A DNA stretch of 64,000 nucleotides from an uncultured Planctomycetota bacterium. Its GTDB lineage: Bacteria; Planctomycetota; Planctomycetia; Isosphaerales; Isosphaeraceae. A model generated the notes under the pieces. It worked only from the letters and a program-made list of their open reading frames with translations, made no database searches and was not told the origin of the DNA. Within the stretch, counting starts at the first letter, position 1, and each line of letters begins with the position of its first letter. A program made the translations under genes and the position numbers. The stretch is taken from positions 1,888,001 through 1,952,000 of the forward strand of contig CAWGMQ010000010.1 in NCBI GenBank assembly GCA_963823665.1, given 5' to 3'. Of this stretch, positions 1 to 64,000 are shown one piece after another.

Positions 1-78
1 AACACATTACGCGGACATCGTTTGCGTTTGAAAAAATCGTTCCGATTATTCAGCCGTCACTATCAAGTACAAGGCATA

Positions 79-128
79 GAAGGAGATGACAGCGGTGACA
101 GCGATTTGGGGGTCCAAGGGTCGGCGCA
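79..128 (+). repeat. 50-bp dispersed repeat, copy 1 (inverted copy at 49311-49360)
   Basis: gaaggagatgacagcggtgacagcgatttgggggtccaagggtcggcgca matches the reverse complement of 49311-49360 at 47/50 positions. Confidence 0.9.
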
Positions 129-174
129 TCTCCCACTGCGAGTCAACAGCCGATGCACTCGCTATAATCTGTGC

Positions 175-283
175 GATGGGACGGCGTCGGGGGTTGATGC
201 GGCAATCGATCGACGCACATGCGAAACAAATGGATCAACTGACGACGATCATTCGCGAGCTGTGGGATCGGCTCGAGCGACAG
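175..283 (+). pseudogene. 3' fragment of a paralog of the small protein at 1941-2147
   Basis: MRQSIDAHAKQMDQLTTIIRELWDRLERQ vs MRQSIDARAKQAAELTTILREMRDRLERQ; the N-terminal hydrophobic anchor is missing. Confidence 0.8.
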
Positions 284-431
284 CATGGCGCTCTCGATCA
301 TGAACTGGCTAGAGTCGAACGAATGTCGACCGGTGGTGCCTGAAGCGCTGGCCGAGGGCACTGCGAGAATTGTTGCGGAGAGTGCGGCCGGGATGGTCCC
401 GGCGGCCGTCGCCGCATTGGCGTCATTTGGA

Positions 432-1865
432 ATGAGGAGCAGCTTGATGTCGAAAGCACTCGTGACCGCGGCCGTTCTGGTTGGCCTTGGATGCCTGGGG
501 ACCGGCGCGGCGGAATTCGGTCGCGGAGAAGTGCAGACGCCGGCGACCGCGAAGGACGAATTGAAACCCAAGGCCGAGAAGGTGTCGATTGCCGATCAAT
601 ACAAGCAGATCGTCGCCGAGTTCGAGGGCGAGCAGAAGAAGCTCTCCGAAGCGGTCGAGAAGGTGAAGACCCAGGCCGAGATAGTGAGCATCTATAACAA
701 GATGACGCCCGATGACAGTACCTATTCACGTAGAATGGTAGATCTGGCGGAAACCAATCCCAAAGATCCGGCCGCGCGCGATGCCCTGGTCTGGGTTTTG
801 AACAAGTTGTATCGATCCGACGCAGGCACTTACGGCGACCAGGTCGCCCGCGCTGTGAGACTCTTGGTGGAGCACCACGCGAACGACCCGGAGGCCGTCC
901 GGGTGGGGCTGATGCTCAACAACGTGTTTTCCCGAAATCGCGACGCCTTGATGGAGGGGATGTACGCGAGCTCCGAAGGCCGCGAAGCAAAAGGGCTGGC
1001 GCGGATCGCGCTCGCTCAGTACCTCGAACGGAAGATGCTGATTGTGAAGTCAGCGCACAGGCTGAAGACGCGCAAGACCTACACCTATGATACCTATGAG
1101 GACGGAAAGCCGATCAAGAAGACGGTGCCGGCGTCGAACGAGGAGGAAGGCTATCGCGCGGGTCTGCGCCTGATCGATCCCGAAGCGCTCGAGCGTGAGG
1201 TCGCGAGACTCTACGACGAGGTGATTTCCGATTACGGCGACATACCTTACATCACCACTCATCAACGCAAACTGGAAGAACTGCTGAAAGAGCCGGTTCC
1301 GAAGTGGAACAACAAGCCGCTGACCGACGACGAACTAAAGCAGCTCAAGAGCCGCGTGAACAAGAAGCAGACGCTGGCCCAGGTCGCCGAGGGACACCTC
1401 GACGAGATGCACAACCTGATCGAAGGCAAGCCCGCGCCCGAGATCGACGGCAAAGACATCGACGGCAGGTCGATGAGGCTTTCCGATTTTCGCGGCAAGG
1501 TGGTCGTACTGGTCTTCTGGGGCTCGTGGTGCGGCCCGTGCATGAGGGAAGTACCCCACGAGCGGGACCTCGCTGAGAAATACAAGGGCAGGCCGTTCAC
1601 CCTGCTGGGAGTGGATTGCAATGAGAAAGCGGACGTCGCCAAGAAGACGATGGAATCCGAGAAAATGAACTGGCCCCAGTGGCACGACGGCGAGGAAACC
1701 GGCGGGCCGATCGTCCAGAAGTTCCACGTTCGAGCCTATCCGACGATTTTTGTGATCGACGCGAACGGGATCATTCGCAGCAAGAATGCCCGCGACGAAG
1801 TAATCGACAAGACAGTCGAGACGCTGGTGAAAGACGTGGAATCCAAATTGCCAGGCAAGAAGTAA
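432..1865 (+). CDS. TlpA-like thiol:disulfide oxidoreductase (redoxin) with a large helical N-terminal region; start uncertain (ORF open from 285)
   Basis: C-terminal GKPAPEIDGKD..LSDFRGKVVVLVFWGSWCGPC..YPTIFVID thioredoxin fold with CxxC; hydrophobic segment near the N-terminus. Confidence 0.9.
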   Translation: MRSSLMSKALVTAAVLVGLGCLGTGAAEFGRGEVQTPATAKDELKPKAEKVSIADQYKQIVAEFEGEQKKLSEAVEKVKTQAEIVSIYNKMTPDDSTYSRRMVDLAETNPKDPAARDALVWVLNKLYRSDAGTYGDQVARAVRLLVEHHANDPEAVRVGLMLNNVFSRNRDALMEGMYASSEGREAKGLARIALAQYLERKMLIVKSAHRLKTRKTYTYDTYEDGKPIKKTVPASNEEEGYRAGLRLIDPEALEREVARLYDEVISDYGDIPYITTHQRKLEELLKEPVPKWNNKPLTDDELKQLKSRVNKKQTLAQVAEGHLDEMHNLIEGKPAPEIDGKDIDGRSMRLSDFRGKVVVLVFWGSWCGPCMREVPHERDLAEKYKGRPFTLLGVDCNEKADVAKKTMESEKMNWPQWHDGEETGGPIVQKFHVRAYPTIFVIDANGIIRSKNARDEVIDKTVETLVKDVESKLPGKK

Positions 1866-1940
1866 CGAGTATTTCCATGCAGCGGTCGGTTTTGTGGCAG
1901 TCTACTCACGGCTCAACCCACTCTTCGAGCGGCAACGGTA

Positions 1941-2147
1941 ATGGAAGGTAATCGACGGTCAAGGATTCGCTTTCGGCTCAGGACAATTCTCGTCGTCGTT
2001 GCTTTCGTTGCATTACTGACCGTGGTGGTGATCCAGCAGGTGCAGATGGGACGGATGAGGCAATCGATCGATGCACGTGCGAAACAAGCAGCCGAACTGA
2101 CCACGATCCTTCGCGAGATGCGAGATCGCCTCGAGCGGCAGAGGTAG
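1941..2147 (+). CDS. Small membrane-anchored protein, RFRLRT-type N-terminus plus coiled coil
   Basis: RIRFRLRTILVVVAFVALLTVVVI followed by a helical tail; paralogous fragment at 175-283. Confidence 0.75.
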   Translation: MEGNRRSRIRFRLRTILVVVAFVALLTVVVIQQVQMGRMRQSIDARAKQAAELTTILREMRDRLERQR

Positions 2148-2165
2148 GAGTGGGAGGCAGGGCTG

Positions 2166-5100
2166 ATGAGGATCGGGCCGCATTACTTCACCATGGAGCT
2201 GCTCGAAGGGGGCAGCCTGTCCCAGGCCCTGGCCGGCACGCCGCAGCCGGCCCGTGAGGCGGCCGCGATCGTGGCCACGCTGGTCGAGGCTGTGCGGATG
2301 GCGCACAAGGGTGGGATCGTGCACCGCGATCTGAAGCCGGCCAACATCCTGCTCACCGCCGACGGCACGCCCAAGGTCGCTGATTTCGGGCTGGCGCGGC
2401 GCTTTGACGAAGGGTCGGCCCTGACCCTGAGCGGTACTCGGATCGGGACTCCCAGCTACATGGCCCCGGAGCAGGTGATCGGGAAGGCGGGTACGATCGG
2501 GCCGGCCGCGGACATCTACGCGCTCGGCGCCCTCCTTTAAGAACTGCTCACCGGAAGGCCGCCGTTCCGAGGCGAGACGGCGTCCGAAACGGAGCGGCAG
2601 ATCCTCAATCACGAGCCGGTAGCGCCCCGCGCGATTGAACCCGAAAGTGCCGCGCGACCTCGAGACGATTTGTTTGAAGTGCCTGTCCAAGGAGCCGCAG
2701 CGTCGCTACGCCAGCGCCCTATCGCTGGCCGACGACCTGACTCGCTTCAGGGAGGGGCGGCCGATCCAGGCCCGGCCTCCAGGTTGGGGAGGGCGGTTGT
2801 GGCGCTGGGGCCGGCGCAAGCCGACGACGGCGGGGTTGCTGGCGGCGCTTCTGGCCCTTTTCATCCTCACTGTTGGCGGCGGGCTGTGGTTGGAGCGAGA
2901 GCGGGCCGCGCGGCAGGGGCGGGCGCGGGCGGCGGTCGACACGGCATTGGCCGAGGTCCCGGACCTGCGGCAGCAGGGCCTGGCCGGAGGCGCAGGCCGT
3001 TCTCACGCAGGCCCGGAGCCGCCTGGACGAGGCCGGCTCGGACGACCTGCGGCGGCGGCTGGTCCAGGCGGACGAGGACCTGCGGCTGGCGGCCGCGCTG
3101 GAGCGGATCCGGCTGACTCCGGCGATCGAGGGCAACCGCCTTGATTTCCGAGGCATGGCTGACGCCTACGCACGGGCCTTCGAGAACGCGGGGCTGGACG
3201 TTCGGGGGGAAGAGGAGGCCGTGGCGGCCCGGATCGGCGCCTCCGACCTGCGTCCGCAACTCGTGATGGCCCTGGACCACTGGGCTTATCTCGCCGACGA
3301 GCTCGGCGATACACGGTCGAGGGCACGGCTGCTTGGCCTGGCCGGGCGGGTCGATCCGGATCCGCGGTGGGGCGACCGCTTCCGCGCGCCGGCGCTGTGG
3401 GGAAACCGCGATCGCCAGAGGCGCCTGGCCGCGGAGGCGCAGCAGCGGCTAGACGAGGGGGCACCCGAGAGCGGACCGCCGACCCCGCTGATAGCGCTCT
3501 TGGCGAAGAAGCTGGGACAGAAGGACGAGCAGGCCGAGCCGCTGCTGCGGGCGGCGCAGGGGAGGCACCCGGAGGACTTCTGGCTCAACTACGCGCTGGG
3601 CGAGGCGCTGCGGGACCGGAAGCCCGCGGAGGCGGTGGGCTTCTACCGGGCCGCCCTGGCGTTGCGGCCGACGGCGGCCGAGGTTCACTTCGGCGTCAGC
3701 ATGGCCTTGGAGCACCACGGCCAGGTGGACGAGGCGACCCGGGCCGCCCGCAAGGCTATCGAACTCGCCCCGAAGGTGGGTGCGCACCACCACCGGCTGG
3801 GCTTCTGCTTGCAGGTCAGGCGCCAGCTCGACGAGGCGATGGCCGAGTTCCGCCGCGCCATCGAGCTCGACCCCAAGGGGGGCGCGGCCCACCACCTCCT
3901 CGGGATGTGCTGGCAGGACAAGGGCCAGCTCGACGAGGCGATGGCCGAGTACCGCCGCGCCATCGAACTCGACCCCAAGGCGGCATTGGCCCACTTCCGG
4001 CTCGGCATGTGCTGGCAGGCCAGGGGCCGGCTCGACGAGGCGATGGCCGAGTTTCGCCGCGCCACCGATCTCGATCCTGGAGGTGGCACGGCGCACGAGT
4101 GCCTGGCTGAGGCGCTGCTCCGGAGCGGCCGCTTCACCGAGGTCCGCACGGCCGTCCGCCGCGCCTTCGACTTGCTCTCGGCCAAGGATCCCCACCGCCC
4201 GGCCTTGCAGGAGAAGCTAAATGTTTGCGAACGCATGCTCGCCCTCGACCCGCGGTTGTCGGCGCTCCTCCAGGGCAAGGAGCGGCCCACCCTGGAAGAA
4301 CTGCTGGGGCTGGCCCACTCTTGCCGGGAATACGGACGGCCGCATGCCGCCGCCGGCCTGTACGCCGCGGTCTTCGCTGCGCGACCCTCGCTGGCCGATG
4401 ACCTGGGCAGCGGCAACCGCTACAGAGCCGCCTGTGCCTCCGTGCGAGCCGCCGACGACCCGGGCGCCGACGAGGCGAGGCCCGGCGAGACGGAGCGAGC
4501 CGGCCTGCGCCGGCAGGCGCTGGATTGGCTGCGGGCCGACGTGGCCCAGGGGGCCAGGTTGCGGCGAGACGGCAAGTCGGGGGGGCCCCGTTCACCTCCT
4601 GGCGGACCGACACCGACCTGGCGGCCGTACGGGACTTGGTGCCATTGGCGAAATTGCCCGCCACCGAGCGCGAGGAGTGGCGGCGCCTTTGGGCGGACGT
4701 GGATGCGTCGCTCGCCGCAGACCCGCTGGAGCAGGGCCGGGCGTTCGCTGCACGCCGGGACTGGGCCCGGGCCGCCGACTGCTATACAAAGGCCATCAAG
4801 GGCGGCGCGACAAACGACGGCCACTTCTGGTTCGAGTACGCCGCCCTGTTGTTGCTGTCGGGCGATCGCCCGGGCTACGTCAGGGCCTGCGCCTCCATGA
4901 TTGAGCGGTGTGGCAAGGCGGGCGGCCCGCGGTCCTACCATGTGGCCCGCGCCTGCACCCTGGCTCCCGACACCGTCGCCGAGGCGTCGCTGGCCGGCCG
5001 GCTGGCCGAGAAGGAGCTCCAGGCCTCCACCCGAGCGTTCTGGTCGCTGACCGAACAAGGGGCCCTGGCGTACCGGGCCGGCCGGTTCCAGCAGGTGGTG

Positions 5101-5409
5101 CCCTTGTTCGAGCAGAGCCTGGAGGCCGAGCACAAGTCGGGCCGTGCGGTGCTCAACTGGCTGTGGCTGGCCCTGACCAGTCAGCGCCTCGGGAAGGCCG
5201 AGGCGGCGCGTCGCTGGCTGGAGAAAGCCCAGGCGTGGCTCGACCAGTACCCTGACGGGATGCCAGCCCGGGCCGAACAGGAGTCAGGGTTGCACTACCA
5301 CGACTGGCTGGAAGCGCACGTCCTGCGGCGCGAGGCGGAAACACTGATTCCGTTCACAGGTCCCCGAAGCGGTCCGGAAAACCGGGAACGCGCGGCGGCA
5401 CATAAATGA
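2166..5409 (+). pseudogene. Ser/Thr protein kinase with TM segment and TPR repeats; N-terminally truncated and disrupted
   Basis: HRDLKPAN, DFG, GTPSYMAPE present but the Gly-rich loop and VAxK lobe are absent; in-frame TAA at 2538-2540; frameshifts near 2634, 2980 and 4585; TPR repeats downstream. Confidence 0.85.
3824..4080 (+). repeat. Three near-identical 102-bp TPR-coding repeats
   Basis: c(a/g)gctcgacgaggcgatggccgag recurs at 3824, 3926 and 4028 (34-codon period). Confidence 0.85.
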
Positions 5410-5419
5410 ACGCCTTCTG

Positions 5420-5512
5420 AGGCAAGCCGATGTCTTCGACACGCGAGGCACTGACCGCCGCCGCCGTCTGATGACCGCTCTGGACGCGATCAACCGCCGC
5501 GTGGGCCGCGAT
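5420..5512 (+). pseudogene. Remnant of a Y-family DNA polymerase (UmuC-type) C-terminal tail
   Basis: Translates to RQADVFDTRGTDRRRRLMTALDAINRRVGRD, resembling the QxxLF clamp motif plus LMxALDxINxRxGR tail. Confidence 0.65.
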
Positions 5513-5532
5513 TTTCGCCGCGGCCGTGCTCG

Positions 5533-6290
5533 GTGGTGATGCTCGTGGTAGGTCAGGAATCGCGTGAGGTTTCCCAGCTCGGCCTGCGTGCCGGCGGCGC
5601 GCGAGCAGCGGCCGTCGCAATCGGCGCAGAGGGTTGAGCCGTGTGCGAGGGTTGCGTCGCGAAGCTGGTGAATGTCGGCTTCCTTGAGGGGCTCGTAGCG
5701 AGTGGCCGCCTCGGAGTTTTCGCGAACGTGGTCCATATTCCGCATCGTGGTGCAAACGGCGGCCAGGCGCTCGTCGCTCCAGATTGCGTGGAGCAGACCC
5801 TGATACGGCGTGAGCTTCCGCTCGGCGAGCACGGGCACGCGGCGGGTGACTTCCTGCAGGATATTTCCCTGCGGCTTGTCGCCCAGGTAATTGCCTGCGA
5901 TCTGTTTCATCGAGATCAGGCCGATGCCGCGCTTGTGGGCCGCGTCGATCGCCTTGTTGAGCGGGGAATCCTTATCGAGCCAGGGGCGATACTGGAGCAT
6001 GATCACGTCCACGAAACCTCCCTCGGCGGCCGCTTCGATCAAGGCGGCGCGGTCTTTGTGATGCGTGGAGATGCCGACGAGTCTCGCCTTGCCGGACTTT
6101 TTCGCCGCTTCGGTTGCTTCCTTCAGCTCTTTGCTCTTGAGCATTGCGATGGCGTCGTCCAGTTTGTGGTTGTCGCCGAAGCTGTGAATGAAGAAGAGGT
6201 CGACGTAGTCGGTGCCCAGCGCGGCGCAGCGCTTGTCGAGCATGCCCATGAGCTGAGCGGGGGTTTTGGGTGCGTCCTTGGTGACGATGG
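5533..6290 (-). pseudogene. Aldo/keto reductase with C-terminal Cys cluster; internal fragment truncated at both ends
   Basis: IVTKD..LGTDYVDLFFIH..GKARLVGISTH..GIGLISMK..CADCDGRC; the N-terminal catalytic Asp/Tyr region is absent and the tail ends in unrelated sequence. Confidence 0.8.
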
Positions 6291-6623
6291 CCCGAGCTCG
6301 CGGGCGCGGCGCACTCACGTCGCCTGTTCCTCCTCTGGCTCGAACGAGTTGTCATCTTCGTCGTCGAACCACTCTACCAGAAATGGATCTGGCACGGTGC
6401 ATGCGTTTGCCGCATCAGGGCCGCTAGACAAGATGCGGGTATCACAAGGCCGCACACCGCGAGACCGTTGGATTGTGCGCACGCGCACCGTTACAATGCA
6501 CGATCGTTGCCGGCTGGAGACAGTTCGATCGCACCTTGCGGCATGAACCAGCGGACAGACGGCGACCAAGCGCACTGAATGGCTTTTTGCGACTCGGGGA
6601 CGGCGAGGCAACCGGGCATACCA

Positions 6624-6719
6624 CACTGGCGAAGCCAGTGTCACCCAACCGGCAAACTCGGCGGACGGCACACGGAGTGTGCCTGCTAGGGCGGAGCACT
6701 GGCGAAGCCAGTGCCACCC
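6624..6719. repeat. Cluster of REP-like palindromes
   Basis: cactggcgaagccagtg at 6624-6640 and 6697-6713 flanking ggcacacggagtgtgcc at 6667-6683. Confidence 0.8.
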
Positions 6720-6798
6720 ACCTCAGTCTCCTGATCGTGCAAAGCTATTTGGTTCGATTTCGATCAACGCGCAAGCGCACGACTCAGGAAAACAGAAC

Positions 6799-8064
6799 TT
6801 GAGTGACGCACGGTCGAAGCTGGTGATTGTGGGGATTGGCGACGATGGGCTGGCCGGTTTGACGGAGCCGGCGCGGAAGGTTGTGCTGTCGGCCGATTTG
6901 ATTCTGGGCGCGCCGCAGGCACTGGCCTTGCTCGAAGAGACTCCGGCGCGGAAGCAGGCGCTCGAGCCGGAGATGGGCGAGGCGCTCAAACAAGTGCGTG
7001 AGGCACTCAAGGCGCGGCGGCCGGTGCTGGTCAGCAGCGGCGATCCGCTGTTTTACGGCGTTGCGCGGTATCTGTGCGACCGGTTGGGGAAGGACCTGTT
7101 CGAGGTTGTGCCGCATGTGAGCAGCATGCAACTGGCGTTCGCGCGGGTGAAGGAAAGCTGGGAGGATGCGACGCTGATCAACCTGGCAGGGAGGCCGATC
7201 GAGTCGATCATCGACCGCATCCGGACCGCGGAGAAGATCGGGTTGTTCTCGAGCGAGGAGTGCCCGCCGCCGCGACTGGCGCGCGCGCTACTGGATCACG
7301 GCATCGATTACTTCAGGGCTTTCGTGTGCGAGAACCTGGGCTCACCGGATGAACGGGTCACACAGGCCGAGCTGAGCGACCTTCTGGACATGGAATTCAA
7401 CGCGCTCAACGTCCTCATTCTGATTCGTCTGCCGAACCGGCCTGACCGAGGAAGCCGGCTCTCACGGCGGCGGCTCTTCGGCAACCCGGATGAGGCTTTT
7501 GCGCAAGCTCTTCCCAAACGCGGGTTGATCACGCACGCCGAGGTGAGGGCGATCGCGCTGGCCCAGCTCGACATCCGGGCGACGAGCGTGGTGTGGGACA
7601 TCGGCGCGGGGTCCGGCTCGGTGGCGATCGAGGCGGCACAGCTCGCGTACCAGGGGATGGTCTACGCGGTCGAGCCGGAGCCGGCGGATATTGCGCTGAT
7701 CCAGGCGAATGCCGAGGAGTTTGGTGTGCCGAATGTGAAGGCTGTGCTGGGGAGGGCGCCTGAGATTCTCGATGGTCTGCCGGAGCCTGATGCGGTCTTC
7801 GTGGGGGGGACTGGGCGGCAGCTCGACCTGGTGCTGGGGGCGGCGTACACGCGGCTGTGCCACGGGGGCAGCATGGCGATTAACGTCGCCACGATCGAGG
7901 GGCTCTCGGCTGCGTACCACAAACTGAAGTCGCTGGGCGGGGAAGTGCGGGTGTGGAACATGACGATCTCGCGCGGAATCGAGCAGATGGACCGCCTGCG
8001 GTTTGAGTCGATTGCGCCGACATTCTTGCTGGTGATCACGAAGAGGCTGGAATCGGATGATTGA
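6799..8064 (+). CDS. cobL: Bifunctional precorrin-6Y C5,15-methyltransferase (CbiE-CbiT fusion)
   Basis: IVGIGDDG, SSGDPLFYG, PHVSSMQLAFAR, VCENLG (CbiE) plus VWDIGAGSGSVAIE and DAVFVGG (CbiT); TTG start inferred. Confidence 0.92.
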   Translation: MSDARSKLVIVGIGDDGLAGLTEPARKVVLSADLILGAPQALALLEETPARKQALEPEMGEALKQVREALKARRPVLVSSGDPLFYGVARYLCDRLGKDLFEVVPHVSSMQLAFARVKESWEDATLINLAGRPIESIIDRIRTAEKIGLFSSEECPPPRLARALLDHGIDYFRAFVCENLGSPDERVTQAELSDLLDMEFNALNVLILIRLPNRPDRGSRLSRRRLFGNPDEAFAQALPKRGLITHAEVRAIALAQLDIRATSVVWDIGAGSGSVAIEAAQLAYQGMVYAVEPEPADIALIQANAEEFGVPNVKAVLGRAPEILDGLPEPDAVFVGGTGRQLDLVLGAAYTRLCHGGSMAINVATIEGLSAAYHKLKSLGGEVRVWNMTISRGIEQMDRLRFESIAPTFLLVITKRLESDD

Positions 8065-8245
8065 GGCAACGAGAGTAGGGCGGGGACGAACGCGGGGATG
8101 GGAATATGCCGGTCCTGGTGAGTTGATTCATCAGGAGCATCGACAAGTCTCTTCCCTTGAGCGCACGAATGTGAAGAATGGTAGCTGGTGGGAGTGAGGA
8201 TCGCTGCCTGATCTACAAAGATACGGAACTGGAGGACTGACCCGC

Positions 8246-9009
8246 ATGGCCGCATCGCCGGAGCCCGAGCTGGACTTGATCGCCGTGGGGCGCACCCGGA
8301 CGATGTCGAGATCGCGTGCGGGGGGACGCTGGCCCGGCTGGCGCGCAAAGGTTACGCTGTAGGTATCGTCGATCTTACCGACGGCGAGCCGACGCCGCAC
8401 TCGCCCGGGCCGGAGGTCCGGCTGGCGGAGGCGATGCGGGCGGCCGAGATCCTGGGTGCGGTCACGCGGATCAATCTGAATATGCCGAATCGGCGTCTCT
8501 TTGATTCATTCGAGGCACGCGTCGAGCTTGCAAAGGTGTTCCGGCGGCTGAAACCGAAGGTTGTGATCGGATTTGGAGGCAAGACAGTGCTGGCCTCACC
8601 GGACCATTACCAGGCGATGTTGATCACGGACGCGGCCGTGTTCTACAGCCGGCTGACCAAGTGGGATGAGTACTTCAACGGGTTACCGACGCACGTGGTC
8701 ACGAACCAGTTGAGTTTCCCGATTGGGCTGCATGGGTTGGACTTGCCGGAAGCGTCCGGGTACATTGTTGCCGATATCGGTTCGACACTCGAGATCAAGC
8801 TTGAGGCGATCCGAACTTACAAGACGCAGTTTCCGGCAAGCAAGGCAGGGATCTTCCGTGGCGTTGAAGCCATGAACCGTTATCAAGGCCTGACCGCCGG
8901 GTTCGAGGCGGGAGAAGTCTTCATGACCTATCGCTCGGTCGGCGTCGATGATTTACTGGGATGGGCCGCGCCGGCCCACGCCCGGCAGCCGGAGAGTTTG
9001 CCAAAATGA
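8246..9009 (+). CDS. PIG-L/LmbE family deacetylase (frameshift near 8290)
   Basis: [24 protein letters not shown] and SPDH motifs split over two frames; ggagg upstream of the ATG. Confidence 0.88.
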
Positions 9010-10118
9010 GTCACGGCCGGTCCGATCCTTGCGTTCAATTGAAAGGTGAGTCAGAGTTGGGGGCGGCGGGGGGACTGCTAAGCTGGTTGAAGAAGATCTT
9101 CGGCTTGCCGTCTGCACCCAAAGAACACAAGCCAACGCATGCTGGATCACTGATGGGCTGGATCAAGCGACTGCTGGGCATCGGCAACTCCGACCAGGAT
9201 TCGGCGACGGACGAGTTCGCCACGCTTTCGTCGTTCACGCTCTTGCCGGGGCAGCTCAAGCTCAGGGTTGGCGTGGTCTCGGTGCGGGGAAACTACCGCG
9301 ACCACAACGAAGACAACTTTTACGTGCCCGGGAGGCGGTCCGTCCGGCACGACAGCGGCACCGAGAGCCATTCCGAAATGCCGGCACTGACCATGGAATC
9401 GTCAAATCTGTTCATCGTGGCCGACGGGATGGGGGGGCAGCAAGCCGGGGAACAAGCGAGCTTGATGGCAATTGATTTGATTCCGCGAGCGATTCAGCGG
9501 CGGCTGACGCCGGAGGAGGCGGACCCGGCACGGATCAAGGAGGCGATCCGGGACGCGGTTGCCGAAGTGAATCAAGAGATTCTGGGGAGTTCGGGGGCGG
9601 TCACTGAATTCTCCAACATGGGAACAACGGTGGTGCTGGCCCAGTTCCGGTCTGATCGGGTGTTTGTGGCCGGAATTGGCGACTCGCGGGCGTACCGGCT
9701 TCGCGAAGGGAAGCTCGAACAGCTCACGAAGGATCATTCGCTTGCGGATGCGCTACTGGACGCGGGCACGATCACGGCCGAGGAGCTCGCCAACCACAAG
9801 TTCAAGAACGTGTTGTATCTGTACCTGGGCAGCAAAGACGCGCGGGGGGGGCCGGAGGAGGTGCGAGCGATGGACGTGAGGCCCGGCGATCGGCTGCTGC
9901 TGGCGAGTGACGGGTTGACCGGGGTCGTACCCGACAAGGATCTGAGCCATATCCTGGGCTCGGTCGATGACCCTCAGCGGGCGGCGGTGATGCTCAAGGA
10001 CTTGGCGCTCGCGAATGATTCGAAGGACAATGTGACCTGCCTGATTATTCATGCGGTTGCGCACGAGGACTCTGTCACCGGCGTCTCCAGCGGGGGGGAA
10101 GCTGGCGGTGGGGTCTAG
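9006..10118 (+). CDS. PP2C-family Ser/Thr protein phosphatase
   Basis: [42 protein letters not shown]; alternative start at 9153. Confidence 0.93.
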
Positions 10119-10210
10119 AGAGCCGGGCCGGCCCCGGCCTGCTCGGGGCGGCCGAAGCAGCTAAGCCTTTCGCCGCCTCTTGCGGCGGCGTGAAAGGATG
10201 TGGGTGGACG

Positions 10211-11579
10211 ATGCTCCCGCTGGACGACTTCATCGCGCACGTCGCCGCGTCGGGACTGGTTGCGCCGGAGGTGCTGGCGCAAGTGCGCAGCCAGATTGAA
10301 CCCGAGCCGGCGGGTGAGGCGTCCGTGCGCCTGGCGCGGCGGCTGCTGGAGCACGGCTGGTTGACGAGCTACCAAGCGAAGAAGCTCCTCGGTGGTGCCA
10401 CCCGCGGGTTTTTTCTGGGCGGATACCGGCTGATGAGACCGATCGGAGAAGGGGGGATGGGGAAGGTGTACCTGGCGATCGACGATCGCCGGGACCAGGT
10501 GGCGATCAAGGTGCTGCCGCCGCGAAAAGCGGTGGCGGAAGAGAACGCACTGCGGCGCTTTCGCCGCGAGATGGAGCTATCGCAGCGCTGTGTGCACCCG
10601 AATCTGGCCCGCACGCTTGCGGTCGGGAGCGATGGCGATGTGCATTTCATGGTGATGGAGTACATCCCGGGGAAAAGCCTCTTCGACCTCGTCAAGAATG
10701 AAGGGCTCGGTCCGCTCCGCGTACCCGATGCCGCCAAAATCTTCCTGAAGGTTGTCGACGGCCTCGAAGCGGCGCATGGCGCGGGCTTGGTGCATCGCGA
10801 TATCAAGCCGTCGAACATCATGATCACTCCGCTGGGCGAAGCGAAGCTGCTCGACCTGGGTCTTGCGCGCGCACTGGACGACGAGAAGGGGCTCACGCGT
10901 GCCAACACGGTGCTGGGCACGCTCGACTACGCGAGCCCGGAGCAGCTTCGCGACGCGGCCAAGGCCGACGCCAGGAGCGACCTGTACAGCCTGGGATGCA
11001 CGCTCTACTTCGCTCTTGCGGGGAGCCCGCCGTTTGAGGGGGGCGACATCATCAACAAGATTTACAAGCAGCGGATGGAGGACCCGCCGCCTCTCGAGAG
11101 CCGGGCGCGCGGCGTGCCCGCCGCATTTGCAGCGGTCGTGCGCAAGTTGATGAGCAAGAATCCCGACGAGCGGTATCAAAATGCGGCCGAGTTGCGCGGA
11201 TCTGACGCGCTGGACCGACCCGACACGGGTCCGCGCGATCCTGGGGGCTGAAGCGGACGCCGCCCGGAGTTTTCGACCGCCGCCGCCTGAGCTCGGTGAA
11301 GATGACCTTCGCCTCCTCGACGACGAATCGACCGTGAGCAGAGACCAGGTCTCGATCCGGGACCTCGGCGGCGCGGAGCCGTCGGTTGCTCCCCGCCATC
11401 AAGCACCTGAAGCCCCCATGCGTGCATTGGTGCGTCATCGGGAACCGTCCGAGTCCATGCACCGTCCATTTCCACAGTCGGGCAACGGCGACACGCGCTG
11501 GCTGGTTCATTTTGCGATCATCGCGGCGGCAACGGGGCTGATTGCCATCCTGATCATCGCGCTCTTTCTCCGATCTTGA
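10211..11579 (+). CDS. Ser/Thr protein kinase with C-terminal TM helix (frameshift near 11200)
   Basis: GEGGMGKV, VAIK, HRDIKPSN, DLG, GTLDYASPE; continuation ORF 11181-11579 ends in a hydrophobic helix. Confidence 0.9.
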
Positions 11580-11661
11580 GTCAATTGGCGCGAAACATGC
11601 TCTCAGAGCATCGGGCTATGGGCGTTGACTTTTCAAATGTTTCGGTTGGGATGGCTTTCTC

Positions 11662-11886
11662 ATGCTAAAGGTTGATTCTGGATCGGTTTCCGCCTCTTGT
11701 GTCGACAGTCGTGCTGAACGACCGGGCAATGCGGAGGTTCCCGCGGTGGTGGAAGTTGGGTTGCTGATGCCTGCACATTGGGCAGCCGCGTTGATTGAGC
11801 TGTCAAAGGTACGACAGGTGAGCGTCGCCCAGATTTTGCGCGCGTCCGTTGCACAAACTTTGCGCGATGTTGGGGTGGCTGTGTAA
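11662..11886 (+). CDS. Small hypothetical protein, possible ribbon-helix-helix DNA-binding protein
   Basis: VVEVGLLMP..WAAALIELSKVRQVSVAQILRASVAQTL has a strand-helix-helix pattern. Confidence 0.55.
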   Translation: MLKVDSGSVSASCVDSRAERPGNAEVPAVVEVGLLMPAHWAAALIELSKVRQVSVAQILRASVAQTLRDVGVAV

Positions 11887-12047
11887 GATTTGCCGAACGT
11901 TTCTTTCTGTGCGGCATTCGCCGCGCGATTTCGCCGATCGGCCAACCTCCTTCGCCGACTGACATTTCTCGGTTTTTCTCAAAATCCCAAAATCCCGATA
12001 CAGGTCGTCGAATAGGCGGCTGCGCCGCGATGCTGCTGTGCGCTGCT

Positions 12048-12185
12048 TTGAGCCGAGTTGCGGCTCGGCTCAACGGGAGCGAGAGTGAGATTGGACCCTC
12101 GAAGTTAGATCGTGTGCAGCACCTAGATTAGGTGCAACCCACCGGCCGTAATGCTTTATCGGATGGTGGGTTGCACCCACCCTGC
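12048..12185. repeat. Two REP-like intergenic palindromes
   Basis: ttgagccgag/ctcggctcaa (12048-12073) and ggtgcaacccacc/ggtgggttgcacc (12131-12177), both perfect stems. Confidence 0.75.
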
Positions 12186-12420
12186 GGAAAGACCCGACGC
12201 GTTCGCACCCGAACGGTCTTCAGGAGAGTTCCCGGCGCTTGAGACAGGCCCGCGATTGTTTCTCTCACAATGTTTAAGAGAATCGACAAAGACGTCCGGA
12301 ACGAGATATAGATCTTGTCAATCGATTTAGTAGACAATAAGATCGTGAGCGACGGGGCAATCAGATCCGCGTACAAGCAGACCGACGAGTGCGCGACGAG
12401 CGCTTCGAGGCGAAAACACG

Positions 12421-15111
12421 ATGCGTTCGACCGTTTCTGGGATCACTCCAAGCGAGGTAGCTTCAGGCAATGAGACCGAAGCCAAGCTGGCTCGACTTTG
12501 GGCGAACGTGCTCCGGCTCGACCACGTCGTTCACCACGACAACTACTTCGCTCTGGGCGGAAACTCGCTGATGGCTGTGAGTCTGATCGCTCGGATCGAG
12601 GCTGAATTCGGGGTAAGGCTGCCGCTGACATCGATTATCCAAGCTCCGACTGTCCGTGAGTTTGCTCGGCTGCTCGAAACCGGCGGGTCGCATGAGCCCG
12701 TCGTGCTGGTGCGGGCCGGGAGCGGTGAATGGCCACTGTTCCTGGTTCACGACGCCGATGGCGAAACGATCCTGTATCGCAGCCTCGCGTTCAACCTGAA
12801 TCCGACGCAATCCGTCTATGGTCTCCAGCCCTACAGTCAGCCGAGCCATCCGATGCTGCATACGCGCATCGAGGAGATGGCGGCCTACCACATCACGAGC
12901 ATGCGGAAGATTCAGACGCGTGGTCCATATCTACTCGGCGGACTGTGCGCCGGGGGCATCATCGCCTTCGAGATAGCCAGGCAACTCGAGCGAGCCGGTG
13001 AAACGGTGGCGATGGTCGCGCTCATGGACGCCGCGGACGTCGCCGCGAAGGAACAGCCGATTCGATTTGCCAAGAAAAGGCTCGAACGACTGTCGGCCGC
13101 ACTTCGCGAGGGGCATGATGTCGGGAAACTGCGCCGCGTTGCGCAGGCGGCACGGGTGATCATGGGGAAAGCCGTCAGCTTTAGCCGCTACGCGATCTCG
13201 AGCCGGGTTGGGGCGATCCGCAATCAGGCCACGGTGAGCTCGTTCCGGCTTTGCTTGAAGCTCGGTGTCCCCGTTCCTGCTTTCGTTCGTAACATACCCG
13301 TCAGAACGTTATACAACGAGGCCAAACGCTTCTACCGGCCTTTGACTCCGATCCGCGGCGAGCTGTTGCTGCTGAGGGCATCGAGCGGCGTTGGCGACGA
13401 TGCACCGCACTCACATCGCTGCGCTGATCCGCTCATGGGGTGGGAGCCGCGCACGACACACGGAGTGAAGGCCTTCGACGTTCCCGGCGGCCATTCGAGC
13501 ATGCTCCAGGAGCCAAACTCTCGAATGGTCGCGGAGATCATCGAGAAGTACGTCGATTCCGCCGCAGAGCGTCTGATGGTCGGATCGAAAAAGGCCGGAG
13601 CGGCGGTTGATAACGCCGCGTCAGGGAGTGTTCCTCGCCACGGAGTCGTCGATTCGGTATCCGCTCAACCCAACGGGAAACCTTCTGAACTCGTGAGCAA
13701 GGTGCCCGCCACAACCTACAAGTTCTTGCTCTTGTCGGCGAGCAGCCGCGATCAGCTTGAATCCGCCTCGGCCCGGCTGGCCGGCTATCTTGATCGCGAT
13801 GCCGAGACGGAGCCATCCGATGTGACCGAGATTGCGGCCGCAGGAACAAACCAATCAGGGTGGCGCCAGGCGGTTGTAGGTGCGAACCGTGCCGAGCTGG
13901 TCGAGCGGCTGCGTAAGGGGATTGGCCCGGGGGTCTGGACGAGCTCCGAGCGGGTCGTCCGCAGGGACGTGGCGTTCATCCTCGCCGGCGTAGGAGAGCA
14001 GGGGGCGGGGGTCGGACGCGATCTTTACGATGCGGAGCCGGCCTTCCGCGACGCGGCCAACGACTGTGCAGACCTCGTGAAGCCAATTCTGGGCCGGGAC
14101 CTGCGCGAGGTGGTGTTTGCAGCCCGGCAGTCGACGGGGGGCTGGCTCCGGGGTGGAAACAGCGGCGTGCTCAAGGAGACGCAGGTCGCGCAGCCCGCGG
14201 CGTTCATCCTTGACTGGGCACTGGCCAGAATGTGGATGAACTGGGGTGTCAGGCCATCTGCGGTGCTCGGCTACAGCGTGGGCGAGTACGTTACCGCGGC
14301 GCTGGCCGGAGTCGTGGCGATGAATGACAGCCTCACGATGCTGGCCAGACGGGCACAGTGGATCGATCAGCTCGCGGAACCGGGCGTCATGCTGGCGGTG
14401 GCGGCCGGTGAGGCGGACGTCTCGCCTCGACTGGGGGACGGGGTCTGGCTTGCGGCGGTTAACAGTCCGCAGGCAACGGTCGTTGGCGGACGTTCGGAAT
14501 CGATCGAGCGACTGGAGGGCGAGCTGCAGTCAGCCGGGTTCGCGACGCGCCGGGTGGTCTCGATGCACGGGACCCACACGCCGTTGCTCGACGCGGTGAG
14601 GGGGAACCTGCTGCGCCTGGCCGAGGGAATATGGCACGCCCCGCCACAGATCCCGATGCTTTCGAATGTCACCGGAACCTGGCTCACCGCGGCGGATGCC
14701 GAGGACTCCGGCTACTGGGGCGCGCACATGTGCGGAACCCTGCGTTTCGAGGCGGCGATTGCCGAATTGCTGCAGGCGCAGGACAGGGTGCTGCTGGAGA
14801 TCGGTCCTGGGGCCGGCCTGGGTGCGATGGTCCGCCAGCACCCATTGTGCAGCAGAGACCAGGCGGCGCGCACGTTTTCAAGCCTGCCATCGGCGTGGGA
14901 CCGGGCGAGCGAGCGGGAACACGTCGCGGGCACGCTCGGCAGGCTGTGGGTAGCCGGAGTGGATATCGACTGGAACTCTGTCACGACGGGAAGGAAACGA
15001 CAACGCGTGGCGCTTTGGGACGTCTCGGCCGAGGAGCAACCGATCGTGGCGGATTGCGGGCTGGAAGCTGTCAACAGTGGCGAATCTCTACGTTTCACCG
15101 GTCAAGGGTGA
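12421..15111 (+). CDS. Multidomain protein: carrier (PCP/ACP) - thioesterase-like - KS/AT linker - acyltransferase; no KS domain
   Basis: LGGNSL phosphopantetheine site; PLFLVH, GGLCAGG, PGGHSSML (TE); AQPA, GYSVGE, AAVNSP, SNVTG, LEIGPG, LGRLWVAG (PKS AT). Confidence 0.9.
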   Translation: MRSTVSGITPSEVASGNETEAKLARLWANVLRLDHVVHHDNYFALGGNSLMAVSLIARIEAEFGVRLPLTSIIQAPTVREFARLLETGGSHEPVVLVRAGSGEWPLFLVHDADGETILYRSLAFNLNPTQSVYGLQPYSQPSHPMLHTRIEEMAAYHITSMRKIQTRGPYLLGGLCAGGIIAFEIARQLERAGETVAMVALMDAADVAAKEQPIRFAKKRLERLSAALREGHDVGKLRRVAQAARVIMGKAVSFSRYAISSRVGAIRNQATVSSFRLCLKLGVPVPAFVRNIPVRTLYNEAKRFYRPLTPIRGELLLLRASSGVGDDAPHSHRCADPLMGWEPRTTHGVKAFDVPGGHSSMLQEPNSRMVAEIIEKYVDSAAERLMVGSKKAGAAVDNAASGSVPRHGVVDSVSAQPNGKPSELVSKVPATTYKFLLLSASSRDQLESASARLAGYLDRDAETEPSDVTEIAAAGTNQSGWRQAVVGANRAELVERLRKGIGPGVWTSSERVVRRDVAFILAGVGEQGAGVGRDLYDAEPAFRDAANDCADLVKPILGRDLREVVFAARQSTGGWLRGGNSGVLKETQVAQPAAFILDWALARMWMNWGVRPSAVLGYSVGEYVTAALAGVVAMNDSLTMLARRAQWIDQLAEPGVMLAVAAGEADVSPRLGDGVWLAAVNSPQATVVGGRSESIERLEGELQSAGFATRRVVSMHGTHTPLLDAVRGNLLRLAEGIWHAPPQIPMLSNVTGTWLTAADAEDSGYWGAHMCGTLRFEAAIAELLQAQDRVLLEIGPGAGLGAMVRQHPLCSRDQAARTFSSLPSAWDRASEREHVAGTLGRLWVAGVDIDWNSVTTGRKRQRVALWDVSAEEQPIVADCGLEAVNSGESLRFTGQG

Positions 15112-15173
15112 GTCATTCCAATCGCCGCGGCGAGGCCGGGGCGATCGAATTCTTCAACATGGAGCATCAACGC

Positions 15174-15434
15174 ATGAGCCTTGACGACATCAAACGGAAA
15201 ACCAAGTCTTTCATTTCAGGCAGTTTCCGGAACTTTGACCTCAAAGATGACGACGATATCTTTTCCCTCGGCCTGGCTAATTCGCTTTTCGCGATGCAAC
15301 TGGTGATGTTTGTCGAGAAGGAATTGGAAGTGAAGGTGCATGACGACGATCTCGACATCGATAACTTCCGCACCGTCAATGCGGTCACGGGCCTCGTGAC
15401 GAGGAAACTCGCGGCTGTGCAGGCCGTCGCCTGA
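15174..15434 (+). CDS. Stand-alone acyl carrier protein (FkbJ-like)
   Basis: DDDDIFSLGLANSLFAMQLVMFVEKE..DLDIDNFRTVNA, the NSLFAM type seen in extender-unit ACPs. Confidence 0.9.
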   Translation: MSLDDIKRKTKSFISGSFRNFDLKDDDDIFSLGLANSLFAMQLVMFVEKELEVKVHDDDLDIDNFRTVNAVTGLVTRKLAAVQAVA

Positions 15435-15621
15435 CGATCGAAGGCATTGTGCGGCGGGTGCTCACGCCCGGCGCTGCCCGCGCGCCGGAGGCTTTCGGAC
15501 GCGGTTTCAAGACCTATACTCGAGCGCGACGCTCGGGGCTCCGGCCCCATTCTGCGCACTGCGCTAGCCAATGAGACCCAAACTTTGAGGCGCGATTGCT
15601 GCCGCTCGAAAGAAGGGCGGA

Positions 15622-16786
15622 ATGGCTCGCGAGTTCGTGATGAGACCGGAGTTGAGCGCTGCTCAGAAAGATGCACAGGCACGCTATCGTGAATTCGTGC
15701 AGGCGGAGATCACACCCCACGCGGATCGATGGGACAGCGAGGGGCGGATACCGCCGGAGCTGATAACCCGCATGGGACGGGAGGGGTATCTCGGTGCTTT
15801 CGTGCCGGCAGAACGCGACGGGCGCGGCATGGATATGGTGACCTTCGGCATCCTGAACGAGGAAGTCGGGCGTGGCTGCTCGTCGGTGCGCAGTCTGCTT
15901 ACAGTCCACGGGATGGTCGAGCACGCCATCCTGCGCCTGGGGGAGCGAGGAGCAGAAGAAGCGTTGGCTGCCGCGGCTGGCGACGGGCGAGGTGATCGGG
16001 GCGTTCGGGCTGACCGAGCCCGGTGCCGGCAGCGATGCCGCTGGAGTTGAGACCAGCGCCACGCGATCCGAGGGATCGTACACCTTGAATGGAACCAAGG
16101 TGTGGACTTCGTTCGGCCAGATCGCGGATGTCGTGCTCGTCTTTGCACGGCTGGAAGGCAAGATGACCGCGTTCCTGGTCGAGACGCGGAGCCCCGGTTT
16201 TTCTACCACCCCGACCACCGGGCTACTGGGTACGCGAGCAGCCATGCTGGCCACTCTCCGGATGGAATCCTGCGCGATCCCCAAAGAAAACTGCATCGGC
16301 GGCCCTGGGTTCGGATTGAGCGCAGTCGGCTCGGCGGCGCTGGACATCGGCCGCTACAGCGTTGCCTGCGGCAGCGTTGGCATCGCCCAGGCCTGCCTCG
16401 ATGCCTCGATCAAATATGCTGCTTCACGCGAGCAATATGGCAACTTGCTCATGGACCACCAGCTCATCCGGAAGATGATCACCGAAATGGCCGTGAACGT
16501 GAGCGCGGCACGAAGCCTTTGCTATCGCGCCGGCTATCTCAAGGACACCGGTGATCCGCGGACCCTGCTCGAGACGCTGATGGCCAAGTACTTCGCGTCT
16601 CGGGTTGCCGTGCAATCCTCCAGCGACGCAGTGCAGATTCACGGTGCCAACGGGTGCGGCGGCGATTACCCCGTGCAACGCTACTATCGTGACTCCAAGA
16701 TCATGGAAATCATCGAAGGCAGCTCGCAAATCCTCGAGATCAACATTGCCAAGCAGTTCTGTGACGTCTATGGAGGCGCATCATGA
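15622..16786 (+). CDS. Acyl-CoA/acyl-ACP dehydrogenase (FkbI-like; frameshift near 15940)
   Basis: GRGCSSVRSLLTVHGM, AFGLTEPGAGSD, LNGTKVWTSFG, AVQIHGANG, MEIIEGS. Confidence 0.9.
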
Positions 16787-17844
16787 GTTCCGGTTCCGCC
16801 GTGGCGCACGTCGATGAAGTGTCAGAACAGGCAGTGAAATGCCTCGTCTGGGATCTCGACAATACACTGTGGGACGGAATCTTGCTCGAGGATCCGGACG
16901 TCCTGCTGCGGCCCGAGGTGCTCAATTTGCTCCGTGCGCTCGACGAGCGCGGCATCCTGCATTCGATCGCGAGCCGCAACGATCCTGAGGACGCTTTGAA
17001 GAAGCTGAGGGAGTTCGGACTCGCGGATTATTTTCTCCATCCGCAGGTAAACTGGAATCCCAAGTCCGAGTCCATCAAGGCCATCTCCGAGAATCTGAAG
17101 CTTGGCCTCGATACGTTCGCGTTCATCGACGACCAGCCGTTCGAGCGCGCCGAGGTCTCGTTCGCACACCCGAACGTGCTGTGCATCGACGCCACAGAGT
17201 TGACCACGATTCCCGACATCCCGCGGATGCATCCGCGGTTCATCACCGACGAATCGAGGACACGGCGGCACATGTATCGCAGCGACGAGCGCCGGCAGGA
17301 GGCGGAGAAAGAGTTCACCGGCACGAACCAGGAATTCCTGGCCGGCCTGAAAATGGTCTTCAGCATCTCAAATGTGGGCGAGTCTGACCTCAAGCGCGCC
17401 GAGGAATTGACCGTCCGGACCCACCAGTTGAATACGACCGGCTACTCGTATTCATACGAAGAACTCGACGCGTTGCGCGATTCGCCGGACCATCTTCTGC
17501 TCATCGCCGGACTGGATGACGTGTTCGGCACATATGGCAAGATCGGGCTTGCGGTTGTCGAACTGGGGCCGGAAGTCTGGACGATCAAGCTGCTTTTGAT
17601 GTCGTGCCGGGTCATCGCGCGCGGAGTGGGCGGCGTATTGCTCTCACGGATCATGAATCTGGCGAGGGACGCGGGAGCAAAGCTCCGCGCCGATTTCGTG
17701 TCGAATGACCGCAACCGAATGATGTACATCACCTACAAATTCGCAGGCTTCCGTGAAGTCGAGACGAGAGGCAGGGTATCCGTGCTCGAGAACGATCTCG
17801 AGAAGGAACAGGCGTTCCCGGACTACATCAAGGTGCACGTCTGA
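16783..17844 (+). CDS. fkbH: FkbH-like HAD-IIIC glyceryl-ACP synthase
   Basis: KCLVWDLDNTLWDG, SIASRN, FIDDQPFER, RTHQLNTTG, LLMSCRV (conserved Cys); ATGA overlap with the upstream gene. Confidence 0.92.
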   Translation: MSSGSAVAHVDEVSEQAVKCLVWDLDNTLWDGILLEDPDVLLRPEVLNLLRALDERGILHSIASRNDPEDALKKLREFGLADYFLHPQVNWNPKSESIKAISENLKLGLDTFAFIDDQPFERAEVSFAHPNVLCIDATELTTIPDIPRMHPRFITDESRTRRHMYRSDERRQEAEKEFTGTNQEFLAGLKMVFSISNVGESDLKRAEELTVRTHQLNTTGYSYSYEELDALRDSPDHLLLIAGLDDVFGTYGKIGLAVVELGPEVWTIKLLLMSCRVIARGVGGVLLSRIMNLARDAGAKLRADFVSNDRNRMMYITYKFAGFREVETRGRVSVLENDLEKEQAFPDYIKVHV

Positions 17845-17926
17845 CGCCCCTGCGGGAAAGGCTCTCAGCCACGCGGGCAGCGTCGCATCGACCGAATTGA
17901 TTGTTAACTACATCGGGGCCTTGGTC

Positions 17927-18961
17927 ATGAAACTCTACATTGTGATCCTTTGTTATCGAGTGCCCGATCTGACGATCGATTGTCTGCGCTCGCTCAGCAG
18001 CGAGATCGGGAAGGTACCCGGGGCAAAGGTGGGCCTTCTCGAAAACGGTTCCGGCGGCGACTGCGCGGAACGGCTCCGCCAGGCGATCCGCGAGAACGGC
18101 TGGGGATCTTGGGTTGAACTGACAACAGTCCTCGTGAACCTCGGCTTCACGGGGGGAAACAACCTGCTGATCCGCGACGCGTTCCAGTCTGCCGATCCGC
18201 CCGAGTATGTCCTCCTGCTGAATTCCGACACAATCGTCTGGGAGCACGCGCTTGATGCCCTTGTCGATTTCATGGACAGCCACCCGCGGGCGGGAACCGC
18301 CGGCAGCCGAATGCTCAACCCCGACGGCAACGTAAGGGCTTCGCCGTTCCGCTTCCCGGGCGTTCTCACCGAGTTCGATCGCGGACTGAGATTGGGGATC
18401 GTCTCGAAGCTCATGTCTCGCTGGGCCATCGAGCCGCCCAAGCCCCAGCAACCCACCAAGGTCGACTGGGTCTCCGGGGCAAGCATGATCCTCCGGCGAA
18501 CGATGCTGGAAGAAATCGGATTGCTCGATGAGGGGCTCTTCACCTACTTTGATGATGCCGATCTGGGCATCCGGACGAAGCGAGCTGGGTGGGAGACGTG
18601 GTATGTTACTCAGAGCCCCGTCGTCCATCTCGGCGGAGCCTCGACTGGCTTGACTGCGAAGGCCGTGGCGCGACGCCCGGCTTACTGGTATCAGGCCCGC
18701 CGCCGGTTCTTTTTGAAGAACTACGGCAAGATTCGCACAGCACTCGCCGATGTCGCATTCATTACCGGGTATGCGCTCTGGCGCCTCAGGCGAATCATCG
18801 AGCGCAAGGCCGTTCGGGACCCGGAGTACATGCTGCTTGACTCGATCCATCAGAGCGTTTTCTGGGCGGGATTCCGCTTGAATACGGTCGAGAACCCGGC
18901 GCTCAAGGAAGCGAACCCGTCCACGGAGTCAAGTGGCAAGTCAGTCGGCGCCTCCGCGTGA
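17927..18961 (+). CDS. Glycosyltransferase family 2
   Basis: IVILCY, ENGS, NLGFTGGNN, LLLNSDT, DWVSGASM, LDEGLFTYFDDAD, VVHLGGAS. Confidence 0.92.
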   Translation: MKLYIVILCYRVPDLTIDCLRSLSSEIGKVPGAKVGLLENGSGGDCAERLRQAIRENGWGSWVELTTVLVNLGFTGGNNLLIRDAFQSADPPEYVLLLNSDTIVWEHALDALVDFMDSHPRAGTAGSRMLNPDGNVRASPFRFPGVLTEFDRGLRLGIVSKLMSRWAIEPPKPQQPTKVDWVSGASMILRRTMLEEIGLLDEGLFTYFDDADLGIRTKRAGWETWYVTQSPVVHLGGASTGLTAKAVARRPAYWYQARRRFFLKNYGKIRTALADVAFITGYALWRLRRIIERKAVRDPEYMLLDSIHQSVFWAGFRLNTVENPALKEANPSTESSGKSVGASA

Positions 18962-19083
18962 CCGCGCGCTAGGGCTCAACGAGCGCGACGTTTGCGTCGG
19001 ATGGCATCAACCGTCATGGCGCCACCTCGAACTGCACCGCGCGTCGGGATCTTTCTTCTTTTGAAATTGAAAGGGGCGAGTTC

Positions 19084-19746
19084 ATGCGCATCAAGTGGTA
19101 CGGCCACGCAGCGTTTCTCGTGGAAACCCAGGGGTTGCGAGTCATTCTCGACCCTTACCGCTCTCCCGATTCAGGGGGCTATCTGCCGATTGACGAACCG
19201 GCCGATCTGGTGATTGTCAGCCACGAGGAAGATGTTTACCACAGCCATATCGGGCAGATCGTCCCGCCTTTCGAACACGTCAAAGCACTCGAAATACCCG
19301 AGGGGGGTGAGGTGAAGAGGGGCATTCGATTCGAGACGGTCCATGTCTACGAGCACGCTGATCGCAAGCCGGAGGAGAAAGTCACGATCATTCACTTTCG
19401 CTCGGAGGGCATGCACCTGGCCTTTCTGGGCGATCTAGGACATTCGCTCACCGAAGAGGAAGTCGCGCCGCTGCGAGGGGCGGAGATCGTGTTGATCCCG
19501 GCCGGAGGGCCGCCGACGATCGACTACCCTGATATTCCCCCACTCATTGCCGAGATCGGTCCTCGGCTGGTTATCCCGATGCACTTCAAGACGCGCAAGA
19601 TCAACCTCAACATCAAGCCGGTGATCAAGTTCCTCGAAGCGATGCCGGGTGAACCGGTCCTCCGGATTGGTACGAGCTCGATCGACGTCACGCTGGATAC
19701 GCTTCCGGCAACCCGGACCATCATGGTCTTGGATTACGCGAGATGA
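19084..19746 (+). CDS. MBL-fold metallo-hydrolase-like protein
   Basis: WYGHAAF, LDPY, VSHEEDVYHS (degenerate HxHxDH), FLGDLGH, VIPMHF. Confidence 0.85.
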   Translation: MRIKWYGHAAFLVETQGLRVILDPYRSPDSGGYLPIDEPADLVIVSHEEDVYHSHIGQIVPPFEHVKALEIPEGGEVKRGIRFETVHVYEHADRKPEEKVTIIHFRSEGMHLAFLGDLGHSLTEEEVAPLRGAEIVLIPAGGPPTIDYPDIPPLIAEIGPRLVIPMHFKTRKINLNIKPVIKFLEAMPGEPVLRIGTSSIDVTLDTLPATRTIMVLDYAR

Positions 19747-19866
19747 ACCAGTCGATCCGCCGAGGCACGCGTTCGCTGCGCGAGCTTTGCGCGAAGTTCG
19801 TGTGGCGTGTAAGATTTGCCGGATGTCTGCTTTTCGCGGGGTTGGCTGCGCGGGTGCGACGGCCGG

Positions 19867-20586
19867 TCAGTCTTCCTCCACGTAGCGCCATTTCTCGGTG
19901 AGTTTCCGCTTATAGGACAGTGCGTAGTACGCGTAATAGCCCGGGGGCCTTCGTCCGCTCCGCTCGAAGCCGGAATGGCCGCCTTGACTGGGATCCGTGA
20001 TCAAGCGGATGCCGCCCGTGAAGACGTTGACATCCGAGCCGACGATTCGGAAGGCACCCGCCCACTCGGGATCTGTGACGGGATTGCCGCGGCCAACTCG
20101 GTCTGCGAGTCGGTCGAGGGCTGGTTGCGAGGCCAGGAACGCGAGCTGAAAGGGCCACTGGCAAACCAGCATCGTGAGTGGGGCGAGCGTAAGGACCAAG
20201 TTGATCGTCCGCCGCAAAACGCGCGATCGTAAGGAGATCAAGGGTGCGCGATCGGGTGGCCTGGACCAAACTGCGCCGAAGCCGAACGTCAATGGCATGC
20301 CGAGGGCGCACGCGCACATCGAGATCAGAACCCCGACAAGCCAAGAAGAACAGATTGGTGCAACGAAGCAAGTTGTGTTTGTGACGATGGCCGCGGTGGC
20401 GAACCCGAGGGCCGAGACTCGGCGAAATGGGCGGGCGGCGAGCCAGAGGCCGCGCGTAAGCGCGAAGCACGATGCCAGCAGACCGCAGCCGAGCACCTGG
20501 GAAAACGCGGCCTGAGAGCGCGTCGCGAAGAGCACCACCGCGGCTGCGGCGATCATCAGCATGATTGTCCGGAGCTTGAATCGCAT
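19867..20586 (-). CDS. Hypothetical multi-pass membrane protein, tandem paralog A
   Basis: MRFKLRT N-terminus, several hydrophobic helices, C-terminal domain shared with 20727-21443. Confidence 0.85.
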   Translation of the reverse strand: MRFKLRTIMLMIAAAAVVLFATRSQAAFSQVLGCGLLASCFALTRGLWLAARPFRRVSALGFATAAIVTNTTCFVAPICSSWLVGVLISMCACALGMPLTFGFGAVWSRPPDRAPLISLRSRVLRRTINLVLTLAPLTMLVCQWPFQLAFLASQPALDRLADRVGRGNPVTDPEWAGAFRIVGSDVNVFTGGIRLITDPSQGGHSGFERSGRRPPGYYAYYALSYKRKLTEKWRYVEED

Positions 20587-20726
20587 GGTCGATGCCTATG
20601 AGTCCTCCAGCGTAGCAGTTCTGCGCTGTGCGCGCAGCTCGGGTCGCGGGACGGAGCCGGCTCCAACAGGCGTCGGCGCGTCGTCGGCGTCTTTTGCGGG
20701 GTTTGCTGTGCGGGTGCGCCGGCTGG

Positions 20727-21443
20727 TCAGTCTTCCTCCACGTACCGCCATTTCCCGGTGAGTTTCAGATCATAGGAAAGATTGTAAAACGGGCCGTTGC
20801 CTGGAGGTGCTGGTCCGCGCCGTTCGAAGCCGGATCGGCCGCTGGCGTTGGGGTCCGTGATCAAGCCGACGGCGCCCGTCACTGTGTTCCGATCTGATCC
20901 AACGATTCGGAACACGCCCGCCCATTCGGGGGTCGTGACGGGATTCCCGGCGCCGACTCGGTCGGCGAGGCGCTCGAGCGAGGGTTGCGATGCCAGGAAC
21001 GCGAGCCGGAAGGGCCACGGGGTGAGTAGCATAGTGATCGGGGCGAGCGACAGCGCGAGTGTGGTCGCCCATCGGAGAACGGCCTGACAGGTGATGGCCC
21101 GCGTGCGGCCGGGCGGAGTCGACCAAGCCGCGCCGAATCCGAATGTGATAGGCATTGCGAAAACACACAGTAACACGAGGATTGCGATACGCGGGAACAA
21201 CGAAAAAGCGACAGAGGAAACGAGCGCTGTCGCGTTCATCGAGCTGGCTGCGACGGCGAACCCCAAGGCAGAAACGCGCTGAAACGGGCGGGCGGATTGC
21301 CAGAGTCCGCGAGCCATGGCGAGGCACGATGTCAGCAGGCCGCCGACGATCAGGACGGCAAACAGGGTTTCGTCGCGCATCGCGAGAAGCAGGAGAGCGG
21401 CTGCCGCGATCACGAGCATGATCGTCCGAATCTTGAATCTCAT
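20727..21443 (-). CDS. Hypothetical multi-pass membrane protein, tandem paralog B
   Basis: MRFKIRT N-terminus; WPFxLAFLASQP..RLADRVG..PEWAG..KWRYVEED shared with paralog A. Confidence 0.85.
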   Translation of the reverse strand: MRFKIRTIMLVIAAAALLLLAMRDETLFAVLIVGGLLTSCLAMARGLWQSARPFQRVSALGFAVAASSMNATALVSSVAFSLFPRIAILVLLCVFAMPITFGFGAAWSTPPGRTRAITCQAVLRWATTLALSLAPITMLLTPWPFRLAFLASQPSLERLADRVGAGNPVTTPEWAGVFRIVGSDRNTVTGAVGLITDPNASGRSGFERRGPAPPGNGPFYNLSYDLKLTGKWRYVEED

Positions 21444-21723
21444 GGGCGAGACCTAAAAGGCCTCCGCGGTAGGATCTCTGCGCCTTGCGCGTGTCTCGGG
21501 TGGACGGACGGAGCCGGCGCCAACCGGCTTGGGTGCGGCGCAGGACTTTCTGTTGGATGGGGCCCGGTCGCCCGATTTTCGCGGTTGCGGCTCGGCCGCG
21601 GTAGGCAGTGGATCTGACAGTCTGAGCGTAAACGTCCGTTCAGAATGCGCTTGCCAGAATCGGAACGGTTAGGGAAAATCGACGCCGAATGACCCGATCG
21701 TGGCCTGAAGGGCAATCGGCGAT

Positions 21724-24700
21724 ATGGACGACGGTTCGGTGGCACCGACTGAGCTCGACATGTTTCACCCGGCGGTGGCGTCGTGGTTCTCCGAACGCTT
21801 CGGTGAGCCGACGCTCGCACAGCGACTGGGTTGGCCGGCGATCGCGTCGGGTCAGAATGCCCTGATCGTGGCGCCGACGGGATCGGGCAAGACGCTGGCG
21901 GCGTTTCTGGCGGCGCTCGATCACCTCTGGAGGAATCCGCGGCCCAAGCCGGGTGTTCGCATCCTTTATGTCTCACCGCTGAAGGCTCTGAACGAAGATA
22001 TCTGGAAGAACCTCCAGGTTCCCCTCGAGGAGATTCAAGCACGTTCTCGAGACATGGGCAATCCGCTGCCGGTGTTGCGGGTGGCGGTGCGAAGCGGTGA
22101 CACGCCGAGTCACGAACGCGCGGCGATCGTGCGCAAGCCGCCCGACATCTTGATCACGACGCCGGAATCGCTGCATCTGATGCTGACGAGCCGGGCGCGG
22201 GAGATCCTGCGCGGAGTCTCGCACGTGATCGTCGACGAGATTCACGCGGTTTGCCCCAACAAGCGGGGAGTATTTCTGGCGCTTCTCCTCGAACGGCTCG
22301 AAGCCATCAATCCGCAGGGCTTCGTCCGGATCGGGCTTTCGGCCACGCAGCGGCCGCTCGAGGAAGTCGCTCGGTATCTGGGAGGAATCTCTCGCGGTGG
22401 CGGCCAAGCGGGGGAGCAGGCGCCGGGGTTTCGGCCGGTCACGATCGTCGATACGGGCTTCCGGCGCGACCTCGACCTGGAGGTACTCTGGCCGCGGACC
22501 CTGGGGCGCAAGGTCGTCGCGGGCACGATCTGGCCGGAGATTGAAGACCGACTGCTGGCGCTCGTCGGCGCGCACCGGTCGACGATCATCTTCGCCAACA
22601 ATCGGCGGACGGTAGAAAAGTTGACGGCGCGGCTGAATGTGCTGGCGGATCCGACTTGTGACGATGAAGCCGAGGTGCAAGGTGTGCCGCCCGGTGAGGA
22701 CACCGTTGCTGGCTCGCGACGGTTTCGCGCGCATCATGGAAGCATCAGCCTGCCAGAGCGACGGGCGACAGAAGAGGCGCTCAAAGCGGGTGAGGTGCCG
22801 GCGGTGGTGGCGACGGCCTCGCTCGAGCTTGGCATCGACATGGGGGCGGTCGATCTGGTGTGTCAAATCGAGTCGCCGGGGAGTGTTGCTCGCGGATTGC
22901 AGCGAGTGGGGCGAGCCGGCCATGTGGTGCGGGGGGTGAGCAAGGGGCGATTGATCGCCAAGACGCCGGGCGATTTGCTGGAATCCGCGGCGCTCTGCCG
23001 CGCGATGCTCGAGGGCGAGATCGAGCGGCTCACGGTGCCCCAGAACTGCCTCGATGTGCTGGCGCAGCAAGTTATCGCTTGTGTGGCGATGGAGCCCTGG
23101 GACGTTCCGGCGCTGTTCGACCTGGTCCGATCGGCCTATCCGTTCCACGGGCTCTCGGCCGAGTCGTTCGAGAGCGTGCTGCGGCTGATCTCCGGGCGAT
23201 ATCCGACCCCGGAGCTGCGCGATCTGCGCGCAGAGTGGTGTGGGACCGGATCCACAACCGGCTTTCCTCGCTGCCGGGCACCGCGCAGCTTGCGCTTGTG
23301 GGAGGCGGGACGATTCCCGACACGGGCCAGTATCCGGTTCATCTCGGGGCAGGGGGGCCGCGGCTGGGCGAGCTGGACGAGGAGTTCGTTTACGAGCGGC
23401 GCGTCGGTGAGACATTCTCCCTGGGCAACGCGAGCTGGCGAATCGAGCAGATCGAGCCCCATCGCGTGGTGGTGTCGCGCGCGGCCGGGCACACGGCGGT
23501 GATGCCGTTCTGGCGGGGGGAGAGTGCGGCACGCTCGAGCGAGCTCGGCGAAGCGATCGGGAGGCTCTGCCGCGAGTTCTCCGAAGGGCTGGACGACCCG
23601 CAATCGCTCGGCCGGCTCGAAGCGGAGTGCCGGCTGGCACCGCAGGCGGCCCGGGCGCTGCGCGAGTACCTGGCCCGGCAGAGGCGGCTGGCCGGCGCGG
23701 TGCCGGATGATCGGACGGTACTGGTCGAGACGTTCGTCGACCCCGCGGGCGAACAGAGCCTGGCTGTGCTCTCTCCCTTCGGCGGGAGGCTTCATCACGC
23801 GCTCAAGCTCGCTCTTTCGGGTATGATTCGCCGGCGGCTGGGCTTTTCGCCCGCGTGTCTGCATTCCAACGACGGACTGTTGTTTCGCCTGCCAAACATG
23901 GACGAGCCGCCCTTGGACCTGTTCGACGAGTTGACACCGGAATATGCCGAGCGGTTGATTCGTGAAGAACTTCCGGAGACGGCGCTCTTCGGGCTGCGGT
24001 TTCGCCAGAACGCCGCCCGATCCCTTCTTTTGCCGCGCCCGAACCCGGCCAAACGTACGCCGCTCTGGCTTCAAAGGCTGAGGGCCAAGGACTTGCTGCA
24101 GATCGCCAGGGGAATCCCTGACTTTCCGATCGTTCTTGAAACGGTTCGCGAATGCCTGGACGACGATCTCGATGTTCCAAGGCTGCGGCGCTTGCTGGGG
24201 GCAATTCAATCGGGTGACGTTCGGGTCCAGACGCGGCGCGGCGAGATTCCATCGCCGTTTGCGTCCGAATTGATCTTCGAGTTCACCGCGGCGCACCTCT
24301 ATGAGTGGGATGAGCCGAAGCGGGGCGACCTTCCGCCGGCGGGATCGGTGTTCAACGACCAGATGCTCGAACCGCTGCTGCGCGGGGGTGCTCCTCCTGA
24401 TTGGCTCGATCCCCAGGCCGTGGGTAGGGTGGAGAACCGGTTGCGGCATCATGGATTTCCTCCGCGCAGCGTCGAAGAGATGGCTGAACGACTGAGGCTG
24501 CTGGGTGACATCACAGATTCCGAGCTGTGCGGGCCGATGGCGGCGTTCCTGGCCGATCTGGAGCAATCGGACCAGGCCGTGCGGATCGAGCTTGCCCTAA
24601 CGCGAGAGCCGGAGCGATGGATTCTCGCCGAGGAGGCCGGCCGCTACGGTGCGGCCTTCCCGGGGACATCGAGCGGTGACCACGAAGCGCGGGCGGCGAT

Positions 24701-26252
24701 CGTCCGCCGGTTCCTGCAGACCCATGCGCTGGTTGCGCTGGTCGATCTGAGCGCTCGCTACCCGATCGATCCGGTTGAAGCGGCCGAGCTTCTGGAGCAC
24801 TGGTGCGACCAGGGCGAGGTTGTGCGGATTGGCGAAGGCACACCGGCGGGCCAGTCGCAGTGGGCCGAGCGCGCGAACCTGACCGAGATGCGCCGAGCGA
24901 CAGTGGCGGTTCGCCGCCGTGAGAGTATTGCGGTGTTGCCCGAGGTTTTCGCCGATTGCCTGCTGCGGCGGCAGCACGTTCATCCGGCATCGCGCCGCGA
25001 GGGATCAAGTGGGGTCGAAATTGTCCTCGAACAACTGCAAGGCTACGCGGCACCAGCGTTTCTCTGGGAAACTGAGCTTTTGCCGAGCCGTGTGAAGGAC
25101 TACCGTCCCGCATTGCTGGATGAAGTCCTCTCGCGAGGAAACTGGTTCTGGCGGGCGGAAGGTGCCCTCGCGGAGGAGACGCGGGTCGCGTTTTACTCGC
25201 GTGCGTTCCCGGCTCTTTCGCCACTGTCGGCGCCCGCTCTTGAACTGGCGGCGCCGGAGAGGCTGATTTTGGATTTGCTGGACCGGCACGGGGCGAGCTT
25301 CGCCGTCGACCTGGCGAGGCTCTCGGGTCTCGGGCCGTCCCAGACTCGGGGAGCGCTCCGAGGTCTCTTGCGGCACGGGCTGGTGACCAACGACCGATTC
25401 GACCCGGTCCGCGGCGGGTCCGACGCAACTCTGGACGCGTTATCGGAGGCACGCGCGGGACGGCATTCGAGACTCGGCAGAAGTGCGCGGGTGGGGCGCC
25501 GGGCGGCGTCTGCTGTGCCCGAGGGTCGTTGGTGGCGTCTCAACGGCCAGGAGACCAGTGCCGTTGCCGTGCTCCAGTGGTGGGTGGAGGTGCTTATCGA
25601 TCGATACGGCGTGCTGGCACGCGAAGTGGTCGCGCTCGAGCCGTCGGCCCCGTCGTGGGGGAGCTGCGCGCCGATTCTTGCGAAAGCGGAGTGGCGGGGA
25701 GAGATACGCCGGGGCTACTTCGTAGAAGGTCTTTCCGGGCTACAATATGCCTCGGCGCAAGCTGCTTCTGAGCTCGCTCACGCAGGCGCCCGGAGCGGGG
25801 TTGCGGACACGCCCCGGAACGGCTCTGCGGGGATCGCTGCAGCGTCGCCGTCGGCATCGCTCGCTGTGGTCTGTGCCGCCGATCCCGCCAACATTTACGG
25901 GTCGGGTGCACCGCTGGATATTGAGCTTCTTGAAGGCGGCGTTGCGCGGCTGCCTCGTAGCGGCGGGAACTACCTGGTGGTGCGCGACGGCCGGCCGGTG
26001 TTGATTGTCGAAGCGCAGGGCAAGCGACTGACCGGGCTTCCCTGGTCCGAGCGTGCTGATATCGATCGGGCGCTCGAGCTCTTGCCAGCCGTTCTGGGAA
26101 AGAGCCGAAAGATCCTGAAGATTGAGACATATAATGGCCGGCCTGTCGCCGACAGCCCCGTCGCAGGCCGGCTCGGTGAGATTGGATTTGTTCGCGACTA
26201 TCCAGGAATGACATTCTACGTGGGGTGGCCCGTGGCACCGCTGCGGGCATGA
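21724..26252 (+). CDS. lhr: Lhr-family ATP-dependent helicase (frameshift near 23230)
   Basis: APTGSGKT, YVSPLKAL, TTPES, DEIH, LSAT, AHHGS, ASLELGID, QRVGRAGH, GGTIPD, GELDEEF, RRGYFVEG. Confidence 0.92.
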
Positions 26253-26334
26253 ACGGGCGACGAGTGTTGCGGCCTGGAGATCTTCTTGCGTAATTCTTGT
26301 TCCGTTCCATCAGTACGTCCAGAGGAGCCAGAGC

Positions 26335-27168
26335 ATGGAAAGCTTGAAACCGGAACGGTCCCAGAGGGCTCCCCACTACGACTGCCTGGTCATCAGTGAC
26401 CTGCATCTGGGAAGCGACGTCTGTCAGGCCAAGTTGCTCGAAGAGTTCCTGATCTGGGCGGTCGAGCACTGCGACCAGATTGTCATCAACGGCGACATTT
26501 TCGACGACCTGAACTTCAAGAGATTGACGAAGCGCCATTTCGCGTGCCTGAAGGTGATTCGTCGCAACACGGATCGACCCGATTTTCGCCTGGTCTGGGT
26601 GCGCGGCAATCATGACGGGCCGATCGACATCATCAGCCATGTAGTCGGCGTGGATATTCTGGATGAGTATGTCTACGACAATCATCGGATCCGGCTCCTG
26701 ATCCTGCACGGAGACCAGTTCGACACGTTCATCACGGCGAATCCGGTTTTGACGGGATTCGCCTGCGGGTTGTTTTATTTCATCCAGAAGTGGATGCCGC
26801 ACCGGGCAGCGCGGTACATTCGGCGAATCACGAAAAAGTGGCAGAGGAACAGCGAGCTGATCGAGCACCGAGCGGTCGAGTATGCCCGAACACGGGGCTT
26901 TCGATTCGTGACATGTGGCCATACCCACCTTCCACTGGTTGCAGAACACGGCGACGTGACGTACGTGAACAGCGGCACCTGGACCGACTTCCCGCCTTGT
27001 CCGTACGTGGTCGTGCAGGGGGACGAAGTGCGACTGGAGTACTGGCCGGCGGAGCGGGAAGGGTTGACGACCGGGAAAGAGCTCGCGGGAAGTTCTCGAA
27101 CCGGTCCGGACCAATCAATCGAGCTCGGCGCCCATAGAGCGGGTGCAGAAAAGTCGGAATCCTGGTAG
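26335..27168 (+). CDS. Calcineurin-like metallophosphoesterase (UDP-2,3-diacylglucosamine hydrolase family)
   Basis: ISDLHLG, NGDIFD, RGNHD, LHGDQFD, CGHTH, NSGTW. Confidence 0.88.
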   Translation: MESLKPERSQRAPHYDCLVISDLHLGSDVCQAKLLEEFLIWAVEHCDQIVINGDIFDDLNFKRLTKRHFACLKVIRRNTDRPDFRLVWVRGNHDGPIDIISHVVGVDILDEYVYDNHRIRLLILHGDQFDTFITANPVLTGFACGLFYFIQKWMPHRAARYIRRITKKWQRNSELIEHRAVEYARTRGFRFVTCGHTHLPLVAEHGDVTYVNSGTWTDFPPCPYVVVQGDEVRLEYWPAEREGLTTGKELAGSSRTGPDQSIELGAHRAGAEKSESW

Positions 27169-27205
27169 GATATCTGCCAGTCCTGACTTCCAAGGGGATC
27201 TCGCG

Positions 27206-28502
27206 ATGAATGACGCCGATCGACCTGCTCAAGTTTCACTGGAATCCGACCGGCTGGAACAGTTGCTCGAGGTGCCTGCGCCGGCTCAACCGGTTGTGAT
27301 GATCGAGTATCGCAACCGCGGGGTTCCATGGTGGTTGCTGGTGACCTTGGTCGTGCTCGTCCCGCTGGTTGCGGTGATCGCCTACCAGCAACTGGTCGTC
27401 CAGACATATCAGGCACAGGCCGCGAATGCCCGGTATCTCACCGAAAAACTGAAAGCCGAGCGAGCCGTTGACGAACAACCGAAAGCAGAGCCACCACCAG
27501 TCGCGCCCGCCGCCGCAAGCGCGGCTCCAGCCATGATCTCTGCCGAGGCGGCACCAGCACCCGCCGCGGCCCAGCCGCCTGCTTCGCCAGCGGCCTCTCC
27601 CGACCTGAAGCCGCAGCCGGCCCGGTCCGACGGAGCGGGTGAGCCGACTCTCGCCGGCGTTGGTCAGCTGGCGGAGCCGCGTGTGCGGTCGGTCTTCCCG
27701 ATCCCGCTCGAGGCCGCAGCGGCTGCCCCAGCTCCGAAGGGTGCAGCCGCCGGCTCGATCAGCCCCTCGACCGGATCGCCGGCGGGCGCGCAGCGTGATG
27801 ATTCGGTGAAAACACACGTCGCCGGGCCGGAGCAAGCGCGCCGTGCCGCCGACCCCCCGTCGGAGAACGGCCCCGCAGGCGATCGTGACCGGGCGGCGCT
27901 CGCATCCGGTGCCGGGGCGAGACTCGGTCGAACCGGCAGGTCACCCGGAACCGGCTCCACGGAATGACCCTCTTCCGACGGCAGAAGAAATGCGGACCCA
28001 GCTCGCCGAGGAAGCCGCCAGGAAGAATGCGGATGAAGCCGAGGCGGCTCTTCTTCTCAACGATCGGATGCGTGTGCGTCGCTACGAGGATCGCATGCGA
28101 TTTCACGACGATCTGCGCCAGATCCTGGCGCGGGACCTGAAGAATGCGGGAACGGAGATTGATGAATTGTCCAAGCGCCAGCGCGGCGACAGCGATCCAC
28201 GAACGCGCGCCAAGGCGCGAGTTATCTGGCGTGACAAGCGCTCGCCGTTGGCCACGCGTGTCAGTCAAATTCGATCGATGAATATTTCTGAATCCGACAT
28301 CCTCGATCTCATGTCGGACAACCTCTATGCTCGGATGCACGCGCCCGGCGGGCCGCGAGACAGCAATGAAGTGCGCGTGCGAGCGGCGCGGCTGCTCCTG
28401 AGTTGTGAGCTTTCGGGCGCGAACAGCGCCCCGGAAGCGGGCTCCGCTCCGGGAAGTGCACCGAAGCGGCGTCGGACGACCGGCACGGATTCCCCTCCAT
28501 GA
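27206..28502 (+). CDS. Hypothetical single-TM protein with Pro/Ala-rich linker (frameshift near 27915)
   Basis: TM segment VPWWLLVTLVVLVPLVAVI, low-complexity linker, helical C-terminal part in the next frame. Confidence 0.65.
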
Positions 28503-28558
28503 ACTGGCGGTTTGACGCCGGTCAGCGTTTCATCTTTCCCAAAGAGCAGGGTAGGCTC

Positions 28559-30056
28559 ATGCGAATTCTCACGGCCGGCTGCATCGTATTCATCTCTTCG
28601 CTCTGCCTTGCGTCCGGCGCTGGGCTTGCCGATGACGTCCCGGCGGCAGATGGTCCCAAGCTCCTCGAGCAAGGAGACAAGCTCGCCGACGCCGGCCAGT
28701 TCACGGAGGCAGTTATCCGGTACAAGAGCGCGATGGAGAAGCTGCTGCCGACGCTCAGGAAAACTCCCGTTCAAGCATGAAGTGAAGCGTGACGTCACCA
28801 AGCGCGAAAACATGAAGGAGTTGATTCTCAAGGAAATCGATGAGGACATGACGCCGCAGGAGTTCCGTGCCAATGAGCTGGCTCTCAAGGCTTTCGGCTT
28901 GCTGCCGGCAGAGTACAACCTGCGTGAGGCGCTGGCCCAGGTTTACGCGGAGGAGGTCGCCGCGTTCTACGATCCCAAGACCAAGACAATGCACTTGATC
29001 GAAGAACCGAAGAAGCCGGCCAAGGACAAGCCCGGCTTCCTCGAGCGGCTCTTCGGCAAGAAGAGCGGGTTCGACAAGGACGAGAACAAGACGGTGATTG
29101 CTCACGAGTTGACACATGCCCTGGCCGACCAGCACTACGATCTCGACGCCCTGCAGAAGAGTGTGAAGAAGGACGACGACCGATCGCTGGCGCTCTCCGC
29201 CTTGATCGAGGGCGAAGCCACTCTGGCGATGTTCGGCGCCGGCATGTCCGACTGGAACGGGGAGCAGATCGTTGCCTTGCCGGCCGAAAACCTCGAGTGG
29301 ACTTTCAACCTGATGGCGCCGTTCATGACTTTCATGGGCGGTGGCCAATCGATCCGCAACGCGCCGCCCATCATCAGCGAATCCATGACCTTTCCCTACC
29401 TCCGTGGGATGGTCTTTTGTGCGAAGCTGGCCAACACAGGAGGATGGGCGGCGATCGACCAGGTTTACCGCGATCCGCCGCTTTCGACGGAGCAGATCCT
29501 CCATCCCGAGAAGTATCGTGTGAAGCCCGATTACCCCATGTCGATCGAGCTCGGCACGCTGGCTCCGGGCGAAGGCTGGAAAGAAGCTGGGCGAAATGTG
29601 CTCGGCGAGATGCAGCTCGCCATCCTGCTCAAGAAGCACGGCGGAAAGGATGCGGCGGCCGGCTGGGACGGCGACCGATACGCCGTATTCGAGGGCCCGA
29701 CCGCAAAGCTCGGGCTGGTTTGGGTCTCCACCTGGGACAGCACGGATGACGCCCGTGAATTCCTGCGCGGTTATGCCGCTTGTCAAAACGATAAGGTCGA
29801 AAATCTGGGCGGGCTTCCCCGTCGCCTGCCCGATTCGATCTGGCGAAACGACGGCGAAGCGCTCTACGTCATCGAGCGGCACGGCTGCGACGTGATCGTC
29901 GTCGAAGGCTTTGCTCCAGAAGCGACCCTCGCGCTCCTCTGCTCTGCGCGAGCGGCGAAGAAGACCGAACTGAAGCCTTCGCCTCGCAAGGAAGAAAAAG
30001 CCGGCGCTAAGCCGGAAAGGGCTTCGGCCGCCGTTCGCTCTAGGATATCTCACTGA
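28559..30056 (+). CDS. Secreted HExxH zinc-metallopeptidase-like protein (frameshift near 28760)
   Basis: Signal peptide MRILTAGCIVFISSLCLASGAGLA; AAFYDP, IAHELTHALADQ, LIEGEA, PPLSTEQILHPEKY, AAGWDGD. Confidence 0.82.
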
Positions 30057-30135
30057 AATGTTCCCCATGACCTGTTGAAATGTCGATGGTCCCTCGTGTT
30101 GAGTTACTTTCGCAGCCACCCAAAGGAGGCAACCG

Positions 30136-31005
30136 GTGAAGCCGATCCTCACGCGATTCTGGGTGTTCCTGGCCACGTCTGCACTTGTGGTGGGCTCTTT
30201 CACGCTTCACGCCGCAGGGCAGGACTTTTCTGAAAGCTCCAAACAGCAGGGCCGAGACTCTTCGGCCGCTTCCGACGGAAAGACCGGAAGCGCGAATGAC
30301 GCTGCCGGCAGTGATCAAACCGCAAAGGACGCCGCCGGCAAGGACCCTGACGGAAAGCCCGATCCCAAGGCGAAAGCCGGGTCCAAGGCCAAGGCCAAGC
30401 CAGAACCGGAGTTCGTTCGCAAGACCGACGCCGAGTGGCGAAAAATCCTGACGCAAACGCAATACATGGTGACTCGTCTGAAAGCAACCGAGCCCGCATT
30501 CTCCGGCGACTACGCGACTGGCCACTTCCGCGGGATGTTTCACTGCGTTTGCTGCGATGCCGAGCTGTTCAGCGCGGAGACCAAGTTCGATTCGGGCACC
30601 GGCTGGCCCAGCTTCGATCGCCCATCGAGCGCGAGGGCCGTCGCGCGGGCGATGGACTACGATGCATTCGAGCCGCGGATCGAGGTGATGTGCCGTCGTT
30701 GCGGCGCCCATCTGGGGCATGTCTTCGACGATGGCCCGACGATCACGGGCCAGCGATTCTGCATCAACTCCGCAGCGATCAAGCTCAGGCCCCCTGAAGG
30801 CGAATCGGTCCCGACCAAGGCCGCGAGTCGAACGTCCTCGCGAGCCCGCGCCAAGGCACGCGCGAAAACGATGACGAAAGCCAAGGTCAACCCCAAGGCG
30901 AAGTCCAAGCAGTCGCCGGCTGATTCTCACGACTCGCCCGGCTCGGCCCAGGACGATAAGCCCGCCGAAACCGACGCGGCCCGCGCCGCCAAACCGTCGG
31001 AATAG
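30136..31005 (+). CDS. msrB: Peptide-methionine (R)-S-oxide reductase with signal peptide and low-complexity arms
   Basis: ATEPAFSG, CVCC, KFDSGTGWPSF, CRRCGAHLGHVFDDGP, RFCINS; aggagg RBS. Confidence 0.93.
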   Translation: MKPILTRFWVFLATSALVVGSFTLHAAGQDFSESSKQQGRDSSAASDGKTGSANDAAGSDQTAKDAAGKDPDGKPDPKAKAGSKAKAKPEPEFVRKTDAEWRKILTQTQYMVTRLKATEPAFSGDYATGHFRGMFHCVCCDAELFSAETKFDSGTGWPSFDRPSSARAVARAMDYDAFEPRIEVMCRRCGAHLGHVFDDGPTITGQRFCINSAAIKLRPPEGESVPTKAASRTSSRARAKARAKTMTKAKVNPKAKSKQSPADSHDSPGSAQDDKPAETDAARAAKPSE

Positions 31006-31297
31006 CCGGCGGTCGACCGCCTGGTCAACCGCGATTGATCGCGCGATCCGCCGCTTGCTGGCGAGATTGCACCTCCGGCCGCTCCAGCCGCGGCTCGGGT
31101 GTTGCCGCCGGGCGCTGGCACCGGGGATCGACAACTCGCTGCGCTCTGTGTTAGATTCGTTCGGTTTCTCGAAGCTCGACATGCCAGGGTGTCTGCTTCG
31201 AACCGGAGAAAACTCATCTCGACTGGTACGTGGCCAGTTCTCGGATTCACCACCTGCCTGGAAGGAGCCATTAGAAGTCATGGCGACGGGACGAAAC

Positions 31298-31905
31298 ATG
31301 AGCAGAATCTTGCGGTTGGGCCGTCTTGGGCATGGGATTGAGTGCGCTCTTGCTGCCAACCGCGTCAAGTGCCCAGGACGACGAGAAGAAACCGGTTGTC
31401 GTTCTGGACACGTCGATGGGAAAGATCACCATCGAGCTCGACAAGGAGAAAGCCCCGATCACGGTTGAGAACTTCCTCAAATACGTCGATTCCGGCTTCT
31501 ACGACAATTTGATTTTCCATCGCGTGATTGAGAAGTTCATGATCCAGGGAGGCGGGTTCAGCACAAAGATGGAAGAAAAGAAGGAGGGCCAGCGCGGTGG
31601 GATCAAGAACGAGTCCGGGAATGGTTTGAGCAATGTGAAGGGGACGATTGCCATGGCCCGGACGTCTGACCCCAATTCGGCCCAGAACCAGTTCTATATC
31701 AACGTCGAGGACAACAACGCGAGCCCGAACCTCGACAGAGGGCGGCTACGCCGTCTTCGGCAAGGTCATCGACGGCATGGACGTGGTCGAAAAGATCAAG
31801 AAGGTGCGCACCACGACCCGAACGGGTGCGGACGGCCATGATTACGAGGATGTTCCCGTCGAGCCGGTGATCATCAAGTCCGCCAAGCGGAAGGCCAAGG
31901 AATGA
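31298..31905 (+). CDS. Cyclophilin-type peptidyl-prolyl isomerase, exported (frameshifts near 31320 and 31740)
   Basis: [51 protein letters not shown]. Confidence 0.9.
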
Positions 31906-32065
31906 CCTGCCGATCGCTTCGAGTGTTTGATTCGGTTGGAAGTCTTGACCCAAAAGTTTGCGACTTCTAAGATGGCTGACATCCGGCCGTGCTCGCCGTT
32001 TCGACGGGCGCGGCCCTGCGTTAGTTCTTGAACCACATTTTCTCGGCCTAAACAAGGAGTCGCGA

Positions 32066-32371
32066 ATGGCTCACATTGTCGCTGAGCCCTGCTTCGACTG
32101 CAAGTACACCGACTGTGTCGTCGTGTGCCCGGTCGACTGCTTCTACGAAGGGGCGCAGATGCTGTACATCCACCCCGACGAGTGCATCGACTGTGAGGCT
32201 TGCGTGCCGGAGTGCCCCGTCGAGGCGATCTTCCACGAAGACAACTTGCCCGATGAGTGGAAAGAGTTCACGGCTTTGAACGCCGAGGAATGTCCGAAGT
32301 GTCCGGTCATCACGGAAAAGAAGGATGCCCTCGAGGCCGAGTCGTGCGACCAGAGCCGTAAAAAGAAGTGA
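32066..32371 (+). CDS. fdxA: 7Fe-type ferredoxin
   Basis: [18 protein letters not shown] and [12 protein letters not shown]; aaggag RBS. Confidence 0.92.
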
Positions 32372-32509
32372 AGGCCAATTCCGCCTGATCTTTCGGTTCG
32401 CACTCTCACGCCGCTAGCGTTCGTCGCCGGATTCAAGCTCCAGTCGCTCGATGGCATTTTCGCCCCGGCCACCACGTCCGTGACCGGGGCCCTTCCGTCT
32501 CCGGAGACA

Positions 32510-35500
32510 TCAACCCTTCTTCGTCGTTTTCTTCGTTGTGGCCGCCTTGTGCTTGGGTGCCGCCGGCTTGGTCACGTGTTTGACGACGATGTGTTTGACC
32601 GGTTTCGGGTGGACGACCACGTGGGGCTTCTTCTTGTGATGAAGTGGTCCTTTGGGCGCGGGTGCCGGCGTGGGCGAGGGAGTTGGTGCAGGGGCCGGGC
32701 TGCCGACAGTGCCGCTTCCTGTTCCGGTCGTGGTTCCTCTCGTCCCGGTTGTGGTTCCTCCCGTCCCGGTGGTCGCGCCGCCGCTGCCCGTCGAGCCCGA
32801 GCCCGAGCCGCCCGATGACGTGCTCGACCCGACGCTCAAGACCGCATAGTCGGAGTAGCCGGTCAGTCCGGCACCTTTAACGCTCTGGACCGTGTCGGCA
32901 GGCAGCGACACGCTGAGCGTGCCCGAGGTGTTGAAGTTCCCGGTCAGGTTGAATCGCACTGTATCGGCGTCGATCCACGTCAGGCTCGTGGCGTGGGCCG
33001 GGTCCATCGTTTGCACGGCCGTTCCGGACAGCACGAGATCGGTCGCATTGATGCCGGCCTGGTTGACGTTCTGGGAGAACGTGACCGTGACCGATGTCGG
33101 CGCCGTCGAAACGTTGAGAGTCTGGCCGTTTGCCTGGAACTCGCCGGTAATGGGTACCAGGGACGTGCTCAGCACGCGGAACGCACCGCCCAGCGGTATA
33201 CCACCGGTGCCGTTGAACTCGAACGCACCAATGTCGCGTGGTCCGTAATTGGCGAATCCGAACCCGCCGCCCGAAATCTTCACTTGGGAGTTACCGAGCA
33301 GGTCGGTCGTGATGGCCGTCGGCTCCCACGCGTTGTCGATCGCCGCTGAAGCCGAGGTCACCTGGAAATCGGCGTCAAGGAAGAAGTTCGCAGGGCCGTC
33401 GGAACCCGGTCGGGCGTCCACCGGGAAGACAAAATTCGGGTTCCCGACGAAGTTGCCCTGGTTGCTGAGTGCGTCCTGACCGGTTGTGCCCAGAAGCAGC
33501 GGATTGAACCCGTTCTGAACGGTGTTGACCACCGCGGTCTGCCCGCTGTCGCTGGCACCGTTCGAGTAGAACAGGTTGTTCTGCATGTTGATCTTGTTCG
33601 GGTTGGTCGAAAAGATCGCAAAACCCGACCTGGCCAGCGTCTGGTCGTGATTCTGCCAGAAGATGCTGCTGGCGACGTAGGCCTGAGTCGGCGTCGTCAG
33701 CGTGTTCGAGAGCGAGAGTCCAACTGTGTTGAAGACAAAGTCGTCGTTGATCAGGCTGACGGGGCTGACCGACGCGCTCGTCAAGCCGCCGTCGGTGATG
33801 GTGACACCGTCGATGTTTCCGTCCACGACGTCGTTCACGAGTTGCGGCGTCATCGCGCCGGAACCTGACGTCGTGATCGCGACGCCGGCCCCAGCGTCCA
33901 CAATGTAATCTTTGTCGACGAAGATGTTGGAGTTGTCGATGGATAGCGCGATGGAGTTGGGGTTGATCGAGCCGTTTGCCGGGTCGCCGACCAACGGGCT
34001 GGCGATCGAGAAGCCGGCGATCTCCGTTCTCAGACCGGAGAAGCTCTCCACGTTCGTCGCGGATACTGTGGCGTAGAGGCCCGCGGGTGCAGTTGCCACG
34101 AACGGAGCGCGGATGATCGTCGAGAGGGCGTCTCCAGTGCTCGTCGTGAAGACCGTGCTGTCGGTGCTCGTCGGGTCCGCCGAGAGCAACCGAACGAACT
34201 GCTTCATCGTGACCTGCTCGGTATAGACGCCCGGCAAGACCGCCACGACGTCGCCGGCGGCAGCCGCTGTCATGGCCGCGCCGATCGTCGGATAGGGGTT
34301 CTCCCGCGTGCCGATCACCGCCGTCGGGTTCGTGATGTATTGTGGTCCGCCGACGAAGAAGTTCTGCTGAAGCGCCGGCACGTCGACGATGAACTGCTGG
34401 CTGGCGGCAGGCGTCGCGACGTTGCCCGCGATGTCGCGAACGGCGTCCGGCCCCGTGCTGAGCAGCGTGACCTGATAGAGATTGTTGGTCAGCGTGCCCT
34501 CGGACGAGAACTGGATCTCCTCTCGACCCTTGCCGCCGGTGACCGTATCGAGCAGCGTGAACTTGATCGAATTGGGGTCGATCGGAATCGTCACGTCGTC
34601 CGCGTCGCCGAGGATTCCGTCAGGGCCGGCATTGATCAACTGGATCGACTGCGCCGTGAAGTGCGTCTGGTCGATGTTCTTGTTGCTGAAGACCGTGAAG
34701 TTGATCTCGCCGCTCGAGTTCAAACTCGTGATGACCTGGTCGGTCGTCGGCGATGAGACCGTGAGAACCGGCGGCGTCGTGTCGACGACAAACGGCAACT
34801 GAGCGTTGGGATCGGTGGGGCTGGACTCGTTGCCACTCTGGTCGATGATCTGCACCCGAGCGACGTAATAGCCGCTGTCGTCGCCAGGAACAGGCGAGAG
34901 CAAGCCGTCTGGCCCGACGTTGTAAAGTGGGAAGAGGTTGGGAAGCGGGTTGGTGTTGGTCACGAGTCCGGTATTGGCCGCGTCGATTCCGACCGTGACC
35001 TGGAACGCGCCACCTGTGCCCGAGAGGGCTGTGCCCGCGTCCGGCCGGATGTACTGCGCCAGACTCGCTTCACTGCTGGGAAGCGTGGTCGGGTCGAAGT
35101 ATTCGGTCAGTACGCCGTTGACGTCCACGGCGACGCCGATTTCGAGAATCGCTGTTTGACCGGCGAGCGGCACGAGCTGCGCGTTCGGCTCACTCACCGT
35201 ACCGTCAAAGGTCGGTAGCGTCGTGCTGGTAATCTCGTCTCCGATGATGTTCGTGTCGCTGGCCGGATCGAGCGTGAGCGAGCCGGCCAGAACCGACGGC
35301 GGCGTGGTGTTGATGATGAACGAGTCGAAGAAGTTGCCGCCGGGGTAGCCGTTGCCCGAAGGCAGAGCCAACTGGGCGCCGGTCGGGCTGTCGCCGACGG
35401 TGTTTTCACCGTCCAGGGCGATGCCCTGCGGGCTCGTGAGCACCGGTGAGCCGCTGCCGAACAGCTCGATCTGGTAGGCGTCGGTGCTGAGCGTGAGGCC

Positions 35501-38500
35501 GGCTGCCGCCAGGTTGATGATCAGCGTGTCGGTCGCGCTGTCATAAGTGAGCTTGCCGGCCAGGTTGATGGACGTGTCGACCGGAGCCGCCGGGTTGCTC
35601 CCGAGATCGGTCAACATCACCGTGTTGGCGGTGATCGAGTTGGGGTCGAGCGGGCCACTGAACGTGATGTTGATTGACCACGGCGTGGCGTTGGCACCGG
35701 CGCTTCCACCGACGACGTAGAAGTTCTGCGGCGTCGAGCCCGATAGCGCGGTCTCCGTCACGCTCGTGACTTCCGGCGGATGCAGGTTGACATACTGATA
35801 CGCACCAATGTCGATGAACGGATTGCTGCCGTAGCCGACGCTTGGGCTGCCGATCTTCGGTGCGCGAATGTACCCGAGCAGATCGCGCTGGCCCGAGACC
35901 GGGGCGTAGTCGTAGGTGCCGGGAATCTGGCCAGGAGTGCTGTAACCGCTGGGGTCGGTGGTCAGCACCGGCTCCCACTGGTCGGGGAAGCTGAAGAATC
36001 CCGATCCAGGCAAGGTGAGGATCTGATTGGGAGACACCGCCCCGACGACACCGACGTAGCCGCCGGGATTGTCTCTTCCCGGCTCAGCGGGGGGCGTCAA
36101 TGAGGCCGGGTCGGTCCGGATTTGGGTGGCGATGCCGTCGTTTAGCGTGAGGGTCGTGGTCGGGTAGATTGCATTGACCGGAGGGGAGCGGCCCGATCTC
36201 GCTGCGAGCCTGGTCGATCGCCGGTGAGGTCGGCTCCAGCTCGAAATTGCCGTCCGCCGCATCCACGAATTGTGGATCAGCATAGATTGCGCCGAAGTTG
36301 CCGTCCCAGTCGCCGTCGGTGGTCGTGACGTTGAGGTTCGTGGCGTTGTTATAGTAGAGGTTGTACTGCTCCTGGCCCTCGCGTGCTTGTCCCTGGAGAT
36401 TGACGGCGATTTGCGTTGAGCCGTCGAAAATGTTGTTCATGGCCAGAACGGTGACGCTGGAGTTGGCGTTCGTCCCGTTAAATTGCGGCGCAAGGGTCTG
36501 GATGGCGAACGGGTCGTTGTAGAACGTGTTGTTCAGCAGGATTCCTTGATAGGCGGACTCGCCGGCCGTGTCGGCAGTGTTCTCGGAGTTGATCTCCACA
36601 CCGACGCCCGAGTTGGAGATCGTGTCGTTGTACATGTAGAGCCACGCAGGATCGCCGTCCAATGTGCCGCGTATGGGGATTCCGCCGGCGCTACGAATCA
36701 AGGCGGCGAGTGGCTGGGGATGCACGAAGACCGCGGCATCGGCGAACTCGTTGAGGTTGGAATCGGCGATCGTGAGAAACATGGCGGAGTTGAACTGGGT
36801 GGCGGGACCGGCATAGCCGGTCTTCTCCTGGAGCCAGTCGCCACTCCCGCCGGTGTCGACGATTCCGCTGCCCTGGAGCTCGATCCGGGTCATGTAGCTG
36901 ATGTCGGCGTTGCTGATGATAGCTTCCCTCCAACGGATCGGTGGGGTCGTACTCCGTGAGCGACAGCCCGCCGATGTAGATGTAGCCGCCGTCCCCCGCT
37001 GCAGGCGTCGTCAGACTCTGGCCGACATAGTTGGGGCCGCCTGAGGCCGCAATCACGGCCGCCTCCGGCAGACTGTTCAAGATGTCGTCCATCGCAATCC
37101 CGCGCACCGTCGTACCGACCGTATCGTCGCGGAGCGAGGTCATGATCACCGGCACCCGCTGCTGCCCGGTCGTCTGGTTGCCCGGAATTCCCAGGATCCG
37201 CAGCTCGGAGTAGGCACCTGGATCGACGAGCGGGCTCGGAGTCGGATCCACGCCGTCCTCGACTCCGAACGCAAACCCGGCGCCGGCGTCCTCTGACGCC
37301 CCTACCCCGGTCGACCCGAAGGTCGTCGACAGGTTGGCGGCACCTGCGTCGTGCGGTGTCGACTCGCTGAGCATCTTGACGATGACCGACTGGCCGGGGC
37401 TCGGAATCGTCGTGCCGTCTGCCAGCAGCGTCCCTGGCAGGGCGGACTTGAATCGTCAGGCAGACGACAGGGTTCGGAATCGGCCCATAAGCCGTCTGGC
37501 TGGGAACCGGAGCGTTCGTGCCCAGGAAGTTCCCGCCGAAGCCGGGGAAGTACGGTCCGGAGGCGATGATCGTACCCTCGAGGACGTATGTCAGGTCGGT
37601 CGCATCCCAGACCGTGCTCACGGACTGGTTCGCATAAGTCGTGCCGCCAGCTCCGTCAACCGGGCCGACATAGTTGTATCCCGACGCCGCGACGAACGGA
37701 TAACCACGATTCGTGATTACTAGCAGACCGTCAATGCCGTTGTCCTGCATCACGTTCCCACGGAAGAACGGATGCCCCGAGACGAGCGGGTCGAGTGGGT
37801 CACCCGCCAGCAGGCCGTTGGGCTCGATTTGCATCGCCGCGTCGAAGTTGTTGAAGAAGTTGTTGTTCGTGATGTAGACGTGGCTGCCCAGCGTCGGCAC
37901 CGCCGCCGGTGGCAGCGGGAAGTCCGTGTCCAGCGTGATGAACGCCAGCACCGACTGCGACGGGATCGTGAAGTTCGGCGTGTTGATCGCGCCGCCGCCG
38001 TACTCGAAAGTGGCGGCGTTGATCACCGCCGCCGCGCCACTCTGGATGCCGATGCCACCCCACATGCTGGGCCCAAGGGTCGGGGTCGTCGCCTCGCCCG
38101 TCACGTTGATCGGCGTCGGCACCAGCGTGCTCGTCGCCGTGGACGTGTCGTCGTAAATCGAGTCGAACACGACTTGCGGATCCGAGGCCGACTCGTCGAT
38201 GTTGGTGCCCGCGCCCACCGACCGGCGTGTATCCACCCGGCTGGTCGTTGGCCGTGAGTACGCACGAGATCCCACGTTCAGGCTCGAGCCCGGGTTCAGC
38301 ACGTCGAGTGCACTGCCTCTGTTGAACTCAACCAGCGAACCGGGCTGAATGTAGAGCCGGTCAGTGACCCACTGGGTCTGCCCGCCCGAGTTGTCGATGA
38401 ACTCTTGGCCGACGACCAGTTGTGCCAGCACGATGATCGGCAGAGGCTCGAAGAACGTGTAATTGAGCGATCCGCCGAGCGTGGAGGGATTGGTCGGATA

Positions 38501-41500
38501 GTTGATCGCCGTGGTCGGCTCGATGTATCCGTTGCTCTTCGGACATCAGCCAGATGCGCGTTCAGGCTGTTTTGCGACACGACGACCTGCCGGATCAAGG
38601 GGCCACGCGCCGTGTCGTCCTCCCGGAACGAGTCCATGTCGGCCCCGATGGCCGACTCGGTCCCACCCGTGCCGCCGGAGAGCGAGATGTCGGTGTTCGT
38701 GATCGCCGGCCGGGAATTGTAGAGCGTGATCGCGCTGACGAAGTCGCTAGAGCCCTGCGGCACGGCACCGCCGGCGTAGCGAATGTTGCGTGTAATTCAG
38801 GATCGACATCGCGTCCGAGGCGCCGGAAACCGCCGCGCCGCCATTCGGGCCAACCAGCGTCCCGTCGACCGGGAATTGCACGCTGCTGGGCGACATTCGT
38901 CTCGTCGTAGTTGCGGAAGATGATCCCGCCCCAGTCGCCCGCAAAGGGTTGAGTATCGGGATTGGCATTGGTAGCTCCGCCGACGCTCGCGTCGTTGTAC
39001 GACGTGAACGTGACCGGATCGGTCGGCGTGCCGAGCGCCTGGAGGGCACTTCCCTGGTTCTGCACGAACAAGGCCGCATTCTGTGCTTTGAGCGTGGCCC
39101 CGGCCTCGAAGACCAGCGTCGTGTTGAACGGCACCGACGCGCTGCCGTTGGTCACGCCGCTGTTGTTCCCCGCCGGTGCCTGGAGCACGAAGCTCGCCTG
39201 GGTGACTAGACCCGGTGTTCGGGTTTCGCTGCGGAATGCCCGCCAGCGCGACCACGATCACCGGTCCGCCGGCCGAGTATTGCGAGACGTATGAGAGCTG
39301 CGAGGCCGCGTAAAGGGCCGACTGCTCGAACTGGCCGTCGCCGCTGAAATCGAAGGCCGTGTTGAAGTTCCCGGGCTCATAGAAGAACGTACTGTTGAGT
39401 CCGCCGTTGGGATTGTGGTCTGAATTGGCCGGTGCCGTGAGCGGATCGCCCTCGGGAGCCAGCACCGGGTACGGTTGGGCGAGCGAGCCGTCCGACAGGG
39501 TGCTGGGCAAGAGCGGGTTTTCGACATAGTCCGGCCGAGCATAAACGACGTTGCCGTAGTTCACGACCGTGAACGCGGCCGTGAACGCACCGCCGGCAAC
39601 TCCGTCGCCGCTCATGTCGTCCATGCGATTGGTGCCGTCGGACTGCAAGTCCTCGTATTCGGGCAGCGATGGGAACTCGGGGCTGGGAAGGCTCGTCTGG
39701 TTGCCCAGGTTTTCGCCGTCGAGCTGATTGCCGTAGATGTCGAAGATCCGCGTGTCTGTTCCGTCGGGCTCGATCGCGTTCGGGAAATAGACCCGATAAT
39801 CGTCGGCGGCAAGGGTGTTGCCGGGGTCGAGTTGAAGAACCAGGCGATTGCCCGAGCCGCCCGGCACCACGACCGACGACTGCTGCGTGATCGGATTGTA
39901 ATTGTAAAGAGTGACCGTGTAGTCCGTGAGGATCGTGAAGCCGGTCCCGGTGCTCCCGAGCCCTGCTTCGCCCAGGGTGCCGAAATCGCCGTCGGAAGCC
40001 CCGCCGGCTGAATTGGCCGATCCAATCAATTGAAGCTTGTTTGAGTAGTCGCCGTAGGGCAGCTGGGTCGAGAAGTCGACAACGACAGCCGTGGGCGGCG
40101 CCGACACGTTGTCACGCGTGTTGGCCGACCCGTTCGCCGGAGGCAGCTCGAAATACGATTGCTCCCCGCCGACCACTGTTGACCCGTTGGACGAATACGT
40201 GCTCTCAAGCGCCATGCCCGTGATGTAGACCGGTTGCGGCTGCACGTCGAACAGCACGCTGAAGTCGGGCGTCCCCTCGTCGGGCACATTCGTATCGTTG
40301 AGCGGATTGCCGGCGGAATCCGTGAGGCCGGGATACTGAAGCTCGGTCGTGTGGGCCACGAACACGTACTGTCCGGCCGGCAAGCCGGCCGTGAACGTCA
40401 GATTCACATACCCGGTGTATTCGAGGATATACGTCCCCGTCGGGTCCAGCACCGGATTGAGTGCCGAGAAGGTCGCCGTGGCTATGAACTGCGACTCGTT
40501 CGCGTTGTTGTTCGTGACGTCGACCAGAGAGTAGTTGCTGATGTTCGCCGCGGTTGCCGGATTGAGCGCGGAGAAGAGGACCGACGACGGAGTCGCGAAG
40601 ACCGGCTGGCTCTGATTCACCGGATCGACGACGTGCAGCGTGAGCGTTGTGAGCGCCGGCACCTCTGTGATATTCGGCGCCGGCGAATTGGGCAGAGGCA
40701 GGGGAGCACCGCCCGGTGCAAACGAGGACCGTGTCAATGTACGGATCGGTCTTGTCGATGCGGAAAGCGTCCTCCAGCGACGCCGCGAGCCCCGGCAGCG
40801 GCGGCGAGTCGACCTGGCCCACGACAACGGCCTGCACATGCTGGAAGCCTTCGGGCAACGCGGCTGGTGCCTGGAACGAGAAGGCGCCGTTGGCGTCAGT
40901 CGTCACCGTCAGGTCATAGGTGCCCGGTGTAGCCCCGATTTCCCGCACCCACCGCGAGCGTGATGATGCCGTTGTGCAACCCGTCGAACTCGATGTAGAC
41001 CTGCAGGTTCGCCACCGTGCCCGGGAACGGAACGTACACCTGACCGATGAACGTCGGCTGGCTGACGTTGGTGTTCTGATCGCCGACGATGCCCGTGTCA
41101 TTCGTCGCCGTCGGCGTCAGCTCGAACGTGGTGATGCTCGGCGGGCTCAAGGCTTCCACGCCGAGGTTCTCGACGAAGTCCTCGGCCAGTCCATTGGCGC
41201 CCGAGGGGAACACGCCGGTGAAATTGCCGTCGAGCGAGTTGCCCACCAGATCGGTGACGCCGGGATTGGCGCCGTGGCTCGAGAGAACCACGATCGCGTA
41301 CTGGTCGGTCGGCATCTCGGTCTGGGGCAGACCGTCGTAGTTGAGCGTCACGGTGTAGGTCGGGCGCACCGGTGCTCGGGTTCGTCCCCGTCGTGTAGCT
41401 GATCGTCGCACGCGGGTCGTTGTTCAGGTCGATATAGCTCGAGTAGTTTCCGTTCGAGGGCGGCCAGGTCGTCGCGGATCCCTTGCGGATCACGAAGATG

Positions 41501-43925
41501 TTCTGGAGCGTGACCGTCCCTGGATCGAGCGCCTTGCTGAACTGAATCTGGACCGTCCGGCCGTTGAGCTTGGTCCCGGTCACGACCGGCGCGGTGACGT
41601 CCGCCAGCGTGAAGGCGATCTTGCCGGTGGCGACCAGGTCCTTACCGTCTTCCGAAACGACTGTCTTGCTCGCAGGGCTCTGGATCGAGAACGTATACTG
41701 GCCGTTCGCCAGTGTGCCCGGGCGGCTTCGTGAAGCTGATCGGGAACTGGATGATCGTCGGGTCGGTCGGGTTATCGACCGCGATCGGCGTGCCCACGTT
41801 GACCGTCACCCCCGTGGGTGCGGTAAGGAAGGTCAAATCACCCGCCTCTACCGTCGTGAAGTTCACCGGCTTGTTGAAGGTGACGGTGACCGCGCTCGGT
41901 GTCATCGTCACCGTCTCGCCGTTGGACGGATCGGTGGACTCGACCCGCAGCAGGTCGACGGCGTTGATGGCCTTCACCGCGTTGATCAGTCCGTATCCAC
42001 CCTCCGGGTCCCACGCTCCCGGGCTCGAGCCGTTTAACGGCGTGTTCGACGCCGATTCGATCAGTCCTTCGCGGATCTCGGCGGGCGTGAGCGTCGGAAC
42101 CTCCTGGAGCATCGAGCGCCGCCACGGCCGCGGCATTCGGCGCCGCCGAAGACGTGCCGAAGAAGCTCGGCAGGTTCTGCGAGAGGTTTGTCGAGGTTGA
42201 CGGCTCACCCGGCACCTCCGGCGGCGTGTTCGACGTGTTTATGACATTGCCCGGGCTGAAGAACGAGGTGTTCCCCCCGTCAGGGGCAGTCACCGTGGGG
42301 TCCAGCGAGAGTATCGGCGTCGCCATCGCCGAGCCGTCCGCGTTGAATACGTAGAGTCCCGGACCATCCGAGCTGAACGGCTCGGAAGCCAGCGGATTCT
42401 GGCCCAGGAACGGCGCCGGTGCCCACCAGGGGGTTGCTCCTACGCCGATCGTGTTCGGGTTCGTTTCGTGCCCCGCCGAAGTCGGGTAGTATGTGCCGCC
42501 GGCACTGCCGTACGTTGACTGCGTGTCCACCGTCAGCTCGTTGGTGTCGTCCGCATCGTAGAATTCAACGTGACCGGGATTGGGCCCCGACACCAGTTCC
42601 ATGGCGATGAAATAATTGCCTGCCGCCGGTGTGGTGAGCGATTGGAACGGAGCGTCGAAAGCGACGTCGTTGTTCGTGCTCGAGGCCACCACCGTGCCCG
42701 AACTATTGAGCAGGTAGAAATTAACAGTTGACGTATCGACGTTGGGATCGCCGGCCGGCTCCTGGAAGTTGTAGGGCTGGTCGAACTGCATCACCAGCGG
42801 TATGTTCGGGTTGGTCGTGGTGATCGGCAGCTCGAGCAAGGTGCCGCCGTTGGGATTGAAATTCTCGAACGTGCCACTGCCGACGCCGGTGACTGTGCCC
42901 GTGGCGGGCCGCCAGTTCGACAGGTAACCGCCGTTGGCCTGGTTCCCGGCGGCGCTGAAGTAGGTCACGCCCTGCGCCGTCACCGCGTCGATCGATTGAC
43001 CGGCATATCCATCCTGGAACAACGGCTCGTCAGAGAATGAAACGTCGTCGACGATTTCATTCGCCTTCCCTGTAGTCGCAAGCGCAGTGATGGCCTGGCT
43101 GAACGCCAGGTCGCTGTCGCCCGCTGTGTCGAATGCCAGGTTTGCCCCCGGGGCGATGTCGTGGATGTTCTCCAGCATCGCGCGGCCTTCATCCGTGCTG
43201 CCGCTCGGCCCGTCACCCAGCACGTCGACCGGGTTGTTCGGGTTCAAGTCGCCGGTGCCATAAGACTCCGGCAAGCCTGCCCCTGCCGTCGGGTACTGAT
43301 TAACGCTGTCCGAGATCACACCAATCGTCACACCCTGCCCGGTTACGTTGAACTCGGTTTGCGCGACATCGGCAAATGTCGAAGCCAACGCCTCGTTGTC
43401 GGCTTCACCCTGATAGTGATAAACCGGGTAATCGAGCGGCATCCCGGCCATCGTCTGCTGCATCTCGGCGATCGTCGGCAGCTCATTCACCGGCGCCCAG
43501 CCCGTTGCCACCCCGTAGAGAGTGCTCGTGTCCGTGACCTGCATACCCACGTCTTGGAGCTGGGTGACAAACGAAGTGAAGCTCCCCCCCAGGCTCTTGA
43601 CCTGAATGCCCACCATTCCGTTATTGAACTCGACCCGCGGATTCTCCGCAGCAAGCTGCGACGTGCTGCCGCCGGTCTGCACGTAAGATTGGTAGATTCC
43701 GATCAGCGTCTGCCCCAGATTCGCCATCGGGCCATGCTGCACGTCGAACAGGTTCGTGGTGGTCGGGGTCCACAGCGGTGCAGGGATCGTGCTGTCGGGC
43801 GTCGTGCTCAACAGCCGCCGCTCCTCGAGCATCTCCAGTCGAGGCCGATCGTTACGTTTCGTACTCTTCTGATTCCGCCGCCGCGAAGGCTGCTCCGGCC
43901 GACCGTAACCCTTGAAGCTCCCCAT
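32510..43925 (-). CDS. Giant secreted protein (~3800 aa if joined): S8/S53-like peptidase, Ig-like repeats, beta-helix regions; split by about a dozen frameshifts
   Basis: N-terminal RPRLEMLEERRLLS; GVISDS, DEGRAMLENIHDIAPGA, SAAGN, FGTSSAAP; repeated DxxGNxLDG and VTFS/N strands; continuous D/T/N/G-rich coding across successive minus-strand ORFs with no intergenic gaps. Confidence 0.8.
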
Positions 43926-44128
43926 CGACAGACTCCCCGGTAAGCATTCGAGCTTCGACCTCGTGAAATAACCCCAATCGGGCTCTCACGAAAAGGCCGG
44001 GCTCGCAAACCATCAAGGTGATTCAGTAAACAGACTTACGAGAACTTCATTCCCCGCAGAGGGGCCATTCCGCTCTCGGCTCGTGACTTGTGGAACCTTC
44101 CGTAAGGCTCTACTTGTAAACGACCACA

Positions 44129-44144
44129 TGTGATGGTTGTGACA
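44129..44144. promoter_or_regulatory. Possible CRP/FNR-family binding site in the divergent promoter region
   Basis: TGTGA-tggttg-TGACA, one mismatch from TGTGA-N6-TCACA, about 200 bp upstream of the giant gene. Confidence 0.25.
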
Positions 44145-44481
44145 TCATGCATGCAGTCAATCATTGCAGCGTCGATTCCGTTCGTCAAGTCCCGGGCTAA
44201 AAGAATTCGACGGGATGTCGGTCGGAGGTGGGTAAGCTCTGTGAATTCTAAGGCCCGCGCAGAACGCGGAAACAGAGTCATTGCAGTCTGTCCTCTGGAA
44301 TCCAGAAGTCAAATGGGGAGGACTGGGGAACCTAGCATTTTGCGTGATCTGGTCGGTCGGTCGCGATGGTAGCGATTTCGGTAATGATGACTCTTGCCGG
44401 GATACTGGCCATTTGAGGTCAGATTTCGGATCATCGAACCGGTCGCAATCCATACACAAACCAGGCGATCGGGGGCAGACG

Positions 44482-45474
44482 ATGATCAACCCAGCGGACC
44501 TCGCCGGCCGGCTGATACCAGCCGTTCCCGTACCGCTGGAAAGCTCGGGTGACCTCCACAACGGTGCGCTCGAGGCTTATGTCTCCTGGATGGTGAATCA
44601 GCCAATCGGCGGTGTCGCGGTCTGGGCCCACACCGGCCGCGGCCTCAAACTCCCGCCCGCTCTGGCCGATCGTGTCCTCAAAACCTGGCGAACGTTCTTG
44701 CCCTCCGGTTCCCTGCTCCTGGCTGCGGCCGGCGTTCCTCCACCGCACAGATCGCCCAGCGCTCTCTTCGAGCGGGCCTACTCAATGGCCTGCCGCGCCG
44801 CGGAGCTGGGTGCGGACGCCCTTCTCGTTCATCCCCCAACCGCGCTGCGAGATTGCTCCGACCGCGACTCCCTCGTCATCCGCTACCATTCCCGAATCGC
44901 GCAAGCCGGGCTCCCGCTCGTCGCATTCTACCTTTACGAGGCTGCCGGCGGCATATCCTACACTCCCGATTTGATCGCCGATCTCCTCGCTCGCCCCGAC
45001 GTCCTCGGCATCAAGATAGCCACCCTCGACAGCGTGATGACCTTTCAAGAAATCACCCGCCTCGTCCAGACTCGCGCTCCCGCGAAGGTCGTCATCACCG
45101 GCGAAGACCGATTCCTGCCCTACAGCTTGATGTGCGGCGCCAAGGCCGCCTTGATCGGCATGGCCGCGGCCTGCACCACGGTCCAGGCCCGGCTCCTCCG
45201 CAGCCACCTCGAAGGTCGCTCGAGCGAGTTTCTCGCCTTGAGCCCGCGCATCGACGACCTCGCCCAGAATACGTTCCTCACTCCCATGGAAGGCTACATC
45301 CAGCGAATCCTCTGGTGCCTGGTCCACCAGCGAGTCATTCCCCGTGAGGCTGCCCACGACCCCTGGGGTCCCCAGCTCGACCCCGCTGAGTTCGACCGGA
45401 TCGGCGCATGCGTCGCGCGTGTCCTCGGCGCCCCGGAGCCAATCCCGCCGCCCCCCACGACAACCGGCTCTTGA
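44482..45474 (+). CDS. Dihydrodipicolinate synthase-family (class I aldolase) protein
   Basis: LIPAVPVP, WAHTGRG, GADALLVHPP, AFYLY, LGIKIAT (Schiff-base Lys), ITGED. Confidence 0.85.
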   Translation: MINPADLAGRLIPAVPVPLESSGDLHNGALEAYVSWMVNQPIGGVAVWAHTGRGLKLPPALADRVLKTWRTFLPSGSLLLAAAGVPPPHRSPSALFERAYSMACRAAELGADALLVHPPTALRDCSDRDSLVIRYHSRIAQAGLPLVAFYLYEAAGGISYTPDLIADLLARPDVLGIKIATLDSVMTFQEITRLVQTRAPAKVVITGEDRFLPYSLMCGAKAALIGMAAACTTVQARLLRSHLEGRSSEFLALSPRIDDLAQNTFLTPMEGYIQRILWCLVHQRVIPREAAHDPWGPQLDPAEFDRIGACVARVLGAPEPIPPPPTTTGS

Positions 45475-45495
45475 ACACCAGAAATAGAAATCGTC

Positions 45496-46800
45496 ATGCA
45501 ACCCCATCTGCTCCCCGTCGCTCCCGACGTACCGCCCGAGACCCTTCGCTCGGTCAACCGCGATCACGCCCGCTTCGCCCGCCACGGCATGCCCGAGGGC
45601 CTCGACCGCTATCTCCTGGAAACCTACGGTCTGGACATGACCGCCTCCTACGCCGGGATCACCCTCGCGAACCCCTGGGGCAAGGCATCCGGCCAGCTCT
45701 CGCTCAACCGCGCCTCGGTCTCGGAAGCCGCCGATGCCGGCCTCGCGCTCGTCGTGCTCAAGACCGTCATCGCCCAGGACGCGAACGGCAACCAGGCCAT
45801 GTCCGCCTGGGCGATCAAGGAATCCAAGCTGTCCCTCGAGCGAATCAAGAGCGCTGACTCCGCCGAAGAAGGATGGACCGTCACCTGGAACGGCCGCGGC
45901 TGGTGGCAAACCCTCGATGATTACCTCGATCTCGTCCGCTCCGCCTGCCAGATCGGCCTGGAACGCCAGCTTCTGGTGGTCCCATCGGTCAAATATCACC
46001 TGCCGAATCCAGGCGAGACGACCTGGCACACGGACGAGTACCAAGTCACCACCCGCGCCATCCTCGACGCCTTTCAATCGGCCGGCGGCGCCTGGCCGAT
46101 GCCTCTCGAAAAAGACTTTTCCCCAACCCTGGCCGGTTCCGATCGCGCCGCTACCAGAGCGTCGGTGCTCGAATGGATCAGGCGCGTCCCGGGCTTGATC
46201 CGCGCAGCCGCACCCGACCCAGCCCAGATTCGAGTCGGTCTCAAGCTCTTCAATAGCCTTGATGATGACGAATTTCAGCTTGAGCTCCTCGCCGCAGTAT
46301 TCAAAACACCCGAACCGCCCGACTTCCTCGTCTACGCCAACCGACTGTTCAATCCTGAGCGCATCCACGAAGGCCAGCGCGGCGTCGCATACGGCGGGCC
46401 GGACCTGAGCAACCGGAATCTCCGCATGCTGGCGGCACTCAGGCTCGCTCAAGACGATGGAACCCTCCCCCGGCGTCCGCACGAGATATCCGCGACCGGC
46501 AACATCAGCTCGGGCCGAATCGCCGTCGAATATGCTTTGCGTGGTTGCACCAGCTTCCAGATCCACACGCTCTTCCAGCTCCCTGCCTCCGAGTATTCCT
46601 GTTTGAAGGGAACGAAGGTCCACAGAGCGCTGCACAGGCTGTACTTTGATCCCCATGATGGATTCATCGTTTGGGCGCTCCACGCTGCCCGGTGTCTGGG
46701 GTTGTCCCGGCGCGACGGCACCGTCCGCTTCCTGGATCTGTCCAGCGCCGGCGCTCGATCAGCCCTCATTCGGCGCGACCTCGACCCCCAATCGGCGTAG
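45496..46800 (+). CDS. Dihydroorotate/dihydropyrimidine dehydrogenase-like FMN TIM-barrel protein
   Basis: YAGITLANPWGKASG, VVLKT, GLKL, AYGGP, ISATGNI, ALRGCTSFQIHT. Confidence 0.7.
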   Translation: MQPHLLPVAPDVPPETLRSVNRDHARFARHGMPEGLDRYLLETYGLDMTASYAGITLANPWGKASGQLSLNRASVSEAADAGLALVVLKTVIAQDANGNQAMSAWAIKESKLSLERIKSADSAEEGWTVTWNGRGWWQTLDDYLDLVRSACQIGLERQLLVVPSVKYHLPNPGETTWHTDEYQVTTRAILDAFQSAGGAWPMPLEKDFSPTLAGSDRAATRASVLEWIRRVPGLIRAAAPDPAQIRVGLKLFNSLDDDEFQLELLAAVFKTPEPPDFLVYANRLFNPERIHEGQRGVAYGGPDLSNRNLRMLAALRLAQDDGTLPRRPHEISATGNISSGRIAVEYALRGCTSFQIHTLFQLPASEYSCLKGTKVHRALHRLYFDPHDGFIVWALHAARCLGLSRRDGTVRFLDLSSAGARSALIRRDLDPQSA

Positions 46801-47395
46801 CCCGTCGCATAGCCCGGCCGTGTCAACGTAGTGCAAGCCCTCGAGCCCCGCCGCCCGTGCGCCCTCGACATTCTCGGCCATATCGTCGATGAAGATGCAC
46901 GAGCCCGGCGCAGCTCCCGCCGCGCACGCGCACGCTTCATAGAACCGAGCGTCCGGCTTCATGCAACCCACCTCGTGAGAGAGAACAAGCGCATCGAATC
47001 GATCGAGCGTCGCGGCAAATCGTCGACGGTAGTATGGAGCGTGCAGCGCAGTTGGTATTCGACCCGAGAATCAAGGTGTACCCGCGCGAATCAAGCGATG
47101 CAATCAGCCGCGAAACCGGCTCGTTCAACCAGAAGATGTCCTCGAAGTCGCGCACGAAGTCTTCAAACGGTAGCGAGATCCCCAGCCCGTCCGTCACGCT
47201 CTCGGCAAACGCGGCGGGGCTGATCAAGCCCGTTTCGAACGGCGCGTGCAGCTTCCCAAATCCCGCGTCGCGAAGCTGCGTGCGGACCGATTCACCCGAA
47301 CGCCCGAGCCTCGCGCCCAGACGATCATAAAACCGCCGATAGTCAAAATACGCGACCACATTGCCGAAATCGAAGACTAGCACGGGTAGACGCAT
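46759..47395 (-). CDS. HAD-family phosphatase (frameshift near 47048)
   Basis: VFDFGNV, LGSNTN, GCMKPD, IFIDDMAENV. Confidence 0.88.
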
Positions 47396-47581
47396 CGATC
47401 CTCCACTCCCCAGCTCCCCCGCAGATTATCCCCGAATTTCTCTGGCTGCCAAGATGATCTGCCTTGCGCAGCCACATAAGCTTTGACTCATGAACCATCT
47501 GTGGTTATCCTTCAGGAAACCTGCCAGCCTGCGAAGAAGCCAGCACGGTCGTCGATGACCTGTCGGATGGAGTATGCACCC

Positions 47582-49027
47582 ATGAGCGCGATCAATTTGC
47601 ATGGCAGCGCACGCCGGGATCGGACGATAGGCTCGACTCGCCGCGAGGCACTCAGAGCGGGCATTCTGTCGCTTCTCGGCGGTTTGGGCAGCCCGCCCGT
47701 CGTACGGGCGCTCGAGGCCTCTCGCGAGCCTTACCGGCACCCCGCGCGAGCCAAGAGCGTGGTGCTTATCTACCTCCAGGGCGGCCCGCCCACCCAGGAC
47801 ATGTTCGACCTCAAGCCCGGCGCCCCCGAAGGCATCCGCAGCGAGTTCAAGCCGATCGCCTCGAGTGCGCCCGGCATCGACGTCTGCGAGCTGCTTCCCT
47901 TGACTGCCCGCTGGATGCACACGACGACAGTGGTCCGCAGCGTCTTCCACAACGGAGGCTGCCACAAGAATTTGCCAATGTACACCGGCTTTGATGTGAA
48001 CCTTCTGGACGAAGACTTCCGCGACACCGATCCGCCCAGCATGGGCTCGGTGTGCGCTTACCTGGAGCGCGACAATCCGCCCGCTTTGCCGCCGTACGTG
48101 TATCTCCCCTGTCCGCTCGGCTGGGGTGAAGCTCGCAAGAAAGCCGGCCCGCACGCCGGGTTCCTCGGTCGGCGCTTTGACCCATTTTGCACCGAATGCA
48201 CCGCATCGGTCGACCACCCACCGGACGACATCTGGGCTCCCCAGATTGTCCGCGGCCAGCCCTATTTGAGCGGAGCTAGCCTTCCGGATGAAGTCTCGCT
48301 CGCTCGCCTGCGCGATCGTCGCCGCCTGGTCGACCAGTCTGACGGGCCGTTCGTCAATCAAGTTTCCCAGGCCGGCCTCGGTGATTACCCGAGGCTTGAG
48401 CGCCTGGCCTTCGACATGCTCACAACCGAGCGGCTCCGAAATGCATTTGACTCGACCCGCGAGGATCCCCGCCTGCGAGAGCGGTACGGCGACACGCTTT
48501 TCGGCTCTGCGCTGCTCCTGGCCCGCCGGCTTCTGGAACGAGATGTGCGATTCATCAACGTCAGTTGGGATAATTACTCGAAGCGGTTCGGCGTGAGCAA
48601 AGCCGCCTGGGATACGCACGAGCGGAACTTCCCGATGCTCAAGGAGACGCTGCTCCCGAACTTCGACCAGTCCTACTCGGCATTCCTGGCCGATCTGGAC
48701 GCGCGTGGTCTCTTGGACGAGACGCTCGTCGTGACCATGGGCGAGATGGGCCGCACTCCCCAGGTCAACGCCAAGGGCGGCCGCGACCACTGGACCTATT
48801 GCTATTCCGTGCTCCTGGCCGGCGCGGGAATCAAGCGCGGCACGATCTGGGGCGCCTCCGACCAGCACGCGGCATTCATCAAGGACAATCCGGTTCATAT
48901 TCGCGACATCTGTGCAACGATCTATCACTTGCTCGGCATCGACCCCGCGATGCCCGTCTACGACCGCGGCGGTCGCCCCACCCCCGTCGCCCACGGCGGC
49001 CGCCCCATCACCGGCATCCTGGCCTGA
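47582..49027 (+). CDS. DUF1501 domain protein with Tat-like N-terminus
   Basis: TRREALRAG, AKSVVLIYLQGGPPTQDMFDLKP, WDTH, GEMGRTP, GRDHW, GAGIK. Confidence 0.9.
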   Translation: MSAINLHGSARRDRTIGSTRREALRAGILSLLGGLGSPPVVRALEASREPYRHPARAKSVVLIYLQGGPPTQDMFDLKPGAPEGIRSEFKPIASSAPGIDVCELLPLTARWMHTTTVVRSVFHNGGCHKNLPMYTGFDVNLLDEDFRDTDPPSMGSVCAYLERDNPPALPPYVYLPCPLGWGEARKKAGPHAGFLGRRFDPFCTECTASVDHPPDDIWAPQIVRGQPYLSGASLPDEVSLARLRDRRRLVDQSDGPFVNQVSQAGLGDYPRLERLAFDMLTTERLRNAFDSTREDPRLRERYGDTLFGSALLLARRLLERDVRFINVSWDNYSKRFGVSKAAWDTHERNFPMLKETLLPNFDQSYSAFLADLDARGLLDETLVVTMGEMGRTPQVNAKGGRDHWTYCYSVLLAGAGIKRGTIWGASDQHAAFIKDNPVHIRDICATIYHLLGIDPAMPVYDRGGRPTPVAHGGRPITGILA

Positions 49028-49047
49028 GCGCAAGAGCCTCAGCTCGA

Positions 49048-49113
49048 AATCTTGGTCCTAATCTTAATCTGAATCCTAATCCTAATCCTAATCCTAATCC
49101 TAATCCCAATCTT
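49048..49113. repeat. Tandem hexamer repeat (AATCCT)n
   Basis: Eleven 6-bp units, five of them perfect AATCCT. Confidence 0.9.
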
Positions 49114-49310
49114 GCCCCGACCCTTCACCCCACCCCGACCAGCCATTTCGTTTTGTACATTCGTCGCGCGTCCTTACGCCACAAGGACTACGGGAACGCA
49201 CTCGCTCCATCCAGATGGCCCTGGCGCCCGGCCTGGGATCCTCTTCGTCCCCGACGGGTGCGAGGGAGAACGAAAGGAGTGGCTCGCCATTTGACCCGTC
49301 GTGGATAACG

Positions 49311-49360
49311 TGCGCCGACGCTTGACCCCCCAAATCGCTGTCACCGCTGTCATCTCCTTC
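49311..49360 (-). repeat. 50-bp dispersed repeat, copy 2
   Basis: Reverse complement matches 79-128 at 47/50 positions. Confidence 0.9.
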
Positions 49361-50289
49361 GACGGCCCTCGCTCCACGTACCGATGCCGCCGATTCGGTC
49401 TGCCGACCCGATGCCTCCGGGTCGTCGCGTTACCACGCACGCTAGCGATCGGAGCTCCGCGCAGTTCGCTCGTCGTTTCCGCATCGAAAAAAGCCGTTCA
49501 AACATAGTGAACAACACGGCGAAATCATTTTGGCAATTCTGCGGTGGCATTGCCAAGTGTTTTTCCAATCGCGTGAAAACGCACACGTCAGGTCCGATCC
49601 TTTGATTCAGATTCGACATGCGGAACAGCCGTGCCCGGCCCGGATCACCGCTCGAACGATCGAAAAATGGCAAAAAGTGGCAATCCTGGGAGGGTGTTCG
49701 AGCATCCGTACACCGGTGTAAACTGGCCGCTTTCAGCAGCGGCCAGCGGTCATCATCCATTGGTTCTTGAAGCTCGCTCAACGCAGTTCCAATCACGGTC
49801 TCTTCTCCCGAGTAGGTCAGGCTTCAGCCTGACGATCTCCAGATCAACCGATGAGCCGGACGTCCTGCGAGATCAGTCCTCCAGCCTGAAACGCGAACGA
49901 ATTGCGCCTCGAGTTCCCGGTTATTGGGGTCGATCTCAGCGGTTCCCGCACCGCCCGCCGGCGCGCACCCCCGGCTCCTATCTAGATGATCTACAAAACC
50001 CCCGATCCATTTGCGCCGAAGATGTGGTATTCGTCCATTTCGAGCGAGATTTCTCCGCCGTCTGCCCCCCCGTCCTCCGCACCGATTCTCGGCGGAGTTC
50101 GTTTTGAGCATTCAACGCGCGTCCTTTCCCCGCAAGGATTAAGGGAACGAACCGATTCGTCCCGCCCGCGCGTGTTACGTGCGGATCTCAAGGCCCCGCA
50201 CCCGCCGAGACCGAAGTTAAGCCTGATCGCACGCGTCCGTCGAGCCGATCTCAATCAAACATCGCCTGGCCAAACCAACCGCACCCAGG

Positions 50290-50604
50290 CTAAGCCCCAG
50301 CGCCGCCATCAGATACCCAACCCCAAGGGTGTCGAACCCCCAGGAAAAGCTGGACCAGCATTACATGAACAACGACCGTGCCAGCCGTGAACAGCATCCC
50401 GATGCCCAGGTAATAACAAAACGTGAACGACACATCCTCGGACTTGCCGAAAATCCCTTGAGCTTGAAGCGCCTCAGGCTGCATCTCAATTGCAGCCCAT
50501 TCCATATACTGAGGCGAAGTCAGTTTGAAATACGTTCCGATCTTGAGGACGAAGACGCTCATCCAAACCAAAATGAAGCCAACCAAGAGAGGATTGCGCA
50601 ACAT
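50290..50604 (-). CDS. Small hypothetical membrane protein
   Basis: Two hydrophobic segments; gagg upstream of the ATG. Confidence 0.55.
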   Translation of the reverse strand: MLRNPLLVGFILVWMSVFVLKIGTYFKLTSPQYMEWAAIEMQPEALQAQGIFGKSEDVSFTFCYYLGIGMLFTAGTVVVHVMLVQLFLGVRHPWGWVSDGGAGA

Positions 50605-50937
50605 GACCCGAACCTCGATTCGCAGCAAACGGGGAAACGTGGTCGTCGTTCGCCCTCGGCGATTCTATCACGTTCATCGCCGGAGCTCAGCGCGAGCTCC
50701 CGGCGCTCGCGGGCAGACTGGTCTGGCCGAATCGATTCGCCGCGACAGCGAGCGGCAGGTTAATAACCAGATAGCAGACCCAAGCGTAGCATACTCATCG
50801 CACTCGGAGGTGCATCGCGACGGTCGCGACCACGAGTTGGAGGACGATGGGCCATCCGCGAGTTAAAAGATGGTCGGAAGACGCGACCAAGAGGATCAAC
50901 CGTTAAATCGCGCGAGAATCGCTCCACGCCCGCGGCG

Positions 50938-51168
50938 TTGGCGCCGCTGGCACAAGAGATAGCGGTGTACAAAGCTCACCAGCCGCGATTGCTTCGGGAA
51001 CACGCCGGCCAGTTTGTCCTCATCAATGCCGATCAGATCGTTGGAGTTTTCCCCGATCGCTCCTCCGCACTCGACGAGGGTTACCGACGCTTCGGAATTG
51101 TGTCCTTTCTCGTTAAGGAAATCTCCGAAACCCAGCCCGCGATCTATCTTCCGAATATAGTGCCGTGA
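50938..51168 (+). CDS. Small DUF5678-like protein
   Basis: EIAVY..LLREHAGQFVLI..IVGVF..ALDEGYRRFG..FLVKEI; 3 bp upstream of an aspartyl protease gene. Confidence 0.7.
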   Translation: MAPLAQEIAVYKAHQPRLLREHAGQFVLINADQIVGVFPDRSSALDEGYRRFGIVSFLVKEISETQPAIYLPNIVP

Positions 51169-51171
51169 GCC

Positions 51172-51633
51172 ATGCCGAGGTTGGAATCGCCGATCGGCGA
51201 AGATGGGCCGATCATCGACATCAGGTGCTGGGTCAGCCCCGAGTACGAAAACGCGGTCCGATCGCACGCATCCCCGCGCCCGAAGCCCTTCTCAACTCGC
51301 GGACTCATCGACACCGGCGCCCGTGCCACGGCGATTCAACACTTGCTCGTCCAAGGTATGGGCCTTCCAATTCACGATTGGATGACCATCACATCGTCCG
51401 CATCTGGGAACGAAGTGCGTGAAGCTCCGGTCTATCAACTCAGGATGACTTTCGGATCCCTCGAGGCCGACGATGCCCCTAAGGAACAGGCCGGAAATAA
51501 CTTCCCGATTTCGGTCTCAATCCTACCACGACGGAAAGCCCTCGTTCCGACGCTCTGCGTCGGAACGGTCTTTGTGCCGCTCCGCGGCGCACTTCACGTA
51601 AATCGACGGAATTTGGTTCCGGCCCGTTCCTAA
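51172..51633 (+). CDS. Retropepsin-like aspartyl protease, probably 3'-truncated
   Basis: GLIDTGARATAI active-site motif; no hydrophobic-GRD motif; the tail runs through a palindrome. Confidence 0.7.
   Translation: MPRLESPIGEDGPIIDIRCWVSPEYENAVRSHASPRPKPFSTRGLIDTGARATAIQHLLVQGMGLPIHDWMTITSSASGNEVREAPVYQLRMTFGSLEADDAPKEQAGNNFPISVSILPRRKALVPTLCVGTVFVPLRGALHVNRRNLVPARS
51541..51567. repeat. REP-like palindrome
   Basis: cgttccgacgc-tct-gcgtcggaacg, perfect 11-bp stem. Confidence 0.75.
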
Positions 51634-51963
51634 GTGGCGAATCATTCGCGCAGTCGGCGTCCGCGTCGTTTCCCCTGGGGCATTGATTCTGATTGGACAG
51701 GATCTTCTTGCGACATGTCGTTTCACATACGACGGACGAAAGGCTCGCTTGATGATGTCTTAGTAGGTCCCCGGCGTCACGCCATCCGTCCGGGCCAATA
51801 CCCGCCAGACAGTCGTGACCGTACGGCGGCCAAGCCTGCTCCCTCGAATGAACCAAGCTGACCTCGACAAGGCATTTCGAATGAGAAAGGTTGGAATGCC
51901 GCAACCAAGAAAACCGCGATCAAACGTCGAATTTCATTCTTTCTGGCTTCCTGCCCGGCGCAC

Positions 51964-52341
51964 TCACCGCACCTGCAAGTGCATCGCGAGCTTCGCAACG
52001 ACGAGCTGATTGAGGCTCACGCCTTCCGCTTCCGCTTCGCTGGCTAGCGCCGCGTGCAGCGATTTGGGAACGCGCACATTGAACTTGCCGCTATACTCCC
52101 GCTTCTGCGGACCAGTGGGCGGCTCAGGCAGGCTGTCGATCAACCGGTCGACCGCCCGGCTTTCCTTCGTCTTGGCAAAAGCCGCCCGGTCCTTGGCATT
52201 CGGAAACAGTCGTGCGAACGGCCCTCCGGGGCCGTAGATGGCGTTGTTGGCGTCTACCCAGGTGAAGCCCGTTGTCTTCGCCAGCTCGCGCGCTCGCGCC
52301 AGAAGTTCCTGCGCCCGGCTTTCTGTAGTTCGTTTCGACAT
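51964..52341 (-). CDS. HicB-like antitoxin/RHH DNA-binding protein
   Basis: C-terminal YSGKFNVRVPKSLHAALASEAEAEGVSLNQLVVAKL. Confidence 0.82.
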   Translation of the reverse strand: MSKRTTESRAQELLARARELAKTTGFTWVDANNAIYGPGGPFARLFPNAKDRAAFAKTKESRAVDRLIDSLPEPPTGPQKREYSGKFNVRVPKSLHAALASEAEAEGVSLNQLVVAKLAMHLQVR

Positions 52342-52356
52342 TCTTGATACTTCCGA

Positions 52357-52523
52357 TCAATCCAGGTCGATGATCTCGCCGGCATCACGAACTTCAAAGT
52401 AAATCGCGCGCTGGCCAAGCTGCTTTCCGATGCGGCTGAATATCTCACGCGCTTCCTGAACGCGACTAGACGGGACCAGGACCTCCAGACGGTAATTTGA
52501 CTCTTCATACACGCGGCCGTCGT
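52357..52523 (-). pseudogene. 3' half of a small gene directly upstream of the HicB-like gene
   Basis: DGRVYEESNYRLEVLVP..IGKQLGQRAIYFEVR..IIDLD; the 5' end is replaced by a copy of HicB-like sequence. Confidence 0.6.
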
Positions 52524-52685
52524 CCGGCAGGCTCTCGATCAAGCGGTCGACCTGCCGGCTTTATTTCCGCCGATTCCCCTGCGTCACAGAAATCAAATCG
52601 CAGGTCCGCATTCCCGAAGGATCTGCTATTGTGCGCCATCCCGCCCCAATCCAAAATCTGAAATCAGAAGGGGGAGCCTCGCCCG

Positions 52686-53642
52686 ATGCCTACCGATCAC
52701 GCAAGCGAACCTCCGACTCGTCGCCGTCGGCGCCGCTGGCGATTAAACGTCCTGCTCGGCCTTACTGCCTTGGTCCTCGCCTTCTTCGTTTTCTCCCGCC
52801 TCACGCCTGAGCAGGCCAGGCGCCTTGGTCCTTGGGGCGAGTCGTTGTATGAGTTGTTCAATCCGCCGGCCGATCACGACGTCAGTCCAGCCGGTCGGCG
52901 TCTGATCGCCGAGGTAAAGACGCTCGGTGGTGAAGCGCGGCGCCTGGGGCAAGCGCCCGGATTCCTTCGGCTCGTCGGCGGCACCGACTCGTTCCACATC
53001 CGCGTGAACGGAACGCGGTTCGGTGATGAGGACCTGGCGCGGCTCGTCCAGAACTACGGCAAGCTGATTTGGGGCCTCGACATTCGCAACACGAACGTTT
53101 CAGACGAGGGGCTTCGACACCTGACGGGTCTGTCCAGCCTCGAGCAGCTCGTGCTTGGTAACGACGATTTGAGCGGCTCTCGCGGAATTGAACGAATTCA
53201 ACCGCCGACGAGCCCCATCACCGACGCCGGCTTGGTCCACCTACGAGACTTGCCGCACCTCATGAGCTTGAACGTCAGCGGTTTGCCGATCACGGATGCG
53301 GGGCTCGCGTCGATCGGCGACCTACCAAACCTCGGGGCTCTGTATCTGAGCCGAACGAAGGTGCACGGTCAGAACCTCGGCAAGTTGAAGTGGCTACCGA
53401 AGCTGGCGATCCTCTATCTTGACAAGAGCGAAGTGACCGAAAAGGCCCTCAGCCAGCTCGCCGGCGGTTCAAACCTCCAGTTCCTTTCCCTTAACAGTCT
53501 CTCCCTGACGGCCGAGGGATTGAAGACGTTAAAGGCCCTGCCAGGGCTCCGGCAACTGGACATCATCGGTTGTGGATTGCTCGACGAAGAAGTGGACGAC
53601 CTCCGAACCAGCAAACCCGCTCTGAAGATCCAGCGATACTGA
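52686..53642 (+). CDS. Membrane-anchored leucine-rich repeat protein
   Basis: Poly-Arg plus TM helix, then repeats like ITDAGLVHLRDLPHLMSLNVSG. Confidence 0.9.
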   Translation: MPTDHASEPPTRRRRRRWRLNVLLGLTALVLAFFVFSRLTPEQARRLGPWGESLYELFNPPADHDVSPAGRRLIAEVKTLGGEARRLGQAPGFLRLVGGTDSFHIRVNGTRFGDEDLARLVQNYGKLIWGLDIRNTNVSDEGLRHLTGLSSLEQLVLGNDDLSGSRGIERIQPPTSPITDAGLVHLRDLPHLMSLNVSGLPITDAGLASIGDLPNLGALYLSRTKVHGQNLGKLKWLPKLAILYLDKSEVTEKALSQLAGGSNLQFLSLNSLSLTAEGLKTLKALPGLRQLDIIGCGLLDEEVDDLRTSKPALKIQRY

Positions 53643-53645
53643 GGC

Positions 53646-54309
53646 ACCACACACGGCACGGCGTGGCCGGCCAGTTCCCATCCCCGTTAGCGTTGGCCAT
53701 CGAGTGAGAATCGCCCGCACTCTGAACGCCACCGCCTCGCCCCCTCCGCAACAAGCCGCGCCAGGTCCCCAAACGTTCGCAGGTCTCCGATCGTGACCCG
53801 GGACGGAAGGAAAAAGCGATTACAGGTCCAAGCCCCAATCCACGAGAGAGCAGATACGCACACGCCGCCGCAGACCACGATCGGCGAAATCAGCAACCCA
53901 GCCAGAGCGACAAGCAATCCAAATACCAACCCCCAGAAGCCCAACTCATACAAAGGCCCGCTCACCTTCACGTCCGGAAGTGAGTTCGGAGCCAATCTCG
54001 CGATGGGCCCGGTGAACACCTCAGGATGCCGCCGCGCGTATGGTTCGAACGGCGTCGAAGGCGCCGCAGAATCCACATTCACACCTGACTGTTGTAACGT
54101 TGAGCGAATCGCCAGGAACGCGCCGGCGGTCAGGCACTTCGAAGCAAGGATGTTGACCGGTTCGATCGAGGGCATGAATGCCGGCTGCGCGATAAACGAG
54201 CAAAGGTCCCGGAGCGTCCAGGACCTGGCCGGTTCGACTACGGCGCGCCACGTCCTGTCTGGCAATCCGAGCTTCCATTCAGTATCGAGCGCCCTCCCGA
54301 GCCGTCTCC
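53646..54309. repeat. ~665-bp direct repeat, copy 1
   Basis: Colinear and highly similar to 57290-57956, from accacacacggcac to gagccgtctcc. Confidence 0.92.
53687..54309 (-). pseudogene. 5'-truncated hypothetical membrane protein gene
   Basis: Homology to 57331-58131 begins at RRLGRALDTEWK; the first ~60 codons are missing. Confidence 0.75.
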
Positions 54310-54347
54310 TTGTCGCACGGACAGATGGACGCATCACCGGACATGGG

Positions 54348-54626
54348 TTAGTGCTGGTGGTCGAGCTCGAACAACGCTCTCTTGAACGACACTTTCGCGC
54401 CCTCGACCGAGGCCTTCGAGACATACCCTTTCTCGTACATCCGCTCGGCCCATTGCATTCGGTCGGACGCCCGTCGATAGTCATCCAGTAATCGCACGAG
54501 TCTGGCCAGTTCGCGATCGCGTCGGGCCATCCTGATGCTTTGGATGACGAGTGCCGACACGAGGGCCGCGACGACGATCAGGATCATCATCTGCCGCACC
54601 GTGAACCGCACGCGGGGAAGTCGCAT
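54348..54626 (-). CDS. Small membrane-anchored protein with RFTVR N-terminus
   Basis: MRLPRVRFTVRQMMILIVVAALV plus helical tail DRMQWAERMYEKGYVSKA; gagg RBS. Confidence 0.78.
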   Translation of the reverse strand: MRLPRVRFTVRQMMILIVVAALVSALVIQSIRMARRDRELARLVRLLDDYRRASDRMQWAERMYEKGYVSKASVEGAKVSFKRALFELDHQH

Positions 54627-54966
54627 GGTTGTGCCTCGATAGGCTCAATCGGAAATTCTCGAAGTCCGAAATCGACCGATTTCGGCACTCCCCCCCAGAG
54701 TAACCAAATCTCGCCGAAAAGGGCCTGAAATCCGTCCCTTTACCCTTCCCGGAATCGACGTCCCTGGCCGTTGCCCAACCGCCGGGCCTCGGGACAGCCT
54801 CCCCATAGTGTGCAAAATGGCCCACGTGGGTATCATCGAAGGCTCGCACGAAATCTTTCGCGGTGATTTGCACGTCACTTCACGGGGACGTAAGCGCCGC
54901 AATGGTTCGAGCGTGCAAATTAGGTATGAAGACTACGGGTAGGCATGTCTGAATGAATGGGATGCC

Positions 54967-55233
54967 ATGAAACGCTTCCGGCTGAGCACGGTCATGTTGC
55001 TGGTGATCATCGTGGCGTTGGGTGTTGCCCTCGTGGTGCATGAGCAGCGGGCGAGGCGTCGTGAGGCTGCGTTACTGGCCCAACTGCACCCCGTTGAGCA
55101 TACGATTGTCGCACCCTTCTCAGGTATTATAACAAAGAACAAAAAAATCACATTTATTGAGCCGACAACTGATATCAGGAAGGTATTGGAGGAGTTGACT
55201 AGCGGCCGCGACAAGAGGGAAGAAGGGAAGTGA
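54967..55233 (+). CDS. Small membrane-anchored protein with RFRLS N-terminus
   Basis: MKRFRLSTVMLLVIIVALGVALVV plus coiled segment and TIVAPFSGII. Confidence 0.72.
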   Translation: MKRFRLSTVMLLVIIVALGVALVVHEQRARRREAALLAQLHPVEHTIVAPFSGIITKNKKITFIEPTTDIRKVLEELTSGRDKREEGK

Positions 55234-55310
55234 TTGTTGTTCTCGGCATCGCTGGCCTAATCCCGAGGCCGCTTCAGGGTGTGTTGCCTCCATCCACTCG
55301 ACCGGCTACT

Positions 55311-56765
55311 TCAGCGACTGGGAGACTCGATCCTGGCGGGCCGGTTCAAACCGCGAGGAGCTCTTGCTTTCCGGAGTCCCTCAATCTTCATGTCAGGGAT
55401 TCTTCCGGCTGCCTGATTCTCCTGGGAGATCTCTTCTGCGAGCGCTGAAGACTCATGTATCAGCCGATCAGGGTTGAGACGGCGGATTTGCTCGACACGA
55501 TCTTCGCCAAGACGGACGACCCAGCGAGCGCGATCCGAGTCGATTGTGCGGCTCAAGTCGGCGATCCCGGCGAGGTAATTCGCCAGCGAGCGGCGCGCCG
55601 ACGCGCGGAGCCGCCAACTGGGATGACCTTCGGACACGCAACGCAGGAGTGTCTCTGTGCCAGCGTGGTATTGAGAGAGCGTAGGGCTATCCACGATCAG
55701 GTGAAAATAGGAACTCCCCGGATTGTCGACGTCCTTCACACGTTCGGCAATCCTCTGGAGTCGCTGCTCGATCTCGCGAACCAATGCCCTCGAATCGACG
55801 GCGTTGAGTCGAGACTTTCCGCCGAAGACGCACGCAGCGGCCAGTTCGGGACCAGCACATTGCTTCGACTCGGGCGGCAAATCCGCCACGGACCGGAGAT
55901 CGGCATCCAGCGATGCGATCTCCATCTGCTGAAGGGCCAGGCCGCACTCCGCCTCCCAACGGATCGCCGACTGAGGATGCGTCTCGGCGATGCGCCGCAA
56001 GATCTGGCCAGCCGTGGAACCAAGGTTCTCGGCCAGTAGTCCAAAATTGTCCGTGATATCCTGTTCAAGAAGGACGCCCGGAAACTCGTCGAGGACCTGT
56101 CTCAGCCGGTGCTCGATCTCCGCAGCCAGGGCGGTGGTCTTGACCTTTCTCTTCTGAATGATGAGCTCTCTCGCCTCGACACCTTCCGGCAGCTTTTGGG
56201 GGAGACTTCCCTGGTTTCGAATTTCGCCCCGGAGCTGCAAACTTCGAGCAAACGCCAAGGCCAGGCACGCCCGTCCGCGAATTCCTGGGTTCGGATTCTC
56301 ATCGAAGATTCGTTTGAGAAGGCCTTCGCCTTCCGGGCCGCGCGCGCCCGGTGCATGGCAAACTGCGGCAATCCGGCCGCTACAGATATACTGATCTGCG
56401 ATCTTCCGGACCGCCTCATCGCCCTCCGGCGTGCGAAACCCATTTCGGACAACCCAGACCAGCGCATCGACAGTCGCCACCTCGTCGATCGTTTTGCTGA
56501 CCAGTACGAGGAATCGCTGTGCGTATTTCCGCCGGTCGGGCATCGCCCGCATGGCCGCCTTCTTCTCCGCATCCGTTTTCGCCTTACGGGCGATGTCGAA
56601 CGCGGATCGTTGAGCGGATTCAAACTCGGCCTCAAGCCGACGAACCGCTTCCGCCGTCTCTGAAGTCTGATGAGAGGCAGTCCGCAGATCGTCGTTCCAG
56701 GCTGGCGACCAGGCTATCCAAAATGTCAGGACTATCACCAAAGAGTCCATTGGCTGACCTCCCAC
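55311..56765 (-). CDS. Secreted alpha-helical repeat protein related to the N-terminal region of the TlpA-like protein at 432-1865
   Basis: Signal-like N-terminus; AEFE..PDRRKYAQRF..DALVWV shared with the first gene; three LLxRIxExHP..IR repeats; no CxxC thioredoxin domain. Confidence 0.75.
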   Translation of the reverse strand: MGGQPMDSLVIVLTFWIAWSPAWNDDLRTASHQTSETAEAVRRLEAEFESAQRSAFDIARKAKTDAEKKAAMRAMPDRRKYAQRFLVLVSKTIDEVATVDALVWVVRNGFRTPEGDEAVRKIADQYICSGRIAAVCHAPGARGPEGEGLLKRIFDENPNPGIRGRACLALAFARSLQLRGEIRNQGSLPQKLPEGVEARELIIQKRKVKTTALAAEIEHRLRQVLDEFPGVLLEQDITDNFGLLAENLGSTAGQILRRIAETHPQSAIRWEAECGLALQQMEIASLDADLRSVADLPPESKQCAGPELAAACVFGGKSRLNAVDSRALVREIEQRLQRIAERVKDVDNPGSSYFHLIVDSPTLSQYHAGTETLLRCVSEGHPSWRLRASARRSLANYLAGIADLSRTIDSDRARWVVRLGEDRVEQIRRLNPDRLIHESSALAEEISQENQAAGRIPDMKIEGLRKARAPRGLNRPARIESPSR

Positions 56766-57289
56766 GACTCAAGCTAATCCAGCCGATTGACTATGGTGAA
56801 TCAGCGTCGCCAAGGGCTCGAACGGCCCGGCAGAACGCGAGGTGCTGCCCGGATTGCTGTGGAGTTGGGTTCTAAGGACGACGTGATCACTCTCACCGGT
56901 GTGATGTTGTGCTTCGACCCGCCGTGCTCCCGCTGCTGCTACCCGGTGTGCGGCTCACGCAGATTGTCGATTCTACGGTCCTCAGCCCGACGCAACGGCG
57001 ACTTCCCCGACGCGCAGAAGCTGCCTCGCGGTCGCGGTCACATGCCGGACCGCTACGGGATCAACCATCGGCGCCGAAGCCCACACAGAATCACTGCGGC
57101 TTGAAGCCTGGACCAGCATCTTCCCCTTCGTTGCCTTCGCTACCTTCTGTTCAAGCTCTTTCGACGCGGGTACGGATGGCCGCGACCGCGCGGCGGCGCT
57201 GCTCCTTGCCCTGAATCAGGCTGATCTCTGCAGATTAGTCGAGCCCTTGGCCCGTTCCTGTGGTCGAGTCAGCGTCCTTCGGCGTCGGA

Positions 57290-57956
57290 ACCACACACGG
57301 CACCGCGTGGCCGGCCAGTTCCCATCCCCGTTAGCGTTGGCCATCGAGTGAGAATCGCCCGCACTCTGAACGCCACCGCCTCGCCCCCTCCGCAACAAGC
57401 CGCGCCAGGTCCCCAAACGTTCGTATGTCCCCGATCGTGACCCGGGACGGCAGCAAAAAGCGAGTACTGATCCAAGCCCCAATCCAATTGACGGCAGCCA
57501 CGCAAACGCCGCCGGCCGGCACTATCGGCGCGAAATAAGCGACCCAGCCATCGCGACCAGCAATCCAAACATCGCCCCCCAGATGCTCAACTCATACACA
57601 GGCCTGCTCACCTTCACGTCCGGAAGTGAGTTCGGAGCCAATTTCGCGATGGGCCCGATGAACACGTCAGGATGTCGCCGCGCGTATGCTTCAATCGGCG
57701 TCGAAGGCGCCACAGCATTCCCATTCACACCCGACTCTCGCAACGTCGAGCGAATCGCCAGGAACGCGCCGGCGGTCAGGCACTTCGAAATTAAGGATAT
57801 TGACCGGTTCGATCGAGGGCATGAATCCCGTCTGCGCGATAAACGAGCAAAGGTCCCGGAGCGTTCGCGACCCGGCCGGTTCCAGTACCGCGCGCCACGC
57901 GCTGTCTGGCAATCCGAGCTTCCATTCAGTGTTGAGTGCCCTCGCGAGCCGTCTCC
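57290..57956. repeat. ~665-bp direct repeat, copy 2
   Basis: Colinear with 53646-54309. Confidence 0.92.
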
Positions 57957-58131
57957 AATCCAGCAGATCGCACCAAAATCGCCATTCCCCGATCGTGGTC
58001 TCAAACGTCAGCTCGAACTGCGGTTCCGCGTCATACTCGATCGAGCAATCCTGCCGATGTTGGTCGCGAAAAACGGCAAGCACTTACTCGGGCGTCGCCG
58101 GCACGTAAGTCAGAGAAAGATCGTATTTCAC
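57331..58131 (-). pseudogene. Full-length but disrupted hypothetical membrane protein gene
   Basis: GTG start at 58131, in-frame TAA at 58084-58086, frameshifts near 57795 and 57525. Confidence 0.75.
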
Positions 58132-58176
58132 GGGAAGGTTACTCTTCGTCACGGCTCAAGCCGAGGGCCCGTTCAA

Positions 58177-58210
58177 TCGTACTCGTACTCGTGCTCGTAC
58201 TCGTACTCGT
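58177..58210. repeat. Tandem hexamer repeat (TCGTAC)n
   Basis: tcgtac tcgtac tcgtgc tcgtac tcgtac tcgt. Confidence 0.85.
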
Positions 58211-58234
58211 CTTTCTTCTCGTTCACCCCGCCCC

Positions 58235-59215
58235 TCACTGCCCCACCCCATCCGCCTTCCTCCCCCGAATCCGCGCATACTCCCTCCAGATCACCCGATC
58301 AACCGTCGGCGTCACGGTCGCCACGTGCCCATCCGCAAACAGCACATTCACCCCCGCCACGTGCCCGCTCGAAGCCCCCATGAGCGCCGACGTTCCAGAC
58401 GCCTCGATGCATGAAGGATGCCCATTCGGCCTGAGCGCGTGATTGTAGAGCGTGGACCGATAATCCGCCGCATTCCACGATGACCCCGCGTCCCCCCGCC
58501 ATCGCGATAGGTCCTCCACCGCCCCACATCCATCCCCTTCGATTCGTCCTTCTACCAGCATATAATTAATCTTCACTGCACTCCCTGACTTGTTGTCCCC
58601 CACCAATCGCTCCGAAAAGACGGCCGTGTAGCTCGTGCCGTCCAGGTCCTGAATCTCCTTCAGGCTCATCGATCGTCCCACCGCAAACGCTCCGTTATCG
58701 CCGGCCGTAGTGTCACCGGTGCACGCGCGGTAGCTGATCGGAGCCACGAACAGCCCCGCCGTCGCGTTGGGATCGCTGGCGCACACCAACCCCCGAACCG
58801 CGGTCTCGCCGGGTACCTCCCCGGGATGCCCTTCCGGTCGCGTCTTCGCGTCCTTGAGAACAAGGAAGTTAGCCTGCTCGAGCGTCTCGAGAATCAACCG
58901 CACCACACTCTTCGGCCGCGCCTCGGCAGCGGAATCCGGCGCCGCCACACCTTCAACCGTCGGCAGCCGTTTCTCCAGAAAATCGTACTGCTCGATCGCA
59001 AATCCAATGTGCGCCAGGTTGTTCTCGCACCCGGCCATTCTGGCGTGTTCGCGCCCGCGCGGCAGGAACATCAAGATGACGAGCACCGCCAGGATGACCA
59101 GCACCAGCACCACGATCACGTCCGCGGCCGTAACCCCGCGCCGCCCGCCCGCACAGAGGCCGGCCGGCCCGCAAGCTCTCCCCACGCGCCGTTCGTGAGA
59201 GATAAGCATGTGCAA
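58235..59215 (-). CDS. DUF1559 domain protein with prepilin-like N-terminus and H-X9-DG motif
   Basis: RRGVTAADVIVVLVLVILAV, REHARMAGCENNL, DGTSYTAVFSE, SSGHVAGVNVLFADGHV. Confidence 0.9.
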   Translation of the reverse strand: MHMLISHERRVGRACGPAGLCAGGRRGVTAADVIVVLVLVILAVLVILMFLPRGREHARMAGCENNLAHIGFAIEQYDFLEKRLPTVEGVAAPDSAAEARPKSVVRLILETLEQANFLVLKDAKTRPEGHPGEVPGETAVRGLVCASDPNATAGLFVAPISYRACTGDTTAGDNGAFAVGRSMSLKEIQDLDGTSYTAVFSERLVGDNKSGSAVKINYMLVEGRIEGDGCGAVEDLSRWRGDAGSSWNAADYRSTLYNHALRPNGHPSCIEASGTSALMGASSGHVAGVNVLFADGHVATVTPTVDRVIWREYARIRGRKADGVGQ

Positions 59216-59227
59216 AACCCACCGTGC

Positions 59228-61462
59228 TTACTCTTTGATTTCGACGAGCGCGTCGCCGGTGCCGATATTCCCCGCCGCGTCGGTGGCCCGCACCATCACC
59301 AGGTGCGCGCCTTTCTTCAGATCGGGAATTCGCAGCGTGATCTTCTCCTCGCCCGAGTCAAACAGCTCGTCGTCGGGGAAGATCGGCGTCCAGGCGCCGC
59401 CGTCGACTGCATAGTCCGCCTTCACCACCCGCGTCAGCTCGTCCTTGAGCACGATCGAAGCACCGGCCCCCTTGGGAGTGACCTTCACGACCGGCGGATC
59501 GTGGTCGACCACGAATGTGAGGCTCTCCCGCTCCCGCGTCAGGGCGTCATCCGCACTGTTGGAGGGACGATCGCTGGCCAGGACCTTCAGGCGATAGACC
59601 CCCGAGGGAAACGCGGTCGTGTCCCAGGCAAATGTCTTCTCCGTGAGCGGCTCGCTATCGAGCCGGATCCATTCCGGCCAGCCTTCCTTGCGCACCGTGA
59701 GCGTGTAGTTCATGTCGTCTTCATTGGGGTCGGTGGCATCCCAGCGGATGGAGAGCCGCGGTTGCTTCGCCGCCCCGTCGCCGCCGCTGGCGTCGGGAAT
59801 GTCGAGCCGTGTGATCTCCGGCGCCAGGTTTGCCGTCCGGAAGCTGAGCGACACTGACCGCAGCTCCGGCGTGTGCTTCGTGTCGGTCGTGGAAAGCTGG
59901 ACGCGATACTGGATAAACCGCCCCGCCGGACAGGCGGTCGAAGCCTTCGCGGGGTCGCTCTGCTCCGCCGACCAGGCTGACCACGTCTCATCCGGCTCGC
60001 CCACGTTGCCCGAGCGAGACTGGAACACAATCGAAGTCCCCGCCGGCCGCTCCGCGCGCCAGCTCAAAACCCCGAAGCGGCTTACCAGCTTGGTGTCGTG
60101 GATCTCCGAGACCAGCGTTCCTTTGGACGCATAGCCCGGCGAAAGCCGGATGACGCTGCCCGGGTCGCCGGTTCCCAGGAGCACCGTTCCGTCCGGCTCG
60201 GTCAAGAGCGAGAGAATCTGTCCGGAATCGAGCTTGGCGATCGGCGCAGTCTCGTGCCCCGCCTCGCGCACCTCGAAGAGCACCCCTTCCGGTCCGGTCC
60301 CGACGATCAGTCGATCGTTGGCCCATGCCAGCGCATGCACCAGTGCTTTGAACCGCAGCACCTCGCGCGGCACTCCGTCGGCATCGAGGCGATAGACGGC
60401 GTTGTCGCCCGCCGTGATCGGCCGCGGCGACGCCGAGCCACCGCCTGGCGGCCGCCCGGGAGTCTTCGGCTGCGCCGGTGCTGAAGGCTGGGCCGTGGCT
60501 TTCTTCACCTGGTTGTCTGCCTCGCCGCCGGTCGGAAAAGATCCGTCCCGGTCCGAGGGCGGTCCATCCAGAAGCTGGGGCGCTCCCGCCCCCTGGGCAA
60601 GAAACATCGAGCTCCGCGAGTTTCCACCGCCAGCCTCGACCGCCGTCCCGGCGTAAAGTGCTCCGTCGCCGCCCCAGAGCAATGTGCGGATCTCCGATTG
60701 AGGGGCGTCAAAGACGATCGTCGCCTTCCCGTCGCGCGTCACCCGGTAGATCAAGCCCTCGCCGTCGCTGCCGGCGTAGATCGACCCATCGGGCCCGACC
60801 GCAAGACACAGCAGATGCGTCGACTTGCTGTCGTAGAGCAGCGACCATTTTCCGTCGCTCGCCCGCTTCCAGAGCTGCCCGTTCGGGCCCGTCGCCGCCA
60901 GCAGGTTGCCCTGCTGATCGCACGCCAGGTCCCAGATGTACTGCACCTTCGCGTCAGGCCGCGAAACTGGATGCTTCGGGTCCGTCAGGTTGATGACCTG
61001 CCCGCCCGGTCCCGTCCCGCAGTACGAAATCCCCTCCGGCGTGACGCAGAGCGACAGCACCTGCGTATCGCCCGGCTTGGAAAAAAGCGCTCGTCCGTGC
61101 GCCGAACAGTCGTAAACAACACTCCAGCTCGCGCCGGCCTTGGGCTCCCGACCCATCACCTTGCCGCCGTCGCCGGTCGCCGCCAGCAAGATGCCTTCGC
61201 GCGTCCGCGCCAGGTCCCAGACCCTTTCGACGCCGATCGATCCCAGCGGAGCCAGCGCATGCCCGAGCCGGATCCGCCCGCTATCAGATACGACCACCCC
61301 TTCACGGTGCGCCTTCGCGAACGCCCCGGGTCCTTCCTGACGCCAGGTTTCCACCTTGGCCACGGCCGACGCCGCGATCAAAACAACCGCCGCCGAGCCG
61401 GCCGCCGCGATCCATTTACGCGGAAATCCGGCTCGCCCAAAAAATCGCGGGCGATGCCACAT
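59228..61462 (-). CDS. Secreted beta-propeller protein with C-terminal Ig/FN3-like domains
   Basis: Signal peptide; repeated blades such as IWDLACDQQGNLLAATG; WDATDPNED and VRATDAAGN. Confidence 0.82.
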   Translation of the reverse strand: MWHRPRFFGRAGFPRKWIAAAGSAAVVLIAASAVAKVETWRQEGPGAFAKAHREGVVVSDSGRIRLGHALAPLGSIGVERVWDLARTREGILLAATGDGGKVMGREPKAGASWSVVYDCSAHGRALFSKPGDTQVLSLCVTPEGISYCGTGPGGQVINLTDPKHPVSRPDAKVQYIWDLACDQQGNLLAATGPNGQLWKRASDGKWSLLYDSKSTHLLCLAVGPDGSIYAGSDGEGLIYRVTRDGKATIVFDAPQSEIRTLLWGGDGALYAGTAVEAGGGNSRSSMFLAQGAGAPQLLDGPPSDRDGSFPTGGEADNQVKKATAQPSAPAQPKTPGRPPGGGSASPRPITAGDNAVYRLDADGVPREVLRFKALVHALAWANDRLIVGTGPEGVLFEVREAGHETAPIAKLDSGQILSLLTEPDGTVLLGTGDPGSVIRLSPGYASKGTLVSEIHDTKLVSRFGVLSWRAERPAGTSIVFQSRSGNVGEPDETWSAWSAEQSDPAKASTACPAGRFIQYRVQLSTTDTKHTPELRSVSLSFRTANLAPEITRLDIPDASGGDGAAKQPRLSIRWDATDPNEDDMNYTLTVRKEGWPEWIRLDSEPLTEKTFAWDTTAFPSGVYRLKVLASDRPSNSADDALTRERESLTFVVDHDPPVVKVTPKGAGASIVLKDELTRVVKADYAVDGGAWTPIFPDDELFDSGEEKITLRIPDLKKGAHLVMVRATDAAGNIGTGDALVEIKE

Positions 61463-61470
61463 GAGAGTTT

Positions 61471-61502
61471 CCCCCCCTTGCAAAGGGGGGGCCAGGGGGG
61501 GT
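61471..61502. repeat. REP-like G/C palindrome in the intergenic gap
   Basis: cccccccttgcaaagggggggccagggggggt. Confidence 0.65.
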
Positions 61503-61518
61503 GAAGGCCGCTGAACGA

Positions 61519-63423
61519 CTACAACGATATCGACAACCCTGCGTCTTTGGCCACGGTAAATCGCAGCGTTTGCATCCCTTCCACGACCCAGCTCACCGGC
61601 AGCACCCCCGTGATGTCGCTCCGGATCGGCGGCATCGGCGTTTCTCGTTTGGATTGAAGCGCCGACCGCACACTGCCCGGCAAGTTCGGCAGGGCCTGGC
61701 CTCTGATCGTCACACCACGCTCGGGCGACGGGATGTGCACATAGATCGACGTCCGCTTGGGGTCGGTCTGCAGCCGGATCGCGCGGATGAGAGCATCGAG
61801 GTCATGGGGATCGAGAATCGCCGGATCGTTGCGGAACTGCCGGCGCGAGCTGTTCATCGCGTCGCAGACCACCAGCTCGCACGGCCCCTCGGGAAAATCT
61901 CGGGGAATCGGAATCTTGATCTCGTGCGTCTCTCGCTCTCCCTTGTGCGGCTTGAGGGTCACGAGCGCCTTCACGTCGTGCCCGGGCTCGACCGTCTCCG
62001 AAGCCAGTCGCACCGATTCAAGAATCGCCGTTCGACGCCCGGGCTCGATCTGCACGTCGCAATCGATCGACTCGATCCGCACCGGCCCAATCGGGTTCCG
62101 CACCAGGATGCTCACAATCGTCGACAGCGGGCTGAACAATAGTGCTGCCCCCATCGGCCCGGTGTATCGCGCCCCGCTGAACGTATCCTGGATCGTGATC
62201 GGATCGGCCCCTTTCAGCCGCACCGTCGCCGTCATCCGCGCCGTCAGCTCTTCGGGCAGATTGCCTTCGGTGTCGATCGCGTTTGTCGTCACGGCCATGA
62301 CGAGCGACGCCAGCATCATCGGCTCCCGTACGACTTTCACGTGATAAGTCTGCGCGTCGGCGTAGCGGCTGGTCTTGACCTTCACCGCCAGCGGCAGCAT
62401 GTCGGGTTCCGGGCCGATCCGCCCGGCCACGCTGGTGCTGACGTCGGTGTCGATCACACCGACAACTTTGAGCGGCGATCCCATCTTCATGCTCACGCTC
62501 GCACGCGGATACACGGTGTGGATGTAGCCGGTCATCATCGGCAGATCGCAGGCACCCAGCGAGAGCATCGGATGCCCGAACCCGTAAACGCGGTTCCCCT
62601 CCACGTGCGTCACGGTGCCGATCGCCGACAGGTCGAAATCACCGGTCACCATCGCGATCGAGAGCGGAGACCCGGGCACGAGCGGCCGGTCTCCCTCCTC
62701 GCGAATGATCCGCTCCTGCGCAGCCCCGCCTGCCATCGGTGCCATCCCCAGCGGCCTCAGCCGCTCCGAGAGGAACGACAGCGCCCGGGCGGAAAAACCC
62801 GACGCGGCCACCGGCGTGACAATAGGCGTCATCCCCGCCAGGCCGCCACCGGAAACGGGCAAGCAAAGCGACGCACCAGGCATATCCGCCCCGCGTGAAT
62901 CCGCCAGCTCTTCCAGCAGCGGAGCCAGCGAAGAGGTGCGCACCGTACCGGCGGCCGGATCCTTCGATTCCGCCGCAGTTCGGCGATCGCTCGAGCGCAC
63001 ATACTGGATCATCTGCGAAAACGGCGTGATCCCGGCGATCGGGTCCTTGGCAAACTCCCACGCGAAGGCAACCGCTCCCAGCAGCTTGCCGTCGATGTAA
63101 ACCGGGCTGCCGCTCATCCCCTGGATGATGCCAGCGTGTTCGAGGTTGCACCCCTTGAGACGACAGAGAACCATGTCGCGCCCCGGGCTCACATCCCGCA
63201 TCACCCCCAGCACCTCGGCCTCGAATTCCTCGAGCTTGGTTCCGCGCATCACCGTCCGGCCCACCCCCTTCATGCCCGGACGGATATCCTTTACGTCCCA
63301 GTAAGTCTTGGGGTCGGGCTCGCCCGCCACGCTCCGCGAGCAGAAGATTCCCCCCATTCCAACCGCAACAACAACAAGGGCGCGGAAAAACACGCTGAAT
63401 TCTCGACCGAAAGTACGTCGCAT
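61519..63423 (-). CDS. SpoIVB (S55) peptidase domain protein
   Basis: IRPGMKGVGRTV, GIIQGMSGSPVYIDGKLLGAV, AIGTVT, YGFGHPM. Confidence 0.9.
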   Translation of the reverse strand: MRRTFGREFSVFFRALVVVAVGMGGIFCSRSVAGEPDPKTYWDVKDIRPGMKGVGRTVMRGTKLEEFEAEVLGVMRDVSPGRDMVLCRLKGCNLEHAGIIQGMSGSPVYIDGKLLGAVAFAWEFAKDPIAGITPFSQMIQYVRSSDRRTAAESKDPAAGTVRTSSLAPLLEELADSRGADMPGASLCLPVSGGGLAGMTPIVTPVAASGFSARALSFLSERLRPLGMAPMAGGAAQERIIREEGDRPLVPGSPLSIAMVTGDFDLSAIGTVTHVEGNRVYGFGHPMLSLGACDLPMMTGYIHTVYPRASVSMKMGSPLKVVGVIDTDVSTSVAGRIGPEPDMLPLAVKVKTSRYADAQTYHVKVVREPMMLASLVMAVTTNAIDTEGNLPEELTARMTATVRLKGADPITIQDTFSGARYTGPMGAALLFSPLSTIVSILVRNPIGPVRIESIDCDVQIEPGRRTAILESVRLASETVEPGHDVKALVTLKPHKGERETHEIKIPIPRDFPEGPCELVVCDAMNSSRRQFRNDPAILDPHDLDALIRAIRLQTDPKRTSIYVHIPSPERGVTIRGQALPNLPGSVRSALQSKRETPMPPIRSDITGVLPVSWVVEGMQTLRFTVAKDAGLSISL

Positions 63424-63758
63424 CGGTTGGTCCGCCTGAAGCAGGTCGAAAGAGTACGCGATGGGGCGCCGCGGATCGACCCGGGGAAGGAATGAGGCGA
63501 CGAGGCCTTTACACAAGTCAACCATCGGCTTGCGCTAGGGCCCGCTCTCGCGGAAAATCTTCACGATCTCCACGAATCACACCGCTATCAACCAATCCTG
63601 ATTCTCAGATCAGTTCCATCCTGGATCGCTCCAACCAATGTTACACAGCAAAGCCGCAAGAAGACAAGTGCTTTGGACTTAGGGATTTTGGAATTTCCGC
63701 CATTTCCGCTACAGTCCGCAGAAGTGGCGGAAATCCGCCGTATCTCTGTCAAAGCGTG

Positions 63759-63905
63759 TCAGTGGCGCGTAGCCATCCCTATTAGGGTAGTAGCCAGGCC
63801 GAACGCTAGCATCGCGTTCAGGATCAGAGAGTACCAAAGGGCAACCTCTTTCCAGTCCCGCCGCCCTTCGGCCATCAGCTCCGCCAGCGTTTTGTGATAT
63901 CGCAT
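63759..63905 (-). CDS. 48-aa small hydrophobic peptide
   Basis: ggag RBS 8 nt before the ATG; MRYHKTLAELMAEGRRDWKEVALWYSLILNAMLAFGLATTLIGMATRH, one TM helix. Confidence 0.5.
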   Translation of the reverse strand: MRYHKTLAELMAEGRRDWKEVALWYSLILNAMLAFGLATTLIGMATRH

Positions 63906-63915
63906 TGTAGATCTC

Positions 63916-63964
63916 CAAAAAGAAAGGGCGTGACCCAACAATAAATTGTTAGGTCACGCCCTTC
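63916..63964 (-). terminator. Intrinsic terminator-like hairpin
   Basis: aagggcgtgacctaacaat/attgttgggtcacgccctt long stem (one G-U pair) followed by ctttttt-like U-tract on the minus strand. Confidence 0.75.
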
Positions 63965-64000
63965 TATCTTGCAGTCCAATTACTTGTATTTGGACATCGC

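Follow-up and report, generated by a model that had tools for sequence, protein, structure and literature searches.

What is the function of a group of genes that has the carriers, acyltransferase (AT) and thioesterase (TE) of an assembly line but no ketosynthase (KS)? The question is raised by six co-oriented genes (12421..19746) in a 64,000-nucleotide stretch of planctomycete DNA, referred to here as the window, in which the first-pass annotation had read a possible relay placing a glycerate-derived acyl group onto a glycan or lipid rather than extending a polyketide. Open reading frame coordinates and Pfam/TIGRFAM profiles bear out the gene layout (Table 1), and the window's own genome (G000) is joined by two other genomes of the family, G037 and G038, that carry the complete cassette. 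The analysis supports the relay reading, within which we infer both the acceptor and the identity of the acyl group. We put it at about even that the six genes form a conserved, KS-free carrier relay by which a membrane-bound surface glycan is acylated with an oxidised group derived from glycerate. Pfam profile searches detected no KS, condensation (C) or adenylation (A) domain in the carrier(T)-TE-AT protein or its locus and, as had been claimed, the window as a whole is free of them, containing none of the genome's 16 KS, 6 condensation and 25 AMP-binding matches.

Table 1. Genes and domains of the cassette, in window coordinates
Feature	Position	Strand	Basis
T-TE-AT protein, 896 aa, without KS	12421..15111	+	Pfam; alignment of 20 family members
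Internal carrier domain, Ser49 (GGNS)	12484..12675	+	PF00550
Type I TE: Cys176 nucleophile, His358, conserved Asp203 and Asp327, long basic lid	12733..13548	+	Alignment, fold model
KS-AT linker and AT: GYSVG (Ser619), Arg644, HGTH replacing YASH/HAFH	13723..14979	+	PF22621, PF00698
Discrete NSLFAM-type ACP	15174..15434 (alternative start 15159)	+	PF00550
ZmaE/FkbI-type acyl-ACP dehydrogenase (ACAD), split by frameshift	15622..16786	+	Pfam, tree grouping; G037/G038 copies intact
Stand-alone FkbH glyceryl-ACP loader	16783..17844	+	TIGR01686, DLDNT and SCRV motifs
GT2 glycosyltransferase, subfamily typical of exosortase-linked exopolysaccharide loci	17927..18961 (17927 the likely start)	+	Pfam, neighbourhoods
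MBL-fold hydrolase	19084..19746	+	Pfam, paralogue tree

The carrier-TE-AT fusion proposed at first reading is confirmed by its Pfam domains (PP-binding, residues 22-85; Thioesterase, 105-376; KS-AT linker, 435-497; Acyl_transf_1, 519-806), and two features that had been overlooked can be added, the Cys nucleophile of the TE and the retained linker. The carrier Ser, the TE Cys and the TE His are each invariant in all 117 family sequences aligned, and both Asp203 (after β6) and Asp327 (after β7) are conserved in at least 90% of the TE family alignment. A Cys nucleophile is common to TEs of the ObiF/SulM type, and the fold model of the TE (pLDDT 89) has AB3403 as its top match by fold and by sequence alike. 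The uncharacterised AB3403 (PDB, 4ZXH), ObiF and SulM share the carrier-TE fold and the Cys nucleophile (PMC11298585), whereas the window TE has no accompanying C or A domain, a longer basic lid (family median 107 aa and charge +12, against 86 aa and +3.5 in serine-TE controls), an HDxDGET loop and a glycosyltransferase link. The Gln-Cys-Asn motif of SulM is absent from the TE family, which has G-[LM]-C-A-G instead. An Atlas search returned generic thioesterase clusters only. The domain is predicted to act in acyl transfer.

The TE family is common, being present in 29 of 121 family genomes and also in cyanobacteria and proteobacteria, and it is linked to glycosyltransferases both as a neighbour and as a fusion partner. 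It is fused to a GT2 of the window's subfamily in P0111 and P0113 and to a GT4 in P0207, abuts a GT2 of that subfamily in Aquisphaera, Gloeothece and Novosphingobium, and has one inside 14 of the 20 stretches taken around TE matches. At the cassette itself the GT2 is adjacent in all three complete loci, contrary to the lack of conservation that the first-pass annotation had named as fatal to its proposal. Judged from this gene context, the glycan made with the GT2 is the likely acyl acceptor, and likely only, because the subfamily, found in 26 of 29 TE-positive genomes, is also present in 36 of 92 TE-negative ones and occurs in exopolysaccharide loci without a TE; in the GT2 tree, copies linked to a TE are interspersed with copies that have none. 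The closest relative of the window GT2 (in G007) has no cassette upstream, on a contig that ends in the gene, and no solved structure matching the GT2 was found.

In G038 the cassette sits within an exosortase/Wzc-like/ABC-2 glycan locus and adjoins a second, fused FkbH-T-TE gene; in G000 and G037 it is isolated from any exopolysaccharide locus, the exosortase loci being on other contigs. This free-standing position would suit a small-molecule route, in which the GT2 glycosylates the acyl hydroxyl, either while still carrier-bound or once released, and a free sugar-acid or β-lactone leaves the Cys-TE, so that the product is a glycoside and no glycan is decorated. Such a route, to which we give a modest chance, also draws on TE-GT2 pairs that terminate NRPS/PKS lines with no glycan locus within the stretch taken, and on the Cys-TEs of ObiF and SulM, which cyclise β-substituted acyl groups (PMC11298585). 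It is harder to reconcile with the close relatives of the GT2 (60-72% identical), which are a regular part of exopolysaccharide loci without any carrier protein, with the absence of an exporter from the cassette, or with a TE that lacks the SulM motif.

An origin in glycan loci is also suggested by the history of the carrier-TE half. The TEs of T-TE-AT proteins form a single clade (SH-aLRT 99) nested among FkbH-T-TE proteins, and a common one-piece FkbH-carrier-TE enzyme of glycan loci, found beside or fused to glycosyltransferases in exopolysaccharide loci, is on sequence grounds the likely ancestor. Members of this uncharacterised group (e.g. Aquisphaera WP_148599114.1) are about 45-55% identical to the window protein over the carrier-TE, with the same motifs and the same GT2 partner; the differences are that the loader is unfused here and that AT, free ACP, ACAD and MBL are extra. 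A gene for an FkbH-T-TE fusion lies on a plasmid of Aquisphaera giovannonii. In the six-gene set, a PKS-type AT, a hydroxymalonyl-ACP cassette without fkbK and a dedicated MBL paralogue take the place of the fused FkbH loader. Since the line that gained AT, ACP and ACAD was already able to load plain glycerate, a modified acyl group is implied.

The source of that group can be sought in the ACP-ACAD-FkbH portion, the gene order of which is that of the hydroxymalonyl/methoxymalonyl-ACP cassettes. Compared with the zwittermicin ZmaN/D/G/E and FK520 FkbH/J/K/I/G sets, FkbH is 51-65%, ACP 46-49% and ACAD 41-59% identical; the planctomycete set differs in lacking fkbK/zmaG and a KS acceptor and in adding the carrier-TE-AT protein, GT2 and MBL. 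The ACP is 70-73% identical to its G037/G038 counterparts, the ACAD clusters with ZmaE/FkbI types (tree support 90/88, unstarred), and FkbH, the sole copy in the genome, scores 262 bits against TIGR01686 (cut-off 147) with its catalytic motifs present. ACAD and FkbH do overlap by ATGA, as had been noted, but the window's ACAD reading frame is broken near 15936-15943 by a single base that the intact G037 and G038 genes do not have. Because two other genes, for the window's Lhr helicase and for a PKS on contig C8, are likewise split, this frameshift is probably an assembly error; among the pieces listed from two sequencing runs, patchy in coverage, none was a full match across it.

The absences reported at first reading hold, for FkbG at the level of the G000, G037 and G038 loci and for FkbK both in the locus and, as an orthologue, in the genome. 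In G000, G037, G038 and G029, genomes that are 78-92% complete, the best match to FkbK/ZmaG is at most 38% identical, against 52-65% among true orthologues across phyla. An fkbK gene is present in each of the six annotated reference cassettes, which counts against oxidation by ACAD alone, although ZmaE is reportedly able to act alone in vitro. The glycan target could be kept with a different substituent, either plain glyceryl or the product of the usual two-step oxidation, its completion falling to a general 3-hydroxyacyl-CoA dehydrogenase from another part of the genome. We think this improbable: general enzymes of that type, up to 38% identical to FkbK types, are present in each genome, and the incomplete genomes and the split window ACAD are in its favour, but true FkbK orthologues are far more similar to one another, G037 and G038 have an intact ACAD on which purifying selection acts, and plain glyceryl would be redundant in G038 given the fused FkbH-T-TE beside the cassette, a gene frameshifted in the assembly.

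The AT domain has ZmaA-AT (PDB, 4QBU) as its closest solved structure, and with it and the cis-ATs of GYS type that accompany fkbK cassettes it shares GYSxG, the conserved Arg and the KS-AT and post-AT linkers; GYS at the AT active site is found in both ZmaA and ZmaF (PMC4207774). GYSxG surrounds the catalytic Ser in 20 of 20 T-TE-AT ATs compared with 9 of 81 general PKS matches, and the carboxylate-binding Arg is kept in 19 of the 20. The differences from ZmaA-AT lie in the placement after a TE, with no KS, and in the YASH site, which reads HGTH, NGTH or QGSH, neither the GAAH nor the GPFH of ACP-substrate ATs, nor HAFH. The RXR site is A/V-x-R in T-TE-AT ATs, ACR, VCR or INR in the GYS ATs of reference cassettes and MCM in ZmaA (PMC4207774). 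T-TE-AT ATs form a long-branch clade of their own in the AT tree, which gave no support to descent from a hydroxymalonyl-specific AT; such ancestry is not established, since both the GAAH and the fully hydrophobic carrier motif of ZmaA are lacking and GYS is scattered in the tree. The match to ZmaA-AT, together with the homology and identical order of ACP, ACAD and FkbH, might suggest that hydroxymalonyl made by the cassette serves in trans as an extender for a PKS located elsewhere, the TE then having an editing role. This is very unlikely, as both large type I KS loci of G000 encode their own AT domains, about 280 kb separate the cassette from the nearest KS on its contig, no FkbK was found, and neither the internal carrier nor an intact type I TE would be required; no linked PKS module (KS) that could use the extender occurs at the G000, G037 or G038 loci.

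The identical six-gene order is intact in G037 and G038, and thus in 3 of 121 family genomes (n=3 complete neighbourhoods, two belonging to one genus), and every part is under purifying selection (pN 0.11-0.30 against pS 0.57-0.81). The PP-binding+TE+AT architecture recurs without a KS in at least 21 further proteins (22 of the 120 homologues listed, including the window's own copy), of which the full-length ones are about 50-84% identical with invariant active sites. The MBL family occurs in 106 of 121 genomes, which had suggested a passenger gene; this was overturned by the dedicated clade formed by the cassette-specific paralogues, the window's among them. Decay of an NRPS/PKS cluster, for which the ACAD frameshift, the retained KS-AT linker and the missing fkbK might be cited, is largely refuted by this clade, the selection, the invariant active sites and the many proteins of the same architecture, the relatives being an intact KS-less, fkbK-less unit and not the broken end of a cluster with KS and fkbK that the first-pass annotation had allowed for.

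In the proposed glycan-acylating relay, FkbH, whose family loads glycerate from 1,3-bisphosphoglycerate onto free ACP, would do so here. The ACAD alone, without FkbK, would oxidise glyceryl-ACP across C2-C3 to 2-hydroxy-3-oxopropionyl-ACP, which would probably proceed to hydroxymalonyl (tartronyl)-ACP. The AT may serve as a gate, passing only the modified acyl group on to the internal carrier; the Cys-TE would accept it as a thioester and use it to acylate a hydroxyl or amine on a lipid-linked sugar that the GT2 helps to build. The MBL metallo-hydrolase might clear mis-loaded carriers, the weakest step of the scheme. Acylation of a surface polymer from a carrier-borne acyl group is familiar from DltA/C/B/D. 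The Pks13 line hands its acyl chain to trehalose by way of its TE (PMC13324839), so that there, too, a sugar receives an acyl group from a carrier, and an N-glyceroyl sugar is known in an O-antigen (PMC10609480). From both Pks13 and Dlt the proposed relay differs in having no condensation step or MBOAT (Pfam finds no MBOAT membrane transferase, a Dlt-type mark, among the six genes), a short glycolysis-derived acyl group, and Cys in place of Ser.

Short hydroxy-acyl groups are known on bacterial glycans, and the cassette is a candidate route to them. A literature search covering the main texts of papers brought up none that describes such a route through FkbH, a carrier and a Cys-TE, and the cassette likely represents carrier-dependent glycan acylation by a variant route absent from the papers covered. 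The questions that it poses are whether sugars can be acylated by a Cys-TE, whether FkbK is dispensable for an enzyme of the FkbI type, and whether a glycan can be the final destination of a polyketide extender. The cassette is amenable to reconstitution, being compact and having two key proteins, T-TE-AT and GT2, devoid of transmembrane stretches; given how common TEs of this family are, many orphan genes that resemble secondary-metabolite clusters but may build the cell surface would gain an annotation from the answer. More tentatively, the carrier-TE(Cys) could be a plug-in acyl-to-glycan transferase fed by interchangeable loaders (FkbH, NRPS, PKS, or AT with a trimmed extender cassette), and a polyketide extender could have been put to new use in substituting a sugar: a single flavin dehydrogenase would make ACP-bound tartronyl or its semialdehyde without FkbK, and a planctomycete surface glycan would end up bearing it as an ester or amide that is acidic or reactive. 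If so, a TE-GT2 exit could account for orphan NRPS/PKS-glycosyltransferase clusters.

GC content is unremarkable, and a promoter scan provides no evidence, with two sites where 1.5 were expected. A sample of 400 other genomes of the phylum held no AT match at 1e-80, and a gene-order search recovered the same family again. Pattern-based scanning of contigs from genomes and metagenomes gave mostly generic NRPS/PKS loci and no new T-TE-AT locus among the matches listed; two of the loci from these scans, L056 and L135, belong to the TE family.

All six co-oriented genes claimed in the first-pass annotation, for a carrier-thioesterase-acyltransferase (T-TE-AT) protein, an ACP, an acyl-CoA dehydrogenase (ACAD), FkbH, a GT2 glycosyltransferase and an MBL-fold protein, are present on the same strand. 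Pfam resolves the 896-aa first protein into carrier, TE, KS-AT linker and AT. The claimed absence of KS, condensation and AMP-binding domains is equally borne out, since none of the 16, 6 and 25 respective matches in the genome (G000; 16.5 Mb, 92% complete) falls in the window, and the closest KS on its contig, C10, lies ~280 kb away. Close homologues bearing names are Isosphaeraceae, Isosphaerales and Aquisphaera proteins, which makes a planctomycete host from this family the most likely. Compared with its intact counterparts in two other family genomes, G037 and G038, the ACAD gene carries a single additional base that breaks its reading frame. We read this as an assembly error because the Lhr helicase in the window and a PKS on contig C8 are broken in the same way.

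The ACP, ACAD and FkbH are 46–49%, 41–59% and 51–65% identical to those of hydroxymalonyl-ACP cassettes, and the ACAD clusters with ZmaE/FkbI types (support 90/88, unstarred). The Zma gene names of stretch L234 follow its annotated zmaJ and the zwittermicin gene order. All six annotated reference cassettes contain an fkbK-type 3-hydroxyacyl dehydrogenase gene, five in the order fkbK-ACP-ACAD-fkbH, whereas this slot is empty in the window. No FkbK orthologue was found in G000, G037, G038 or a further genome, G029 (78–92% complete), the best match being at most 38% identical; true orthologues share 52–65%. The best solved-structure match of the cassette AT is that of ZmaA, and a GYS motif is common to it, ZmaA and ZmaF (PMC4207774). 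In all five non-Zma cassettes an AT with an alignable site also reads GYS, compared with 9 of 81 PKS hits in general, and the carboxylate-binding Arg is kept in 19 of 20 cassette-type ATs. Opposed to a likeness to ZmaA-type ATs are the YASH site (HGTH, NGTH, QGSH), which has no counterpart in the table of PMC4207774, a carrier motif merely half hydrophobic, and an AT tree in which GYS is scattered and the cassette ATs occupy their own long branch (100/100). Few ATs are known for ACP-borne units (PMC6164871).

The TE belongs to a carrier-TE family with an invariant Cys and His (117/117 aligned proteins), 88 of which are, by motif, FkbH-carrier-TE fusions (FkbH-T-TE). The predicted structure (pLDDT 89) is a carrier-TE didomain, best matched by the AB3403 Cys-TE, an uncharacterised enzyme (PMC11298585). 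A quick, midpoint-rooted tree built from 68 of these 117 sequences unites its 12 T-TE-AT members in one clade (99), nested within FkbH-T-TE proteins (95). With crude boundaries, the TE lid (112 of 117 parsed) has a median of 107 aa and a charge of +12, compared with 86 aa and +3.5 in 72 serine-TE controls and +8.5 in eight cysteine controls; a long basic lid would be compatible with a membrane or anionic acceptor.

Of the 121 family genomes, 29 encode the TE family and 62 the GT2 subfamily; 26 of the 29 hold both, these relatives not being independent. Among 20 stretches around TE hits, 14 include the GT2, four have it on the same contig 9–43 kb away and two lack it. The TE-GT2 pairing is also seen elsewhere. 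In Aquisphaera, an FkbH-T-TE is flanked by glycosyltransferases in an exosortase locus; in Gloeothece, an NRPS precedes the GT2; in Novosphingobium, an NRPS-PKS-TE line accompanies the GT2 and a PPTase-like gene; and single-chain fusions combine A-T-TE-GT2 (P0111), C-T-TE-GT2 (P0113) and GT4-FkbH-T-TE (P0207). The G038 cassette lies within a glycan locus with an exosortase, a Wzc-like protein, GT4, GT2, epimerases and an ABC-2 transporter, and this single locus holds both loader types, fused and cassette. The GT2 also occurs in 36 of 92 TE-negative genomes (mainly inside glycan loci, among those inspected), TE-linked and TE-free copies are mixed in its tree, the copy in genome G007 groups with the cassette copies with no cassette gene upstream, and in G000 and G037 the cassette is isolated, with exosortase loci on other contigs. 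This pattern marks the GT2 as an enzyme of glycan building that can act without the TE, and the TE seems to depend on the GT2 more than the reverse. The exosortase-linked locus of G000 on contig C4 is a candidate in trans origin of the acceptor.

An MBL gene is present in 106 of the 121 genomes, the family-wide form (L327–L346) being a 220-aa, TM0207-like protein with a non-canonical HENDRYHSH motif. The cassette copies form one clade (SH-aLRT 99; 70 rows, second copies elsewhere in G000 and G037 left out) and have an altered metal-site motif (HEEDVYH type versus HENDRYH). Of 25 T-TE-AT proteins, 12 (one being that of G037 itself) lie on contigs whose length exactly equals that of a contig with a listed MBL, versus 0 of 96 control TE-family proteins. 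Clade, motif and co-occurrence together argue that the MBL is a genuine member of the cassette. Its simplest role, as suggested by the likeness to glyoxalase II, would be that of an editor of 2-hydroxyacyl thioesters.

We give roughly even chances to a mechanism in which FkbH loading is followed by ACAD oxidation without FkbK, AT selection and Cys-TE transfer to a lipid-linked sugar. As known for its family, FkbH would put glycerate on the ACP (loading pathway in PMC5355916). The ancestral FkbH-T-TE would already have been capable of delivering plain glycerate, so that the addition of a free ACP, ACAD and AT would be sensible only if the acyl group were first altered and then selected. In the simplest course without FkbK, the ACAD would dehydrogenate C2–C3 to give an enediol and aldehyde; ZmaE is reportedly able to act alone. 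A second oxidation round, to tartronyl, would probably follow. An enediol has been proposed at the ZmaE step (PMC4207774). The Cys-TE would finally move the acyl group onto the lipid-linked sugar; as precedents, the acyl chain of the Pks13 line is delivered to trehalose (PMC13324839) and a glyceroyl-amino sugar occurs in an O-antigen (PMC10609480).

That the product is instead a small glycoside is distinctly less likely. A plain glyceryl acyl group, or a borrowed dehydrogenase, is less likely again. Supply in trans to a PKS is improbable, as both large type I PKS loci of G000 bear their own ATs.

The carrier-TE-AT architecture without KS, for which a search had been proposed, recurs in 22 of 120 listed homologues, the window's own copy included, and TE Cys176, TE His358 and AT GYSVG are invariant across 20 aligned members. 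High-scoring AT matches are confined to three of the 121 family genomes (G000, G037, G038), with none in 400 genomes sampled from the remainder of the phylum. The proposed neighbourhood comparison found the identical six-gene order, GT2 included, in G037 and G038 (54–82% identity). Each cassette part is under purifying selection (pN 0.11–0.30, pS 0.57–0.81), and all three genomes encode phosphopantetheinyl transferases. Given the recurrent architecture, invariant active sites, kept gene order and pN below pS, it is very improbable that the cassette is a decayed remnant.

Searches of the openly available literature, supplements aside, turned up no listed paper that describes a carrier-TE-AT protein or places an FkbH-carrier-Cys-TE enzyme in a glycan locus. 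Neither "FkbH" nor "thioesterase" appears in the main text of PMC12078418, which reviews the Planctomycetota, or in that of the epsSMASH paper (10.64898/2025.12.21.693542), and PMC11350588 contains none of the searched terms. Since every part is of a known kind and carrier-borne sugar acylation has precedent, what is new is the architecture and gene set, without prior description, with their unusual, testable chemistry. The Novosphingobium stretch L056 resembles, by gene content alone, a roseobacter orphan cluster with PKS, glycosyltransferase, NRPS and PPTase, whose product is given as not known in PMC5014874.

Coordinates of the cassette, its surroundings and compared stretches
Location	Coordinates	Strand	Feature
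Window	10190-11579	+	Ser/Thr kinase adjoining PP2C phosphatase; C-terminus appears continued in another frame (ORF 11181-11579)
Window	11662-11886	+	74-aa ORF 5' of cassette; looks like a small ribbon-helix-helix protein
Window	12421-19746	+	Cassette (T-TE-AT, 12421-15111)
Window	15936-15943	+	Vicinity of extra base in ACAD
Window	19867-20586	-	Membrane-protein-like ORF, ~238 aa, tandem paralogue of next; no Pfam match
Window	20727-21443	-	Second ORF of the pair
Window	21724-26252	+	Lhr helicase; frameshift within WH_Lhr domain, a sign of assembly indel errors
Window	32510-36283	-	1257-aa protein with Ig-like (Big_5) domain (Pfam)
L056 (Novosphingobium)	1-9618		NRPS, PKS with Cys-TE, GT2, PPTase-like gene
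L219 (G038)	8105-11171		Fused FkbH-T-TE directly 3' of cassette, frameshifted in assembly
L295 (G037)	8649-16816		NRPS (C-A-T, C-A-T-TE) ending in same TE family, then same GT2 subfamily
L322 (G000, C4)	2758-18720		Exosortase-linked polysaccharide locus without this GT2 subfamily
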